From the IMG/VR virus record IMGVR_UViG_3300006310_000001: 64,000 nt of DNA; one strand, written 5' to 3'. Within the stretch, counting starts at the first letter, position 1. Every line of letters starts with the position of its first letter. Shown here in pieces: positions 1 through 64,000 of this stretch. The position numbers were made by a program, and so were the translations under genes. Source of the DNA: a virus. The notes beneath the pieces were generated by a model. That model did not search any database. It was not told the origin of the DNA and worked only from the letters and a program-made list of their open reading frames with translations.

Positions 1-15
1 TTTAAACGTTTTCAT
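1..15 (-). CDS. 5' end of a gene continuing beyond the left window edge (MKTFK...)
   Basis: cat at 13-15 reads ATG AAA ACG TTT AAA, overlapping the stop of ORF 2-130 (translational coupling). MKTFK resembles T4 internal-protein leaders. Confidence 0.45.
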
Positions 16-130
16 TTTTTTCTTTTCCCTTTTCTTTTGCTGTGTCCTCTTTAGGACAATCAGCTATTACTTCTTCCTCAAAATCGTCCAAGTCTTTATC
101 TTCATTAAAAATCTTAAACTTTTTTAACAT
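2..130 (-). CDS. small acidic hypothetical protein (42 aa, MLKKFKIFNEDKDLDDFEEEVIADC...)
   Basis: Translated by hand, below the ORF-track cutoff. Overlaps the end of 114-326 and is coupled to the next start. Confidence 0.55.
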   Translation of the reverse strand: MLKKFKIFNEDKDLDDFEEEVIADCPKEDTAKEKGKEKNENV

Positions 131-326
131 CTTCTGTTTTAACTGGATTATCTCCAGTCATTCCTATTAACTTATTAACTTGTTGAATAGCGCCATTGAT
201 TGCATTTAAATTTGCTTTCATCTGACCCAAATCAATTTCAACTTGTTTTATATTTTTTGCCAACTTATCAAAATCTACTTGTAGACCTTGTTTTTCTTCG
301 TTAAGTTGCCCAATACTTATAGTCAT
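114..326 (-). CDS. hypothetical coiled-coil protein (70 aa)
   Basis: ORF with GGAG RBS and heptad-like pattern. Confidence 0.7.
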   Translation of the reverse strand: MTISIGQLNEEKQGLQVDFDKLAKNIKQVEIDLGQMKANLNAINGAIQQVNKLIGMTGDNPVKTEDVKKV

Positions 327-348
327 AATTATCTCCTTATATTATATA

Positions 349-810
349 TTATGCAACTGCGTATCCGAAACCTGCAATTACGTTCCAATTTGAATTTTTA
401 AATAATAAAGTAACTGTTTCACCTGACGCATTTAAAGCGATGTTTGTTCCACCTCTTAAATTTGTTGGTGTTATAGTTATTACGTTAGTACCTGCTGTTG
501 ATGTATTAATAACAGTTTTAACTTGACCGCTTGAGCCATCTGCTAATGATACTGCACCTGTTCCAGTAGTTGCGTTAACTTCTGTTACTGCACTTTCTAC
601 ATCTGCTACTAATGGATCAACTCCATTTGCTGTTAATGTTTGGGATGCTTGAGCAAGACCTAAAAACGTTGGTACGTTATTAAATACATTTGCTGCTGAT
701 ACTTTTTTGTTTATCGGTGTGCCTGATGGATCATCTATTACGTGAAACAGGTCTACACTTGCTATTGCGTTACCTAAATCGGTAAGCTGGGTGACTTTTT
801 TATCTGCCAT
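349..810 (-). CDS. putative virion structural protein (MADKKVTQLTDL-type N-terminus, Gly/Thr/Asn-rich)
   Basis: N-terminus typical of phage tail/fibre-associated proteins; own late promoter; GGAG RBS. Confidence 0.55.
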   Translation of the reverse strand: MADKKVTQLTDLGNAIASVDLFHVIDDPSGTPINKKVSAANVFNNVPTFLGLAQASQTLTANGVDPLVADVESAVTEVNATTGTGAVSLADGSSGQVKTVINTSTAGTNVITITPTNLRGGTNIALNASGETVTLLFKNSNWNVIAGFGYAVA

Positions 811-870
811 TTGTTTCTCCTATTAACCCTTTCGGGAATGCTACTGTAGGTAATTCCTACATCATAATAT

Positions 871-878
871 TATTTATA
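871..878 (-). promoter_or_regulatory. T4-type late (gp55) promoter TATAAATA
   Basis: Exact consensus upstream of 349-810. Confidence 0.75.
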
Positions 879-879
879 A

Positions 880-901
880 GGGCAACCCTAGAGGATTGCC
901 C
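880..901 (-). terminator. hairpin after 917-1207, directly abutting the next late promoter
   Basis: GGGCAATCC-TCTA-GGGTTGCCC, 9-bp stem with one G-U pair. Confidence 0.5.
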
Positions 902-916
902 CTACGTTATTGATTA

Positions 917-1207
917 TTAAGCGTCAGCTGAATTAGTCAATGCAACAAGAGTTTCTTGTGATACACGACCTGCTCTGCCACCTGAACCAGTTGTTTTTAA
1001 ATTCCAACCTGCGTGAGCTACTTTTCCATCTGATACTTCACTATCTTTGTAATTAAACAATCCGATAGTAACACCTGTGATGAAATTGTCAGCAGTTGCG
1101 TCATTAAAAAGGTTCGTACGGTGAACACTAGTAAACGGCAATCTAATTGCCGCTACTGCCCATAAGGGTGCTCCAGCCGCTTCGTCTTTATTAGTGTGAC
1201 TTGACAT
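917..1207 (-). CDS. putative virion structural protein (96 aa)
   Basis: Late promoter upstream; HAGW...GRAGRV..ETLVA motif typical of small myovirus structural proteins. Confidence 0.55.
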   Translation of the reverse strand: MSSHTNKDEAAGAPLWAVAAIRLPFTSVHRTNLFNDATADNFITGVTIGLFNYKDSEVSDGKVAHAGWNLKTTGSGGRAGRVSQETLVALTNSADA

Positions 1208-1263
1208 ATTATTCTCTCCTTTAATATTTTATGTTAAAGTACTCAATTCTTAATATATGTGTA

Positions 1264-1271
1264 TATTTATA
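1264..1271 (-). promoter_or_regulatory. late promoter TATAAATA
   Basis: Exact consensus. Confidence 0.7.
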
Positions 1272-1284
1272 AGAAAAAGGTGTG

Positions 1285-1779
1285 TTAGAAACCTAATTGT
1301 TTTAGCTGTCTTATTGAATTAGACGCTGAAGTATGATATATTCCTATACCACCACGACTTGTAAATGCATCCGTATTAGGTTTATAATCGTCAACTAATA
1401 CTGCAGGACTTCTGTATCCTGTTTGAGCATAATTTTGTTTCTGACTTCTTAAAACTAAATTAACTCTTGCACCACTTAAACCTAATTGACTTCTGCACCA
1501 TTTACTTTTACCTGGTATACAGTTCGGGTCTATATCACGCTTAACATACGCTGATAATATATCTGGCTTATGTTTTTTGATATAGTTCCACAATTGTTTA
1601 CCATCAGAAATCCAAGGTAATCTTTCCCAAAAAGTTTTATCATTTCTGATTGGGTTCCATTTTTCTTTTTTTGTTAGGGACATCCATTTACTGATAGGGA
1701 CTCCTGTTGCTTTCTCGGCACCTTTTTTAAAGTCTGCCAATACGCCGTCCATATCACAATAGAGTTTAGGAAGAGGCAT
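1285..1779 (-). CDS. HAD-superfamily phosphatase, 5'(3')-deoxyribonucleotidase-like
   Basis: Motif I LYCDMDGVLADF, ILSA, K and LVDD motif IV. Confidence 0.8.
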   Translation of the reverse strand: MPLPKLYCDMDGVLADFKKGAEKATGVPISKWMSLTKKEKWNPIRNDKTFWERLPWISDGKQLWNYIKKHKPDILSAYVKRDIDPNCIPGKSKWCRSQLGLSGARVNLVLRSQKQNYAQTGYRSPAVLVDDYKPNTDAFTSRGGIGIYHTSASNSIRQLKQLGF

Positions 1780-1796
1780 AATCTGAATTGCCTCCT

Positions 1797-3206
1797 TTAA
1801 TTAGTATAACTTATCTCTGGATCAGTTTCAATTTTTGAAGCAGGGTTACCAGTCATAGTTCTACCTTTGGTAGGTTCATCTTTCTTTTTAGCAAGTTTTG
1901 CTTTTTCTGCTTTTTCTTTAAGTCTTGCTCTTAAAGTTTCATATTTTAGTTTGTAAGGACTTACTGCTTCTTTTTTAACTTCGTCTTTGTCTTCTTTGTC
2001 TTCTTTTTTTTCTGCTTTATCTCTTAAAAGTTTTTGTGCTAGTCCAACTGTTAAAGGAACTTCTCCTGTTTCTTTATCTGCAACAGGTTTAATTACTTTA
2101 TTTTTTTCATTTTCTAATTTTGCTTTTAATATATTTACTTGACCTTGCAACGTTAAAATTTGTTTCTCTTGTGCTGCTGGGTCTTTAGCACTTGGTCCAT
2201 CTTTACTATCTTTAGAATCCCTTGTTGCTCTTATCTTTGCAATCTTTACACCTGGTTTATTATCTTTTGCAATAGGTGGAATTTTGCTTTCATTTCTTGT
2301 AGGTAACAGTACAGAATCTCCTCTTGTTGCTGTTTCATTAGCTGCTTTATTCCAAATATTTCTAATAGTATTTTCTAAATTTACTGATGGTTCTGGTTTA
2401 TCACTACCAATAACATCTTTCTTTGGTTCTTTTTTATCTTCTGTAGTAGATACATTTGCTGTACTAAACTTAACTTCTTTTTTCTTATCAGCCATTTTAG
2501 ATACTTCTCCAGCGTCAATCGTTTCTTGCATATCTTCTGTAGGTCTTTGTGATTCTACACCTGATATTGCAAAAGGTGTATCTGTATCATATCCTTCTGC
2601 AAGTTTCCATCCTTTTGCTAAATATTCTTTTTCTTTAGTCTTATCTATTACGATAGTCTTGCCGTGTTTAGAAACCATTGTTTCTTTTTTAGGGTCTTTA
2701 AGTTGTCTTGGTAATTCTTCTTCTATATCTTTGCCTTTAGGTTCTTTCTCACTAACTCTATAACCAAATCTATATTTTTTCCTAACACCACTTGAAGCAG
2801 TACCTCTTCTTGAAGATGAATTAGCTCCACCTGGCATTGCTTCTGAAACAGTTTCTTCCGACATTGCTTCTTGTCTTGCTAAATTCTTGTCGTTTGCTAA
2901 ATGAGGTTTGATTCTATTGCCATTATATGCTCTTTTATTTTCAGGTATCTTTTCTACTTTACCACCTTTGTCAATAAAGTCTTTCATCAACTGCTCATCA
3001 GCGTGTTTTCCTGTAGAAGGTTTCCATTCTTCTTCTACTTTATTAAAAAATGCTATCTTTTCTTTAGGTGTCATTGAACCAATACCACCCATAGTATTTT
3101 TTAATGCTTCAGCGAATTTCTTTTTATAACCTTCTTGTTTATACTTCGCTTGATGTTTATATACCACATCCTCAATACTGCCTGGTTTTTGTTTTAAATA
3201 TGCCAT
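1797..3206 (-). CDS. large Lys/Glu-rich hypothetical protein, probable internal head protein
   Basis: Start moved to MAYLKQKPGS (GAGGAG RBS). Low-complexity charged protein in a late block. Confidence 0.6.
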   Translation of the reverse strand: MAYLKQKPGSIEDVVYKHQAKYKQEGYKKKFAEALKNTMGGIGSMTPKEKIAFFNKVEEEWKPSTGKHADEQLMKDFIDKGGKVEKIPENKRAYNGNRIKPHLANDKNLARQEAMSEETVSEAMPGGANSSSRRGTASSGVRKKYRFGYRVSEKEPKGKDIEEELPRQLKDPKKETMVSKHGKTIVIDKTKEKEYLAKGWKLAEGYDTDTPFAISGVESQRPTEDMQETIDAGEVSKMADKKKEVKFSTANVSTTEDKKEPKKDVIGSDKPEPSVNLENTIRNIWNKAANETATRGDSVLLPTRNESKIPPIAKDNKPGVKIAKIRATRDSKDSKDGPSAKDPAAQEKQILTLQGQVNILKAKLENEKNKVIKPVADKETGEVPLTVGLAQKLLRDKAEKKEDKEDKDEVKKEAVSPYKLKYETLRARLKEKAEKAKLAKKKDEPTKGRTMTGNPASKIETDPEISYTN

Positions 3207-3210
3207 AATA

Positions 3211-5148
3211 CTATTTATCTCCTCGTTTATGCTGGGACCACAATCTTTCAAAAGTCATTTTAGCACCTACGTGCTCGTCCTTTTTAATTGCCTTAGCAAT
3301 TTCGTGACCTTTTACTATCGTTGATTTTTTCAACGGTGTTCCGCTATCCTTTTTAATCTCTTTTGCCTTTGCCATACCTATTGCATATGCTTTGTCATCA
3401 TCTTCTACTAATTTTGATATGTGTGGTATGTCTGCCGCTTTAATTGCAAGTTGTGTAGGTATATCCATTCTCTTAATCATTTGTTTAACAGCGTCGGTTA
3501 CATCTGTTGCTTTTTTATTCTTCCATACACCCTTAATATTAGCAATTTGTTTATCACTCATTTTACTTTGTAAATATCCACTATCTTCTTTTATTTTTCC
3601 ATAAGATGGATCATAACTATGAGTCATAGAATATTCTATATCTCCGACTCTATCTTTTGGTCCAGCTGGTTCTACTTCAATATCATCTGGATCTTCAATA
3701 CTTCCACCACCACCTGGTCCTATGTTTCTTTTCTTTCTATGTTTATCTAATTCTTTTTCCCATTTTCTTTCAGCATCCTGTTTACTAGACGCACTAATAA
3801 TCATTTTAAATCTATCTTGACCAGATATGTTTTTATATCCTGTAATACCAGAAATTGCCCACCTGCCTTCTTTAATTACTTTAGCTGATTTAGTCTTACT
3901 CATATCACCTGTTTTATACCAACTAATATATTTTTCTGCTTCAGCAGGTGTATTATATTTACCAATAACTAATTTACTTCCATCTGTTTTTGTAATCTGT
4001 ACTGTATATGCTTCTTTATATACATCAATTTCTACTGGATCAAAACCACCAGGTCTACCAACAGACCTCTTTCGTTTATTCCACAACTCAGCAAATTTAT
4101 CTGCTAATTTATCTGCTTGTTTTTGTGCGTCTTTATCATTAGAAGCATTTAATGTTCCTTCATCTTCTTGATCCCCACCATCATTACCGTAATCGGATGA
4201 TATCTTAATATTATAATTATATTTTGCTTCTGTAGCAATTTGTTTGCCTTCTGGTTCTGGTAATCTTTGTTCAACAGGTGATGTATTTCTACCCATTTTA
4301 TCAATCTTAAATCCCTTACTTCTTAATTTCTGTGCTCTGTTTTGTAAATCTTGTAAAGTTTTTGCGTCTTCAAAACCTGCGTGTTTACCGTACTTATCAC
4401 TATAAGACAATCTAAATTCTGCTTTTTCATCAAGCTGTTCTCTTCTCATTTGTGCCAATTGGGCAGCATTAGCTCCGTGTTTTGAAATGAGTCTTGCTTG
4501 CGCTAACATTGACACAAATGGAATCTTTGCTTTTAATAACTTTATTAAAAGCGGTTTGCTCTTATCAAACTTATCAAAAATTTTCATAAGTTTGTTTGCA
4601 TTAATTCCACTTATAGTTTTACCTTGTAATCCTGCGTAATCTTTTTTCAAACTTGCTATTTGAGTGTCAGTAAATTCAGCAAATACTTCTTCACCTAAAA
4701 TAGTTTTTACAGTTGATACTTTTAGTTTTAATCTTTTAGCAATCTCTTCTTTAGATTTACCTTCTTGATCCATCGTGTAGATATCTTTCATTCTACCTTC
4801 ATCAAGTTCTTCTAGTTGTTCTTCTTTATTCAACCATTCGCTATGTTTTTTACCTGGGTGTACTTTTGAACAATCGTGTTCTTCACCTAAAATTGATTTA
4901 GGCATTATTGCTACATCACCATTAGTTTTTTCTACTTCTTTTTTTAGTAATGATTTAGCTTTTTCCACATCCGCTCTTGGAAGGAATAAGATACCGTATG
5001 AAAATCTAGTACGACCAATGCCGTGTTTCTTTAAAAAAGTTTGGACTCCCCACTCAAAACCTTCGCTCATTTTATAGCGAGTCAAACTCATAGGTTCTCT
5101 ATACCTACTTTGTTTCCACTTTTCTAATTGTTCTTTTAAGTCGCCCAT
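3211..5148 (-). CDS. large charged modular hypothetical protein with an HTH-like segment, probable internal head polyprotein
   Basis: Start moved to MGDLKEQLE, adjacent to the upstream stop. Modules are separated by LDE/LGE/IKE motifs; SKEEIAKRLKLKVSTVKTIL is HTH-like. Confidence 0.6.
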   Translation of the reverse strand: MGDLKEQLEKWKQSRYREPMSLTRYKMSEGFEWGVQTFLKKHGIGRTRFSYGILFLPRADVEKAKSLLKKEVEKTNGDVAIMPKSILGEEHDCSKVHPGKKHSEWLNKEEQLEELDEGRMKDIYTMDQEGKSKEEIAKRLKLKVSTVKTILGEEVFAEFTDTQIASLKKDYAGLQGKTISGINANKLMKIFDKFDKSKPLLIKLLKAKIPFVSMLAQARLISKHGANAAQLAQMRREQLDEKAEFRLSYSDKYGKHAGFEDAKTLQDLQNRAQKLRSKGFKIDKMGRNTSPVEQRLPEPEGKQIATEAKYNYNIKISSDYGNDGGDQEDEGTLNASNDKDAQKQADKLADKFAELWNKRKRSVGRPGGFDPVEIDVYKEAYTVQITKTDGSKLVIGKYNTPAEAEKYISWYKTGDMSKTKSAKVIKEGRWAISGITGYKNISGQDRFKMIISASSKQDAERKWEKELDKHRKKRNIGPGGGGSIEDPDDIEVEPAGPKDRVGDIEYSMTHSYDPSYGKIKEDSGYLQSKMSDKQIANIKGVWKNKKATDVTDAVKQMIKRMDIPTQLAIKAADIPHISKLVEDDDKAYAIGMAKAKEIKKDSGTPLKKSTIVKGHEIAKAIKKDEHVGAKMTFERLWSQHKRGDK

Positions 5149-5149
5149 T

Positions 5150-5572
5150 TTATTTAAATATGTTTTGTCTTTTGAAATTGTATGATAAACTATGTCTGCT
5201 GTATAAGTGTCCACCGTGTGTGTCAAATACACGATTTAATGAGTCCATATACTTTCTATCTAAAACGTTTCCTCTAGCACCTTTTGCTGGAGCATTAATA
5301 CCAGCTGCCTTCAAAACATCTCCTGTTACCTTATCTACGAAGGCGTGGATACTTCTCTTTTGTCCTCGTTCCGTATCCCAAATTTTGATATACTTACCAC
5401 CAACACTTGTAGCTACATCACGTTTTTGGTCTCTATATAAATTGGCAAATTGTGGGTGTCTTTTGATTTTTTCCCTAGCGATTTTAAGGTAATCATCAAC
5501 TCCCTTTAAGACCATAGCCGAACTTTCTGCTACGTATAGTTTTTGTACGTATTCTTTGAATTTAGTTGCCAT
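5150..5572 (-). CDS. conserved-looking phage hypothetical protein (140 aa)
   Basis: KYIKI...SIHAFVDKVTGDVLKAAG.NAPAKGARGNV motif; KFKEY leader. Confidence 0.7.
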   Translation of the reverse strand: MATKFKEYVQKLYVAESSAMVLKGVDDYLKIAREKIKRHPQFANLYRDQKRDVATSVGGKYIKIWDTERGQKRSIHAFVDKVTGDVLKAAGINAPAKGARGNVLDRKYMDSLNRVFDTHGGHLYSRHSLSYNFKRQNIFK

Positions 5573-5580
5573 TTCTCTCT

Positions 5581-8322
5581 CTAAAGTTTCTCAATCATCT
5601 TAGCGACTACTTCGTTTAGTTTCGCTTTCCACTCTTCTTTATAACGTTGTTTATATTTATCTATTGTTGAATCTTGGTTTGACCATTCTTTTACTTCCTT
5701 TGTAGTTAATTTATCCTCACCAACTTTAGCATCCGTTGCCTTACCTGGGCGTGATATGTATGTATCAGTAGGTTTTCCTCGGTCTTTTGAGTCAACAGGA
5801 GGTGCATCCTCTTTTTCTCCTGGTGTCATCTGTTTACAATGATTAGCATAGTCAGCACCTATTTCATAACTATCTCTAATTGCTGTGTAAGGTTTAGGTA
5901 CTGGTATTGTTTCAACTGCTTCAAATCCATAATCAACATCTAGGTTGTATTCTCTTAACATTGGTTCTTTGTCAGCAGCAATTGGTATACAATCCCATAT
6001 CCAGCATTTGTGTAAATTATTATTCGTATCTTCTAGTACAACATAGTTCGTACCTCTTCGTACTACCTTACCTTGTTTATCTTCTTTAAGATACTTGACT
6101 TGGTCTCCAATATTAAATATCATCTCCCTAACGTATAGGTCTCTAACTTGTTTCTGTTCAAACTGTCCTAATGTCATAACAGGTTTTGAAATATCTGGTT
6201 TATAGTCTTCTCTTATACCCATACCTTTTCTTACTGCTTTAAACAGTCCATCAACATCTCTAAAATGAGATGGTAGTCCTCTCTTAAATGACGCTACATC
6301 ACCTTTTTGAGCAGCATCCCTCATCTTGCTCGCACTCATACCTGAAGCGCCCTCAGCGTCTGGATCACGCTCTCCAGCAGATATAACATCTATTGTTTTG
6401 AAGTTATAGAATCCGTGTCTATTCTTTTCATTGTTATATTTTTTAAGTATCGTTTCAAATTCTCTTACTCTATCACTACCTACTACAAATTTAAGAACAT
6501 TATGCCCTTTGTTATATAACATAGTAGCAATATCTAATATCATATTTGTTGTATTAATTTCAATGTTTCTAGCATATTGTGGAAATATCTTTTTCATCCA
6601 AGATAATTTTTCTCTAGGAGATAATGGATTCTTTTTACTATCTTCTGACCTACTGATATAGATTTTATAATTTCTATCTGCTCTTACAACTTTATTAATA
6701 AGTTTTTCGTGACCTATTGTTGGAGGATTAAATCTTCCAAATGTAATTGCAATAGATTTTTCTCCTACTGCTTCTGATTTTAAACTTTTTATTTCTGCGT
6801 CTGTTACCTTTTCATCTTCTAATATTTTTTTACATTTGTAAAAGAATTTTGTGTAATGAAATTTCTCCAAATACTTATAGACAACATTTTTAGGTAACTT
6901 ATGAGCGATACCATATTTTTTAATCTCTTCTGGTGTCAAAGGTCTATTAAATAAATCTCTTCTTGCCTGCATAAGGTTATCACCCATTTCGGACATCTTC
7001 TTTATAGCATCCTCTATCTCTTCTAATTTCTCAGCAGTTTTTATATGTAAATCTAATACATCATTTGGTTTTAATTCTTTTAACTCTTCATAGTCAACTA
7101 TATCTCTTTGTAATTCTCCTTTAACTACATCTAGTTCTGCCACTTTCTTTTGAAATTCTGCCTCATATACTTTAGGATCAAACGTTTGTGCTGGAGGTCT
7201 CTTATCAAATTTCTGTTTGAATACATCATAAACTCCTATAGAAGTTGCAAGATGAGCGTCATTTACTTTAGGGTCTGTTTGAACATAATAATTAATCGGG
7301 TGTTGCGTACCTGGTACTAACTTACCACTAACTTCTCCTACAGATTGTCTTGCTTCTAAACCAACTGTTTCTCTATCTTTTTCTGGTATGTCTATCAATA
7401 CATCAATATCTAAATCTGCGTCATTTCTATATCTCTTTCCAAGAATAGAACCTATTAATTTTACTGACACAACAGGACCCCATTTTGAAAAATGATTTGC
7501 ACCTGCTTTAATCATATCAAAAACTTTTGGTTTTAATTTTGGATTTTCTGTTTCAGCATTATCAAATACACCAACAGCATATCTACTTCTAGGTACATCT
7601 ATAATACTTTCTCCCATTACCAATCTTCTACCAACACTAAACATTGTATTCTTAAACATTTGTTCTCTTGACATCCAATTTTTTGCAATATGACTTTTAA
7701 CTGGTGCTCTCATATATCGTCTAACTAATCTATCACAACCTGCTAATGTTGCTGTTACCAATTCTTTATCTGACCTATTGTTATCTACTACAATAAAATT
7801 TGATTGACCAAATAATCTTTGAAACTTACCTATATTAGATTGTACTTTCTCCCAAGATGTTTGCACAACATATTCTGGTATTTGTCTACTTCTTATTTTA
7901 TTTCTTTCTAACGCAACAGGTAATGTTGTGTTAACAAATATCATATAACAATCATAACCTAATGCGTGTAGCATATTATATTCGGAACTTATTCTTCCAT
8001 AATCTCTTCCAGTTGCGTCAATAACTAAACCTAATCTGCCCCCTACATAGGTATGTAATTGTTTCATCATTGTACCTTTTGCTCTGGCTCTTATAAGGTC
8101 TCTAAAATATGCTTCTTGGTCAGGCATTTTGTCTGAAAGACCTGCCTGTTTTAATGCTCTTTCAAATATTGTATCTGAATTAACAAACTTTAATCCAGTT
8201 CCAGCAAATGCGGAAGAAGCGATAAAGGTTTTTCCTGAACCTGGTCCACCTGCCATAAAAAAGGCTTTAAATATACCTGGATCGTATACACCTTCTTGTA
8301 ATAAAAATTCTTTAAACTTCAT
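5581..8322 (-). CDS. multidomain enzyme: P-loop (zeta/Pnk-like) kinase + Pol-beta-type nucleotidyltransferase + HIGH-type (cytidylyltransferase/NMNAT-like) nucleotidyltransferase
   Basis: GGPGSGKT Walker A; GS..x..DADLDID; TFGRFNPPTIGH and SASKMR. Confidence 0.75.
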   Translation of the reverse strand: MKFKEFLLQEGVYDPGIFKAFFMAGGPGSGKTFIASSAFAGTGLKFVNSDTIFERALKQAGLSDKMPDQEAYFRDLIRARAKGTMMKQLHTYVGGRLGLVIDATGRDYGRISSEYNMLHALGYDCYMIFVNTTLPVALERNKIRSRQIPEYVVQTSWEKVQSNIGKFQRLFGQSNFIVVDNNRSDKELVTATLAGCDRLVRRYMRAPVKSHIAKNWMSREQMFKNTMFSVGRRLVMGESIIDVPRSRYAVGVFDNAETENPKLKPKVFDMIKAGANHFSKWGPVVSVKLIGSILGKRYRNDADLDIDVLIDIPEKDRETVGLEARQSVGEVSGKLVPGTQHPINYYVQTDPKVNDAHLATSIGVYDVFKQKFDKRPPAQTFDPKVYEAEFQKKVAELDVVKGELQRDIVDYEELKELKPNDVLDLHIKTAEKLEEIEDAIKKMSEMGDNLMQARRDLFNRPLTPEEIKKYGIAHKLPKNVVYKYLEKFHYTKFFYKCKKILEDEKVTDAEIKSLKSEAVGEKSIAITFGRFNPPTIGHEKLINKVVRADRNYKIYISRSEDSKKNPLSPREKLSWMKKIFPQYARNIEINTTNMILDIATMLYNKGHNVLKFVVGSDRVREFETILKKYNNEKNRHGFYNFKTIDVISAGERDPDAEGASGMSASKMRDAAQKGDVASFKRGLPSHFRDVDGLFKAVRKGMGIREDYKPDISKPVMTLGQFEQKQVRDLYVREMIFNIGDQVKYLKEDKQGKVVRRGTNYVVLEDTNNNLHKCWIWDCIPIAADKEPMLREYNLDVDYGFEAVETIPVPKPYTAIRDSYEIGADYANHCKQMTPGEKEDAPPVDSKDRGKPTDTYISRPGKATDAKVGEDKLTTKEVKEWSNQDSTIDKYKQRYKEEWKAKLNEVVAKMIEKL

Positions 8323-9537
8323 TTATTTCCATCCTTTTGGCAACGTAAAGTTTGCCCTACTAAATTCTAATCTATCTACTATTTTTACTGCACCTGCTAC
8401 TCTATCTACTGCAACATATCCTTCAGGTGCTGTTACTCTATATCCTGTTCCAGTTTTAATGTAGTGTCCTATCTGTTGAATTTGATTCATCTTTTGTATC
8501 AATGTGTTCTTCGCATTACCTAAAGTTACGTGACTTGCAATTGCCATATATAGACCTGATTTATTTTGATTAATAAATCTTAATCCATCTGCTAATATAT
8601 CTCTATATTTTTGTTTTGCTTTTTCAGTTTTTCTTTGGTCTATTTCTGTCTTCAAAATGTTTTCATAATAATCTCTAAACATATCTTGCAAGACTCTAAC
8701 CTTTGCCATACTGCCTTTATTATTTCTAATGTAATGATTGAAAAATGCTTTTAATCTAAACCCTACAGATAAAGGGTCACTAGCACGACTAGTCATTTCA
8801 TCTAATATCTTACTTGCTCTACCTAAAGAACCTTCTGCCATTCTTAATTGAGCATCAAATTTTCCTAGTTCTGATTTAGTAAAAGTAATAGAACCAGAGT
8901 CATCCTTATATTCAGCACTCGCAACCCATACTCTTGCATTACCTGACCCTCTAACATTACCAAAACTTGCATTTAAACTTTTCATATCTTTACCAGTATA
9001 CATTGTATGAAATACTATACCCATTTTAGCACGAGCAATCTTCTTACCAATATTGCTACTTGCCTGTACTGCATATGTGATTGTATTTGGTGTAAAGGTT
9101 ATCATTTTTTCACCATCAATTGAAGCTGATTTTTTATCGTTAGTGAATAATAAATCACCTTGTAAAATTTGTTTAATGTTTAGACTAGATAAATGATTAA
9201 GACATACTGATAGTTTTTGAGCAACAGGACCAGAATGGTTCCGTCTTATGTCTGCTGTTGTGTAATTGATTTTAGGGGTTACGTTGAATATTGATTTTGT
9301 ACCAACAAAGAATTTACCGTTTTCAGGATTGACCCCACATATAATAGCAGGTGCCCCATCCCATTTAACAGTAGTATTGATTTTTGCTCCCGAGTGACCT
9401 GCGAGCATATCTCTTACTGATTTTAGAAAGTTAATTGCGTTAACTCCACCAGATGAACCTCTATTGATTATATCATCTTCTAGGTGTTCTAGGTGTGTGT
9501 TCTTATCGTTTGTTGTAAAACCTTTAAAACTAAACAT
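8323..9537 (-). CDS. conserved myovirus protein with ligase-like KxDG motif (DUF6267-like)
   Basis: KNTHLEHLED, TVKWDGAP, PEGYV and VKIVDR motifs. Confidence 0.6.
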   Translation of the reverse strand: MFSFKGFTTNDKNTHLEHLEDDIINRGSSGGVNAINFLKSVRDMLAGHSGAKINTTVKWDGAPAIICGVNPENGKFFVGTKSIFNVTPKINYTTADIRRNHSGPVAQKLSVCLNHLSSLNIKQILQGDLLFTNDKKSASIDGEKMITFTPNTITYAVQASSNIGKKIARAKMGIVFHTMYTGKDMKSLNASFGNVRGSGNARVWVASAEYKDDSGSITFTKSELGKFDAQLRMAEGSLGRASKILDEMTSRASDPLSVGFRLKAFFNHYIRNNKGSMAKVRVLQDMFRDYYENILKTEIDQRKTEKAKQKYRDILADGLRFINQNKSGLYMAIASHVTLGNAKNTLIQKMNQIQQIGHYIKTGTGYRVTAPEGYVAVDRVAGAVKIVDRLEFSRANFTLPKGWK

Positions 9538-9601
9538 TATTCCTCATTTATTCCATTAGTATAATCTATATTCACATATCCATTAACAAATCATATACTA
9601 C

Positions 9602-9609
9602 TATTTATA
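9602..9609 (-). promoter_or_regulatory. late promoter TATAAATA driving the 9537->1285 block
   Basis: Exact consensus in an intergenic gap. Confidence 0.75.
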
Positions 9610-9667
9610 CTATTTTACTACGTGAAAAAGATTGATTACGATTTCACTAGATTGTCCCATCCAAAAC

Positions 9668-9676
9668 TGATAGTAT
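9668..9676 (+). promoter_or_regulatory. extended -10 sigma70-type promoter (TGnTAGTAT)
   Basis: Lies 6 nt before the ATG at 9683. Confidence 0.4.
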
Positions 9677-9682
9677 ATACAT

Positions 9683-9883
9683 ATGAAACCACACGAAAAA
9701 GACTTTGACATTTTACAAGAGGAAATTCAAAAAGTTTTAGATAAAGCTGAAACGAAAATGAATACTCTTATAGATGATTATAGTACAAAGTATGAAGATG
9801 AAGATGACGCTGTACAAATTCAAACTTATGATTTAAGTTCTTTGTTCAGACAGTTATCTGACTTTGTTGAAGACCATATATAA
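9683..9883 (+). CDS. small acidic hypothetical protein, the only credible plus-strand gene
   Basis: Occupies an intergenic gap; stop abuts the stop of 9884-11299; 18 D/E versus 7 K/R. Confidence 0.6.
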   Translation: MKPHEKDFDILQEEIQKVLDKAETKMNTLIDDYSTKYEDEDDAVQIQTYDLSSLFRQLSDFVEDHI

Positions 9884-11299
9884 TTAAAAACATTCTTTAT
9901 CTAATAATTTTTTGAAATCTGGATGAAGAGTGCCAGTAAATTGTGGTTGTTGACCAAATTTACCTTTATATCTTAATTCTAAATCTAATACTTTTTGGTC
10001 GTCACCTTTCATTAACCACATTTTAATTTTTGCTGCCTTGTCTATTGTATCACCCTTAACAGGTTTACCGTCTTCATCTACTTCATCTCTCAATTTAATA
10101 TTCCAATTTTTATTCTTAAATTCTTTTTGCTGAATTCTATTATAACCACAAAGTAAAGTATTAATTGGAAAATTTGTTGAATCATTTATACTTACCCTAC
10201 CTTTTGGAGTAACTCTACCTATACCTTGTGTTACTTGAAAATCAAACTCCGATTCATCTACATCTTGTTTCTTTAATTTATTATATAAATTAACTTTTAA
10301 AATAACATCAATAAGTGCTTCTGCAAATTTTTCAGAATGCTCATCCAATATTTTTAGTACCCCTTGCCAATATTTACTTTTACCTCCACCATATAAAGCT
10401 TGATTAAAATACTGCCTCACTTTCCATTTAGCTTCTGGATATTCTTCTTTAGGTATTGCAAATAATATTTCTGCTAATTTTTTATCTCCCGCCAACGACA
10501 TATTAAAAACTGGTTTTACTATTCCACCATTTTTTATAGATATTAGTCTTATATTTCCAGACTTAAATGGATGTTTAATTTTCATATTAAATATATCTTC
10601 ATCACTTGTTGGCATTGTCATCCCTCTCAATTGCAATAATTTACCTTTTCCAATTATTTTTTTAAGTAACCCAGCAAAAAATTTATGTTTTTGTTTGTCA
10701 AGTACTTCCAATAATTTCTCAAAATCTTTATCACCTGCCACAACTGTATCAAAAGCTTTATTAATAAGTGGTGGTGGTTTCGCTGCTGGTGTAGGTTTTT
10801 TCTTTAAAGAAATACCATAATATTTTTTTACTTTTGCTTTAGCAGAATTATTTTCAACCAATATATCAGCAGAATTATAATTAAAACTTCCTTCTGGTAA
10901 AGAAAACTTTTCAATCTCACTCGGCCATTTAGAGCCAGTCATAAAAACTTTTTTAGTTGGTTGAGTACCACCTTTTTTTCTAGCAAAACCACGAATACCT
11001 AATGCCGCTGATAAACCAACAGCAAAATTATCTAATACTTTATTATCTGGATTACTTGCTTTCTTGTCAGTAATTAAATTCATAAACCCTTGTTGTTGGC
11101 TACCATCTGTAAAAACAACCTGCCCAACTTTAGCTTTAGGTTTACCAATCTTCATAAGTGATTTAGCTTCTTCTAGTTTTGCTAATAAATCATCCCTAGT
11201 TAATTCACCTGAATTAAATCCTGACTGTAATTCTTTTAGTTCATCTGTAGTGAACATTAATGCTGCCGCTGTACAGATTTCTGAAATTTCGTATGCCAT
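9884..11299 (-). CDS. hypothetical protein, possible PD-(D/E)xK nuclease
   Basis: N-terminal E, NSADILV and YGISLKK motifs; own late promoter. Confidence 0.45.
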   Translation of the reverse strand: MAYEISEICTAAALMFTTDELKELQSGFNSGELTRDDLLAKLEEAKSLMKIGKPKAKVGQVVFTDGSQQQGFMNLITDKKASNPDNKVLDNFAVGLSAALGIRGFARKKGGTQPTKKVFMTGSKWPSEIEKFSLPEGSFNYNSADILVENNSAKAKVKKYYGISLKKKPTPAAKPPPLINKAFDTVVAGDKDFEKLLEVLDKQKHKFFAGLLKKIIGKGKLLQLRGMTMPTSDEDIFNMKIKHPFKSGNIRLISIKNGGIVKPVFNMSLAGDKKLAEILFAIPKEEYPEAKWKVRQYFNQALYGGGKSKYWQGVLKILDEHSEKFAEALIDVILKVNLYNKLKKQDVDESEFDFQVTQGIGRVTPKGRVSINDSTNFPINTLLCGYNRIQQKEFKNKNWNIKLRDEVDEDGKPVKGDTIDKAAKIKMWLMKGDDQKVLDLELRYKGKFGQQPQFTGTLHPDFKKLLDKECF

Positions 11300-11314
11300 A
11301 TTCTCTCCTATGAC

Positions 11315-11322
11315 TATTTATA
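11315..11322 (-). promoter_or_regulatory. late promoter TATAAATA
   Basis: Exact consensus just upstream of 11299. Confidence 0.7.
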
Positions 11323-11328
11323 TTGGAA

Positions 11329-11586
11329 TTATTTAGATTGGAAACACAGGTGTTTAACTATACCACCGTTCTCTTGCCAGACTTTATTCTTATTTTGGAA
11401 CTTCGCTAACTTGTCAGCATCCTCTTCAAAAAAGAATTCTGATAATACAGAACCAGTTGGTTTCTCTATGACGTGCCAAACTATTTTCTTACCTTTCTTA
11501 ACTAACTTCTTTTCGTAAGAAAGTTTATAGGTATACTTTGCTGGTCTCTTATCGCCTCTACTGAACCTTACTTTTTGTTTTTTCAT
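11329..11586 (-). CDS. basic hypothetical protein (85 aa)
   Basis: Coupled ORF overlapping the upstream stop. Confidence 0.65.
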   Translation of the reverse strand: MKKQKVRFSRGDKRPAKYTYKLSYEKKLVKKGKKIVWHVIEKPTGSVLSEFFFEEDADKLAKFQNKNKVWQENGGIVKHLCFQSK

Positions 11587-12224
11587 ATACTTTCCAAATA
11601 ATAATAACTACATCCTTGACCGTGCATTCCATAGTTAGGATCATATATTTTATGTTTAACATTAAAATAATTTTTAATGTGATTAGTAAATACAAACTGA
11701 CTATACCCAAACACAGGCATAGTTAAGTCTTCATTTATAGTAAAAATAGGATTAGATGTATGGTCTTCCTTATTGAAAACTCTAATAAACATTTTTCCTG
11801 AATTTTTTAATATTCTATGATACTCTTTTATAATGGATAGAGTATCTTCTGGATAGTTCACGTGGAAAGCTCCAGCGTCAATAAGAAAATCAAAACTATT
11901 TTCTTCAATCTCATCTAATTTTCTTATATCTCCAACAAGAAATTTTCCTTTTGGTAAACGCTTTTGAGTTCTTTCTATCACCGTTTGTGAAAAATCTACA
12001 CCTGTTACCTCAAACCCCTCGGCTATAAGCCATTCAGAATTTCTACCATCTGCACATCCACAATCCAAAACCTTTAAATTTTTTTCAAAATTATAATACT
12101 TTATAAAATCAACCACGTGACCATCTTGTAGCTTTCGCTCCATACTAGGATTTTTATAATCCCAAGGTCCACCAGTTGGGTGTTGTTTAAAAAATTTATC
12201 CCATTCTTCAACTAAACTTTTCAT
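11583..12224 (-). CDS. class I SAM-dependent methyltransferase (small-molecule/protein type)
   Basis: VLDCGCADGRN, GVDFS, GDI and FDFLID motifs. Confidence 0.85.
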   Translation of the reverse strand: MKSLVEEWDKFFKQHPTGGPWDYKNPSMERKLQDGHVVDFIKYYNFEKNLKVLDCGCADGRNSEWLIAEGFEVTGVDFSQTVIERTQKRLPKGKFLVGDIRKLDEIEENSFDFLIDAGAFHVNYPEDTLSIIKEYHRILKNSGKMFIRVFNKEDHTSNPIFTINEDLTMPVFGYSQFVFTNHIKNYFNVKHKIYDPNYGMHGQGCSYYYLESI

Positions 12225-12409
12225 ATCATCTTACTACTATCTATTAATTGTGGTTCTTGTTTTTTCTTCACTACTTTTTTTACTACCTTCTTTTCTTTTT
12301 TCTTTTTCTTTGCACCAAAGATTCTTTCGTGTCCATCTTTGTATGCTTTATTTACTGGTCTCCAAGCACCATCAAATACTTTTCCTTTAACGCCTACTTT
12401 CATTCCCAT
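12221..12409 (-). CDS. small basic hypothetical protein
   Basis: Coupled ORF; DGAWRP...Y..RIFG pattern. Confidence 0.6.
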   Translation of the reverse strand: MGMKVGVKGKVFDGAWRPVNKAYKDGHERIFGAKKKKKEKKVVKKVVKKKQEPQLIDSSKMI

Positions 12410-12410
12410 A

Positions 12411-12932
12411 TTACTTCCAATATGTGTTAAAACTTAATACAGTCCTTTCTTTACTTTTATTAATACTATCTCCTGAACCGTGCATTAAAAAACTCGGCCA
12501 CATTGCCATCATTCCTTTTGTAGGTGTTATTTGATAAGTTTCTTTTGTAAAAGAAAAAGGGTTTTGAAAAACTAACTTGCTACTATTTTCATCTACTTTT
12601 AAAAATATAACACCAGAGCAAATTGAATTAGGATGACTATGATAGTTTAGTGTACTATCTTCACCTTGTATATTGCACCAAGAGTCTTGCATTCTTTGAT
12701 TGGGTGTATAAACTTCGTTCATAATTTTATCTTCTATATCTTTATGATAGTCTAAAATATAAGCATTGCCTCCCATATTAACATATGTTGTTTTAGCATT
12801 ACCTTTAAAGTAATCATACTGCCCTAAATCTTCTTTATTAATGCTATTAATTAATTTATCTATTTCTGTATCATTTAGAAAATTATATTTCTCATATATA
12901 TCTACTGTAAAAATAGTTTTCTTTCTCATCAT
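12411..12932 (-). CDS. 2OG-Fe(II) oxygenase-like protein
   Basis: SWCN, HSHPNS (HxH), FPSFLMH and RTVLSFN. Confidence 0.75.
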   Translation of the reverse strand: MMRKKTIFTVDIYEKYNFLNDTEIDKLINSINKEDLGQYDYFKGNAKTTYVNMGGNAYILDYHKDIEDKIMNEVYTPNQRMQDSWCNIQGEDSTLNYHSHPNSICSGVIFLKVDENSSKLVFQNPFSFTKETYQITPTKGMMAMWPSFLMHGSGDSINKSKERTVLSFNTYWK

Positions 12933-14296
12933 ACTTTAAAATCTGAAAACTTATCGTAAGCAGTTTTCTCTTCTTTTGTTTCCTTTTGATTAGAGTCAAC
13001 TATGTTTTGTGCTGTTTGACCTACATCATACAATCTCATTTTAGGTCTATCAACCCCTATAATAAATGACCTATTAATTCCTGGGTCATTATATCTATTC
13101 TTCAATTGTTTAATCTTTAACTGACCTAATGCTTCTAAATCATCATTGGATATTATTGCAAACATAAAGTCTGCTGTTGCTGGCAATCCAAAACTTTCTG
13201 CCGTATCTTCTAGTCCTATGTCTGTACTCATAAATCCAGTTCTTGTTGTTTGTGTAGCAGAAAACAAAGGTACATTAAATTCTACTGCAAGTCCTCTTAA
13301 TTCTTCTGCAATTGCTTTGATATAGAAATAAGAACCTATGTTGCCACCTTTAAATCTACTTGACGCACATATATTTAAATAATCTATGAACACTACATCT
13401 GCTTTAAAACTTTTCTTTAATGCAAGTTCATTAAACAATGCTCTAAAGTGTCCACTATGAGCAGCGGCAGTTGGATATTCTTTAATAATTAATTTACCAC
13501 CAGTCTTCTTTCTTATCTTATCTATCTTATTATCATATAACTCTTTTGGCATTGTATGTAAATCGTCCATAGTTACATCTAATAAGTTTGCGTCAATTCT
13601 TTCAGCAATTCTTTCTTCTGCCATTTCTAAAGTGATATACAATACATTTAAACCTTGTGCCAAATAAGCACTTGCACAATGACACATAAACAAAGACTTA
13701 CCTACACCTGTACCTGCCAATGCAATATTCAAAGTCTTACTTGGAACACCACCCTTGGTTGCTCTATTCATATAATCTAAATCAAATTGATATTTTGTTT
13801 CTTTAGTATGATACCATTTAAATCTTCTATCAGCGTCATCTATATAATCGTGACCAATATGTTGGTCAAATGATACTGCTAATGCGTCTGCTAGTATGCC
13901 TGGTATCGCTTCTGGCGTTCTCTTGCTATCTTTCTTATCTAATATTCTAATACCATCTAGTACAGCATTATGTACTGCTCTATCTTTACAAAACTTTTCT
14001 GTAGTATCTAACAACCATTGTGGATCGGAATCTAATTTAGTTATAGAATTAATATTATCTTTTAATGTATTATGTTCATCTTCATTAACATCTTTTCTTT
14101 GTCCTAATTCAATTAAGATTGCTTCTTTTGTTGGAAGATTATTATACTTCTCAACAAACTTATATATTTCTGTAAATAAAATCTTATCAGTTCTTAATGG
14201 AAAATAATCTTCTTTTAAAAAAGGCAATACTTTTCTAGCATACTCTTCTTGAAAGAAGAGGTTATTTAATATAGTTGTTTCTAATCTTTCGCTCAT
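12929..14296 (-). CDS. 41: replicative DNA helicase gp41
   Basis: LAGTGVGKS, TLEMAEE, IIKEYPT, DYLNI and QLKNRY. Confidence 0.95.
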   Translation of the reverse strand: MSERLETTILNNLFFQEEYARKVLPFLKEDYFPLRTDKILFTEIYKFVEKYNNLPTKEAILIELGQRKDVNEDEHNTLKDNINSITKLDSDPQWLLDTTEKFCKDRAVHNAVLDGIRILDKKDSKRTPEAIPGILADALAVSFDQHIGHDYIDDADRRFKWYHTKETKYQFDLDYMNRATKGGVPSKTLNIALAGTGVGKSLFMCHCASAYLAQGLNVLYITLEMAEERIAERIDANLLDVTMDDLHTMPKELYDNKIDKIRKKTGGKLIIKEYPTAAAHSGHFRALFNELALKKSFKADVVFIDYLNICASSRFKGGNIGSYFYIKAIAEELRGLAVEFNVPLFSATQTTRTGFMSTDIGLEDTAESFGLPATADFMFAIISNDDLEALGQLKIKQLKNRYNDPGINRSFIIGVDRPKMRLYDVGQTAQNIVDSNQKETKEEKTAYDKFSDFKV

Positions 14297-14847
14297 ACGT
14301 AATGCAAATAACTTCCTATTATATATTTTGGTTCTTCTATTGGTTTATGTCCTATATGTTTATGAGTCCACAAAGGTGGAAACATTAATAATCTACCTGG
14401 CTTTGGTTCAACTTTCAAATCATATTCAGGAAAAGAGGTTTGACCTCCCTTATTTTTTTTTAAATATAAAAAGAATACAAGAAATCTTTTTGCACTTGCA
14501 TAGTCCATAACATCAACGTGTTCTTTAAATTCATCTTGATTATTAACTTCATATTTCTTAAAACGGATTTGTTCAAATCCAAATTTATTCGGCCATTGGT
14601 GCGTCATATCTATATTATTATCTTCACAATACTTATCAACATATGGTCTTAATACTTTGTATATTATGTCCACATATTCTTGCCAATCTGAATGTAAATT
14701 TATATTAATTTCTGTAAAAGACCTATGACCTTTTAATTCTGTTTTAGTCCATTGATGTTTTGAATCTTCAAACTTATCAATCAAATGTTGACATTGATTT
14801 GGTTCTAATGCACCATCATAAACATTAATAAAATTTTTATTTTCCAC
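14293..14847 (-). CDS. 2OG-Fe(II) oxygenase (prolyl-hydroxylase-like)
   Basis: HVD, FFLYL, GGQTSF, FPPLWTHKH and KYIIGSY. Confidence 0.85.
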   Translation of the reverse strand: MENKNFINVYDGALEPNQCQHLIDKFEDSKHQWTKTELKGHRSFTEININLHSDWQEYVDIIYKVLRPYVDKYCEDNNIDMTHQWPNKFGFEQIRFKKYEVNNQDEFKEHVDVMDYASAKRFLVFFLYLKKNKGGQTSFPEYDLKVEPKPGRLLMFPPLWTHKHIGHKPIEEPKYIIGSYLHYV

Positions 14848-15145
14848 TTTTTATTTTCTCATCTAATAATTCTATCAATAAGTCACCAATATAATCTATA
14901 AATTCTTTATTGTCAAGTGTATCCATATCATTGGGATTTTTTATTACTGTATAATCAAACTTCATAGGCAAAGTTCCATCTGGATTCTCATCTTTTCCAA
15001 ACCCAACCTTGCCGTAATGGAAGATTATATCTTTATATTTACCTTCTGTTATTTTGATACAAGAGAAATCATCTTTATCTCTTTGTACAAATACGTAAGG
15101 TTTACTCTTCTGATCCGTAGGTAAATTTGTGTCTTGCGTGTTCAT
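14837..15145 (-). CDS. conserved hypothetical protein between uvsX and gp41
   Basis: Coupled ORF; occupies the position of T4 gp40 but no recognisable similarity. Confidence 0.6.
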
Positions 15146-16124
15146 CTATCTTATCTAATACTTCCTTTGTAAAATACTTATCTGGATTATCATTAACTTG
15201 TTTACCAAATACTTTAGAACCATCTGGCATTTCATATCTTGTTGATACTTTCTTAAAGATACCTGCCTCTTCTCCTAGTTCTAATAGTCCATAATGCTTA
15301 TCCAAACCGTGTTTATAAGTTAACTTAACATCCACTTTAGCATTTTCTTTAGTAATTCTTGATTTATATATTTTACAATGAATAATATTTCCAATAACCT
15401 CGGTACCCAATTTCTCTTTTCGTTTACCAAGATAGATGATTGTTGAAGCAGCGTATTTCAATCCTGAACCGCCACCCATTTCTTTTTGTGGGAACATTGA
15501 ACCAATAACATCATACGTGTGATTGGTCATTAACAAAGGAACATTTGCTTGTCCTAGTTTAAGTGTTAAAACTCTAAATGTAGATTTGACAATTTGTGAC
15601 CTTGTCATATCTCTTGTTTCTTTACCTTCTGCTGTGTCTGTCATTTCTTTTGTAGTAGATAGCATTCCTAAACTATCTAACACAAACATTAAAGGTTGTC
15701 TATCTTTTTCTTCTTGTTCTAAATATTTGTCTACTATTTTAATTGCCTGCGCTCTAAATTCTTGTACTGTTGATACTGGTACTACTACAACTCTTTTACT
15801 ATCAACACCTCTTGACTCTATCATATCTTTTGATACTGCATTTTCTGATTCAAACAGAACAACGCCTGCGTCTTTGTCTTTATCTAAAAATCGTTTGAGA
15901 ATACCTAATGCGAAAAATGTTTTACCAGTTGCTGCCTCACCTGCAATTGCTGTAATACGGTTGCCTGGTAACCCACCGTAAATTGAACCTGAAAGAAGAG
16001 CATTAAAAGAATAAGAACCTGTATCTATAAATGAAGTTACATCACCTGCTGTGATACCTTCACTTGCTAAACTAGCAAATTCATTTCCTGTTTCTTTAAT
16101 AATCTCTTTTAGAAAGTCTTTCAT
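15102..16124 (-). CDS. uvsX: RecA-like recombinase UvsX
   Basis: [19 protein letters not shown] and GGGSG motifs. Confidence 0.95.
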
Positions 16125-16269
16125 ACTCTTTATATTCCTCTTCTGAATAATTTAATACATAAAATTTTATATTATTAATATAACATAATTCCTTCACCGA
16201 GTCAAGTTCCTTTGGTAGAAAGTTATGACTAATGTAATCATCTGGTCTTCTATAAATCGTTATTCTCAC
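16096..16269 (-). CDS. small hypothetical protein (57 aa, GTG start: [29 protein letters not shown]...)
   Basis: Hand-translated; fills the gap and overlaps both neighbours. Confidence 0.55.
16177..16205 (-). promoter_or_regulatory. sigma70-type promoter for uvsX
   Basis: TTGACT-N17-TATATT with TG extension. Confidence 0.6.
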
Positions 16270-16540
16270 GATACTTTTTCCATCCTAAAGGTATATACCA
16301 TAGTATAATAACTATCGGTATGGAAATAACAACCCAAAAGTGCTGTGGGTGTTTATAATATACCATCATACCAATAATACTTCCTATATCTATAACGCTA
16401 TGTATAGAAATCCACCAACCATAGGTTAGTTTCTCTATAATTTTCTTTCGTAAATTTCTTAAATAGGAACAGTAATGCCTTGACATAGCAAAACCATCAT
16501 TGATGATGAATATAACCAAACATAAATAAAAGTAATCCAT
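16250..16540 (-). CDS. small membrane protein
   Basis: Hydrophobic segments; late promoter upstream. Confidence 0.6.
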   Translation of the reverse strand: MDYFYLCLVIFIINDGFAMSRHYCSYLRNLRKKIIEKLTYGWWISIHSVIDIGSIIGMMVYYKHPQHFWVVISIPIVIILWYIPLGWKKYRENNDL

Positions 16541-16545
16541 ATTAT

Positions 16546-16553
16546 TATTTATA
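16546..16553 (-). promoter_or_regulatory. late promoter TATAAATA
   Basis: Exact consensus 5 nt before the ATG. Confidence 0.55.
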
Positions 16554-17778
16554 TAAACGCCTCTAACGTCCCTACTCTTGCGTGTTTAAATAAGTCTATC
16601 TTCTCTCCAAAACACCAAATATTCTCAATATAAGTCATTGCCATAAAGACATTCAACTCTTCTTTTGTTTTAAACTTTTTAGTACCTTGTGGTCTTTGCA
16701 TAATCCTCATACCAATTTGACCTAAAAACTTATCTTTAAATCTATCAACTAGTTCATCACTTGACCTATATCTAGTACCCTTAATCTTTGGATCCATAAT
16801 ATTAACAAACATAAATTTTGATTTACTCATTGTCTTTTCTGCAACTGGAAGATAAAAACTATCTCTCCATTTATCATACTCATTAAACTTATGCCAAGAT
16901 TGTAGTTCTTCTTTATCACCACCTTTATTATATTGTTCAGTACTAAAATAAGGTGGACTTGTAAACGCACAATCTATATCTGGTAGTTCGTTATAAGGTA
17001 AATCTTCTGCACCACAATTCCATATCTTAACAGTTTTATTTTTAAAGAATTTACTATACTCTTCTATTTGTTTTTGATAATTCTTATACGTATTTGGATT
17101 AGGGTCGCAACCATAATAATGTGTTGCCTTACTAGCAAAGAAACCAGCTAGTCTATCTCCCCAACCACAACTCGTATCTAATACTGTTTCTGCATTGGTC
17201 ATATCGTATATTGTTTTTGCAACAACTGGTTTAAATTGTGTTGCAACATATGTACCTAATCTTATTGCTTCTCTATAACTATTTGGTGATAAATCTTTGG
17301 TACTATTCACACCTCTCCATAATGCACCTAAACATTTCCATATATCTTTTGCATTACCATTTTTAAAAACTTCAATTGGTGCTCTAAAACTATAACTTGA
17401 ACAATTTAATCTTAACTCTTGATGAAAATAATTACTACACTTATTATATATTGATGGAGCGTCAATTAGTCCTAGACCATATTTTGAATAAGGATACTTA
17501 TAGTCATCATACTTTTCAAATATATCTTTATGACTTTGTTCATTAGGTGTACAAAGTTTGCTAGTATCAAACTTACTTAATTTTATTATATTATCTTTCA
17601 TAACATCATATGAAATTTTATTTAAAGGAAATTCTGGTCTATGTTCAGCAATATATTCTGCTAATAGTTCTCTAAATTTTTCTTTACCTATTTCATCTGT
17701 CCAATTTTTAAATTGAATAGAGTCCATAATAGGCAATCTATTTTCGTCTGCGAATTGTTTAAGGTCTAGGTTTTTCAT
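16549..17778 (-). CDS. DNA amino-methyltransferase (SPPY type, probably N4-C/N6-A)
   Basis: LDTSCGWGDRL (motif I), GCDPN and AFTSPPYF (motif IV). Confidence 0.75.
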   Translation of the reverse strand: MKNLDLKQFADENRLPIMDSIQFKNWTDEIGKEKFRELLAEYIAEHRPEFPLNKISYDVMKDNIIKLSKFDTSKLCTPNEQSHKDIFEKYDDYKYPYSKYGLGLIDAPSIYNKCSNYFHQELRLNCSSYSFRAPIEVFKNGNAKDIWKCLGALWRGVNSTKDLSPNSYREAIRLGTYVATQFKPVVAKTIYDMTNAETVLDTSCGWGDRLAGFFASKATHYYGCDPNPNTYKNYQKQIEEYSKFFKNKTVKIWNCGAEDLPYNELPDIDCAFTSPPYFSTEQYNKGGDKEELQSWHKFNEYDKWRDSFYLPVAEKTMSKSKFMFVNIMDPKIKGTRYRSSDELVDRFKDKFLGQIGMRIMQRPQGTKKFKTKEELNVFMAMTYIENIWCFGEKIDLFKHARVGTLEAFI

Positions 17779-17854
17779 TGTTCCACATTAATAATAAACA
17801 TAAAGGTATTGCATAAATTAATAATACAAATAACATTGATAATAAAATTGTCAT
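17759..17854 (-). CDS. 31-aa single-TM peptide (MTILLSMLFVLLIYAIPLCLLLMWNNEKPRP)
   Basis: Hand-translated; overlaps both neighbours (ATGA coupling). Confidence 0.5.
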   Translation of the reverse strand: MTILLSMLFVLLIYAIPLCLLLMWNNEKPRP

Positions 17855-18762
17855 ACAAAAAACGGATTCACTTTCTTTAATCTCTTCTCTATGTCTTTAA
17901 AATAATTCTTTTCTCTTTCTATCAAGTAATACTTACGACCTTCTAATAACGCCGCTTCACCAGTAGTACCTGTACCTGCAAATGGATCCAATACTGTTCC
18001 ATCTTTAGGTGTAACTAACTTAACAAGATATCTCATTAACTCTAATGGTTTAACTGTAGGGTGTTCTGTATTTCCTTTTTCTTTTTTACTTGCCTTGGCA
18101 CAATAAAAATACTTTGCCCATTCTTCATAATATGATCCATCGTGTATAACATTAGCAGGATATCTTCCTTCTATTTTTTCTCCTGTACCTGTTTTCTTTA
18201 AACCTAATTTATAAATTGCTTCTTTATGTTTTTTAGGTTCTCTTCTGTTTTTAGTTGTGTCCCACTCGTATCCAGGTACTCTACTCTCATCTATGTTTAA
18301 ACTTTTATTAACTCCTTTACGTGCCATTACTATAGGTTCGTGACCAGGTTTTAAATAGTTTTTTCTTTTAGGAAATCCACTACCATACATCCAATTAATC
18401 ATATCAAATATTTCAAACCCAGCGTCTTCTACTGCAACTGCCATTCTATGATAGTTTCTAGTGGCAGCAAATGATAAGAGTACTGCACCTGGTTTCATAA
18501 CTCTTAATACTTCTTTCCAAAAATCTTTATTAAATGCTATATCACCACCGTCCCAAGTCTGTCCCATAAATCCTTTCGCCGCTCTATGATAAGGTCCATT
18601 ACGTCCTTCTTTCTCATCTTTATTATTAATGCCTTTTTGACCTGGACCAAATCGTTTAAGTATAGACGCCAAATGATATGGTGGATCAGTTACACACGAA
18701 TCAAATCTATTATCTTCAAGTGTTTTTAAATGTTCTAAACTTTCTGCGTTTTTAATATCCAT
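17851..18762 (-). CDS. beta-class N6-A/N4-C DNA methyltransferase
   Basis: VTDPPY precedes HPTVKP and VLDPFAGTGTT. Confidence 0.9.
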   Translation of the reverse strand: MDIKNAESLEHLKTLEDNRFDSCVTDPPYHLASILKRFGPGQKGINNKDEKEGRNGPYHRAAKGFMGQTWDGGDIAFNKDFWKEVLRVMKPGAVLLSFAATRNYHRMAVAVEDAGFEIFDMINWMYGSGFPKRKNYLKPGHEPIVMARKGVNKSLNIDESRVPGYEWDTTKNRREPKKHKEAIYKLGLKKTGTGEKIEGRYPANVIHDGSYYEEWAKYFYCAKASKKEKGNTEHPTVKPLELMRYLVKLVTPKDGTVLDPFAGTGTTGEAALLEGRKYYLIEREKNYFKDIEKRLKKVNPFFV

Positions 18763-18883
18763 ATGCCTTACCTAAAAATCTCACTACTAATAAGAATATA
18801 ATAAACTGGTAGAGTTTTATATTAGTATTCTGTGCTAGAAAACCTCCAAACAATACAGCAAAAAACATTATAAAGTTATTCAT
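18752..18883 (-). CDS. 43-aa membrane peptide (MNNFIMFFAVLFGGFLAQ...)
   Basis: Hand-translated; fills the gap and overlaps both neighbours. Confidence 0.5.
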   Translation of the reverse strand: MNNFIMFFAVLFGGFLAQNTNIKLYQFIIFLLVVRFLGKAYGY

Positions 18884-19835
18884 TATTCTCCTTAAACCAA
18901 CTTATATATTTTCTAATACCATATTCAATATCTATTTTTGGTTCCCATCCTGTTATTTTTTTCAATTTACTATTATCTAAAGTATCTCTAGTTGGATAAA
19001 AAGAATCCGAATCTTTAATATTTAATTTACAACTAAACTGTCCCATACAATCTTTAACAATTCTTGCCGCTTCTACTATAGTTCTACCTCGTCCTCTTGA
19101 ACAATTAAAAATCTGATTTACAGCACCTTTATGCAATGCACCGTGTATAAATGCTTCTGCAACTTCTGAAACATCTGTAAAATCTAATTTACTATGAACA
19201 CCATTAACATCAATTTCACTTTTTTCTATAGCACTTTTTGCCATTTTACTTATAACTCTTATAATCATATCTCTTGTTCCATATATTGCACTAGGTCTTA
19301 ATATAGAATATTCTAATTCATAATCCTTATTAAAAGATTTAATCATTTGTTCGCCTGCTAATTTATAAGAACCATAAAGTGTTTTAGGGTCTGTTGGATG
19401 AAATTCATCTGGTGCTTGTGTTAAAAAATCACCATACACCATACTTGAAGACGCATATACAATTCTTTTTACTTTATGTTTAACACACAATTGTAAAATC
19501 TTTAAAGTACCAGTAATTGCTGTTTTAGTTTCTTGTTCAATATTACCTAATAACATATTAGCATTAGGACAACTTGCTAAATGTATAACTATATCAGGTT
19601 TAAAACTTTCAAATACAGTTTCAGATTTTAAAATATCTCTTAAATATATATTATCTGCCTTAGCATATTTTATTCTTTGCGCTAATACTTTCCTATACAA
19701 TCTAACATCATAGTATTTGTAATCTGTATAGTTGTCTATTACACCTACGGTATGACCTAACTTTTTTAATATATGTGATATGTGGCAACCAATAAATCCG
19801 TGACCACCTGTTATTAAGATTTTATAGTTTTCCAT
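18876..19835 (-). CDS. NAD-dependent nucleotide-sugar epimerase/dehydratase (extended SDR)
   Basis: TGGHGFIG, ASSSMVYG and YGSYK. Confidence 0.9.
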   Translation of the reverse strand: MENYKILITGGHGFIGCHISHILKKLGHTVGVIDNYTDYKYYDVRLYRKVLAQRIKYAKADNIYLRDILKSETVFESFKPDIVIHLASCPNANMLLGNIEQETKTAITGTLKILQLCVKHKVKRIVYASSSMVYGDFLTQAPDEFHPTDPKTLYGSYKLAGEQMIKSFNKDYELEYSILRPSAIYGTRDMIIRVISKMAKSAIEKSEIDVNGVHSKLDFTDVSEVAEAFIHGALHKGAVNQIFNCSRGRGRTIVEAARIVKDCMGQFSCKLNIKDSDSFYPTRDTLDNSKLKKITGWEPKIDIEYGIRKYISWFKENNE

Positions 19836-20365
19836 TTTATATTCTCTTGTTCAATTAACACTTCTAAACACAACCAACATTTATCATCCCAATTTTTATG
19901 TGTATGGTGTGTCATTATTGTATCATTTTCTGGTACTTTAATTTCTTCCACAACGTTATCTTTAACTTTCATCAAATCAATTACATTTTTACTATCAGAA
20001 ACTTTTTTAAATCCCATATCATATAACAACTTATAATCACCATCAAATTTATTCCACGGTGGAACAAAACAAGAATAAAATTGCTTCTTAAATAATGATT
20101 CTAACATACTTTTACCTGTTTGTATATCTAACCTATCAAACTTTTCAAATTTTGGTTTATCTTTATCTGCACTATTAATATGTTTCCAACCGTGCTGTAC
20201 TACAGTTACATTAGGATATTTTTTAATTAATTCTACAAGATTAAATTTTATACTACCAGGAATAACTGCCAACATTACTGGTATCCTTTTTGTAAGTTCT
20301 AAAAATCTACGAGTGCTTTGTGTCAACTCAAAACAATCATCATCCCTTAAAATTAATTCACGCAT
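19814..20365 (-). CDS. polysaccharide deacetylase-like (NodB/DUF2334-type) protein
   Basis: LRDDD, QHGWKH and FVPPWN motifs. Confidence 0.7.
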   Translation of the reverse strand: MRELILRDDDCFELTQSTRRFLELTKRIPVMLAVIPGSIKFNLVELIKKYPNVTVVQHGWKHINSADKDKPKFEKFDRLDIQTGKSMLESLFKKQFYSCFVPPWNKFDGDYKLLYDMGFKKVSDSKNVIDLMKVKDNVVEEIKVPENDTIMTHHTHKNWDDKCWLCLEVLIEQENIKWKTIKS

Positions 20366-21279
20366 ATTTTCTCCAATAATTGTTTTGTCTTTTGTACACC
20401 GTTCATATCTGGTTTAGTTTTCATATTATCTACAAGTCTTGCTCTTGTAGTTTGTTCTTGTTCTCCAAATTGGTCTACATATGGAATAAATTTTGCAGGT
20501 GTATCAGTCATCCATAAGTCCATAACTGTATTATATCCTGCCTGACTAATAGATAGTTTATGTTTAGCAAGTAAATCTCTAAAATTTTTAACATTATAAA
20601 CTATCTTTACTTTTTTCTTATCACTTGCCCATTGTTTAAATTTTTCTAAATGTTCTTTTGGATAATTAGGACCAACAGAAAAAGTCCAATCTGTTCCATC
20701 ATATAATTCCATTGCCTTATCAAAAACTTCTTCTGCAACTCTACCACCTCCAGCAGATACAACTGTACCATTTCTTTTCTGTGGTTCTGGTTTATATGTG
20801 TCAGTTACATAACCTGTATAGTAAACAGGTGGATCAATTAAATTTAAATGTTCAAAACTTTCATCTAACTCAATAAAATTTTTATCTCCGTGTACAAGTA
20901 TAACGTCAATATATTCATTTGCCCACTCAACAGTTCTAGCAGGAAATCTTGTTGGCTTTTTACCTCCTTTAAATGGATAACAAATATCTCTAATAGATGA
21001 TACAATTTTTACATTATTATTTACAGACTTTAATAAAAATTCCATACCAGAATCAAACCATTCATATCTCATAAAAGGAAATCCATCCAATAATATAACA
21101 TCTGGTTTATAATCATTTATTATTTCTAATTGCTTAGTAAATATTGTTCTTCTTTCATCATCTGTAAATGTACCAGTTATATATTCAAACTTACAATCAT
21201 CAAGACCTTTTCTTATATTATTACATCTAACATAATGTCCATTACCTATTTGACTTTGACAAAAAATATATACTTTCAT
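20353..21279 (-). CDS. GT-B glycosyltransferase (GT28 C-terminal-like)
   Basis: GNGHYVR, VSAGGG, ISQAGYNT and EQ..RA; start moved to MKVYIF. Confidence 0.8.
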   Translation of the reverse strand: MKVYIFCQSQIGNGHYVRCNNIRKGLDDCKFEYITGTFTDDERRTIFTKQLEIINDYKPDVILLDGFPFMRYEWFDSGMEFLLKSVNNNVKIVSSIRDICYPFKGGKKPTRFPARTVEWANEYIDVILVHGDKNFIELDESFEHLNLIDPPVYYTGYVTDTYKPEPQKRNGTVVSAGGGRVAEEVFDKAMELYDGTDWTFSVGPNYPKEHLEKFKQWASDKKKVKIVYNVKNFRDLLAKHKLSISQAGYNTVMDLWMTDTPAKFIPYVDQFGEQEQTTRARLVDNMKTKPDMNGVQKTKQLLEKICVN

Positions 21280-23765
21280 CCTAAAAACGCTTCCAGACTT
21301 GCTTTCTTTTCGTGTTCCCAACCTATTGAGTTTAATATAAATCTCATAGGGTCTAGGAAAGTTTTCTCAAATTGTACTTCATAATCAATATACTCTTGTA
21401 GATTAAACTCTTTTGGTAGTTTAGTTATATAACTAATCACATCAAACTTAAATGGATTTGCTTGTAGTAATTTAATAAACTTAATCTTATCTCCTTCTTG
21501 TATATAAGGATACTTATTCTGCAATCCAAATTCTTTTATTTGATGATTATAAATCAAAGAACCTTTAACGTGTATTGGTGTACCTTTGATAAACACATCT
21601 TTACTACTAGCATATTTTCTCATATTATTACAAGACCTTGGAAATGATATCTGCTCAGCAGACATACTCATAAATTCTTTTTTGAAACCTGCAATGAAAG
21701 TATGTAAATCAGATTGTTCTTTTGACATAATTATTTTAATTGCTTCTTTAATCTTACCTCGGCATACTTGTGGAGTTGAAGATTTAATTGCCTCTACACC
21801 CATAATCTTTAGTTTAGGTTCAGACAATCTTACATCTTCCTCATCTAATACATTTAACATATATCTTTTTTTCGCAACCCATATACCTTTGTTCGCAATA
21901 ACTTCACGTGCCATAACCATTGCGTTCTTAAATGCGTTTGTATAGTCTGCAATGTCTTCAAATTGTTTTGCGATAAACGGTTCTAATTTATTATCACATA
22001 CCTTAGCAAGAAAATCACATACTTGTTGGTCTGTTTTATCTTTACAAGTCTTCTCTACAAGTTTATCAAACGATACATAAATTGAATCTGTATCAGACGC
22101 TAGTACATAATCTATTTCATTATGTGTTTGTAATATTTGATTTAGATATTCATTTACTTTTTGTTCTACAAATCTAATAATGAATTGTCCTGCTGTAGTT
22201 ACAGCACTTGCTTGTGCTATATCATAATATCTAAAGTACTGATTACCTATTGCACCATAACAACTGTTTAATGCAATCTTTCTTGCCCATTGTACATTAT
22301 GACATCTAGCAATTTCTTTTTTTAATTCGTTTGTTGGATTCTTTTGATATTCTCTTTGTGCTTTTAACTCACGTTTCTTATATATCACACGGTCTTTATA
22401 AATCTTTTCAATCATTTCAGGTAAGAACCCTTGACTATCTCTTTTAAACATTGCACCGTTAGGTGTTATACAAGCACCTTCAGTTTTTAAATAATCTAGG
22501 GGTGTCTTCTTACTCAACATTTTATTCACAGAAACACCAGATGGTTTAACACCTAATATTTTTTCGGGAGAAATATTATATTGTACAATAATATGTGGAT
22601 AAAGAGAGTTGATATCAAAAGACACCACCCATTTTTGCATACCTAATCTAGGTTCTTTCACATACGCACCTTCATATTTGGTGTCCTTTATGTGGTCTTC
22701 CCTAGGTGGTACACAAATCTTTTTTGTCATCAAGTGGTTTGCGATTAATGTATCCCAAACTCTCACCTGTGAGAAAATATCGTTATAGTTTACTTTAGTT
22801 TCATACGCAAAGGTTAAAGATAAATCAATTAACCCTAACTTGTCTTCTAAACCATCAACTATTTCTACGTCTTGAATATTATACTCTACGAATTTTTGAA
22901 AATCTTTTGTATAGAAATCTTTAAATGTTGGATATGGATTTTCTACTTTAGTTTCACCTAATTCAGTTTCACCTATAAAAGATAATCTATAACTCTCTTG
23001 TCTTACTGGTATAAACCATTTATATAAATCAAGATAATCTAACATTGCAATACCAAACAATGAATAATATGTATTAGGTCTACCTCTTATAATTATTTCT
23101 TCTTTATGTATTAAGTTCCAAGGCGACATTCTACTTGCAACTTTAGCACCTGCAACTAATTGAATTCTATTCATCAAGTATGGTAGGTCAAAGAATTTAG
23201 TATTCCAACCTGTAATAACATCTGGATAGTTCTTCAACCAGAATTTCATAAACTCCATTATTAAATGTCTTTCATCTGTACATTTAATATAAGTTACGTC
23301 TGTACGTAAAGTTTTAAACTCACCAACACCCCACGTTATAATTTGTTTGTTTGATTGATTTTTAACTGTAATACATAATAGTTCTTCAACTGGAGTATTT
23401 ACTTCTGGAAATCCATTTTCACAGGTACATTCTATATCTAATGTAAATATTTTAATTAATTCTTTTGACCACTTAACTTGTTTTGTATACTTTTCATTGA
23501 TGTATTGATAATGAAATCTATCAAGTCCATAGACTGGTGCATTTTTAGTAGCGACATCACGTTTAAATCTACGAGCAGCGTCAATAGATGAAAAAGTAAT
23601 AGGTCTTAAATTATGTCCTTGTAATGATTTAAATTCTTCTTGATGTTGTGATACTGAATATAATGTTGGAGAAAAATTAATCCTCTCTTTAAACTCTTTG
23701 CTATCTCTTACACCTCTAACAAGTAGTTTGCCTTTATGTTCTATTACATTTTTATAAAAGTTCAT
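21276..23765 (-). CDS. 43: family B DNA polymerase gp43
   Basis: DIEC exonuclease, SFDINSLYP, KIALNSCYG and SDTDS. Confidence 0.97.
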   Translation of the reverse strand: MNFYKNVIEHKGKLLVRGVRDSKEFKERINFSPTLYSVSQHQEEFKSLQGHNLRPITFSSIDAARRFKRDVATKNAPVYGLDRFHYQYINEKYTKQVKWSKELIKIFTLDIECTCENGFPEVNTPVEELLCITVKNQSNKQIITWGVGEFKTLRTDVTYIKCTDERHLIMEFMKFWLKNYPDVITGWNTKFFDLPYLMNRIQLVAGAKVASRMSPWNLIHKEEIIIRGRPNTYYSLFGIAMLDYLDLYKWFIPVRQESYRLSFIGETELGETKVENPYPTFKDFYTKDFQKFVEYNIQDVEIVDGLEDKLGLIDLSLTFAYETKVNYNDIFSQVRVWDTLIANHLMTKKICVPPREDHIKDTKYEGAYVKEPRLGMQKWVVSFDINSLYPHIIVQYNISPEKILGVKPSGVSVNKMLSKKTPLDYLKTEGACITPNGAMFKRDSQGFLPEMIEKIYKDRVIYKKRELKAQREYQKNPTNELKKEIARCHNVQWARKIALNSCYGAIGNQYFRYYDIAQASAVTTAGQFIIRFVEQKVNEYLNQILQTHNEIDYVLASDTDSIYVSFDKLVEKTCKDKTDQQVCDFLAKVCDNKLEPFIAKQFEDIADYTNAFKNAMVMAREVIANKGIWVAKKRYMLNVLDEEDVRLSEPKLKIMGVEAIKSSTPQVCRGKIKEAIKIIMSKEQSDLHTFIAGFKKEFMSMSAEQISFPRSCNNMRKYASSKDVFIKGTPIHVKGSLIYNHQIKEFGLQNKYPYIQEGDKIKFIKLLQANPFKFDVISYITKLPKEFNLQEYIDYEVQFEKTFLDPMRFILNSIGWEHEKKASLEAFLG

Positions 23766-24090
23766 CTGGTCTCAAATGGAGAATTAAACCGTCAAGGTCT
23801 TTAGTAAGTTTTATTTGACAACTTAATCTACTAACACCTGGTTTATATCCTCTTTCATATTCTAATTGTTCTTCTTCTATTGATAAGTCTTCTGGTTGTG
23901 GTACTTTGTCTATCCACTTCTCATCAACATATACGTGGCACGTACAACACATACAATTACCACCACAATCGGCAGGAATTTCTGGTATTGGTACGTGTGA
24001 TTCAAATTTCGCTGCCTCCATTGCACTCAAACCTTCTTTAGTCTGAACACGAATCTTGGATCCGTCCCTTACAAAATATACATCTATCAC
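23752..24090 (-). CDS. fdx: [2Fe-2S] ferredoxin, adrenodoxin/ISC-Fdx type
   Basis: CGGNCMCCTCHVYV...SRLSCQI. Confidence 0.9.
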   Translation of the reverse strand: MIDVYFVRDGSKIRVQTKEGLSAMEAAKFESHVPIPEIPADCGGNCMCCTCHVYVDEKWIDKVPQPEDLSIEEEQLEYERGYKPGVSRLSCQIKLTKDLDGLILHLRPDELL

Positions 24091-24422
24091 TTATCTAATG
24101 TAGGCAAACCTGTTTCAGTTATTAACTGTTTTTTAGGTGTTACAATAGATGAAGTACTACTGACATAGTTTTGTTTAATATGTTCTTTTGGTTTTGTTAT
24201 AGATACAACTTTATCTGCGTTGACTTCAACAATATCTCCATCTGAATATGGAGCATAAGGCGTCATCATCAACTGTATAGGTTGTCCCTTTGCTGATTGT
24301 GTTGGTATGATAACGTACCCTTTATGTATTGTGATAACTTTTGAACCTACTGTAATTTTTCCGATAACATCTTCTCCAGTTATCAATCTACAGATTAAGA
24401 TTTCAGTTTCGCTAAGTGCCAT
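24087..24422 (-). CDS. conserved myovirus hypothetical protein (Sm-like fold candidate)
   Basis: RLITGEDVIG N-terminal motif, similar to 43709-44137. Confidence 0.6.
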   Translation of the reverse strand: MALSETEILICRLITGEDVIGKITVGSKVITIHKGYVIIPTQSAKGQPIQLMMTPYAPYSDGDIVEVNADKVVSITKPKEHIKQNYVSSTSSIVTPKKQLITETGLPTLDK

Positions 24423-24441
24423 TATATTTCTCCTTGATTAT

Positions 24442-24470
24442 AATATATCATAGAATTAAAAATTAGTCAA
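24442..24470 (-). promoter_or_regulatory. sigma70-type promoter
   Basis: TTGACT-N17-TATATT with TG extension, preceded by AACTAACA. Confidence 0.65.
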
Positions 24471-24780
24471 TGTTAGTTCTAGGTATGAACGGTGAATAAC
24501 CTCGTTCTTCTGCTTTTTGGTCGTCTTCTCCTACAATGGCTTGGACTTCAGGAACATAATGCTTAAGCATATCTTCCACACCTTGATGTAATGTTTGTTT
24601 AGACATTGCACATCCTGAACAACTACCTGCTAGTTCTAATTTTGCAACACCTAAATCCATATCAAAGTCTAAATAATTTATAAACCCACCGTGCTGAGCC
24701 ACAGCAGGAGCAACTTTATCTTCCAAGATAAATTTAATGTCCTTTGCTATCTCTTCTTTACTTCTGGTTATTTCAACCAT
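24463..24780 (-). CDS. NifU/NfuA C-terminal-type Fe-S cluster carrier
   Basis: VAPAVAQHGG and GSCSGC (CxxC)...TL..GVE. Confidence 0.9.
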   Translation of the reverse strand: MVEITRSKEEIAKDIKFILEDKVAPAVAQHGGFINYLDFDMDLGVAKLELAGSCSGCAMSKQTLHQGVEDMLKHYVPEVQAIVGEDDQKAEERGYSPFIPRTNID

Positions 24781-24793
24781 TGTAGTCCCTTCT

Positions 24794-24997
24794 TTATTGT
24801 CTTTGTAAATTTACTGCTGAATTACCTTTTTGTGTTTCAGTAATTTCAAAAGTTAGTTCATCGCCTTCATTAAGTTCCAGGTTTGCTGCTTTAGCCGCTG
24901 AGGAATGTACAAAAACATCCTTCTCATTGTCTTCTCTAGCAATAAAACCATAACCTTTTGTTGGGTTAAACCATTTTACTTTTCCGTTTATACTCAT
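24794..24997 (-). CDS. cold-shock (CspA-family) RNA chaperone
   Basis: GKVKWFN, KGYGFI (RNP1) and DVFVH (RNP2); start at MSING. Confidence 0.95.
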
Positions 24998-24998
24998 C

Positions 24999-26411
24999 TT
25001 ATTTTTTATCTTCTCCTTTCTTGTCATCTAAACTATACTTTGTAGTTATTATATATTTACGATTCGGATTAACCATTACGTTAAAACGATTCATTGTTTC
25101 TCTATCAAATAATATTTTAGATTTTTCATCCCTATCATCTAGGGTAAATTCTACTTCTTTGTAATATCCACCTGCAAATTCTACATCAAGTTTTATTACT
25201 AATCTTTCTTCTTTATAATCTCTTAATCCGCCTACTTCAATTGTTTGCTTACGCACTATATCGTTTGTAAGTGTCTTGCCTTCTAATGACCAAGTAACTT
25301 TACCACCGCCTTTTTTTATTTTATCAGCGTGTATAACAGACGTACCAGAGTTACCTGTATCAAACTTACCTACTATACGTCCAAATGGATGTATATGGAC
25401 AACTTCTTTATATCCACACTCGGTAGGTACTTTCTTCCAGTTATCTCTATCTTCAAAATATTGTACTATTTCTTTACTTAAATTTCTATGTGTTGCCTCT
25501 TCTATACCTTCTGTACCTGGTGAAGAGTTAACTTCAATAACAAATGGTGATTCTTTTACTCTATCTTCCGAAGGAATAAAGTCTACTGCTACCCATTGAC
25601 CATCTACTGCCTTCGCCGCTTTTAAACTTTCTTCTGTTTCTATTTTTGTTAGTGTTAATTCTTCTACTTCTGCACCTCTTGATACATTACTTCTGAAATC
25701 TCCTGGTACAACTTTTCTTTTCATAGCAGCAAATACTTTACCTTGCAATACTAATACTCTAGCATCCCATTTAGTTTTTATATATTGTTGCAATAGTATA
25801 TCAGAATCTTCATCTTGTTTATTAAGTAATTGTACTATTGAATCTAATGATTTTTCTGATTCAATAAACAAGACACCAACACCTTTTGAACCTCTTAATG
25901 TCTTTAAGATAACAGGAAACTTTTCTTCCAAACTTTCAAATGATTGTATTGAATTTTCTGGATCAGTTACCAATACTGATTTAGGTTGTTTAATACCATA
26001 GTCTGCTAATCTTAATGAAGTTCTATATTTGTCAGCACACATACTAATACATTGTCTACTGTTAATTACACACACTTGGTGTTTTTCTAATCTTGATACC
26101 AAGTCCATCCAACTATCTCTACGTACTACTGAACCTCTTACAATAGCAACTGTATCTTTTGCTGATACTCTAAATCCTTTTTTGTCATCTTGATTATGGA
26201 AATACATTTCTCCATCATCTTCAACGGTTACATACCCACCAGTATTTCTATAGATGTATGACTTATGACCAAGCTTATCTGCTTGTTTCATTAAGTTCTT
26301 TGCTGTATGGAAATTTAAATCATCTTCAGGTTCATCTGATATAATGATTAATCTATATGATCCAGAAGTTTTTGCTTCTGTTATGTAATCTTTGAATTTT
26401 GGTATCTGCAT
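24999..26411 (-). CDS. rimK: RimK-family ATP-grasp ligase fused to a C-terminal retropepsin-like (RimB-like) protease
   Basis: [36 protein letters not shown] and EVNSSPG; C-terminal KFDTGNSG. Confidence 0.8.
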
Positions 26412-26879
26412 TTATTCATCACTCATTGGACTCGTAGTTGGTGTTGTTTTAAATTCTTTTTTCTTGTCGTCCACTTTCTTCCCAATGTTGTACTTAGCAG
26501 ATAACGTCCACTCTTTCTTTTCTTTAAATGGTAATACTTTTATCTGACTCAATGGTGCTTTATCTTCTGTTATATCCTTTTTAACTATATCAATTAAGTT
26601 CCAATCTTGTAATAATAAAGATATGGTATTTCTTCTTTGAATATCGTTTTGAGTTAATGTAGATTTTTTACCATCTAATGCAAATAATTCCTTGAAATGG
26701 ACTATATAATATTTGCCTTGCTTGTGTAATATATGACAAGATTGATATAATGTTTTATCTTTACGACTCGCCACACCTATTCTTGTTAACGTTTCCCTGA
26801 CTTTTAAAAAATCATCAGGTTGTTTAATGGTCACCTCAAGCATATCGCCTTGTGACCAACTAATAATATCCTCACTCAT
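26412..26879 (-). CDS. regA: translational repressor RegA
   Basis: DFLKVRETLTRIG, LYQSCHILHKQG and HFKELF. Confidence 0.97.
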   Translation of the reverse strand: MSEDIISWSQGDMLEVTIKQPDDFLKVRETLTRIGVASRKDKTLYQSCHILHKQGKYYIVHFKELFALDGKKSTLTQNDIQRRNTISLLLQDWNLIDIVKKDITEDKAPLSQIKVLPFKEKKEWTLSAKYNIGKKVDDKKKEFKTTPTTSPMSDE

Positions 26880-27271
26880 TTAAACTTTCTCCCACCTTGT
26901 ATAAGGTTTAATTTAAGTCTTTCAATTTGGTCATCTGTAAGTATGTTGAGTACTTCCTTTGCTTTTGTATTGCTATATCCATAATACTTTTTTACAATGT
27001 CTAGGTTCTTCAACTTGGTTTTTGATAACCACCTACCTCCAAATCGCCTTTTCTTTCGTATACTATTTATTAAATAGTGAAATTGCATACGTTTAGATAG
27101 AAAGTGTAGTCCGTTCATTTCATTACTATGCATTATGGTATCATAGAACATAGATAGACAACGGTTAATTACAAAGGGTGGGTACTTCTTTTCCCAAGTC
27201 GGGTCTGGTGTGTCTAATAAATTCTCTTTTGATTCATTAATAGCTTTAAGATAATCTTTTAGTTCGTACAT
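26876..27271 (-). CDS. 62: clamp loader small subunit gp62
   Basis: YPPFVINR and YYGYSNTKAKE; position before regA. Confidence 0.9.
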   Translation of the reverse strand: MYELKDYLKAINESKENLLDTPDPTWEKKYPPFVINRCLSMFYDTIMHSNEMNGLHFLSKRMQFHYLINSIRKKRRFGGRWLSKTKLKNLDIVKKYYGYSNTKAKEVLNILTDDQIERLKLNLIQGGRKFK

Positions 27272-27692
27272 AATTTGTGCTGTATCTTCTCAATAACATT
27301 TTCTCTTTACCTTCAATGTCTGTTAATTTTGTGATAGCTGGTTGCAATCTTTTTATTTCGTATCTAATATCTCCATTATTCATCTGACCTGTGGTATATC
27401 TAAAACCTTTGTCTACTTTATATAGTGAAGATACATTACTTGCTGATGTAGGACACTCTACAATATAAAACCCATCCATACATTTTTTAAGTTGATTCGT
27501 TTTAAGAGTAAAACAATCTTTAGTATAATAGCGAGTTTGTGTTTTAACTTCAACTCGTTCACCTTCTACTAATAAATCTTTATGACTATCAAAAGGATCA
27601 ATAGAGTGTTCTACTACTTTACCTGCCCTAGAATAGTAATTACTTACTATCTTTTCACCTATTTGACCGAGTACTGCTTTTCTATCCATCAT
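27246..27692 (-). CDS. PD-(D/E)xK nuclease-like protein
   Basis: GQIGEKIV...KDLLVEGERVEVKTQ. Confidence 0.6.
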   Translation of the reverse strand: MMDRKAVLGQIGEKIVSNYYSRAGKVVEHSIDPFDSHKDLLVEGERVEVKTQTRYYTKDCFTLKTNQLKKCMDGFYIVECPTSASNVSSLYKVDKGFRYTTGQMNNGDIRYEIKRLQPAITKLTDIEGKEKMLLRRYSTNYVRTKRLS

Positions 27693-27693
27693 T

Positions 27694-28326
27694 TCATCTT
27701 GCCCCTTTTTTTATATTAGCAATATGCTCCATAGGTTGTAAATTACTCCAATGAAAACATATGCGTTGCTGTTCTGGATCGGTTAAATTAAATTTAGAAC
27801 ACGCTTCAATATGGTCTACATCCCAACCTCCTCTACCATAATTCTCTTTTGTCATCCAAGGTTCAAATTTAGATTCTAAATGAGTCCATAATTCATCAAT
27901 TGTACAACCAAGTAATTCCATAGTTGAAGCTGACTTATCTTTACCTTTTAAAAGTTTATACAATCTGCTTCGTAAAGAATCAACTATTCTATAATTGGGA
28001 TCCGTTAGGCGTTTATTCTTGTCCCATCCTCTTCTCCATTCATCTATTCGGTCTTTATTTTTTAATTTCCATTCTTTTTTATGTTTTTTTACTTCGGGTC
28101 TACTATCGTATTCTTTTTTATGTTTTTTTATTTTTTCTTTATTTTTTAAACGGTATTCTCTTGAATATTTTTTATACCATTCTCTATATTTTAAACGGTA
28201 TCTTTTATAGTATTCTTTTTTACGTTCTTTATTTTTTAAATACCATCTTTTATCGTATTCTTTTTTACGTTCTTTATTTTTTAAATGGTATTGTTTATAG
28301 TATTCTTTTCTATTATTTGCTTTCAT
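27694..28326 (-). CDS. HNH endonuclease (homing-type) with basic N-terminal repeats
   Basis: GWDVDHI...FHWSNLQPM...N; KE(Y/R)K repeats. Confidence 0.8.
   Translation of the reverse strand: MKANNRKEYYKQYHLKNKERKKEYDKRWYLKNKERKKEYYKRYRLKYREWYKKYSREYRLKNKEKIKKHKKEYDSRPEVKKHKKEWKLKNKDRIDEWRRGWDKNKRLTDPNYRIVDSLRSRLYKLLKGKDKSASTMELLGCTIDELWTHLESKFEPWMTKENYGRGGWDVDHIEACSKFNLTDPEQQRICFHWSNLQPMEHIANIKKGAR
28070..28315. repeat. degenerate ~45-bp coding tandem repeat in the HNH gene
   Basis: TATTCTTTTTTACGTTCTTTATTTTTTAAA at 28211 and 28256, plus degenerate copies encoding KEY.K.Y.LKNKERK. Confidence 0.75.
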
Positions 28327-29270
28327 TATTTAAACTTACAGTTTGCCATTACTTCTGTTAAACAAGCGACCATATTAATCTCTTGGTCTGCTACAAAAGC
28401 TGCCTTGTATTGATACCCAGCAATAACTAAAACTGCCTGTGGTATAGATTGTGGTTGTAAATGTTTGTATAGTATTTCATATACCTTTGAAAATAATGCT
28501 GATGGTTCTTTATCTAGGTTTTGTATAACCCATTTTCTCATATCATTAAATCTTTTTTCTTTTAAAATTGCGATAAGTTGTTTAGTATCTGCTTCAGTTA
28601 AACTGAATAATATACCACTATCAATCTTACCTCTTACTGAATATCGTTGAAGTTCATTAATAGTTCTTCTAAAATCTGGAAAGTATTTCTGTATTAATTC
28701 TGCAATTACTTTTTTATCAAACTCTATCACTTCTTCTGTTAAGATACCACACAACCTATTCATAAGTTGTGTCATTATTTTAATTTTATCACCATTAGTA
28801 ATCGCAAAATCAATAACAGTACATCTACTATGCAATGCTGGTAATATCTTATTCTTATAATTACAAGTAAAGATAAATCTACAATTCTTATAAAATGTTT
28901 CTATGAAATTTCTTAATGCAGGTTGAACGGACTCTGGATTCATATAGTCCGCCTCATCAAGTATAACAACTTTATGACTTGCTGTTTCAGTTAAAGATAC
29001 AGTTGACGCAAAGTTTTTAATCTTATTTCTTAACGTATCTATCTGTCTACCTTCGTCTGATCCATTAATGATAATGTAATCAACACTTAACTCTTCACAT
29101 AAAGCACGTGCTACAGTAGTCTTACCTGTACCTGCTGTACCTGATAGTAATAGGTTTGGGAGTTCTTTTTGATTTATAAACTGTTTAAAAGTTTCTTTTA
29201 GTTCATTGGTTAAAATACAATCTTCAATTTTTCTTGGTCTGTACTTCTCAACCCATAAATTTTCTGCCAT
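28326..29270 (-). CDS. 44: clamp loader large subunit gp44
   Basis: WVEKYRP, GTAGTGKTT, DEAD, LHSRC and FPDFRR. Confidence 0.96.
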   Translation of the reverse strand: MAENLWVEKYRPRKIEDCILTNELKETFKQFINQKELPNLLLSGTAGTGKTTVARALCEELSVDYIIINGSDEGRQIDTLRNKIKNFASTVSLTETASHKVVILDEADYMNPESVQPALRNFIETFYKNCRFIFTCNYKNKILPALHSRCTVIDFAITNGDKIKIMTQLMNRLCGILTEEVIEFDKKVIAELIQKYFPDFRRTINELQRYSVRGKIDSGILFSLTEADTKQLIAILKEKRFNDMRKWVIQNLDKEPSALFSKVYEILYKHLQPQSIPQAVLVIAGYQYKAAFVADQEINMVACLTEVMANCKFK

Positions 29271-29283
29271 AATATATTCACTT

Positions 29284-29403
29284 TCATATAATCAACCCTA
29301 TCAATACTCCTATTATAATACCTTCCAGCCAAAATGCCCACCTATGTGAACCTCTTGCTGTATGTTTACAAATAAAAGTACACGTCCAGTCTTTTACTGA
29401 CAT
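29284..29403 (-). CDS. 39-aa membrane peptide (MSVKDWTCTFICKHTARGSHRWAFWLEGIIIGVLIGLII)
   Basis: Hand-translated; fills the gp45-gp44 gap. Confidence 0.5.
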   Translation of the reverse strand: MSVKDWTCTFICKHTARGSHRWAFWLEGIIIGVLIGLII

Positions 29404-29405
29404 AA

Positions 29406-30071
29406 TTAAAACTCACTATCTGGTTCTAATGCTATCCAATATTGTACTGGTTTATTTCTATTAACAAAATGACTTATTCTTTGTTTAGAAATTGCAATAT
29501 CATAATCATCTGGTATGATTTTTAAATTTTCTGCTTTGAAATATGCTACAAAAGTTTTATCAGTTGTACCTACTACAGCAGAATAATCGTTAGATGATTT
29601 ATTCTTTTTATCAGTTGCAATCATTGTAATGTTTTTACCATCACCTTTTACTGCAATGTCTGGTAAGTTCAATGTAACTATACCTTTCAATAAGTCATTA
29701 AAACATTTACCCTTTAATGTAAAAGTTACATACTTATCAGGCATATTAATTGATTTAGTTGGTGCTACAATTACTGATTTATCTGCAAAGAAATACTTAA
29801 CAGATTGTCTTGAATTGGCGTCTGATATAACCAATTTGTTAGTACCATTAAATTTGATATCTGATTTAGAAAATAATTCAACTGCTCTTAAAAATTCTGG
29901 TAAATCATATATCGCAAATTCTTGCTCAAATTTATTATCTATGTCTGCTTCAGCAAGAATATTCTTTAAAGTAGAAATAGTTTGTAGTTGCTTTCCTGGT
30001 TTAACTAAAATGTTCTTATTAATTTCAGAAAAATTTTTTAAAATTGCAACTGTACTGTTTGATAGATTCAT
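29406..30071 (-). CDS. 45: sliding clamp gp45
   Basis: MNLSNSTVAILKNFSEIN...YWIALE. Confidence 0.95.
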   Translation of the reverse strand: MNLSNSTVAILKNFSEINKNILVKPGKQLQTISTLKNILAEADIDNKFEQEFAIYDLPEFLRAVELFSKSDIKFNGTNKLVISDANSRQSVKYFFADKSVIVAPTKSINMPDKYVTFTLKGKCFNDLLKGIVTLNLPDIAVKGDGKNITMIATDKKNKSSNDYSAVVGTTDKTFVAYFKAENLKIIPDDYDIAISKQRISHFVNRNKPVQYWIALEPDSEF

Positions 30072-30101
30072 ATCAACTCCTTCATAATTTAATCATACTG
30101 T

Positions 30102-30130
30102 AATATATCACCAACCTCACATAAAGTCAA
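30102..30130 (-). promoter_or_regulatory. sigma70-type promoter for gp45
   Basis: TTGACT-N17-TATATT with TG extension, preceded by AACCAACA. Confidence 0.65.
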
Positions 30131-30136
30131 TGTTGG

Positions 30137-30523
30137 TTACTGAACAGGACAGTTAGGATTTTCTGTTAAGTCTATAATAGTAGCATTTGCTGTAACCAAT
30201 TGGTCTGCTAATTGAGTTGCTACTGCTTCTGCTGTATTTAACTCCGACTCTATTGTCGCTAATTCACTATTTTGTTCTGTTAATACAACTTTAATTGAAC
30301 CTAATTCAAGTTCATATGCTTGTACTGTACCTTCCAATAATGCAATACTATCCAAGTATTCTGCTTCTACAGTAGAAATACCTACCTCAGCGTTTGCTAA
30401 TAAAGCTAGTGCTTTATCTTTTTTATTTTTTAAGTCTACAGTAATAATCAATAACGCAACTATAGCGATAACTGCTGCTACTGCTGTTCCTGATATCTTA
30501 TTTTTTATATCTTTAAGTTTCAT
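30137..30523 (-). CDS. membrane-anchored coiled-coil protein
   Basis: N-terminal TM helix followed by heptads. With the upstream lipoprotein it could be a spanin-like pair (unverified). Confidence 0.55.
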   Translation of the reverse strand: MKLKDIKNKISGTAVAAVIAIVALLIITVDLKNKKDKALALLANAEVGISTVEAEYLDSIALLEGTVQAYELELGSIKVVLTEQNSELATIESELNTAEAVATQLADQLVTANATIIDLTENPNCPVQ

Positions 30524-30726
30524 TTCTTTTCCTTCTTATCAATTAATTCGCAAGTAATCTCATCTGCTTGTAACCCAGCATTGCCATCAAATATCCATAC
30601 GTAAGAATAGTGAACCTGGTCACCTTTTGCTACGCACTTTTTACCGAATGCTATACTTGGATTTTTTATGCTTGAACAAGCGCTTAAGAGAATCAAACTC
30701 ATTAAAATCACTAATATTTTATTCAT
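30520..30726 (-). CDS. small lipoprotein
   Basis: Start at MNKILV; lipobox LSAC. Confidence 0.65.
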   Translation of the reverse strand: MNKILVILMSLILLSACSSIKNPSIAFGKKCVAKGDQVHYSYVWIFDGNAGLQADEITCELIDKKEKK

Positions 30727-30744
30727 AATTTCCTCATTTAGTTT

Positions 30745-30773
30745 ATTATATAACAATAGTATTTATAAGTCAA
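30745..30773 (-). promoter_or_regulatory. sigma70 promoter (TTGACT-N17-TATAAT) with a late promoter TATAAATA (30760-30767) nested in its spacer
   Basis: Both consensus sequences are exact. Confidence 0.75.
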
Positions 30774-30787
30774 TGTTGGTTAGGCCC

Positions 30788-30820
30788 AAAAAAAATAGCG
30801 GCGGTTTTACCCGCCACTAT
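30788..30820 (-). terminator. rho-independent terminator after hsp20
   Basis: ATAG.GGCGG/CCGCC.CTAT stem followed by a T8 tract. Confidence 0.85.
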
Positions 30821-30833
30821 CTATATTACGTTA

Positions 30834-31283
30834 TTATTTAACGTCTATTGTTTTTAGTTTCTTTTCTTCTGGAATAATCTTCTCCATAGAAACTTTTAAC
30901 AGTCCATCTTTCAGTTCAGCACCTTTGACTTTTACATCATTAGCGATTGTGAAAGACCTTTTAAAGTATCTTTTAGAGATACCTTTATGTAATACTTCAC
31001 CATCTTCATCCTTGTCAGAAGATTCATCTTCCTTCTTGGTTTCAATAGTTAGCATACCGTTTTCAACATTGACAGTAATGTCTTTCTTGTTGAATCCAGC
31101 TAATGCAACTTCAATATCGTAAGTATTCTTACCTGACTTAACTATATTGTATGGTGGGTAACTAGGTTGTATATCGTTGATGAAATCGTCATCAAACATT
31201 GAACCGAAATGGTCAAAGATTGAATCGAATCCAACCGATACTGGTCTTAACCTGTTAAAAATAGATAATGCTTTATTGGTCAT
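30834..31283 (-). CDS. small heat-shock protein Hsp20
   Basis: YPPYNIV, IEVALAGF, RYFKRSFT and LKDGLLKV. Confidence 0.95.
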   Translation of the reverse strand: MTNKALSIFNRLRPVSVGFDSIFDHFGSMFDDDFINDIQPSYPPYNIVKSGKNTYDIEVALAGFNKKDITVNVENGMLTIETKKEDESSDKDEDGEVLHKGISKRYFKRSFTIANDVKVKGAELKDGLLKVSMEKIIPEEKKLKTIDVK

Positions 31284-31318
31284 AAAAACCTCCTTTTATT
31301 AAGCAAAGTTATCGTTTA

Positions 31319-31615
31319 TGAGTCCCTTAATGGCAACTCACTACTACTTATATATGTAGTTTCCTACAATATACAAGTAGCGCCGATGGATTTATTTTTA
31401 ATAGTATGAATCCACCAAAATATCTATCGTAGTGTCCGCTATTGGTATTGAAACCTTTGGACCTTCTATGGGTTTTAGAGTCTCCCCAAACTCCCACAAA
31501 ACTCGTAATTCATTGAGGTTTTGTTATAGTAGACCTCAAACTACTACCAACTTTCAGATATTAAATCTGCAGGTGTTGGCACCCTTCCACGCCCCAGGAC
31601 TTATGAACTGCCTGG
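31319..31615 (-). ncRNA. candidate structured RNA with tandem H-type pseudoknots
   Basis: GC-enriched intergenic stretch with at least 5 helices; pseudoknots at 31513-31551 and 31468-31504; AATAAATA late-like promoter at 31623-31630. Confidence 0.45.
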
Positions 31616-31649
31616 TATAATATATTTATTCAAGCACAGGCGTGTAATT

Positions 31650-31853
31650 CTATAATCTATTCTGTATCAATTTCAACTTCTTTTTCCAGTTCTTGATACC
31701 TTCTTTTTTCTTTTCTCTTTTAATTTCTGATGGTTTTCTATAGTACTGCTTTAATCTATAGTCTTTTAGTATACCTGCTTTAAGTACTTTCTTCTTAAGC
31801 ACTCTCATAGCTTTCTCTACATTACCGTGTCTTACTTCAACTGTTATTGCCAC
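31650..31853 (-). CDS. rpsU: ribosomal protein bS21
   Basis: V.VR.GNVEKAMRVLKKK...GILKDYR.KQYY.KPSE.KR. Confidence 0.92.
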   Translation of the reverse strand: MAITVEVRHGNVEKAMRVLKKKVLKAGILKDYRLKQYYRKPSEIKREKKKEGIKNWKKKLKLIQNRL

Positions 31854-32133
31854 GTTCTTTTACCCTCCTCTCCGCTTCATTAATAATCTTATGTGTATCA
31901 GTTGTACACTCCTCTTTCATTTTTCCTTCTTTTCTAATCTTATCCATTTCTATTCTAATATATTCTTGGTGTCTGGATTGAACCAAACTATCTTCTAATT
32001 CTTTTTTTTGAGATTCTAATGTTTCAACTTTCGCTGTTTTTAATTTCATCATTATTTGGTCTTCAGGTGTAGTAAAATTACTAATCTTATTCTTCTCTAA
32101 TATCTTCAAAACTTCTTTTTTACTATGTGCCAT
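31837..32133 (-). CDS. hypothetical protein (98 aa)
   Basis: Coupled ORF. Confidence 0.65.
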   Translation of the reverse strand: MAHSKKEVLKILEKNKISNFTTPEDQIMMKLKTAKVETLESQKKELEDSLVQSRHQEYIRIEMDKIRKEGKMKEECTTDTHKIINEAERRVKERGNNS

Positions 32134-32291
32134 TAAAGTATCTTTAATAAAATTATTGTTTGCATAACTAACAAAATAACTGGAAGTATAGTTCTAATTA
32201 ATTCCATTGTATGGTTATGTCTATCTAAAAATCTTTCTAATTTATTTCTTTTGTTTTGTTTCTTCATATATTCGCTATAAAAATCGTTCAT
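32133..32291 (-). CDS. 52-aa protein with C-terminal TM helix (MNDFYSEY...HNHTMELIRTILPVILLV...)
   Basis: Hand-translated; AAGGA RBS; TAATG coupling to the next gene. Confidence 0.6.
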   Translation of the reverse strand: MNDFYSEYMKKQNKRNKLERFLDRHNHTMELIRTILPVILLVMQTIILLKIL

Positions 32292-32303
32292 AGTTCCTTT
32301 CAA

Positions 32304-32349
32304 GTGTAGTTTATGAAGCGGAGCACTACCTCCGCTTCAGGACTTACAC
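32304..32349. other. strong hairpin downstream of the AAA ATPase (terminator or processing site)
   Basis: Perfect 10-bp TGAAGCGGAG/CTCCGCTTCA stem plus an outer GTGTA/TACAC helix; no U-tract. Confidence 0.6.
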
Positions 32350-32364
32350 TATGATTGAGAGTTT

Positions 32365-33588
32365 TTAAATATGAGCTGATGTATCATTGTCTGATTCAGC
32401 AGCGTCATCTTTTGAGTCACTCTCTTCCTCTTTCACTTGGTCAGCTACTTCTTGTTTTCTTTGGTCTTCAGCAATTGTTTCTGCTGTAGCACCTCCGTCA
32501 ACTTTAGAATATAACTCTACAAATGAATTCTTTGTATCTTCATCAAATCTATTAGTACATACTTCAATAGCTTTTATCTTATCTTTAAAGATAGTAAATG
32601 CTTGAACTATGTGGACTAATCTTCTTGTTGAGATAATCTCATCTACGCCTCCGTCAAAGAAAGTTTTTCTTATAACGTCTGCCCAAGTGACTAACTTTTT
32701 ACAGAAGTCTTTATCTTTTTTTCCACTTCTTTCAAGAGTTTTAATTAAGATTTTTTCTTCAATCTTAACACTTGGATATTTCTGTTCAAATGTAATCGGA
32801 AATCTTTCTAAAAATGCTTCGTTAAGCACGTTAGTTCCGATAAATTTTCCGTCTTCACTACCTTGTCCTTTAGTATTAGCAGTAGCAATCACGTTGAATC
32901 CGTCGGCAGGTTTCACGAATTTATTAATCTTCTTAACAAAGATTCCAGAACCTTCAAGAATTGGTTGTAAACACATTATCTTATTACTTGCAAGGTCTAT
33001 CTCATCAAGTAAAAGAATTGCGCCTCTTTCCATTGCTTCTATAACAGGTCCATTTTGCCATACGGTTTGTCCTTCTCTTAATCTATAACCGCCGAGCAAA
33101 TCATCCTCGTCTGTTTCTATTGTTACATTGACTCTAATCATTTCACGTCTGTTTTCGGCACAAGCTTGGGTAACTCCCATAGTCTTACCGTTTCCTGAAA
33201 GTCCTGTAATAAAAACAGGATAAAACATTCTGGATTTGACGATTGATTTTAAGTCAGGATAACTACCAAATGATACGAATACTGAATCCTTTTTAGGTAC
33301 AATATCGCCAGTCAAAGAAGAAACTATATAAGCTGCTTCACTTACTTTATTCTCTTTAACGGTTTCAGTTTTAGAAACTTTTGTTTCTTCAACTTTATCA
33401 TCTATGTTTGGTAATCTAAATAATCCCCTATCAACTTTTAGGTTCTTATTTTTTGTTAACCATTGCGGTTCGTACTTATGTCCAAATTCTTTATTGGCAA
33501 GTACTAAATCAGCAAGTGTTAATTCAACTTTGTTTGGAAACAACTTCTTAGCGTGTTTAACAAAGTCTATTTGTTTCTGATTTAACAT
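32365..33588 (-). CDS. MoxR/CobS-like AAA+ ATPase
   Basis: GLSGNGKT, LLLDEID, ATANTKG and AFLERF; start at MLNQ (AAGGA RBS). Confidence 0.9.
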   Translation of the reverse strand: MLNQKQIDFVKHAKKLFPNKVELTLADLVLANKEFGHKYEPQWLTKNKNLKVDRGLFRLPNIDDKVEETKVSKTETVKENKVSEAAYIVSSLTGDIVPKKDSVFVSFGSYPDLKSIVKSRMFYPVFITGLSGNGKTMGVTQACAENRREMIRVNVTIETDEDDLLGGYRLREGQTVWQNGPVIEAMERGAILLLDEIDLASNKIMCLQPILEGSGIFVKKINKFVKPADGFNVIATANTKGQGSEDGKFIGTNVLNEAFLERFPITFEQKYPSVKIEEKILIKTLERSGKKDKDFCKKLVTWADVIRKTFFDGGVDEIISTRRLVHIVQAFTIFKDKIKAIEVCTNRFDEDTKNSFVELYSKVDGGATAETIAEDQRKQEVADQVKEEESDSKDDAAESDNDTSAHI

Positions 33589-33626
33589 AGTGTTTTCACG
33601 TCCTTTCATCATTATATTATAAGTAT

Positions 33627-33655
33627 ATTATACAGGACTTTTTTAGAAAAGTCAA
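33627..33655 (-). promoter_or_regulatory. sigma70-type promoter
   Basis: TTGACT-N17-TATAAT. Confidence 0.8.
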
Positions 33656-33695
33656 TATACAAAATACCCTTATTTTTCAATGTTTTTTTCATTGT

Positions 33696-36014
33696 TTATG
33701 CGACCTCCGCTATAAATTTGTTTAAAACTACTCTTGAAACTAGTCGATTCTTCATACTCTTACCGAAGATTCTTTTTAGTTCAGCACCAGTTCCTTTTTT
33801 AACTGTTGCGTCTTGTAGGTTAAAATTCTGTACTTTCAATTTCTTGCCGTTTAGTAAGAAATACTTATCATATCCACTTTGGTATACTATAGCAGCGTTA
33901 TCAGTTCTAAAACTTTTTTGTATTTTAAGTCTTAATTTTTCTTTATGTTCATAATCTTTATAATCACTTCCGATAAATCTATCTAGTTCCCAACGTCTAA
34001 TTCTTTTTATAATATAGAAACCGACTATTGTAGGATTGTGGTCTGATTTTATCATACTTAATAATGTATCGGTCATAGCACTACCGTACCAACCGTCTGT
34101 TAAAATTATCTTTTTATTCTTATGTGTAATAACTACTTTAGATTCATAATCAATACTTCTTTTTATATAATTTTGTTTCTTTGCTTTTGCGTCTTTAATT
34201 TCATACTCATCAATTGCTCTAGTAGGTTTATCTGGTATAGGTATTATCTGATTGTGTCTGAAACTGTTTCCGCCTCCGTCAGTTAAAGTAATAAAAGTAA
34301 GTTTTTCAACTTTATATTTCTTTTGAAATTCTGGTATTATATTATTACATACTATCAATGCTTCATTTAAAGGTGTATTTCCTAAATAATATTTGTCTGG
34401 TATATGATAGTTACTTCCTTTTGGATATTCTGGATCACTCCAATTTCTTGACCATCTTTGGTCATAATCTTTTGCCATATGATACATATATAATAGTGCT
34501 TCTTCAAATTCATTTTTTTTCATTCTATGACTTAAACAATTCACTAATTTAAATTCATCAAAACAAAAATCACCGTACTTATAATTCCAATATTGTTTAT
34601 CTCTTTCATCTGAATCTCTTTCACTTGTAAAAAAGTATACTTCAAATGGTATATTAACTTTTCTTGTAAATTCTACTAGGTTAATTAATTGAGCAACAGT
34701 ATCAGCAATACAATCACTCATACTTCCTGACCAATCTAATAACATTATCATACCGTGGTTCTTACCGTCAGGTATAATAGTCATTCTTTTAAATATGTCT
34801 TCACTAAATTTGTAATTTCTTAATTTTAAAGGATCAATAACTCCTGTTTTATCAGTATTTGCTCTTTTATAAGCAGACGCTGCTTTTTTCATTTCAAATT
34901 CTTTAACAAGATACATAACTGTCTTCTTGTTTTCAGTTCTAAATTTTTTAAACTTATCTAAAATCCATCTTTTATATTCAAGTGTACTTTCTGGATTAGA
35001 TTGTACTTGGTCACTTATATGTTTTCTGAAATCATTTAAAAAAGTTTTATATGATACTAAACATTGGTTAAGATTTGGTTTTGGTAATGTTCCGTATACA
35101 TAAGAAGTCTTTTTATCTAACAACGATTCTTTTTTCTGTTCAAAGAAATCATTTGTAATAGCTTTTAATTTTTTAGGTTTAGGGTCTCCGTCAGCACCTT
35201 TGGCGTGTTGTGTTGCTGTTTTAGCGTTTTCTTTTTCTTTATCTTTTAAATCTTTGTCTGTTGCTTTTTCTTCTGAATCTCTTTTATCATTTTTTTCATC
35301 TTGTACATCTGGATTATCAGCACTTTCAGAATTTTGGTCTTGTTCTTTTTTATCTTGTGGATCAGTTGCGTCTTCATCTGATAATTCATAATTTTTAATT
35401 AATGGGTGGTCATCAAAATCTGGTAATTTCTTCATTTGTTCAACTTGTTTTTTCTGCCAATTTAACATATCTTTAGCAACTCTAACAACGTCTGTAAATG
35501 ATTTAATTGAATCAACTTTATCTAACCAATTGTTTGCTTTATCATCAAATATAAATGGTAATCTATTACTTGATTTACTTCTTAAATTAATCTTATCAAT
35601 TAACATAAGTTCTTTATTTAAATCTTTATCTTTCATACCAAAGAAGTTTTGTTTTTCTAATATATCAAAACCGTTGATATAATTTCTAACAACTCCTGGG
35701 TATTTCTTTTGAATTTTTTTATCTATTCTAGTATCTTCTAAAACATTAACGTAAGTTCTTAACTCATCATCATCTTGAATTTTTTTCCAACCGTTTTGTG
35801 GAGTAAATAATGCGTGGGCACATTCGTGAGCAATTAACATATCATAAACATCACCGTGTGATTCTTTAAATATAGGGAGAGTTAACACACGAGTCTTTGT
35901 ATTAAAAGACGCTGTTGAAACGTTGTTGTGTTGTATGATTATATTTTCTGTTGCAAGTAATTTAGCTAACTGACTTTTTGTATCTAAATTTATTGTTGTA
36001 GTGCCTTTTTTCAT
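33696..36014 (-). CDS. HExxH metallopeptidase-like + vWA (CobT-like) protein, partner of the MoxR ATPase
   Basis: HECAH, NVLEDTRI, MLLDWSGSM (MIDAS), TPLNEA and LTDG. Confidence 0.85.
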   Translation of the reverse strand: MKKGTTTINLDTKSQLAKLLATENIIIQHNNVSTASFNTKTRVLTLPIFKESHGDVYDMLIAHECAHALFTPQNGWKKIQDDDELRTYVNVLEDTRIDKKIQKKYPGVVRNYINGFDILEKQNFFGMKDKDLNKELMLIDKINLRSKSSNRLPFIFDDKANNWLDKVDSIKSFTDVVRVAKDMLNWQKKQVEQMKKLPDFDDHPLIKNYELSDEDATDPQDKKEQDQNSESADNPDVQDEKNDKRDSEEKATDKDLKDKEKENAKTATQHAKGADGDPKPKKLKAITNDFFEQKKESLLDKKTSYVYGTLPKPNLNQCLVSYKTFLNDFRKHISDQVQSNPESTLEYKRWILDKFKKFRTENKKTVMYLVKEFEMKKAASAYKRANTDKTGVIDPLKLRNYKFSEDIFKRMTIIPDGKNHGMIMLLDWSGSMSDCIADTVAQLINLVEFTRKVNIPFEVYFFTSERDSDERDKQYWNYKYGDFCFDEFKLVNCLSHRMKKNEFEEALLYMYHMAKDYDQRWSRNWSDPEYPKGSNYHIPDKYYLGNTPLNEALIVCNNIIPEFQKKYKVEKLTFITLTDGGGNSFRHNQIIPIPDKPTRAIDEYEIKDAKAKKQNYIKRSIDYESKVVITHKNKKIILTDGWYGSAMTDTLLSMIKSDHNPTIVGFYIIKRIRRWELDRFIGSDYKDYEHKEKLRLKIQKSFRTDNAAIVYQSGYDKYFLLNGKKLKVQNFNLQDATVKKGTGAELKRIFGKSMKNRLVSRVVLNKFIAEVA

Positions 36015-36025
36015 AGTATGTATAT

Positions 36026-36054
36026 ATCATACAGGAAAAAATCGGGAAAGTCAA
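36026..36054 (-). promoter_or_regulatory. sigma70-type promoter
   Basis: TTGACT-N17-TATGAT. Confidence 0.7.
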
Positions 36055-36094
36055 GTGTTCATTTCCCCTTATTTTATGCGGCTTCCAGACGATC

Positions 36095-37246
36095 CTATTT
36101 CTTAAATATGAAAATTGGCTCGTATTTTGCACCTGATTCTTGCGAGGATAACTGTAATTTGTACGTATCCGTATGTTCAAATCCTTCTTCTACAGCGATT
36201 CGTACTGTATCATCTTCAAAGGTTTTATGTGATTTAATGTTCGCTACATTTAACCCCATATACTTACCTTTTTTTAATCCTATATATGCATTTTGTATTG
36301 TTGTTCTTAAAAAGCCATTGTTCCACTCTTCATTACCACTATATTGATTAAATGATTGTTCTGCTTCATCACCATATTGTTCCCAATTGAAATAAGGTGG
36401 ACTTGTAAATGCAAAATCTAAAGTGTTTTCTTTTGGAACAAAGGTTTCACTACCACACTTGTTTAAAAAGTAATGTCTATTCTCTCTACCAAAATCTTTC
36501 TTAATTTCTTTTAATCCTTTAAATGTTAATTCAGCTGGATCAGTACCTATATAGTTAATATCTGATATAATTGCACCTAATATACGACCACCATATCCCA
36601 TTGACATATCCCATACCATAGCACCTGGGTGGGCAAAGTGTGAATATAAACACGCCGCTGCTGTAGGTCTAAAATTAGATACACATTGAGTTCCTGTATA
36701 TCTTCTTAATAAAGACCTCATAACACTTTCTGATTTATGTTTTGAAGCAGGAGATATTTCAGTTATTTCACCATATAAATTACTTGCAAGTGGCATTAAA
36801 TCATCTACTGATACTTGACCAAAGAAACTACCTGTTAATAACTTACGTATACCCTTTTTAAAATGCTCTTCGTTAGTGTATATCTCCATAGGAGTTCTCA
36901 TTTTACCACAACGAATACCAAAACTATGTGGCATATATGACCACGCTAAAGATAGACCTGTTTGATTTGGTTTAATAACTTTCTCTTGCGTTAATAACCC
37001 CTTAAAATCTGTTGATTGTAATGTTTTAAATTGTGATTCTCTATACTGTTTATCTGTAGCATAATAAGGAAATCCTCTTTTCATCCAATACTCATAAACT
37101 TTATCAATATTAGATTGTAATTCTTCTTCGTCTTTAACTACACCCTTTAGGTTACCCTTACTAGTAATAAGGTCTTCACCCATTATCTCTACACCAAATG
37201 CTTCTAATGCATTTTTTGTATCAGTTCTATTTGTTAGTTTTTTCAT
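36095..37246 (-). CDS. DNA amino-methyltransferase (SPPY type), paralogous to 16549-17778
   Basis: SNFRPTAA, WDMSMGYGGR, GTDP and AFTSPPYF. Confidence 0.75.
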   Translation of the reverse strand: MKKLTNRTDTKNALEAFGVEIMGEDLITSKGNLKGVVKDEEELQSNIDKVYEYWMKRGFPYYATDKQYRESQFKTLQSTDFKGLLTQEKVIKPNQTGLSLAWSYMPHSFGIRCGKMRTPMEIYTNEEHFKKGIRKLLTGSFFGQVSVDDLMPLASNLYGEITEISPASKHKSESVMRSLLRRYTGTQCVSNFRPTAAACLYSHFAHPGAMVWDMSMGYGGRILGAIISDINYIGTDPAELTFKGLKEIKKDFGRENRHYFLNKCGSETFVPKENTLDFAFTSPPYFNWEQYGDEAEQSFNQYSGNEEWNNGFLRTTIQNAYIGLKKGKYMGLNVANIKSHKTFEDDTVRIAVEEGFEHTDTYKLQLSSQESGAKYEPIFIFKK

Positions 37247-37805
37247 TTCTTCTTTTTTGGTACGCCAACCACATCTTCTTTGCCTTTTTTTCTGCCATTT
37301 CCAACTTCATTTTACTTGCGTGTTCTGTAAAAGTTCTACCTAACATATGTTCATATTCGTGTTGGAATATTCTACTTATCATACCATCTAATTGTCCTTC
37401 TTTTAAATCACCATTTTCATCTGTATATTTTGCTACACATTTTCTAGGTCTTACTATTGATAAAAATAAAAAAGGATATGTTAAACAACCTTCTTTCATT
37501 AATACTGTTTCCTCACTTGTACTAACTATCATAGGATTAAAACAAGTCATTTTTAAACCATTTTCTAAATTTAAATGGTCACCTAATACAAACATATTAA
37601 ATGGTAACCCTACTTGATTAGCAGATAAACCTATACCACCATATCTTAACATTGTTTTAAACATTAAATCTGATAGTTCTTTTCTATCTTTTAAATCGTG
37701 TTCCTTTAACATATCATCTGTAAAAGGTGCTATTGCTGATTTAACTCTAGGGTCACTAGGTGGTATCAACTGTAAAAATCTTTCTTTCTTTTTCTCTTCT
37801 GGCAT
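37227..37805 (-). CDS. def: peptide deformylase
   Basis: GGIGLSANQVG, EGCLT and QHEYEH. Confidence 0.93.
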   Translation of the reverse strand: MPEEKKKERFLQLIPPSDPRVKSAIAPFTDDMLKEHDLKDRKELSDLMFKTMLRYGGIGLSANQVGLPFNMFVLGDHLNLENGLKMTCFNPMIVSTSEETVLMKEGCLTYPFLFLSIVRPRKCVAKYTDENGDLKEGQLDGMISRIFQHEYEHMLGRTFTEHASKMKLEMAEKKAKKMWLAYQKRRNEKTNK

Positions 37806-39520
37806 TATATCCTATCTAGTACTGAAAAGTTTTGGTCTTTTTTGTACTTAATTATATTTGTAAATTTATCAAATAGTATATCACCTTTATGTGAAATAAT
37901 AAAGACATTTTCGTTTGATAATTTCTGTACTATTTTAAAGAAATCATCTGTTCCAGCAAGGTCTAAACTTGAATCAAATATCTCATCTAGTATTAATAGA
38001 TTTGTATTAGTAGAGTTTTTAAGTTTAGCTATATCTCTCCAAGTAAATAACAATGCTAAATCTATTCTCATCTTTTCACCTTCACTAAAGTTATTATAAT
38101 TAAATGTATCTCTAAATCTACTCTTTACTGTTTCATTAAACTCTTCATCTAAATGAAACGATACATAAAATTCCATTGCTTGTAAATATTTATTAATCAA
38201 TTGGTTCATTATAGGTATGTACTTCTTAATGATTTGTGCCTTGGCACCTTTGTCATTTAATACTTGTCTTAATACATCTTGATACTTTTTATCTTCAACA
38301 ATCTTATCTAATTCTATTTTACAATGTCTTAATTGGTCTTTCATTTCATTTAATTGTTTTCTAATATTTGCTATATCTTCATCCTTATTTTTAAATACTT
38401 TTAAATCTTCTTCTATGCTATCACTATGAGTTTTTAAACTATCTAATGACGTTTCTACTTTTGATAAATCAACATTTAAACTATAAATCTTATCTGCTAC
38501 TTTATCGTATTCAGTTATTTTTTCACCCATACTTACAAGTTCTTTTAATAACTTTTCCATACCATCTTGTAATGTATTAATCTTACTCTTCTCTTCATCA
38601 CATTTTTGATGTTTAAATTCTGGAGATAATGGTTGTGTACAGGTTGGACATACATCATTTTCTTCAAAAAATTTTAAAGAGTTCTTATGTCTTTCTAAAT
38701 TCTGTTCAATCTTCGCTTCTATTTTATTTAATTTTGTATTCTTGTTATCAACATCAACTCTATCTTTTACACTCTCTTTAGCTGAATCTATCTCTTTATT
38801 AATCGTAACCATCTTACTCTCATATTCTAGTCTATCCTTGGTGTTCTGCTCAACCACCCTATTTCTATGCGTTTGGACGTCTATATCCTTGTGGAGAAGG
38901 GTGTCCAAGTACTTTGCTTCAGTCTGATACTTGGTTTCTATAAGTTCACATTGATGTCTTACTTCTGTTATTTTGTTCTGTAAATCTCTTTGTTGACCAC
39001 TCAATATAGTATCCATTCTACTAAATGCTCTTATGTCTAAAATCTCTTCAACGACCTCTCTTCTAAAACTTGCTCTCATTTTCATAAATGGCATATAAGA
39101 AGAAGACCCTAATAATACTACTTGACAAAATGACCTATAGTTACACCTCATAATATTTGCTTCAAGATACTTTTGATAATCAATTGCGCTTGCGTCTTGA
39201 CTCATTAATTGTCCATCACAATGTATTTCAAAGAAGTTTGGTTTAACTCCTCTCTTAACAACGTACTCTTTAGGTCCTACATTAAATTCTAATTCAACCT
39301 CACAACCACCATTGTTAATAGTGTTCACCATCTGGTCTTTTTTAATAATACGAAATGGTCTATTAAATAAAGCAAAACATAATGCGTCTAACAAAGTAGA
39401 TTTACCACTTCCATTAGAACCTATAACTAATGTTAGTTGAGATTTATTTAAATCAATAACAATTGGAACATTGCCTGTTGATAAAAAATTCTTATAAGAT
39501 ATTCGCTTAAACTTTATCAT
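37805..39520 (-). CDS. 46: recombination nuclease ATPase subunit gp46 (SbcC/Rad50-like)
   Basis: GSNGSGKST, CPTC hook, FSEGE, LDEIFD and ISH. Confidence 0.96.
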   Translation of the reverse strand: MIKFKRISYKNFLSTGNVPIVIDLNKSQLTLVIGSNGSGKSTLLDALCFALFNRPFRIIKKDQMVNTINNGGCEVELEFNVGPKEYVVKRGVKPNFFEIHCDGQLMSQDASAIDYQKYLEANIMRCNYRSFCQVVLLGSSSYMPFMKMRASFRREVVEEILDIRAFSRMDTILSGQQRDLQNKITEVRHQCELIETKYQTEAKYLDTLLHKDIDVQTHRNRVVEQNTKDRLEYESKMVTINKEIDSAKESVKDRVDVDNKNTKLNKIEAKIEQNLERHKNSLKFFEENDVCPTCTQPLSPEFKHQKCDEEKSKINTLQDGMEKLLKELVSMGEKITEYDKVADKIYSLNVDLSKVETSLDSLKTHSDSIEEDLKVFKNKDEDIANIRKQLNEMKDQLRHCKIELDKIVEDKKYQDVLRQVLNDKGAKAQIIKKYIPIMNQLINKYLQAMEFYVSFHLDEEFNETVKSRFRDTFNYNNFSEGEKMRIDLALLFTWRDIAKLKNSTNTNLLILDEIFDSSLDLAGTDDFFKIVQKLSNENVFIISHKGDILFDKFTNIIKYKKDQNFSVLDRI

Positions 39521-39539
39521 AATATAAAACTTAAATGTT

Positions 39540-40448
39540 TTATTGCGGTTTCAAATTCTTTCCTAATCCAACATAAGGGTGGAACCCTGGAGATAATATT
39601 TTTGATTTTTGGTTTGGAGGATTCATAAAACAATTACCTGATACACTTATTCTTTCTCCTGGTGTTCTATAAGGAAATACTTCGTGTCTTAATTGAGCAG
39701 GAAATATCCACATATAACCTGCTTCAGGTAAATATTTGTATGTGTGTTCTGCCCATTTTGGTTGAGAGTTTTCCCCATAATGAAATCCTATAACTCCTGG
39801 ACCAAGACCAGTTCCTTGAAATGCTTTTCTTTCTGCTTCTAGGTCTGGTACTTTTAAATACATAACCCAAGTGAATTGTCCACCGTGTGTATGGCTAGGA
39901 TTCATTTCGGTTTCTTTCATAAAATTAATCCACAAATCCATTAATGTAAATGATTTTGAAAACTGACTTTCATCATATGGTTGTCCAATAAATGCACAAG
40001 CACCTTCAACATATGAGTCCATATATGGTTGAAATTTTTGTATAAACCAATTTTTATCTTCATCACTATAAGTTCTTTGGTCACCTAATAGACCTGCTAA
40101 TTTTTTATTACTTGAACCTGGTGTACTGTCTTTACCTCTTTTTAAAAGTCCTTTAAAAAAATCATCATCTATTTTCATATAAGCACAATATGGTCCAAAA
40201 TTTAAATGTCCTAATACTTGTGCTTGTTCTTGATTATCAGGATTATTCATCTGTGCCTCAACTTTTTGTTGAAATTCTTCCCTTAATTTTTTTTCTTTTT
40301 GTTCTGTTTCTTCATCTCTTTTTTGTTTTACTTCTTCACCCTCTGGTTCGCCAATTACCCAATTGTGTTCCCTTGATTTTTCTTCTTTTAATCTTTCAAA
40401 CTCTTTTGCCTTTTGTTCTTTTTCTTTTTCTCTACTCTTTATACTCAT
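39540..40448 (-). CDS. 2OG-Fe(II) oxygenase-like protein with charged N-terminal extension
   Basis: WINF, NPSHTH, FPAQLRHEV and RISVSGN. Confidence 0.75.
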   Translation of the reverse strand: MSIKSREKEKEQKAKEFERLKEEKSREHNWVIGEPEGEEVKQKRDEETEQKEKKLREEFQQKVEAQMNNPDNQEQAQVLGHLNFGPYCAYMKIDDDFFKGLLKRGKDSTPGSSNKKLAGLLGDQRTYSDEDKNWFIQKFQPYMDSYVEGACAFIGQPYDESQFSKSFTLMDLWINFMKETEMNPSHTHGGQFTWVMYLKVPDLEAERKAFQGTGLGPGVIGFHYGENSQPKWAEHTYKYLPEAGYMWIFPAQLRHEVFPYRTPGERISVSGNCFMNPPNQKSKILSPGFHPYVGLGKNLKPQ

Positions 40449-41503
40449 TGATTTACCTCACTATATAGTTCTTTAGTATAATCTTTCAATTTACTTTTGT
40501 CAAGGTCTGTATCAAGTTGGTCTATATACTTGCCCAAAAATGTAAGTGTATCTTCACCTTGTTCTATTAAATCTTCTTTTACACTAGCAGTTACATCACT
40601 AGTATCCTCAAATATATTTAGTTCGTGTATATTTAATGTACTATACAACCTATTGATAAACTTATCATACATATCTTCATCTGTTTTTTGAGATATAAAC
40701 AGTTTAATATAACTGTTATCAAATCTTGATATGTTTAACGTATTATAATCGTGTTGTGTATCATCATACACTATCTTTTTAAAGATTCTTATTGGGTTAG
40801 GTATTCTAGTTAACTCTCTAGTGTCTGTATCAAATATATGAAACCCTTTAGGGTCTTTATAATCGTTCCAAGTAATTTCATATTGTGTACCTAAATAATA
40901 TATCCGACCATCATCTGATTTCTTATGAAAGTGTCCTGATATAACTTTTTCAAATCTATGAAACATTGATTTATCTAACCCTTGTTCGTTCATAAATCCT
41001 CTATTCATTTCAAACCCTTTAATTTCTAAATGCCCCATACATATTTCCGCATTTGAATTTTCAATAGCATATAAAGAATCTTCATACGTATCATCACATA
41101 TCCAAGGCATAAACAAAATCTTTAAACCATCTAGGGTTACTTCTTTTGGTTTTGCATATATCCAAGGTTCATTTTGACCATCATAAGTTGTACATAATTC
41201 AGTAATTGCATTTACATTATTTGTATTCTTATAATAAGTATCGTGATTACCTAATATAATATGTGTATCTACTTTTTCTTTCCAAAGTCTTTTCATAAAC
41301 TTTTGGCGAAAGAAATTAGCCGTCTTATAGTTTATAAATTTACGTCTATCAACTACGTCACCTAAATGTACTAACGTTGTGATGTTGTGTTCTTTTATAT
41401 ATGGAAAAAACACTTCATTATAAAACCGTTCTTGATACTGTACAAAATGAGGACTATCATTCCGACAACCAAAGTGTGTATCGTTTAGTAGGGCAATCTT
41501 CAC
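40445..41503 (-). CDS. 47: recombination endonuclease gp47 (SbcD/Mre11-like)
   Basis: DTHFG, GDVVD, GNHD and SGHFH. Confidence 0.96.
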   Translation of the reverse strand: MKIALLNDTHFGCRNDSPHFVQYQERFYNEVFFPYIKEHNITTLVHLGDVVDRRKFINYKTANFFRQKFMKRLWKEKVDTHIILGNHDTYYKNTNNVNAITELCTTYDGQNEPWIYAKPKEVTLDGLKILFMPWICDDTYEDSLYAIENSNAEICMGHLEIKGFEMNRGFMNEQGLDKSMFHRFEKVISGHFHKKSDDGRIYYLGTQYEITWNDYKDPKGFHIFDTDTRELTRIPNPIRIFKKIVYDDTQHDYNTLNISRFDNSYIKLFISQKTDEDMYDKFINRLYSTLNIHELNIFEDTSDVTASVKEDLIEQGEDTLTFLGKYIDQLDTDLDKSKLKDYTKELYSEVNQ

Positions 41504-43056
41504 TTGTAATAATTCTCCAATAGAAAGTGGTAATAACTTGGAAACTTTTCAACTTCCTTTTTCCATTTTTCTTTACGTTCATCTAGTTTCTTTATGTATG
41601 GTTTCATAAATTCTTTTATATATTTCTCACTCTTATGTGTTAGATTTATCATATTAGGTAAATCAGTTGGTGCCCAATTGAAACCAGCCGCTATATAATG
41701 TAATCCATATTTACCTGGCGTAAGAGCAGGATCAACAGGAAACTCCGAATTAAGATTTCTTTGTAAAGCAGCTTGTAAATATCCAAGCATAATTTTAGGT
41801 TTAAAATTAGATAAACTTTCTTCCCATACTGTTTCGTTATTTGCTTTCCAATATGGTGTATCATTTCTTGTTGATAATGCATAATGCAACCCAACAAATT
41901 CAGCAAATCCATAATAGATAGATTTACAAGAAAATGTGAAGTTGTCTTTATCCCATTGTGTAATTTCACCTCTTCTTAAATTTCTTACCAACATCATTAA
42001 AAATTCGTGTACTGAAAACAAACCATTACTTTCTAATGGTTCAATAAATCCAGCAGATAGTCCTATAGCAACAACATTTTTTACAAATAATCTTTCGTGT
42101 GTACCAGTTCTCATTTTAATATTTCTAAATTCGTGTTCTTCATTACCAAACCCAGGTCGTACACCTGCTAAATGATTTTTAAATTCTTTTAAAGCAGTTT
42201 CATCATCTACAAATTTATCTGAATAAACATAACCTGTACCAACTCTACTCCACAATGGTATATTCCATACCCAACCGTTCTCTATTGCTGTGCAATTGGT
42301 AAACGCTTCTATTTCTTTTTCTTTATCAACATAAGGAATCTTTGTTACCCACGCTTTATTATTTGGTAGATTTTGTAAAGGTTCAAAAGATTCTTTTAAT
42401 GCACCACCTAAAAGCATTGATTTAAAACCTGTACAATCAACATATAAATCTGCTGTATGTTTGTTTAAAGAAACAATACCATTTTCATCTTGTTTAATAT
42501 CTTTTATATCTTCTTGAATATATTTGACACCTCTAGGGATACAATAATTAACCTTCAACCATATACCAAATTTAATTGCGTCAAACTGATAAGCAGAATC
42601 ACGGTCAACTTTAAAATCGTAAAAATTATAAGTACCCTTACGTTGATTAATTAATGCCATATTAGGAGCAAAACTATCAGCATAATCTGAAACAGGTGTT
42701 TCTGGATTAAATGCCTTTTTCATCCACCAATCATTATAATTTAATTTAGTTCCTTGTATGTCAACTGAACCAAAAGGATAGTGAAATGCCGCCTCATCTT
42801 TTCCATTAAAGTCTGTAAACTTAATACTAAATTTAAGAGTGCCATCTGTTTCTGCTAAAAATTCTTTATCATTAATGTCTAAAAATTTTGTCCATTGTCT
42901 AATTTTTTGTATTGTACTTTCACCAACTGATATTGTTGGAACGTTAGGTGATTCTATTACTGTTATATCTTTGTTGGGAAATGCTCTAACTAAAGTAGCA
43001 GCCGTCATCCAGCCAGCAGAACCTCCACCCACTATCAAAATCTTATCACACTTCAT
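41500..43056 (-). CDS. flavin-dependent tryptophan halogenase-like protein (PrnA family)
   Basis: VGGGSAGW, VGES, DCTGF, WVWNIP and FIEPLES. Confidence 0.88.
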   Translation of the reverse strand: MKCDKILIVGGGSAGWMTAATLVRAFPNKDITVIESPNVPTISVGESTIQKIRQWTKFLDINDKEFLAETDGTLKFSIKFTDFNGKDEAAFHYPFGSVDIQGTKLNYNDWWMKKAFNPETPVSDYADSFAPNMALINQRKGTYNFYDFKVDRDSAYQFDAIKFGIWLKVNYCIPRGVKYIQEDIKDIKQDENGIVSLNKHTADLYVDCTGFKSMLLGGALKESFEPLQNLPNNKAWVTKIPYVDKEKEIEAFTNCTAIENGWVWNIPLWSRVGTGYVYSDKFVDDETALKEFKNHLAGVRPGFGNEEHEFRNIKMRTGTHERLFVKNVVAIGLSAGFIEPLESNGLFSVHEFLMMLVRNLRRGEITQWDKDNFTFSCKSIYYGFAEFVGLHYALSTRNDTPYWKANNETVWEESLSNFKPKIMLGYLQAALQRNLNSEFPVDPALTPGKYGLHYIAAGFNWAPTDLPNMINLTHKSEKYIKEFMKPYIKKLDERKEKWKKEVEKFPSYYHFLLENYYK

Positions 43057-43058
43057 AA

Positions 43059-43595
43059 TTATTTTTTTCTTTTATAAAAACTTTTAACTGGTTTCTTTTT
43101 TTTCTTAACTGGTTCTTCCGCTGGTATATTCTTTCGTAGAAATTCTGTAAATTGATTTTTAAACTCTCTATCTTCTCCAGGTTGCAAAGTCATATCATCA
43201 TAGTTTGCATTTTGAATCATACGGTGTTTAATAGTTGTTTGTTTCTTCTCTTTCTGTATTCTCCGTACAAAAGCATAGTAGATAATTTGTGTGAAATATG
43301 CAAAGGGATTGTTAGTTTTTTTAGGATTAAAATTGTCAAGATACTGTAAACAGTTTTCTATACCATCTGATATCATATCATCACGATAGGTATAATTTAT
43401 AAAATTTGGTCTATAAGATAAGTGATTCGCTATTTTCAAAAAACACTCACCAACATAGTCTGGTACAACTGGTTTATTTCGTTTTTCTCTTTTTGCTTTA
43501 TTAACAGACTTTCTATAGTCCACCATAGCGGCAAAAAATTCTTTATTATTTACGTAATGTTCTGGTTTTTTCTTTGTTCTTGTTGAATTCATCAT
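43059..43595 (-). CDS. 55: late sigma factor gp55
   Basis: HYVNNKEF, NFINY, MISDGIE, NPFAYFTQI. Confidence 0.96.
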   Translation of the reverse strand: MMNSTRTKKKPEHYVNNKEFFAAMVDYRKSVNKAKREKRNKPVVPDYVGECFLKIANHLSYRPNFINYTYRDDMISDGIENCLQYLDNFNPKKTNNPFAYFTQIIYYAFVRRIQKEKKQTTIKHRMIQNANYDDMTLQPGEDREFKNQFTEFLRKNIPAEEPVKKKKKPVKSFYKRKK

Positions 43596-43601
43596 AATTA
43601 C

Positions 43602-43630
43602 ATATTACACCATTTTTTATATATTGTCAA
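43602..43630 (-). promoter_or_regulatory. sigma70-type promoter for gp55
   Basis: TTGACA-N17-TAATAT, 6 nt before the ATG. Confidence 0.55.
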
Positions 43631-43644
43631 TGCTGAAACCAACA

Positions 43645-43672
43645 TTGACTTTTCCCAAATTTTGTGTATAAT
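43645..43672 (+). promoter_or_regulatory. divergent plus-strand sigma70-type promoter
   Basis: AACCAACA-TTGACT-N16-TATAAT with TG upstream of -10. Confidence 0.55.
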
Positions 43673-43708
43673 GGACTATGTAGTCTGTTGGAGAACGCTC
43701 CAAGCACC

Positions 43709-44137
43709 CTAGTGGAGAGTTCTTTTCGTTGCCTTATCTTTAAAGATTTCATTTAACATTTCATTATCTTCTTCTGACAATTGTTCTCGTTGAAAGAACC
43801 CACCCTTGCCCTTTTTAGGTTGGTCTAATTTATCATAATCATTTGCCAGGTTTAAATAACTTTTTGACATATCTCCAGACGCCATAGTTATTGTCATTAT
43901 CTTATCTTTCGGAATAGTAACTACCTTATCTGGTGTATAATTAACCCATTTAATAAGAGCAATATAATCTCTTATTCCCATAGGTGTCATCTGTGGAATA
44001 TACTTAATCTGTAATGGTTTGCTGATTCGTAGCAAAGGAGATTTGTCTGGTAGTTGTTTCTCTCCAGCTGGTAAATGTGCAACAACATCATCACCATTAA
44101 CTAGTTTGATTATTCTTATGTCAGCTTTTACTTCCAT
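43709..44137 (-). CDS. conserved myovirus hypothetical protein (Sm-like candidate)
   Basis: IKLVNGDDVV...W motif; usual neighbour of gp55. Confidence 0.65.
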   Translation of the reverse strand: MEVKADIRIIKLVNGDDVVAHLPAGEKQLPDKSPLLRISKPLQIKYIPQMTPMGIRDYIALIKWVNYTPDKVVTIPKDKIMTITMASGDMSKSYLNLANDYDKLDQPKKGKGGFFQREQLSEEDNEMLNEIFKDKATKRTLH

Positions 44138-45611
44138 TTTTCTCCAGTTCTATGTTGTGGATTTCATAGTCAAAATCTTCACTATTGTATATATTTATAC
44201 GCTCTCTAAAGTGTTGTAAAGTGTAATTTTCCTTTTCCCCATAGGAAAGGTCATCAGCAATGTCATATAACGTTGCGTGTGATTTGTTATCTTTTAATCT
44301 CAATCCTCTTCCAATAGATTGTAAATTTCTTATACGAGATTTACTAGGGCTACTAAAAACAATATTGTGTAGATTGCGGATATTAATACCAGTACTGAAC
44401 GTCCCATAAGAAGCGACAATAATCGCATTATCAGACTTCTCGGTAATTGCTCGGACTTGTTCTCGTTCATCAGCTTCCACTCCTCCGTGGATATAGAATA
44501 TAGGTCGGTCACCTGCCTTCTCTTTTATTAGTTCAAATAATAACTTACCGTGCTTTTCTACATACTGAAACAAGCATAAAGTGTTGCCGTGCAAATTAGT
44601 GACCAGATTTTTTATGTATTTATTTCTTTTAACATTTCTAACTAAAAAATCCATTTCTTCTTGGTATGTTTTATTTTTTAAGAATTCTCTTTGTACTTTA
44701 CTGTATTGTAATACTAAACAGAAAATTTTAAGTTTAGCTAGTTGTTCTTTGTCTTGGAGTTCAGTTGTTGTAGTGACTTTATTGACTGCACCAAACAGTC
44801 CTTCTAATACTAGTTTGTGTGTCTTACTATCATCTAGGGTACCTGTACAACCTACTTTATATTTACAATTAGTTAACTTCGTTAGTATTTTAGTTAATGA
44901 TATTGCTTTAAATAGATGTGCTTCGTCACCAATTATCATACCATAGTCGCTAAAATAGTTCTTTGATAGATTATAGATTGATTGCCAAGTAGATATGACT
45001 ACTCTTTTAGGTGTTATCTTACTATGTCCTTCATAGATTCTATGTACATTTTTTAAACTATCATAACCATAGTCTTTAAAATCTTTATATAGTTGTTCTA
45101 CTAGTGATGTGGTAGGTACTATAATTAATATCTTCTTATTTTTAGGTAGTCTTAATAGATTGAAACGTACTAATAGATATAGAATTAGTGATTTACCACT
45201 AGCAGTTGGAGATAGTAATAAACATCTATTCTTTCTGACAGCATATGTAAATGCCTTTTTTTGATAATCTCTTACGTCCATAGGAACTTTAAGAGCATTA
45301 ATAAACTTTTCTACTTTACTATCGTCAACTTTAGTATCTTCTATCTTTGATCCATCAACAACTTCTATTTCATTTTCTTTGCACCAGTTAAGTATATATG
45401 GATACAACCCAACATATATTTGACCAGTTGCATATGAAAATAATCTTATCTTACCGTCCCATACTCTATTACGAAATTGAGGCATAAAACGAAAACCAGG
45501 TACTTCAAAAGTAAAGTGTTGACCTAATTCTCTTCTAATAGAATCTTCTGCTTCTATCTTTAAATAGACATCATCCTTCTTGTCTATTACAAGATATCTT
45601 ACATTTTTCAT
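44121..45611 (-). CDS. uvsW: DNA helicase UvsW
   Basis: SPTASGKS, DEAH, TGT and QSIGRGLR. Confidence 0.95.
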   Translation of the reverse strand: MKNVRYLVIDKKDDVYLKIEAEDSIRRELGQHFTFEVPGFRFMPQFRNRVWDGKIRLFSYATGQIYVGLYPYILNWCKENEIEVVDGSKIEDTKVDDSKVEKFINALKVPMDVRDYQKKAFTYAVRKNRCLLLSPTASGKSLILYLLVRFNLLRLPKNKKILIIVPTTSLVEQLYKDFKDYGYDSLKNVHRIYEGHSKITPKRVVISTWQSIYNLSKNYFSDYGMIIGDEAHLFKAISLTKILTKLTNCKYKVGCTGTLDDSKTHKLVLEGLFGAVNKVTTTTELQDKEQLAKLKIFCLVLQYSKVQREFLKNKTYQEEMDFLVRNVKRNKYIKNLVTNLHGNTLCLFQYVEKHGKLLFELIKEKAGDRPIFYIHGGVEADEREQVRAITEKSDNAIIVASYGTFSTGINIRNLHNIVFSSPSKSRIRNLQSIGRGLRLKDNKSHATLYDIADDLSYGEKENYTLQHFRERINIYNSEDFDYEIHNIELEKNGSKS

Positions 45612-46270
45612 ATTAACTTTAAATAGTTATCTTTGTATGGATTTTCTGCTAATAAATCAAATGCAATTGTTATTCTTTCTTTATCTGAATTGTGTATATC
45701 TGTATAGTGTGGTACATTATCTGGAAATATAGTCATTTTACCTACATCATTTTTACTACTATATGTCATAGGGTCATTAATTTGATTTATTGGATTGATA
45801 TAATGGGTAGATGTATCATCACATTGTACGCAAATATGACCTCCTAAATAACAGCTTGGTCCTATATTATGTAGATGAGGTTTTATTTGTTCTCCTTTTC
45901 TCATTATATTAGTCCAACATTGTATATACAATTCATTAGCAGGTGGTTGTTTAAAATATTTTAAAATGTGATTATGAAAACTTATTATGTTTCCTTTTAT
46001 ATGCTGTATATTTTCACCGTCCCATTTTAAAACATTATACTTATCAAATCTAGTTGTTGTACTATCCTTTTTTAGTCCTGTGTAAGCGTCACCTGATGTA
46101 GTTGATATAGGCAAACTTAATAGTTCTTTTTCTTTGCTTAAGATAAGTTTTGCTAACTCTTTAAAATCAATTTCAAATGCTTGAGTTTCAAATATTGTAT
46201 AATCATACTCGGGAGCAAAAAAAGTTCTTTTATCTTCACTTTTAAATTTTATTATATTAACTGCACCCAT
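45608..46270 (-). CDS. 2OG-Fe(II) oxygenase-like protein
   Basis: WTNI, KPHLH, FPDNVPHYT and RITIAFD; start moved to MGAV. Confidence 0.75.
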   Translation of the reverse strand: MGAVNIIKFKSEDKRTFFAPEYDYTIFETQAFEIDFKELAKLILSKEKELLSLPISTTSGDAYTGLKKDSTTTRFDKYNVLKWDGENIQHIKGNIISFHNHILKYFKQPPANELYIQCWTNIMRKGEQIKPHLHNIGPSCYLGGHICVQCDDTSTHYINPINQINDPMTYSSKNDVGKMTIFPDNVPHYTDIHNSDKERITIAFDLLAENPYKDNYLKLI

Positions 46271-46271
46271 A

Positions 46272-46700
46272 TTAAATGGCTCCTGATGTAAACTTCTTCC
46301 AATCAATTGCGTTCTTAATAGTAAATGTTCTGTTTGAAATTTGTCTAATACTTCTATCTAAAAAATCTACTACTGTAGTAAGGTAATCAACCTTTTGTTT
46401 TGCTTTAATAACTTCTTCATCTGAATCAATATACTTGTCAACATCTTGTCTTAATATTTTTAAGTTAAAAGGTTTTTCAACATAAACAGTAGAGTCTGCT
46501 TTACCTGTATAGTATTCCCATTTTGTTCTTTTAACTATATGTAATTCACTTTCGGCCCTACTTAACATTAACTTAAACTTGCTTAAGTGCTTCATATATT
46601 TGTTATGTATTTGTGGAGTTTTGATTGATTCTAAATCAAGTTCACTATCGTTAATCTTTAAATCTTTGTCTGCTAATTCTTGCAATTCTTCTAATGTCAT
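46272..46700 (-). CDS. uvsY: recombination mediator UvsY
   Basis: ESIKTPQIHNKY...YYTGK...IKNAIDW. Confidence 0.9.
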   Translation of the reverse strand: MTLEELQELADKDLKINDSELDLESIKTPQIHNKYMKHLSKFKLMLSRAESELHIVKRTKWEYYTGKADSTVYVEKPFNLKILRQDVDKYIDSDEEVIKAKQKVDYLTTVVDFLDRSIRQISNRTFTIKNAIDWKKFTSGAI

Positions 46701-46747
46701 AATCTCCTTATATACTATATCATACTATAATAAAAAAGTAAAGTTTG

Positions 46748-47374
46748 TTACGAAACCGTTACCGAAGTTTGTCCGCTTCCTTCTGCAAATTCATATATTT
46801 TGTACTGAAACGTAACTGTTGCTATTAAATAGTTGACATCTGTTTGTTGTTGGTTGTAATTCAATCCAGATAATGCTGTAGGAAATACATCACTAAATCT
46901 TACTTGAATATTTGTTGTATTTTTACTTGTTAATATACTTAATGTTGCGTCTGAATAAACGGCACCTGAATCTCCTGCACTAAATTTCTGTTTACCTGCG
47001 TCTGTTTCTTGATTCGCACCAGTAGATGTTGGAAATCTATCTGTACCACCACCTAATAGGTCTCTAAATTCTTTTCTATCTTTAGGAAAACCTAAACCAG
47101 TTAACCAACCGTGTACTTCTCTATAGTTTTCTAAATTTTCATCAACCATAAAATCCATAGATAGTGGACTATATGATAGTTTATCTCCAGGAATAGGTAT
47201 ATCTTTCAATGGTGTTTCTTGCGCCATATTACCTTCTAATGATATGCCTGGTAAGTTAACTGCTGTACAAAAGAATTCTACTTTAGGAAGTTTTGTAATA
47301 GTAAATTTAAACTGCGTTGGAGCAGCATAATCAAATTTAGTTGGTTGTCTTTTGTATGATTGTTTTATTGTCAT
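46748..47374 (-). CDS. tail tube terminator/completion protein gp3-like
   Basis: FFCTAVNLPGISL, PGDKL, VDENLENY, SDATL and FPTALS. Confidence 0.8.
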   Translation of the reverse strand: MTIKQSYKRQPTKFDYAAPTQFKFTITKLPKVEFFCTAVNLPGISLEGNMAQETPLKDIPIPGDKLSYSPLSMDFMVDENLENYREVHGWLTGLGFPKDRKEFRDLLGGGTDRFPTSTGANQETDAGKQKFSAGDSGAVYSDATLSILTSKNTTNIQVRFSDVFPTALSGLNYNQQQTDVNYLIATVTFQYKIYEFAEGSGQTSVTVS

Positions 47375-47379
47375 AATAC

Positions 47380-47387
47380 TATTTATA
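47380..47387 (-). promoter_or_regulatory. late promoter TATAAATA
   Basis: Exact consensus. Confidence 0.75.
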
Positions 47388-47400
47388 AGTCATCTAGGCC

Positions 47401-47429
47401 AAAAAAAAGGGGAGTAAAAACTCCCCCTT
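47401..47429 (-). terminator. rho-independent terminator after gp23
   Basis: GGGGAGT/ACTCCCC stem plus T8. Confidence 0.88.
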
Positions 47430-47465
47430 AATTCTGTTTGAAAAATGTTTTTCAAACCAATGAAA

Positions 47466-48806
47466 TTACATCAAGTTCGCAACTTGAACTTTTTGGTAAT
47501 ATCTGTTAGCGTTAGCACTTCCAGCGTCATTTACTGCTGTAGCAGCACCTGATTGAGCACCAGTTTCAGCGAATGGATTAGCAATTAAGCCATATCTAGT
47601 CTTGAATCCGATTTTCGGTTGGAAAGTGTCTTGACCAACTGCACGAACCATTTGTAAAGGAACATATGGGCAGTAAAAAATACCTGCGTCATATGGTGAT
47701 GTTCCTTTATATCCAACAACATAATACTGTTTAGCAGTACTGTTTGCTGAATAAGGATCAATGTATACTTTAAATCTACCGTTAAGAACACCTGCAAAAG
47801 TATTGCCTGTGTCATCAACATTTAGGTTGTTATTTAAAGCTGGAGTGTAATCTAATACACCTGCCATTTGAAGAGCAGAAGCTACATCAGATGAACAGAT
47901 AATTATATTACCTTTTCCTCTTCTGGTTCTTTGAGCGATTCTATTAGCATCACGTTCCAATTGGAACATTAAGCCTTTGAATCTTTCAACAGACCATCTA
48001 CCATTAGAGTCTGTATCTAGGTCAAAAATACCAGCAGTTGTTACGTTACCAGTTTGAGCACCTTTTTCTGAATTAATGTAAATAGTTCTTACAACTTCTC
48101 TATTAATTTCTGCTAAAATTTCAGCAGATAAGATGTTTGCAAGTTCTGTTTCAGCATCTAAACCGTGGATTGCTTTTAAATCTTGAGCAAGTTCCATAGT
48201 GTATTCAGCCTTTAGAGCTCTTGATTTAGCAGTTACAGTAGATTTCTCTATTGAGAAAGCCATTTCTGCAAATGCATTACCGCTAGCGTCGCCTAATGCT
48301 TCAGCTTTCGCTGTAGTCATAGCTGTTCCAGCTGTATATGTTCCAGGTGAACCGTCGTTTAAGACAGCTGGGTTTGCACCCGAGTGGTCAGTCGCTGAGT
48401 AGCCATCAACAGAAGATCCAGCAGCATTTCTGCCTGAAAAGTCTGTGTCTGCTTCGTCAAAGAATGATTCTCCGCCTGCTTGTGAAGTATATCTACTTCT
48501 CATTGCGAAAATTAGTCCTGTCGGACCAGTCATTGGTTGAACACCTGCGATATCGTATGCAATTAAATTCGGCATTGCTCTACGTACTAATGAAATTAGA
48601 ATTGGATCCCAATTCGCTACAGCACTACCTGTTGCGTTTGTTGGAGCCGCTTCTGCCAAGTAAGCAGAGTCTTCTTTAGAAGCTCTTTCTTGGTTTTCTA
48701 ATATCACGGATGTAACGGCACGTCTATAAGCATCAGTAATTTTTGGTAAATCAGGATGCTCTAGTACTGGCTGCCATTTTTTTTCGTGTGTTTCAGATAA
48801 GTACAT
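47466..48806 (-). CDS. 23: major capsid protein gp23
   Basis: GVQPMTGPTGLIFAMR, RALKAEYT.ELAQDL and GFKTRYG. Confidence 0.98.
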   Translation of the reverse strand: MYLSETHEKKWQPVLEHPDLPKITDAYRRAVTSVILENQERASKEDSAYLAEAAPTNATGSAVANWDPILISLVRRAMPNLIAYDIAGVQPMTGPTGLIFAMRSRYTSQAGGESFFDEADTDFSGRNAAGSSVDGYSATDHSGANPAVLNDGSPGTYTAGTAMTTAKAEALGDASGNAFAEMAFSIEKSTVTAKSRALKAEYTMELAQDLKAIHGLDAETELANILSAEILAEINREVVRTIYINSEKGAQTGNVTTAGIFDLDTDSNGRWSVERFKGLMFQLERDANRIAQRTRRGKGNIIICSSDVASALQMAGVLDYTPALNNNLNVDDTGNTFAGVLNGRFKVYIDPYSANSTAKQYYVVGYKGTSPYDAGIFYCPYVPLQMVRAVGQDTFQPKIGFKTRYGLIANPFAETGAQSGAATAVNDAGSANANRYYQKVQVANLM

Positions 48807-48828
48807 ATGTGTTTATCTCCCTTTATAT

Positions 48829-50046
48829 TTACTTAATAGACAGTTTAATGTCTTTAGTTTTGCTTATAGCGGCGCTGTAAGCAGCCATAGAATTTGATAA
48901 ATCAGGATTAACTGATCCATCTGCCGCCACATCATCTAGGTTCTCTTTCGCTTCATTATTTTTCTTTCCAAAATAAGATTCTTTAACAGTTTCTAATTTC
49001 TTCTGATAGTCTTTTGCGTTAGAGTATTCAATTCCTTCGGCAAGTTTAGCAAACTTTTCTTTTGCTGTGTCAGCAAGGTCTTCAGAAACTTTAGTTTTGA
49101 TTTCATCTCTAACTTTAGTTCCAACTTCCTTATTTAACTCAACATTTTTTTGAATTTGCTCATTGAGGTCTTTTTCCAGTTTTTCAATTTTACCTGCTTG
49201 GTCTTCAAGCACATTATATTTTTCATCTGGTACATCAATGTAATGGTCTTCAAATAATTTTTTCAGACCATTGATAAAGTCTTCAGCAATTTCTCCTTTG
49301 ATACCTCGTTCAAGAGCGATTTCGTTTTCTTTCATCCACTCTTCAACAACATATGCTAAGTAAGAATCAACTTTTTCAGTTAATTCAGATTTTGCTTTAG
49401 CACTTTCTTGCTCAAATTTTTTGTTATAATCTGTTTCCAATTCTTCAGTAATTTCTTTTACTTTAGATTTGATAGCCGCTTCAAAAATAGTAGCAGCTTT
49501 AGCCTTAAACTCTTCGGTTAAGTCTTTTTCTCCAGCGATAAGAGCGTCAACGTGTTCTTTTACGTCAATCTCTTTTTTCTTTTCTTTGTCTTCGTCTTCT
49601 GTTCTTACTTCAGCGTCATCTTTTTTCTTATCGTCTTTCTTTTCGTCAGACTCTTTGACATCTTTTTTATCTTTTTTAGCGTCAATAGCTTTTTGAAGTG
49701 CTGGTGGTAAGTCGCCTTCCTTAATTTCTTTACCGTCTTTGTCTTTAGTTTCTTTATTCTCCAATTTAGTGTTGTGTCCACTCAATTTAGGCATTGCGTC
49801 AGCAGCGCCTTGTGATTTTTGAGGAGCTTGTCCAGAAACTTTTTTCATCTTTTTAGTTGCGTCAGGATTGCTGTCTGTAGGTTTAACTACTGCCTTACCT
49901 AAATCTTCATATTCACTCATTTTAGCAATATGAGAAGGTTCAGCCGCCACAGCATTCTTTTTAGGAGCATCCGCTTGAGGATTAGGTGAATTCGCCTCTT
50001 CCACTGCTTTTGCTTCTAACGCTTCTATTTTGTCTGTTTCAGCCAT
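48829..50046 (-). CDS. 22: prohead core scaffold gp22
   Basis: KAATIFEAA, YVVEEWM.EN; position between gp21 and gp23. Confidence 0.92.
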   Translation of the reverse strand: MAETDKIEALEAKAVEEANSPNPQADAPKKNAVAAEPSHIAKMSEYEDLGKAVVKPTDSNPDATKKMKKVSGQAPQKSQGAADAMPKLSGHNTKLENKETKDKDGKEIKEGDLPPALQKAIDAKKDKKDVKESDEKKDDKKKDDAEVRTEDEDKEKKKEIDVKEHVDALIAGEKDLTEEFKAKAATIFEAAIKSKVKEITEELETDYNKKFEQESAKAKSELTEKVDSYLAYVVEEWMKENEIALERGIKGEIAEDFINGLKKLFEDHYIDVPDEKYNVLEDQAGKIEKLEKDLNEQIQKNVELNKEVGTKVRDEIKTKVSEDLADTAKEKFAKLAEGIEYSNAKDYQKKLETVKESYFGKKNNEAKENLDDVAADGSVNPDLSNSMAAYSAAISKTKDIKLSIK

Positions 50047-50104
50047 TTGAAAACTCTCCTTAATTAATTTAAACGTTTAAATTAGTTCTCTCTTTGTTAA
50101 TAGA

Positions 50105-50112
50105 TATTTATA
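50105..50112 (-). promoter_or_regulatory. late promoter TATAAATA
   Basis: Exact consensus upstream of gp22. Confidence 0.75.
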
Positions 50113-50115
50113 AGA

Positions 50116-50763
50116 TTATAGATTTTCAATGAATTTTTTGAATACATCTGCCTTTGCTTCTGCTAAACGTAGTCTTTTTGCTTCATTTATGTACTGTTTC
50201 CACTCTTCAATATCTCTCTCTTTGATAACACCATTGTCCCATACCCACTCTTTGTTTTCCATAATACCTTCTACGAAAGCGTCTGGAGCACTCGGGTCTG
50301 CAACAATATCAGCGGCAGTTGCTAAGTAAAAATCTCTTCCTACTTCGTTAACTCCACCTCGTCCACGCACTAGTGATCCCATACCTCTTGAAGATACTCC
50401 TAATTGAGCACCTTCCTGAATAAGATTTTTAACAATCTTACCATATGGTGTGTCCATCACTTTTGCTTCACCAACAAAATTATGTCCATCAGGATGTAAG
50501 TCTGTTATCATATGACTTACTCTTTCAAGATTTACAACTGGTCCATCAGGATGTCCTAACTCGCCAAATGCACGTCTTTTATTGATAAATTCTCTATTGT
50601 ATCTTGAAACTTCTTTTTGCAATATCTCTTTAGGATAGACTCTGCCATTCCTATTTTTGATATCTGCTTGTAAAAAGATACCTTTAATTTTAAATTGTTT
50701 TTTGCCGCCAACTTCTTCTACAATAAACTTTGAATCGGCTGCTTCTTCTGTAATTAGTTTCAT
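50116..50763 (-). CDS. 21: prohead protease gp21
   Basis: NRNGRVYP, GELGHP, GVSSRG and DPSAP. Confidence 0.96.
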   Translation of the reverse strand: MKLITEEAADSKFIVEEVGGKKQFKIKGIFLQADIKNRNGRVYPKEILQKEVSRYNREFINKRRAFGELGHPDGPVVNLERVSHMITDLHPDGHNFVGEAKVMDTPYGKIVKNLIQEGAQLGVSSRGMGSLVRGRGGVNEVGRDFYLATAADIVADPSAPDAFVEGIMENKEWVWDNGVIKERDIEEWKQYINEAKRLRLAEAKADVFKKFIENL

Positions 50764-50778
50764 AGTTCTCTCTCTTAC

Positions 50779-50786
50779 TATTTATA
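50779..50786 (-). promoter_or_regulatory. late promoter TATAAATA
   Basis: Exact consensus upstream of gp21. Confidence 0.75.
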
Positions 50787-50793
50787 AGATTTT

Positions 50794-51186
50794 TTATCTA
50801 AATTCAACAAGTATTGAGTAGTTATCGCCCTTAGCAAAGTTCTTTGTACTTAACAATACATCACCTGTAGGTGTTGTAGCATTGTTTGGAAATGAGTTTC
50901 CATCAGTTCTTAAATCTATTGTTCCTTGTCCTGATAAAAATAAAGCAGTAGCATTTGCAACACCGCCCCATATTAATTCTACTCCTGATTTATTATCAGA
51001 CGTATTGATAGAATAATACACTCTTGCTATACGTCTTTCACCATCTTCGGTCATAAAAGTTGTTTCTGAAGCGTCTATTTTTAGTACGTTATTTTCACCA
51101 GAACCATCTGATAAGTTAGTCATCTTAATTACGTACTTAACTCCAGATGTATCTGCTATTGTTTGTGTTGTAACTGTATCTGCCAT
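50794..51186 (-). CDS. hypothetical, probable virion protein (130 aa)
   Basis: Lies in the head operon; MADTVT-type N-terminus. Confidence 0.6.
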   Translation of the reverse strand: MADTVTTQTIADTSGVKYVIKMTNLSDGSGENNVLKIDASETTFMTEDGERRIARVYYSINTSDNKSGVELIWGGVANATALFLSGQGTIDLRTDGNSFPNNATTPTGDVLLSTKNFAKGDNYSILVEFR

Positions 51187-51187
51187 A

Positions 51188-51424
51188 TTAGAATCCTACG
51201 TGTGTAGCATCAAAAAAATCTTTTGATAATTCGCCACGTTCTACTGTTGTTCCTTTTTTTCTACATCTAGCATAAATCTTATTTACTTGTCCTGTTCCAG
51301 GAGTTGTATAAGTTCTTATGCCACCTGAATAAGTTCCAGGTGCGTCTGCATACGTATTGGATGCTGTGGCACTATTTTCATATTGCCAAATACTATTTGA
51401 TCCTGGTACATCTACCCACGCCAT
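51188..51424 (-). CDS. hypothetical protein (78 aa)
   Basis: Coupled ORF in the head operon. Confidence 0.6.
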   Translation of the reverse strand: MAWVDVPGSNSIWQYENSATASNTYADAPGTYSGGIRTYTTPGTGQVNKIYARCRKKGTTVERGELSKDFFDATHVGF

Positions 51425-51425
51425 A

Positions 51426-51680
51426 TTACTCTCCTAATTGTTCTTCTACTTCTTTGTCAAAATATTGATATAGTTCTTCTTTATTTATTTTTCTTGCTTC
51501 AGCAACTCTCTCTACTGAATTTTCAAATTTACTTATAATATCTCCAGATGTTCTTTCAATTAGATTGAAAGTATCTTGTACTGCTAACTTTAGTTTAGGA
51601 GATAAATCTCCATAACTTTTAGAGTCAAGATACTTACTATCTTCAACTATCTTACTTGTAAAAAGTAAACTCGTATCCAT
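51426..51680 (-). CDS. hypothetical, possible prohead core protein
   Basis: Position between gp20 and gp21. Confidence 0.55.
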   Translation of the reverse strand: MDTSLLFTSKIVEDSKYLDSKSYGDLSPKLKLAVQDTFNLIERTSGDIISKFENSVERVAEARKINKEELYQYFDKEVEEQLGE

Positions 51681-51682
51681 TT

Positions 51683-52066
51683 CTATACACCTGCGTCTGG
51701 CGCTGGTGTTCCTACACCTGCGTCTGGTGGTGTTTCGTGTCCTGGTGCCATAGTTGGCGCTTCAGGTTTACTTGCTTCTGGACTCGGTTCTTTAGTCGGT
51801 TCAAAAGCTATTTCTTTTCCATCTGTATCCATAATTTTATCAGTTCTCGGACTTGCTGACGTTACCGCAGGTTTAGGGTCACTAAATTTTTCAGGTTCTA
51901 TACCTTTAAAAATTTTGCCAGCAACATCTACTCTTTGTCTATCAAGAGCACTTGCTACTTTATCTCTTAAAGCATCCTTAAATGCTTCTCCTGCGTCTGC
52001 GTTTTTACCCGCTTGTAATTTGTCAATAAACTCCGCTGTCTTACTTGGAACGCTTGGGTCTGCCAT
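51683..52066 (-). CDS. probable prohead core protein (gp67-like position) with Pro-rich tail
   Basis: Follows the portal; PDAGV occurs twice at the C-terminus. Confidence 0.55.
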   Translation of the reverse strand: MADPSVPSKTAEFIDKLQAGKNADAGEAFKDALRDKVASALDRQRVDVAGKIFKGIEPEKFSDPKPAVTSASPRTDKIMDTDGKEIAFEPTKEPSPEASKPEAPTMAPGHETPPDAGVGTPAPDAGV

Positions 52067-53595
52067 TACATATCTCCTTCTATACTATCTTTATTTGCTG
52101 TATATTGTTGCATAGGGTCTGCAAGTATACCATCTTTAACTTCTCTTTTAATTTGACTGTTTATGTCTTCAATATCCCTATCGTTTTGTCGTAAAATTTT
52201 CTTACGAACATACTCTACTGAATAATACTTACCTACATAATCTCTTACTGAATCGGCAAGTCTTAATCTTTCTAATAACATTTCAGAATCTTTTAGTTCA
52301 GCAAAATGTCCATCTTGCAAAAAGTCATATTGGATTACATCCCTTATAACTAACCAATCTTCATCCGTAATAACGGCTTTTAAAACTAATTGAGTTCTTA
52401 ATATATCGTTAAATATTTCAGTAAATTTCTTTCTTAATCTTTGTACAAATTTCGTAAATTTAAGTTCATCTCTAGTAATTTCAGTTGAACGTCCTAGATT
52501 AAATCCAGTTGACGCTTCTAATCTACTAGCAGGAACATTTAAAGAACGATATAATTTACTTCTAAAGTATTCTATATCTCCCATTTCACCAAGATTTTGT
52601 CCACCTTGTAAAGTAGTAATATCAGTTCCTCTTCCACCTTCTCTACTTGGTAACCAAAAGTCTTCAAGCATTGACATATAATTTCTGTCATCACGTATCT
52701 CACCTGTACTTGCGTCATAGACAAGTTTGTTTCTATATCTTGCCATAACATCACGTAAGTATTGTTCTGCTTTTACTTTAGGTAAATTACCAACATCAAT
52801 TTTAAATATACGTCTTTCTGGTGCTCTTGCAATTCTGTATATAACACTTGCGTCCTCAATCATACGTAATTGATTAACAGGTTTAATTGCTTTATGTAAA
52901 TATGATAAGACCATATTTTTGTTTTGGTCTATCAGTCCACTTGGACAAAATGCTATTGCGTCAACAGCAATTTTAATTCCACCAGATGTAGTATTTGTAA
53001 CACCTTTTTCATTAAACAAAAAGTATTCTTTAACTTCATCAATAACATTTAAACCATATGGAGTAGGTCCATCTGGTCTTCTCTTTCTTACTTCTCTAAT
53101 CTTTTTAATTTTTCTAGGGTCTATATATCTTAATTCTGTAATACCCTTTCTTGTAGATTCTCTATCAATTACTTTATGATAATATAATCTACCGTCCACG
53201 TACCATCTTCTAAAGATATCGTGACCTCTAGTATGGAAGTTCATCAATCTTAAAACTTCTTTAAACTCGTCTTCTATTTTTCTTCTGACATCTTTACCGA
53301 ATGGTAAATATTCTAGGTTTAATCTTATTGCGTCTTTGACTTCGTTTGCAACAATTGATTCATTTATTATATCCTCAATTGCCATATCGCACTCGGGATG
53401 TAAAGCGATTTCTCTATAACGTCTGATAAGGTCTTGCTCGGTCTTTGTCTGACCTTCCATATCCAAGTATTGACCGTAATACCCACCAGCGGCGATGGTT
53501 TGTGTTCCATCATCCGCTTGTGGTTGTGTAAATGCTTGTTTTGGATCTTGAGGTTTCTTAACCCTTGTTATAGAAAATCCAAATAGTTCAGCCAT
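52066..53595 (-). CDS. 20: portal protein gp20
   Basis: IYRIARAPERRIFKIDVGNLP and EDFWLPSREGGRGT. Confidence 0.97.
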   Translation of the reverse strand: MAELFGFSITRVKKPQDPKQAFTQPQADDGTQTIAAGGYYGQYLDMEGQTKTEQDLIRRYREIALHPECDMAIEDIINESIVANEVKDAIRLNLEYLPFGKDVRRKIEDEFKEVLRLMNFHTRGHDIFRRWYVDGRLYYHKVIDRESTRKGITELRYIDPRKIKKIREVRKRRPDGPTPYGLNVIDEVKEYFLFNEKGVTNTTSGGIKIAVDAIAFCPSGLIDQNKNMVLSYLHKAIKPVNQLRMIEDASVIYRIARAPERRIFKIDVGNLPKVKAEQYLRDVMARYRNKLVYDASTGEIRDDRNYMSMLEDFWLPSREGGRGTDITTLQGGQNLGEMGDIEYFRSKLYRSLNVPASRLEASTGFNLGRSTEITRDELKFTKFVQRLRKKFTEIFNDILRTQLVLKAVITDEDWLVIRDVIQYDFLQDGHFAELKDSEMLLERLRLADSVRDYVGKYYSVEYVRKKILRQNDRDIEDINSQIKREVKDGILADPMQQYTANKDSIEGDM

Positions 53596-53622
53596 AATTT
53601 ATTCTCCTTAAAAATACACTAC

Positions 53623-53630
53623 TATTTATA
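53623..53630 (-). promoter_or_regulatory. late promoter TATAAATA
   Basis: Exact consensus upstream of gp20. Confidence 0.75.
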
Positions 53631-53638
53631 AGTAGTTT

Positions 53639-54166
53639 TTAAGTAGTTGTAGTACTTTCAAAGTATTGGAACGCTAACGTAACACTTGTTTCTGATATAT
53701 CAGTTTTAGCAGCATAATCCAATGGAATTGCGTTAATCGCTGTAGGAAATACACCTCTTAAAGTGTAAGTCTTAATTTGATTACCGTTTCTGTCCAATTG
53801 GTCTACGAATGCGTCAACTTGATAGTCAACAGGATTTGTTAATCCTTCGTTATCAGTCATATTGTTTATACCGTTCATCCATCTTTCAAATGCATTACGC
53901 AATTTGAAATTAGTATCATTTATTACTTTGATAGACCAGTCTGCAATTGTTCTATCTCCAGCGATTTTTATAGCTCGTCCTCTAAAAGGAACTTCTATTG
54001 CTGTAATTGCCATTCCTGGTAATTCAGCACCTTGACATAAAAATGCTAGGTCTTCTATTTCTCCACCAACTTGAGCGTAGCCTGGGAAAGGCATAACCAC
54101 TTTATACTGGTTACTTCTTGCGCCGCCGCCCGAAAGTTTAGCTTTGAAATCATTTATGTTTGCCAT
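53639..54166 (-). CDS. 19: tail tube protein gp19
   Basis: GGGARSNQY, FRGRAIKIAGDR and VTLAFQY. Confidence 0.95.
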   Translation of the reverse strand: MANINDFKAKLSGGGARSNQYKVVMPFPGYAQVGGEIEDLAFLCQGAELPGMAITAIEVPFRGRAIKIAGDRTIADWSIKVINDTNFKLRNAFERWMNGINNMTDNEGLTNPVDYQVDAFVDQLDRNGNQIKTYTLRGVFPTAINAIPLDYAAKTDISETSVTLAFQYFESTTTT

Positions 54167-54190
54167 TTTATTTCTCCGTTATTCTCTCTA

Positions 54191-56110
54191 TTAGCTAGCG
54201 ACCTCTTCAAAGGAAACGCCTGTTCTTGTTGCAACGAATTGCAATGAGATAAAGTTGATACTTCTAGCAGGTTTAACAAAAATTTCTGCTACAAATTCGT
54301 TTCTATCTATTACTTCGCCTGTGTTGTTAGTTTCATCACACACTACTAAAAAGTCTGTGATACCTCTTCGTCCTTGTACTTCTCTTAAAAATGGTTCTAC
54401 CATATTTCTAAATCCAGCTCTAGTGAATTCATCATTGAATTCAAATAGTTGAACTTTAGAAGCAGATGATATTGCCTTTTCTAAAACGATAAACAATCTT
54501 CGTACATTGACTCTGTCAAATGCACTAGGATTTGTTAGTCCAGTTTTATCACCGAATAATACAGTTCCTTGTCCTGGGAACGTAGTCACAGGATTTACTC
54601 TTGCTCTGTATAATTCATCTCTTTGTGATTTAGTTGGATTAAATGCCAGTTTAACAGCACCTCTTACTACACCTCGGTTTAATCCTGCAGGTGAGTACCA
54701 AGCGTCTGCAAGCATATCAGTTCTTGCTGATAATCCTGCCATATCGCTATTTAAAGGTACATATCTATAAATGTCATTATATCTATCGTACATATATTTG
54801 TAACCGCTATCAAAAAACACATAAGAAGATGAAGAAATTCCATTAAAGAAATTTACAACATTATCTTTTTGTGTTGCTGAGTTAGTTACATTAACTACAT
54901 CACTTCTTTCAGGACTTGCAAAAACTACACAGTCTTTTCTGTTTTCAGCAATAGTAATTAAATTGTCTATATGTGTTGAGTCACCAGCACCTGCAATGAT
55001 TAATCCAACGTCTGTTGTTTCAGCGTCTTGGTATTTTTCATAAGCAGATTTAACTTGAGCAGTTGTAGCAGTTGTACCGTCAGAACCATTTGATAATGAT
55101 ACTTTGCTTACAGAAGTTACGTCTGTAAATGCAGTACTTGCTGCCGCCGTGCCCCAATTGGATCCAGAAGCGTTGTGGTCCATCCAGAAAACGTAATTAC
55201 TTGAATTGTAAAGTACGTCTGAATAGTAATTAGTGTCACCTTGAGGACTCTTAGCGTCTGAAGCTTTTGATACTGCTTCAAATTTTTCTAAAACTTCCCC
55301 TTTAGTTCCATTAATTCCACCGTCTTCGTCAACTACAATTATATGTAGTTCATCTCCACTTCCACCTCTTGATTGAGCGTAAGTAGATGTTCCTGGTGCT
55401 TTATTAAATAGGTCATAATATGTCCATCTTCGTCTTACATTAGCACCATTTGTAATAGTCTTTTGTAATCCAGAAGAGTCAGAAGTACCAATATATGTTG
55501 GTTCTTCTTTTCGCACAATGTTTAAGTCATTAGTAGCAACACTAATAACTCTATATTCATATTCATCACCAAAATTAACTATATCTCCAGCACTAATTCC
55601 TGTAGAGGATGTAACTGAAACTACTGTATCTCCGACATTTGTTGAAGCGTCAGCAACAGTTGTTTTAGCAGTTTCTTCATAAGCAGTAGCAGAAGGACAT
55701 TGAGAAATACATAAATTATTTCCCCACGCACCCGCTGTTCTACTAGCCCACATTCCTACAGAAGCAGAACCGTCAGCATAATTGTTTTGGTAATCAGTAG
55801 TATTCTTTATAACAAACGCACTACCACTTTCAGTTGCGTTTGAAACAGATGAGTTCTGTACACGAACTACTTTCAAGTTATTTGAATATTGTAAAAAGTT
55901 TGAAGCACTAAAATAACTCTCAAAATTAGAGCTATCTGGTTTTCCAAACGTTAACAATAAATCAGATTCGCTACCGATACTTACAACTTCGTCAAGAGGA
56001 CCCTTACTGAAAGTTCCAGCAAAAGCTCCAGAAGACGTTGAAACGGCAGGAATAATTCTTGTTAAGTCTTTTTCCTGTACGAGAACACCTGGTGATACTT
56101 GAAATGCCAT
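54191..56110 (-). CDS. 18: tail sheath protein gp18
   Basis: SPGVLVQEKD, SPAGLNRG, GDKT and NVRRLF. Confidence 0.97.
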   Translation of the reverse strand: MAFQVSPGVLVQEKDLTRIIPAVSTSSGAFAGTFSKGPLDEVVSIGSESDLLLTFGKPDSSNFESYFSASNFLQYSNNLKVVRVQNSSVSNATESGSAFVIKNTTDYQNNYADGSASVGMWASRTAGAWGNNLCISQCPSATAYEETAKTTVADASTNVGDTVVSVTSSTGISAGDIVNFGDEYEYRVISVATNDLNIVRKEEPTYIGTSDSSGLQKTITNGANVRRRWTYYDLFNKAPGTSTYAQSRGGSGDELHIIVVDEDGGINGTKGEVLEKFEAVSKASDAKSPQGDTNYYSDVLYNSSNYVFWMDHNASGSNWGTAAASTAFTDVTSVSKVSLSNGSDGTTATTAQVKSAYEKYQDAETTDVGLIIAGAGDSTHIDNLITIAENRKDCVVFASPERSDVVNVTNSATQKDNVVNFFNGISSSSYVFFDSGYKYMYDRYNDIYRYVPLNSDMAGLSARTDMLADAWYSPAGLNRGVVRGAVKLAFNPTKSQRDELYRARVNPVTTFPGQGTVLFGDKTGLTNPSAFDRVNVRRLFIVLEKAISSASKVQLFEFNDEFTRAGFRNMVEPFLREVQGRRGITDFLVVCDETNNTGEVIDRNEFVAEIFVKPARSINFISLQFVATRTGVSFEEVAS

Positions 56111-56204
56111 TAGGTTTTCTCCTTATAATTAACTAATTAGTTTGTATCTTTTCGCATATTCCGTATGTTTTCATACGACCATAGTCAAATTTCATAACTA
56201 TGGA

Positions 56205-56212
56205 TATTTATA
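56205..56212 (-). promoter_or_regulatory. late promoter TATAAATA
   Basis: Exact consensus upstream of gp18. Confidence 0.75.
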
Positions 56213-56223
56213 TAATACTTAAT

Positions 56224-57858
56224 TTAGAGCCCTTTTCTGACAACTGGATACCAGACTGTTCCATATTCATCTACTTCTGTTTTCTCCCAATCAGGAGTAC
56301 CATCATCTACAAAACCAAAAGGAGCCATATCTTGCTCTATTAATTTTTCTTGTTCTTCATATAATTGTTGTCTAGCATTTGTATTAGTCATTTCTTTAAA
56401 GTAAGGTTGATTAGACAACCAACCAAATAATACAAGACAAGTCATTAAATCATCATTACATCCTTCTTCCGCTTGCCAAGAATTTCCTTTACGAGCATAA
56501 GTTGACATTTCTTCTATGATATTGAAGTCATTAATAATAACTTTATCTCCTTCAATCAATGTCTTAATGTTAGAACAACCAACTTTTTTAATCTGTTTTG
56601 TCATACGAACACCAAAACCAGAACCTCTTCCACTATATCCTGCACCCAATATCTGACCTGCTCTACCTCTTTGAGTAGTCATTAATAGATTAGGATATTC
56701 TAATTCATAGTTTAATGATTCACCTATTTGTTGACCTATATCATTTGTTTCACAAAGAATATCTGCCGTGTTATAACCCTTACACGCTTTTTGTATTAAG
56801 TGTGGAAATAGAATTGGTTTAACTTCATTACTTCTATATTTGGCAACAACTCTATAAGGCATTTGAGTAACATCAAACATTAAAAATGCTGAATAATCTC
56901 TATCTACACCTCTCGCTACATCAACACAACAAACATAATTTCTACCATTTACAACCTTTTCAAATACATCTAAACCACCACTTGAAGTTAATGGTGTCAT
57001 ATAAGGTGTTTGTTTAATCTTAACTGGTGAAATTAATGTATCTACTGATCCTAAAAATTCACACTCAAATTCTTGTTGAAATTGTGCTGCTGATGTATTA
57101 CGTATAGTTGTTTCTTTCCATTTTTCATCTCTACCTGGAACTTCTGACCAATGTACTTCAATAGGTTTATAATCATTTCTTCCATTTTCAGCGTCTGTCC
57201 ATAATTTATAAAATTGATTCATTCCGTGAGGTGTTGATACGATAATAACTTTTGAAGTTTTACCAGATGTAATAGTAGGATAAACTGAACTAAAAAACAT
57301 TTCTGCTATATTAGCAGGTACGAAAGCAAACTCATCAAGAAATATTATATTATATGTTCCTCCTCGTATTGCACTTGAAGATGTAGCAGCAGCAATAATA
57401 GTAGATTTATTTTCTAATTCTATATTACCTTTGTTCCAATTAATAACTCCTTGTTGCAACCATTTAGGCAAATTTTCATATGCCAATTGTAATCTTCCTA
57501 ATATATCTCTAGCAGTAGAAGATTTATTAGCAAGAATTGCTATGTTTGAATTTGGATTAAATATTGCATAGTGTAAAAGATATGCAATTGTTGTAGTTGA
57601 TTTACCTGATTGTCTAGGCAATTTGCAAATAGTAAATCTTTCTTTATCTATTGTAGTTACAATCTTCTTTTGGAAATCATATAGTTTAAAAGATATAAGT
57701 CCTTCATCAAGAGAAACGATTTTCATCCATTTCTCCATAAAATATATTGGATCTGTTTTACATTTCTGAAATTCTACAATTTGGTCTTCAGTAAATTCAA
57801 CTGGTATATTTACTTTTTTTAAATTAGGATTTCCTAAATATGCGTCTGTTACTGGCAT
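56224..57858 (-). CDS. 17: terminase large subunit gp17
   Basis: YLGNPNLK, PRQSGKST, LDEFAF, STPHG and DDLM; start at MPVT after the late promoter. Confidence 0.96.
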   Translation of the reverse strand: MPVTDAYLGNPNLKKVNIPVEFTEDQIVEFQKCKTDPIYFMEKWMKIVSLDEGLISFKLYDFQKKIVTTIDKERFTICKLPRQSGKSTTTIAYLLHYAIFNPNSNIAILANKSSTARDILGRLQLAYENLPKWLQQGVINWNKGNIELENKSTIIAAATSSSAIRGGTYNIIFLDEFAFVPANIAEMFFSSVYPTITSGKTSKVIIVSTPHGMNQFYKLWTDAENGRNDYKPIEVHWSEVPGRDEKWKETTIRNTSAAQFQQEFECEFLGSVDTLISPVKIKQTPYMTPLTSSGGLDVFEKVVNGRNYVCCVDVARGVDRDYSAFLMFDVTQMPYRVVAKYRSNEVKPILFPHLIQKACKGYNTADILCETNDIGQQIGESLNYELEYPNLLMTTQRGRAGQILGAGYSGRGSGFGVRMTKQIKKVGCSNIKTLIEGDKVIINDFNIIEEMSTYARKGNSWQAEEGCNDDLMTCLVLFGWLSNQPYFKEMTNTNARQQLYEEQEKLIEQDMAPFGFVDDGTPDWEKTEVDEYGTVWYPVVRKGL

Positions 57859-57863
57859 ATTAC

Positions 57864-57871
57864 TATTTATA
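57864..57871 (-). promoter_or_regulatory. late promoter TATAAATA for gp17
   Basis: Exact consensus. Confidence 0.75.
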
Positions 57872-58448
57872 ATTGATACCCAAACCAACCAGTTATGATA
57901 TATTTTTCGTGGGTCTTGGAAATTTGTCCGCTATGTGTATGTGTAAAGTCAGTCGGCCAAATCAAAGTCAAACCTTTTTCAGCAGGAGTTGTTGCATTTT
58001 GATATTTAAAATGTGTACCACCGTTAGGAACATCATTTAAATAAGTCATCCAAACAAGACAACGGTTTTCGTGCCTGGAAGTTCTTTCACAATGCTTAGT
58101 AAAATAACCTCCACCTGGTGGATAGTATTGTAAATTTCCTCCTTCAACCATTCCATATCTTTCAAACTCTTTAACTTCAGGATATTTCTCTTCGTATAGA
58201 CCAACACATTCTTTCAACGCATTTTTATATTTCATAAACCTTGGTTCTTCCCAATTTGGATCTAATCCAATATCTATAGAATCTTTTACTTCTTTATTAA
58301 TTTTTGAAGTGAAACCTACAACACCTGGTTTTTGTGCTTGTTTATTCTCTTTAAATAAATTTATAAGTCCATCACAAATACCAGAAGGAATATACCAACC
58401 TCCTATACAAGAAGTTGTTGGTATAATATATTCTCTATGTTTTGGCAT
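57867..58448 (-). CDS. 2OG-Fe(II) oxygenase (prolyl-hydroxylase-like)
   Basis: LQYYPPGGG, HCE, WMTYLND, WPTDFTHTH and KYIITGW. Confidence 0.85.
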   Translation of the reverse strand: MPKHREYIIPTTSCIGGWYIPSGICDGLINLFKENKQAQKPGVVGFTSKINKEVKDSIDIGLDPNWEEPRFMKYKNALKECVGLYEEKYPEVKEFERYGMVEGGNLQYYPPGGGYFTKHCERTSRHENRCLVWMTYLNDVPNGGTHFKYQNATTPAEKGLTLIWPTDFTHTHSGQISKTHEKYIITGWFGYQL

Positions 58449-59652
58449 TACTTTGTATTGCACTTTTACCTCCACATTTTTTCATAGCCGCTTTTAGTTT
58501 TACTACCATATCAAAGATTAATGCGTCTGTATGAAATGGTGTAGGAGTAAATCTTAATCTTTCAGTACCTACAGGAACAGTCGGCCAATTAATAGGTTGT
58601 ACATAGATACCTTCTTTATATAAAAGTTCATCTGATATTGCTTTAGCTCTTTTAGGGTCTCCAATAATTACAGGAACAATATGACTATCATTTTTCATAA
58701 CTTCTATACCTTGTCTAGCAAGTTCTAATTTAGTTTTATTTGCTCTTTCGTGTATTTGTTCTCTTAATTCAGGATGGTCTCTAACATATTTAATACTTGT
58801 TAAAGCACCAGCACAAATTACTGGACTTAAACTAGTTGTAAATATAAAAGCACTTGCCAAACTTCTTATGGCGTCAATAAAATCTTTTTTTCCTGCAATG
58901 TATCCACCTTGTACTCCAAATGCTTTTGCTAATGTTCCATTAATAATATCTACTTCTATATTATCTCTTTCAGTAATACCACCACCTGTTGCACCATATA
59001 AACCAACAGCGTGTACTTCATCTAAAAATGTTATTGCATTATATTTTTTAGCTAGTTCTACTATTTCTTTTACTGGTCCAATATCTCCGTCCATAGAATA
59101 TACACTTTCAAATACTACACATTTTGGACCTTCGTATGATTTTAAAATTCTTTCTAAATCTTCTACATCATTATGTTTAAATATTTCTTTCTTACATCTA
59201 CTATGCCTAATGCCTTGTATAAGAGAAGAGTGATTTAATGAGTCTGATATATACAATAAGTCAGGTATAATTTTTCCTAAAGTTTCTAAAGTTGTTTGAT
59301 TAGCATTATATGCTGAAGTAAATATTAATGCCTTTTCTTTTTTATGAAAATCTGCTAATTCGGTTTCTAAAGCATTATGGTAGTGAGTAGAACCAGATAT
59401 GTTTCTTGTACCTCCAGCACCTGCCCCACTTGATTCTAATGCTGTTTTCATTGAGTCTATAACATAAGAGTGTTGTCCCATACCTAAATAATCGTTAGAA
59501 CACCAATTGACTATTTTTTTAATTGAGTATTTTGAATACCAAATAGCGTGAGGAAAGTTTCCTCTAGTCCTAACTATATCATTAAAGACTCGGTATCTTC
59601 CATCTTCTTTATATTCATTTATTATTTTTGTAAATTCTTCTAAATGTTTCAC
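58435..59652 (-). CDS. hemA: 5-aminolevulinate synthase (Shemin/C4 pathway, PLP-dependent)
   Basis: RYRVF...RGNFP, WCSNDYLGMGQH, GAGGTRNISG, DEVHAVGLYG, GTLAKAFG (PLP Lys) and INWPTVP.GTERLR. Confidence 0.93.
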   Translation of the reverse strand: MKHLEEFTKIINEYKEDGRYRVFNDIVRTRGNFPHAIWYSKYSIKKIVNWCSNDYLGMGQHSYVIDSMKTALESSGAGAGGTRNISGSTHYHNALETELADFHKKEKALIFTSAYNANQTTLETLGKIIPDLLYISDSLNHSSLIQGIRHSRCKKEIFKHNDVEDLERILKSYEGPKCVVFESVYSMDGDIGPVKEIVELAKKYNAITFLDEVHAVGLYGATGGGITERDNIEVDIINGTLAKAFGVQGGYIAGKKDFIDAIRSLASAFIFTTSLSPVICAGALTSIKYVRDHPELREQIHERANKTKLELARQGIEVMKNDSHIVPVIIGDPKRAKAISDELLYKEGIYVQPINWPTVPVGTERLRFTPTPFHTDALIFDMVVKLKAAMKKCGGKSAIQSNAKT

Positions 59653-59939
59653 TTAACTATAACTCCTTCTATATGGGTATAACCTAATTGTATAGCAGCC
59701 TGCACTCGTTGACTACCTTTCCACACACTATATTCTTTTTCTATATATGGTATACCCATAGGACCATATCTAGGTACTTCGGATACAATGTGTTCTTTTA
59801 CTTCTATTGGATAATTTAGTGATTCACCATCTAATAATTCTTTTAATGGTGTCATTGACTTAATATAAATTAAGTCTTTTAGTACGATAGGAATTTTATT
59901 CGCTATCTTTTGATTTGCCGTCAATAGTTTCATTTTCAA
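59649..59939 (-). CDS. small ParB/Srx-like domain protein
   Basis: VWKGSQRVQAAIQLGYTHI resembles the ParB GxxRxxA...LG motif. Confidence 0.5.
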   Translation of the reverse strand: MKMKLLTANQKIANKIPIVLKDLIYIKSMTPLKELLDGESLNYPIEVKEHIVSEVPRYGPMGIPYIEKEYSVWKGSQRVQAAIQLGYTHIEGVIVK

Positions 59940-60402
59940 TTCTCTTTTCTTTTTTAGTTTCCATACTTTGTTTATTCAACATCTTTTGTAATTCTGCTGT
60001 TGAACCTACAAATAAAGCATTTTTTATATTTGCGTTTGTTCTGCCAGGTAATTCTTTTAAGTCTTTAAATTTCTTTTGTAGGTCTTGTAATTTATCAACT
60101 GTAGTACCAACTTGTCCTATCAATTGCCCAACAACTTCATATGCTCTAGGGTGTTGTCCTTCTTTTGCAATATCTAATATGCCTTGTATTGCTTCTTGTC
60201 CTTTTTCTATTATACTGTAATAACTTTCTCTACTGTAATCATAGTCAGTATTAATATCCTTTTCAACTTTTAAAGGAACTTCTCCATTCTTTCTAGGAAC
60301 AGGTGGTTTAAAACCTTTTTGTGGTTCAAGGTTCTCTGGAACAACTTTATTTGTTCCTTCTAATCCCAATATTTCATTTACACTATCTTCCAATTTAGCC
60401 AT
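59896..60402 (-). CDS. 16: terminase small subunit gp16
   Basis: DYDYSR, HPRAYEV and NALFVGSTAELQK. Confidence 0.9.
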   Translation of the reverse strand: MAKLEDSVNEILGLEGTNKVVPENLEPQKGFKPPVPRKNGEVPLKVEKDINTDYDYSRESYYSIIEKGQEAIQGILDIAKEGQHPRAYEVVGQLIGQVGTTVDKLQDLQKKFKDLKELPGRTNANIKNALFVGSTAELQKMLNKQSMETKKEKRIENETIDGKSKDSE

Positions 60403-61205
60403 TATTCATCTTCTCCTGTTACTGGATTATATTTCTTTGTATCATCATAGAAACTAATCTTTGTTGTAAATCCAAAATCATCATCTGCATTAGCACTTTC
60501 AGGATTTGGTATTACTATAATTCTTTCTTCTCTTGATAAAGGAGCATCCGTAGATGTTCCTAAATCTGCTTGTGATTTTCTAATAACTTTACTTTGTGCC
60601 ATAGGTCCATATAAGTAAGTTTTAGCAGTAAACGCTAAAGTATATATAACAGCTCTTCGCTTATTAAAATCACCATCATAAGTATCTTCATAACTTACAT
60701 CATCTAAAACAATAGGTACGTCCCTTTTAATATTTAATTCTGGTATTGCATTAATAGTTACTGTATAATCTGGTGCAAAGTATGGTAATATTTGTTCAAT
60801 TATCTGTAGTCCATTTTCTGCTGTAGCAGTAAAAGAATAAAGATTAAATTGTATATCATAGGGTACAGGTGAATAATTAAAATTATGTATAGTAGAATCA
60901 GAAGTTTTAACTCTAACTGTTTTTTGAAGTTTGTTTAGTTTTCTAGTAGCGTCATACTTTAAACCTTTTAATTCAAATCCCATTCTAGGTAAAACAATTG
61001 CAAAAGTTCTACCTTTCTGCAAATTTGATTGTTGGTCTATTCTGGCTATAAACTTTTCTTTAGGAGCGTATGCTAAAGGCACACGTATTCTTTTAGTAAC
61101 AGCACCTGTACTAGATTTTTGTTGAACGATTATATTATTAAAAATTTGTCCAAATGCAATAGTTAGTCTTCTTAAACTTTGATTATAAAAATGTGTTCCG
61201 AACAT
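60402..61205 (-). CDS. 15: tail sheath stabilizer/completion gp15
   Basis: VPLAYAPKEK, LPRMGFE and QIIEQILPYF. Confidence 0.93.
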   Translation of the reverse strand: MFGTHFYNQSLRRLTIAFGQIFNNIIVQQKSSTGAVTKRIRVPLAYAPKEKFIARIDQQSNLQKGRTFAIVLPRMGFELKGLKYDATRKLNKLQKTVRVKTSDSTIHNFNYSPVPYDIQFNLYSFTATAENGLQIIEQILPYFAPDYTVTINAIPELNIKRDVPIVLDDVSYEDTYDGDFNKRRAVIYTLAFTAKTYLYGPMAQSKVIRKSQADLGTSTDAPLSREERIIVIPNPESANADDDFGFTTKISFYDDTKKYNPVTGEDE

Positions 61206-61210
61206 ATAGT

Positions 61211-62044
61211 CTACTCGTCAATTTCCCCGAATGGATTTCTTTCTGTAAAGTCAAGTATATCATCCGCTGTTGAAACAGTATCATATCCTGCTTCTTTATT
61301 CAAGTCTAAATTATCTGCATATGGAGATTGTGTCTGTATATTAGACTCTGTAAAATCTTCGTTCATTAAAAGTGCTGGTTGACCAGTTGAATAATCGTGA
61401 TAACTTTCTAATTGTACTGAACCTGCACCTGTCATAACTTCTTGTCCATATTCTAAAGTAAACTTATATGCTAATTGGTCTAGTGTATGTGTATCTTCGT
61501 GTGAGTCAATAGTAGATAAACCAGTATCAAGTTTTTCACTTGAATATTCCCAACGAGTTACTTTTAATTTATAAACTGGCAGATTGCCTAATTGGAAAAA
61601 TGGTTCTTGGTCTTCTACAAATAAAATTTCAAAAAAAGATTTCATCAAAGGCACATATATAATATCACCTTCGTTTGGTCTTCCTGTAACTGATAAAGAA
61701 GAACCAACCTGTGTTGCCTTATTACCAACTAAATTTGTCCAACTTCTTTTTGAAACCATTAATGATGTATCATCACGAATTTCTAATCCAAACTTACTTA
61801 TGATTTCTTGTTCACCAGCAAATCCTGTATTATTTTCAAAATACATTTCTATCAAATAAGAATCATCAAATCTACTAGATACATCTTCTCCTAGTATTAA
61901 ATCTTTATTGACTAATGTTCGTGGTAAGTAGTAGACATCCTGACCGTAAATTTTAAGACCTTCAACTATTATATCTTCGTGTAGTCTTTGTTCGGCAGCA
62001 TTACCTATGCCTTTTCCACCTTGAAAGTAATGATTAACTGGCAT
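61211..62044 (-). CDS. 14: neck protein gp14
   Basis: YGQDVYYLPR, SKFGL and RPNEGDIIY. Confidence 0.93.
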   Translation of the reverse strand: MPVNHYFQGGKGIGNAAEQRLHEDIIVEGLKIYGQDVYYLPRTLVNKDLILGEDVSSRFDDSYLIEMYFENNTGFAGEQEIISKFGLEIRDDTSLMVSKRSWTNLVGNKATQVGSSLSVTGRPNEGDIIYVPLMKSFFEILFVEDQEPFFQLGNLPVYKLKVTRWEYSSEKLDTGLSTIDSHEDTHTLDQLAYKFTLEYGQEVMTGAGSVQLESYHDYSTGQPALLMNEDFTESNIQTQSPYADNLDLNKEAGYDTVSTADDILDFTERNPFGEIDE

Positions 62045-62048
62045 AGCA

Positions 62049-62870
62049 TTATCCTATCATAAAAGGTTGCGGTTCTTCAAACTCGCTTCTTAATTTTATT
62101 TCCAATTTATCCAAATCTTCTAGTGCTTCACTATAAATTTGTTTACCGTTTAATGTAACTCCACCAAGCATTGCAACACCATCAAACTTACTTAAATTGG
62201 CTCCCCATTGTTTTTTAAATAAAGCAGTTACGTATCTTTTTAACCAAATATCATTAAAGACATCTGTATATGTGTTAGGGTCTAATTTTCTCCAGCATTC
62301 TATTACAAGAAATTCATCTACTTGTAAATCATTTTTCCAATCCATATCAACATAAAGTCTATTATCTAATTGGTTAAATCTATAAGGTTTTTCTCCGACT
62401 AATATATGGTCTAAAAAATCTAAATGTCTTAATACAACATCATAGTTAATAACAGACGTTGAAGAAAAATCATATAGGTCATTTAATCTTAATTGATATC
62501 TAACATCAAATAAATTTAAATTACCTTTATTTGAAAATGGAAAAATGTTAATTACAGATATAACAGATTCAGGACATACAATATACTGATTGCCTTCTTT
62601 CCATTCTGTATTTACTACAGAAGAATCACCATATGTTTTAGATTCAGTTTCAGTACTATCTGCTAAAATTCTAGCTTTATCTGCCGCTGTATACTTGTAT
62701 TTTAAATAGGTTCTTTTAACACCATCATAGTGGTATTGAGCAAAATATTGTAATGCTTCATCAAGTCTATCTTCCAGTTGGTCGTCATCAACGTTGATTT
62801 CAATTACTGGTTTACCTAATGCTCTTAAAGCGTATTGTTTTACTGTTTCTCTGGATGCTGGTTCTGCCAT
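62049..62870 (-). CDS. 13: neck protein gp13
   Basis: LRALGKPVIEINVDDDQ and QWGANLSKF...GGVTLNG. Confidence 0.94.
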   Translation of the reverse strand: MAEPASRETVKQYALRALGKPVIEINVDDDQLEDRLDEALQYFAQYHYDGVKRTYLKYKYTAADKARILADSTETESKTYGDSSVVNTEWKEGNQYIVCPESVISVINIFPFSNKGNLNLFDVRYQLRLNDLYDFSSTSVINYDVVLRHLDFLDHILVGEKPYRFNQLDNRLYVDMDWKNDLQVDEFLVIECWRKLDPNTYTDVFNDIWLKRYVTALFKKQWGANLSKFDGVAMLGGVTLNGKQIYSEALEDLDKLEIKLRSEFEEPQPFMIG

Positions 62871-62888
62871 ACTGGTTCCTTTATTGTA

Positions 62889-62896
62889 TATTTATA
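62889..62896 (-). promoter_or_regulatory. late promoter TATAAATA for gp13
   Basis: Exact consensus. Confidence 0.75.
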
Positions 62897-62903
62897 ATAA
62901 CAA

Positions 62904-63581
62904 TTATATCTTCGGAAACAAATTATCAGTACAGAATAGTTTTATATCATCTTCAGGCAGTCCAAGAGTTTTCATTACTCTAGGGGTGTGTGGATTTTGT
63001 TGTTGGTGTTCGCAATAGAAGTTTTGCGCTCTTATTACATCTTCTTCCTTTGAATCGCTATTATAATGACCAATTTTGTCAAGATAATTTTCTAAATTAG
63101 ACGTAGCTAGAGTACATATTTGGTTTAATTCTTTTTCTTCTGTTACTCTACCAGCAGCAATCATACCAGGACTAAAGATAGCCTTTGCCCAATCAGGCAA
63201 TTCTCTTTCTTTAGATGGTTTAAACCATTTATTCTCTTCTATAAAATACTTTGTTAAGGGATGGTCTTTTAATAATAGTGGACTAAAATCGTGAAAGACA
63301 CCTGTTATCTTTTTCTTACCTGCAATAACATCAAATCCATAAATTGGACCACCATTTGTTAAATTTGGAAATAAACATATATGTGCCATCCAAAGACCTT
63401 TTGTTTCTCTGGCGTCCACTACGTCTACGTGAGCACGTCTTACACTCATATTAGACCAAGTACGGTTGGTCCAAGTATCATTATTAAATCTATCCATACC
63501 CTCTTCGTTGTATTCTTTACAACGTCTATCAAGTATAGCGATTATTTCTTTTTCTAATTTAATTAGTCGTTCCCAAATCAT
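62904..63581 (-). CDS. pcyX: ferredoxin-dependent bilin reductase, PcyX-type
   Basis: FDBR motifs FP...PIYGFDVIAG, FHDFSP, LPDWA.IFS and Q.QNPHT; His67/Asp84 spacing matches PcyA His88/Asp105; adjacent to heme oxygenase. Confidence 0.85.
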   Translation of the reverse strand: MIWERLIKLEKEIIAILDRRCKEYNEEGMDRFNNDTWTNRTWSNMSVRRAHVDVVDARETKGLWMAHICLFPNLTNGGPIYGFDVIAGKKKITGVFHDFSPLLLKDHPLTKYFIEENKWFKPSKERELPDWAKAIFSPGMIAAGRVTEEKELNQICTLATSNLENYLDKIGHYNSDSKEEDVIRAQNFYCEHQQQNPHTPRVMKTLGLPEDDIKLFCTDNLFPKI

Positions 63582-64000
63582 CTTTAACCTCGTTAGTTAA
63601 AATTAAAGGTTTTGAATAATCCATATCGTTCATTTCTTTGAACAATTGTGTAGCAGTTGCAAAACAAAATTTAACTTCATTTAGAATATTAAGTTTATAA
63701 ACATTTAAATAACTGTTTATCATTTCTCTTACTATTCGTTTATACTCTTTTATTTCTTTATGTTTAAACTTGTAATAACGATTAGGTCCTGGTGTTCTTT
63801 TCATTATCATTTGACCACCAGATACATCTCCTAAATGTCTAGTATAGATATGACCGTATAATTTTTCTGCGTCTTCTTTGATTGTTTCAATATGAGCAAC
63901 ATAATCTTTAGTACTTTGAGTTACTGTTGGAAGGTCTTCACTTGTCCATAATGCTTTAAAATCATAATGTAAATGTTCTGCTCTAGGTAAATTAGGAGTT
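63559..64000 (-). CDS. hemO: heme oxygenase (C-terminal part; 5' end outside the window)
   Basis: The frame is open from the window edge: LPRAEHL..D...HIYTRHLGDVSGGQ...EVKFCF. The ORF track shows only the last 83 aa. Confidence 0.9.
   Translation of the reverse strand, partial: TPNLPRAEHLHYDFKALWTSEDLPTVTQSTKDYVAHIETIKEDAEKLYGHIYTRHLGDVSGGQMIMKRTPGPNRYYKFKHKEIKEYKRIVREMINSYLNVYKLNILNEVKFCFATATQLFKEMNDMDYSKPLILTNEVKDDLGTTN

Follow-up and report, generated by a model that had tools for sequence, protein, structure and literature searches.

Viral alaS genes, coding for 5-aminolevulinate synthase (ALAS), were described in pelagimyophage-like contigs by Wegner et al. 2024 (Nat Commun 15:8783; PMC11480375). 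In the arrangement called the valaS "broken cassette", hemO and pcyX are adjacent while valaS is near but non-contiguous (PMC11480375). The vAlaS of the freshwater phage CB_2 was enzymatically active, and co-expression of phage HemO with a ferredoxin-dependent bilin reductase (FDBR) in E. coli did not lower the porphyrin build-up caused by vAlaS. The closest AlaS reported in that study is from Pelagibacteraceae, with about 55% identity. NifU and ferrochelatase go unmentioned in the same paper, which refers to ferredoxin only within enzyme names and does not discuss hemB, hemC or hemF (PMC11480375). The sole cellular example that it cites with the three gene types together is the hemO-pcyA-alaS island of Bradyrhizobium sp. 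ORS278, which includes bphP. Finally, the "deep ecotype" pelagimyophage PMP-MAVG-4 is reported to carry genes for coproporphyrinogen oxidase, porphobilinogen deaminase, formate dehydrogenase and GMP reductase, in an account that leaves ALA synthase, bilin and ferredoxin unmentioned (Zaragoza-Solas et al. 2020, PMC7029224).

We analyzed a stretch of 64,000 nucleotides of viral DNA (IMG/VR record IMGVR_UViG_3300006310_000001), hereafter the window. It belongs to a T4-like pelagimyophage of marine SAR11-type bacteria whose closest isolate is Pelagibacter phage Mosig EXVC030M (MT647606). The genes for ALAS, FDBR, HemO, a ferredoxin and an Nfu protein, all on the minus strand, were found where the preliminary description had placed them, and they are intact except for hemO, which is truncated by the window edge. 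In the reading that we favor, with a probability of roughly 85%, this is the published broken cassette in a Mosig-like pelagimyophage, in which alaS is mobile and the ferredoxin and Nfu serve as helpers of Fe-S biogenesis or repair. The coupling of a phage ALAS to hemO-pcyX, which the preliminary description thought might be undescribed, is already known from Wegner et al. 2024, broken-cassette layout included (PMC11480375). With the core observation already in the literature, the window is of value as a further genome that confirms it.

The hemO fragment (63559..63999; this and all following window coordinates are on the minus strand) encodes the C-terminal 146 of 206 residues, matches PF01126 with 41.4 bits and contains the distal-helix motif GDVSGGQ. 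Its stop is overlapped over 23 nt by the start of pcyX (62904..63581), which encodes a PcyX-type FDBR of 225 aa (PF05996, 62 bits). A T4-type late-promoter-like motif, TATAAATA (62889..62896), separates pcyX from the neck/tail-completion genes gp13, gp14 and gp15 and the small terminase gene (59896..62870; 61-79% identity to Mosig_00049-00052, 79% for gp13; TerS PF11053). Then come a conserved 96-aa ORF, orf96 (59649..59939), with 60% identity to Mosig_00048 and no match in a Pfam search, and valaS (58435..59652), encoding 405 aa. The hemO-pcyX pair lies 3.25 kb upstream of alaS, a distance occupied by gp13-gp15, terS and orf96. The viral ALAS gene is an insertion that has the small-terminase side on one flank and the large terminase gene (56224..57888; 78% identity to the Mosig large subunit) as its downstream flank. 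The junction sequence shows the GTG start of alaS overlapped by the TGA stop of orf96, and the 3' end of alaS is overlapped by a 2OG-Fe(II) oxygenase gene (57867..58475; PF13640, 36.1 bits). Position 57867, from which the preliminary description started, is the end of this oxygenase gene, left unmentioned there. The late-promoter-like motif has 14 copies in the window, every one of them on the coding strand and most just upstream of structural genes; they may act as late promoters, with a total count that is not above chance. The only copy near the cassette precedes gp13 and none stands directly before alaS. A sigma-70 promoter scan of the window was at chance (42 found vs 42.3 expected) and uninformative.

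The same layout recurs in the contigs L002-L006, L008, L011, L012, L027 and L028, and the three-gene cassette hemO-pcyX-alaS-gp13 is found in L013-L021, L023-L026 and L031-L038. An assembly artefact is excluded by these repeated occurrences in independent IMG/VR contigs. In the assembly index, 658 blocks list one and the same ALAS variant (P0029). Related phages have alaS at four different sites, among them between uvsY and uvsW (L007, L009, L010) and after the baseplate gene gp5 (L022). Between the window and L009, nucleotide homology is confined to alaS with 9 nt of upstream and 22 nt of downstream sequence, and dS is 0.088 for ALAS versus 1.1-2.3 for UvsY, UvsW and gp55. A synonymous divergence so far below that of the flanking genes indicates that alaS moves as an independently mobile single-gene cassette. 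An obligatory two-gene unit of alaS and the 2OG gene was ruled out by five loci (L133, L147, L160, L164, L166) having a 2OG homologue in the order terS-2OG-terL without alaS.

Co-occurrence of hemA with hemO and pcyX was among the tests suggested in the preliminary description. All assessable ALAS-positive loci are also PcyX-positive (19/19), and the 18 assessable loci anchored on gp13 divide into eight with PcyX, one of which has ALAS, and ten without PcyX, none of which has it (0/10), counts that are not independent because the ALAS loci were gathered through an ALAS search and many are near-identical. Among assessable loci, alaS thus appears to have settled in hemO/pcyX-positive genomes only. 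Nothing on alaS can be learned from the nearest virus record (G001), from which the terL region is missing. Searches of G001 and G304-G306 for HemC (PF01379) and HemF (PF01218) gave no match, and among these records HemB turned up in G306 alone.

A complete HemO of 206 aa can be read in a close relative (L002:5480-6100), and its C-terminal 146 aa are identical to the window protein. The N-terminus and proximal histidine sought for the window HemO are seen there, outside the window, as H12, which aligns with the proximal histidine of human HO-2/HO-1. The window FDBR shares 74% identity with its Mosig counterpart and matches over its full length the phycoerythrobilin-forming PcyX_EBK42635 from marine viral metagenomes (PDB 5OWG, 391.8 bits). 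Its D53, H67 and D84 align with Asp55, His69 and Asp86 of that enzyme, from which it differs by a two-residue deletion near position 36. Such near-identity to a characterised PcyX suggests that the product is phycoerythrobilin and not phycocyanobilin. Both the family matches and the adjacency confirm that a heme oxygenase is coupled to an FDBR within 4 kb of ALAS. The strong family membership predicts the biochemistry of ALAS, HemO and PcyX: HemO would convert heme to biliverdin IXalpha, Fe and CO, and PcyX would reduce biliverdin to phycoerythrobilin, in a host that has no phycobilisomes. No Pfam-recognisable bilin-binding domain was present in about 30 of the roughly 78 window ORFs, in a search not aimed specifically at GAF or phytochrome domains.

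The Nfu gene (24463..24780) encodes a single-domain Fe-S carrier corresponding to the NifU C-terminal domain (PF01106, 73.4 bits), with a CSGC motif. NfuA combines a NifU C-terminal domain containing CXXC with an N-terminal A-type domain. At 105 aa, with a match confined to positions 104-189 of the NfuA model, the window protein looks like a free-standing Nfu domain, not a full NfuA; it also matches the NFU1/HIRIP5 domain 1VEH with 50.5 bits. The gene is an insertion relative to Mosig, in which it has no match. Nfu was found in all three ALAS-positive records (3/3: window, G304, G306) and in none of the four ALAS-negative ones (0/4: Mosig, HTVC008M, Melnitz, G307), a sample of 3 vs 4 that is partly related and in which absence is weak evidence since several records are fragments. 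In relatives, Nfu and IscA-like carriers adjoin alaS or hemB: in L022 the gene immediately after alaS is IscA-like, and an island in G306 comprises Trx-like, HemB, IscA-like, 2OG and Nfu genes. The window itself gave no IscA-like match in tblastn with the L022 protein. The association of ALAS with Nfu is suggestive; the co-occurrence with alaS and the neighbourhood in relatives lend some support, within the limits of the small sample, to the Nfu link of the preliminary description.

These carriers bear on an alternative to the broken cassette with helper proteins, namely an economy of iron cofactors. HemO would mainly free iron from host heme, Nfu and the FdVI-type ferredoxin would route it to the Fe-S and Fe(II) enzymes needed by the phage, with IscA-like carriers also involved in relatives, ALAS would sustain respiratory heme, and the bilin would be a by-product or an antioxidant. 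The distribution of Nfu and the carrier genes beside alaS or in the G306 island fit this explanation, as do the at least three 2OG-Fe(II) oxygenases of the window and the iron-supply role of hemO discussed in PMC11480375. However, the sample is small, Nfu lies 34 kb from alaS in the window, and heme synthesis uses up iron and does not save it. We consider this alternative unlikely. A further proposal, that alaS-bearing pelagimyophages co-acquire Fe-S carriers (stand-alone Nfu, IscA-like) as a single iron-cofactor programme, seems improbable to us; a link between ALAS and Nfu or IscA is absent from the accounts of pelagimyophages in PMC11480375 and PMC7029224. If it were true, the synthesis and the opening of heme would be linked functionally to Fe-S loading in infected cells. 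The carriers might then sustain cluster-dependent steps feeding or completing heme synthesis, such as lipoyl synthase acting for 2-oxoglutarate dehydrogenase and hence for succinyl-CoA, or heme enzymes that contain clusters. Another possibility would be recycling by the carriers of the iron released by HemO.

The usual electron donor of FDBRs is a plant-type [2Fe-2S] ferredoxin. The window ferredoxin (23752..24090; PF00111, 35.9 bits) has a CX5CX2C...C cluster motif, and its best PDB match is R. capsulatus FdVI (1E9M, 92 bits), with putidaredoxin, terpredoxin and adrenodoxin among the other best matches; its score against TIGR02007 (fdx_isc), 30.7 bits, is below cut-off. By these matches it belongs to the FdVI/putidaredoxin/adrenodoxin type, not to the plant/cyanobacterial PetF type. 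Its gene adjoins that of the DNA polymerase, in a position matching Mosig_00003 (46% identity). The preliminary description saw in it the electron donor of a module in which ALAS would push flux into heme at the first step and HemO and PcyX would drain it at the last into a bilin. As a self-contained production line, this would yield phycoerythrobilin and have the ferredoxin, kept loaded by Nfu, as its dedicated donor. The five genes do occur together and intact in one genome, among isolates Mosig has both PcyX and a ferredoxin homologue while HTVC008M and Melnitz match neither query, and G307 is positive for both. Against it, the ferredoxin is not of the plant type, it is encoded 39 kb away at the position common to Mosig, and it is present in the PcyX-negative contig G308 (G309 is probably PcyX-negative too) but was not found in the PcyX- and ALAS-positive record G304 (82% complete). 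These data give no support to a role as dedicated donor. The E. coli co-expression, in which porphyrin accumulation driven by vAlaS was not relieved (PMC11480375), also speaks against the line, and we find it distinctly improbable. In the favored reading, the ferredoxin and Nfu would most simply be Fe-S cluster biogenesis or repair helpers.

That the "ALAS" is instead another alpha-oxoamine synthase (KBL, BioF or serine palmitoyltransferase), enzymes having a common fold and PLP chemistry, or a host gene joined by misassembly, is effectively refuted by model cut-offs, structures, the tree and a synteny recurring identically in dozens of independent contigs of phage-like GC (30-35%). TIGR01821 is the only model above its own cut-off (566.6 bits vs a curated 338.55), whereas bioF (331.4 vs 426.45), KBL (320.4 vs 460) and the SPT models remain below theirs. 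The bacterial ALAS structures 2BWN and 7X98 score 427-432 bits, versus at most 226 bits for KBL/BioF. In an IQ-TREE phylogeny of 100 rows, the viral ALAS form a single clade (SH-aLRT 100) nested among alphaproteobacterial ALAS, with the window gene distant from the KBL-like outgroup (34% identity), so the ALAS identification of the preliminary description holds. ALAS of low-GC small genomes, possibly SAR11, are 51-53% identical to the viral enzyme. A search of GenBank phages gave no close relative, the best matches being KBL- or BioF-like with 38% identity. At least two of these matches lie in Salmonella genome records filed among phages.

The catalytic set is complete, with R21, N53, T82, H141, S186, D211, H214, T240, K243 and R367 corresponding to R21, N54, T83, H142, S189, D214, H217, T245, K248 and R374 of R. 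capsulatus ALAS, and these PLP-lysine and substrate-binding residues are invariant in 100 sequences (12 viral, 88 cellular). The dN/dS of alaS is about 0.17 (window vs L015), indicative of purifying selection. The His+Cys pair of heme feedback is incomplete, R335 standing at the equivalent of R. capsulatus His342, a column with R/K in 12/12 viral sequences. An argument for feedback insensitivity would nevertheless be weak, since His342 is rare in cellular ALAS too (10/88) and the Cys400 position is retained as C393 (Cys in 10/12 viral ALAS).

No other bacterial group of the ocean is as abundant as SAR11. Phage genes that rewire the metabolism of heme, iron and pigments in SAR11 could have large-scale effects on respiration and the cycling of iron, and the leads from this analysis are the hopping of alaS as a one-gene cassette among pelagimyophages and its co-occurrence with Fe-S carrier genes.

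Compared with known systems, the window resembles Mosig in the gene order from sheath through terL, terS, gp15-gp13, pcyX and hemO, and in the ferredoxin beside the DNA polymerase. Mosig differs in having neither alaS nor the 2OG gene at the terL site, and its ferredoxin has no Nfu or Csp match nearby. Downstream of hemO, the Mosig annotation lists a "putative ferrochelatase" along with several 2OG oxygenases; in the close relative L002, this place is taken by tail-fibre-like genes. The ORS278 island is, unlike the window, cellular, encodes PcyA (phycocyanobilin) and adjoins a phytochrome acceptor. The closest cellular ALAS is SAR116-like with about 60% identity in our sample, versus Pelagibacteraceae with about 55% in PMC11480375, and the enzyme assayed there, from freshwater CB_2, is of a different lineage from the window ALAS, which is known from sequence. 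The broken cassette of PMC11480375 and the window are alike in the T4-like contig, the gp13 grouping with pelagimyophages, the adjacent hemO/pcyX and the nearby valaS, and equally in the conserved catalytic residues, the loss of at least one heme-feedback residue and the separation of viral from bacterial ALAS.

All genes in the window are coded on the minus strand. In transcription order, hemO (63999-63559), which the window edge truncates on the 5' side, comes first, followed by pcyX (63581-62904), which overlaps the hemO stop by 23 nt, gp13, gp14 and gp15 (62870-60402), the small terminase gene terS (60402-59896), a conserved 96-aa ORF (59939-59649), the ALA synthase gene alaS (59652-58435), a 2OG-Fe(II) oxygenase gene (58475-57867) and the large terminase gene terL (57888-56224). 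alaS starts with a GTG codon overlapping the TGA stop of the 96-aa ORF, with AAGGAG about 10 nt 5' of this start. The preliminary description had reported here an intact ALAS, a heme oxygenase with a GDVSGGQ motif at the right edge and, coupled to it, a PcyX-type bilin reductase, and these three readings are borne out. The window ALAS scores 566.6 bits on TIGR01821 (cut-off 338.55) and 427-432 bits to the ALAS structures 2BWN and 7X98, versus at most 226 bits for KBL or BioF. Assignment to another alpha-oxoamine synthase was rejected, all sister models scoring below their own cut-offs. The R. capsulatus ALAS residues R21, N54, T83, H142, S189, D214, H217, T245, K248 and R374 are all kept and show no variation among the 100 ALAS aligned (12 viral, 88 cellular). 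The bilin reductase is a near copy of the crystallised PcyX_EBK42635 (5OWG, 391.8 bits), with D53, H67 and D84 as the equivalents of Asp55, His69 and Asp86. Only the 146 C-terminal residues of HemO, GDVSGGQ included, lie in the window; the complete 206-aa protein was read in the related IMG/VR locus L002, identical across those 146 residues, where H12 falls at the proximal His position when aligned with human HO-2. Together, these data confirm the observation: the genes are real and their identifications are correct.

The association of a phage ALAS with hemO-pcyX, which had been put forward as possibly undescribed, is already known. Wegner et al. (2024, Nat Commun 15:8783; PMC11480375) placed marine contigs in the pelagimyophages by gp13 phylogeny and similarity to Pelagibacter phage Mosig EXVC030M, and termed the co-occurrence of alaS with hemO and the bilin reductase gene "still enigmatic". 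Our counts agree with this published picture. Loci were scored if they extended 2.1 kb or more upstream of gp13 and took in terL. PcyX is present in 19/19 ALAS-positive loci of this kind, and an independent gp13-anchored sample of 18 such loci contains 8 PcyX-positive (one with alaS) and 10 PcyX-negative loci (none with alaS). Relatedness among the loci, and the recovery of some of them by ALAS search, mean that these are not independent events.

The position of alaS varies. We found 27 IMG/VR loci whose ALAS is 78-99% identical to that of the window, in four layouts. Ten are arranged as in the window (L002-L006, L008, L011, L012, L027 and L028), others carry a contiguous hemO-pcyX-alaS-gp13 cassette (L013-L021 and L023-L026), three have alaS between uvsY and uvsW (L007, L009 and L010), and one has it at a fourth insertion site, after the baseplate genes gp48/gp53/gp5 and directly followed by the gene of an IscA-like Fe-S carrier (PF01521; L022:10001-11690). 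In a large protein collection, the best 120 ALAS matches are all at least 80% identical, and two of them, P0029 and P0048, whose surroundings were read at eight places in total, belong to the contiguous cassette of phage contigs. The index lists P0029 by itself in 658 blocks. Separately, in five related loci (L133, L147, L160, L164 and L166) the terS-terL gap contains a homologue of the 2OG oxygenase gene but neither alaS nor the 96-aa ORF, which marks this gap as an accessory-gene hot spot.

The window was set against three relatives for synonymous divergence (dS). Against L009, a uvsY/uvsW-site locus, dS is 0.088 for ALAS versus 1.14 for UvsY, 2.29 for UvsW and 1.81 for gp55; against L015, of the cassette type, 0.58 versus 0.99-1.62 for the neighbours; and against L011, 0.09 for ALAS and 0.12 for pcyX versus 0.31-0.69 for structural genes. 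Nucleotide homology between the window and L009 is limited to 59661-58413, that is alaS with 9 nt upstream and 22 nt downstream. Since dS is lower for alaS than for the other genes and the homology is confined to the gene with its short flanks, alaS behaves as a one-gene cassette that divergent pelagimyophage backbones exchange, a modest addition to the known picture. In the uvsY/uvsW-site copies, the alaS stop is followed by 22 nt (L009:2060-2130; window 58413-58435) that correspond to the 5' end of the window 2OG frame, an apparent remnant that suggests a terL-site donor for the L009 copy. The ALAS tree has the cassette-type copies diverging first, with the window type as a derived subclade, which suggests that the contiguous hemO-pcyX-alaS cassette is the older state. 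Across the comparisons, ALAS dN/dS varies from about 0.17 to 0.35, which indicates purifying selection on alaS. Elsewhere in the window, a gene resembling flavin-dependent tryptophan halogenases (41500-43056, minus strand; PF04820, 330 bits), without a match in Mosig, is common to L009 with 84% identity; its dS of 0.23, far under that of its neighbours, makes it resemble another recently exchanged accessory gene.

All viral ALAS, among them a 61% identical sequence from L039, whose phage context looks unrelated, form a single clade (SH-aLRT 100) nested among alphaproteobacterial enzymes. Its nearest neighbours are a Litorimonas enzyme and that of genome G038 (59-60% identical), whose 90%-identity cluster includes a protein named "SAR116 cluster bacterium". 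ALAS from low-GC genomes of 0.8-1.4 Mb, possibly SAR11, are placed elsewhere in the tree and are 51-53% identical, slightly unlike the "about 55% to Pelagibacteraceae" of PMC11480375. We tentatively conclude from this placement that viral alaS may not be a recent capture from a SAR11 host. The class-level search counted 221 genomes as matching, the unpublished G243 among them; the other claims are independent of G243. In the same tree, the ALAS of a Leptospira interrogans assembly (L120, JBNOAI010000007.1) nests among Hyphomicrobium sequences and lies in a stretch of 62% GC, probably a contaminant contig. Viral ALAS were described as conserving the catalytic residues and losing one or both heme-feedback residues (PMC11480375). 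The His342 position is R335 in the window enzyme and R or K in 12/12 viral sequences, and this column is His in only 10 of the 88 cellular ALAS; the Cys400 position is C393 in the window and Cys in 10/12 viral sequences. As His342 is rare in cellular enzymes and C393 is kept, escape of the viral enzyme from heme inhibition is weakly grounded for this lineage.

Regarding expression, the window has 14 copies of the TATAAATA motif, all on the coding (minus) strand and most of them in short gaps just 5' of structural genes, with a total count at chance level; this distribution is consistent with T4-type late promoters. One copy is found between pcyX and gp13 (62889-62896), and the window scan gave none directly 5' of alaS. 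We infer from this sole nearby motif that alaS is probably read within a late gp13-to-terL transcript; hemO-pcyX would probably depend on a promoter beyond the window. A sigma-70 promoter scan of the window was uninformative.

A phage ferredoxin had been proposed as the electron donor of the module, and this proposal is unsupported. The ferredoxin gene is present in PcyX-positive G307 and in PcyX-negative G308, as well as in G309, where PcyX was unseen within 907 bp upstream of gp13, and was not found in PcyX- and ALAS-positive G304 (record 82% complete); no association with the bilin genes was seen. The protein carries a CX5CX2C...C cluster motif and, among known structures, is closest to R. 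capsulatus FdVI (92 bits), putidaredoxin, terpredoxin and adrenodoxin; it is not of the plant type. A general role in redox or Fe-S biogenesis is the simpler reading, and reduction of HemO or PcyX by this ferredoxin is possible.

The proposed tie of the Nfu carrier to the module fared better. This 105-aa stand-alone Nfu domain with a CSGC motif was found in the window, in its near relative G001 and in ALAS-positive G304 and G306 (60% identity), and not in the phage isolates Mosig, HTVC008M and Melnitz or in G307 through G311. Among records with useful coverage, it occurs in 3/3 ALAS-positive versus 0/4 ALAS-negative ones, a small sample with several fragments that lends the tie some support. 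In G304 and G306, the gene lies in an island after gp5, and L131 (G306:C1, 1325-4639), from a cassette-type alaS phage, has the order thioredoxin-like, HemB (short, 286 aa; PF00490, 143 bits), IscA-like (PF01521), 2OG oxygenase and Nfu. The alaS site of L022, after gp5 and immediately before the IscA-like gene, is comparable to these islands. The association of alaS with Nfu/IscA was found neither in PMC11480375 nor in Zaragoza-Solas et al. 2020 (PMC7029224), and is a modest addition. NifU, ferrochelatase, hemB and coproporphyrinogen go unmentioned in PMC11480375, where ferredoxin appears within enzyme names only; PMC7029224 lists coproporphyrinogen oxidase, porphobilinogen deaminase, formate dehydrogenase and GMP reductase as exclusive to a "deep ecotype" pelagimyophage.

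With Mosig, the closest GenBank phage, nucleotide identity is 77% across the region of the neck genes, terS and pcyX. Window 1-21300 had no match to Mosig outside Mosig 48-100 kb; it encodes a 913-aa AAA_33 kinase fusion (5581-8322), a DUF6267 protein (8323-9537), a DnaB-like helicase, a RecA/UvsX-like protein, two DNA methylases, an NAD-dependent epimerase and a GT28-like glycosyltransferase. A small ORF (31650-31853, minus strand) is 62% identical to the Mosig 'putative 30S ribosomal protein S21'. From the DNA polymerase through hemO, protein-level synteny is common to both phages, and the ferredoxin gene lies directly 3' of that of the DNA polymerase in the window as in Mosig (Mosig_00003, 46% identical). 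Compared with Mosig, the window carries two insertions: Nfu with a cold-shock protein gene (24794-25027, minus strand; PF00313, 79 bits), between the ferredoxin block and an ATP-grasp gene, and alaS with the 2OG oxygenase gene, between the 96-aa ORF and terL.
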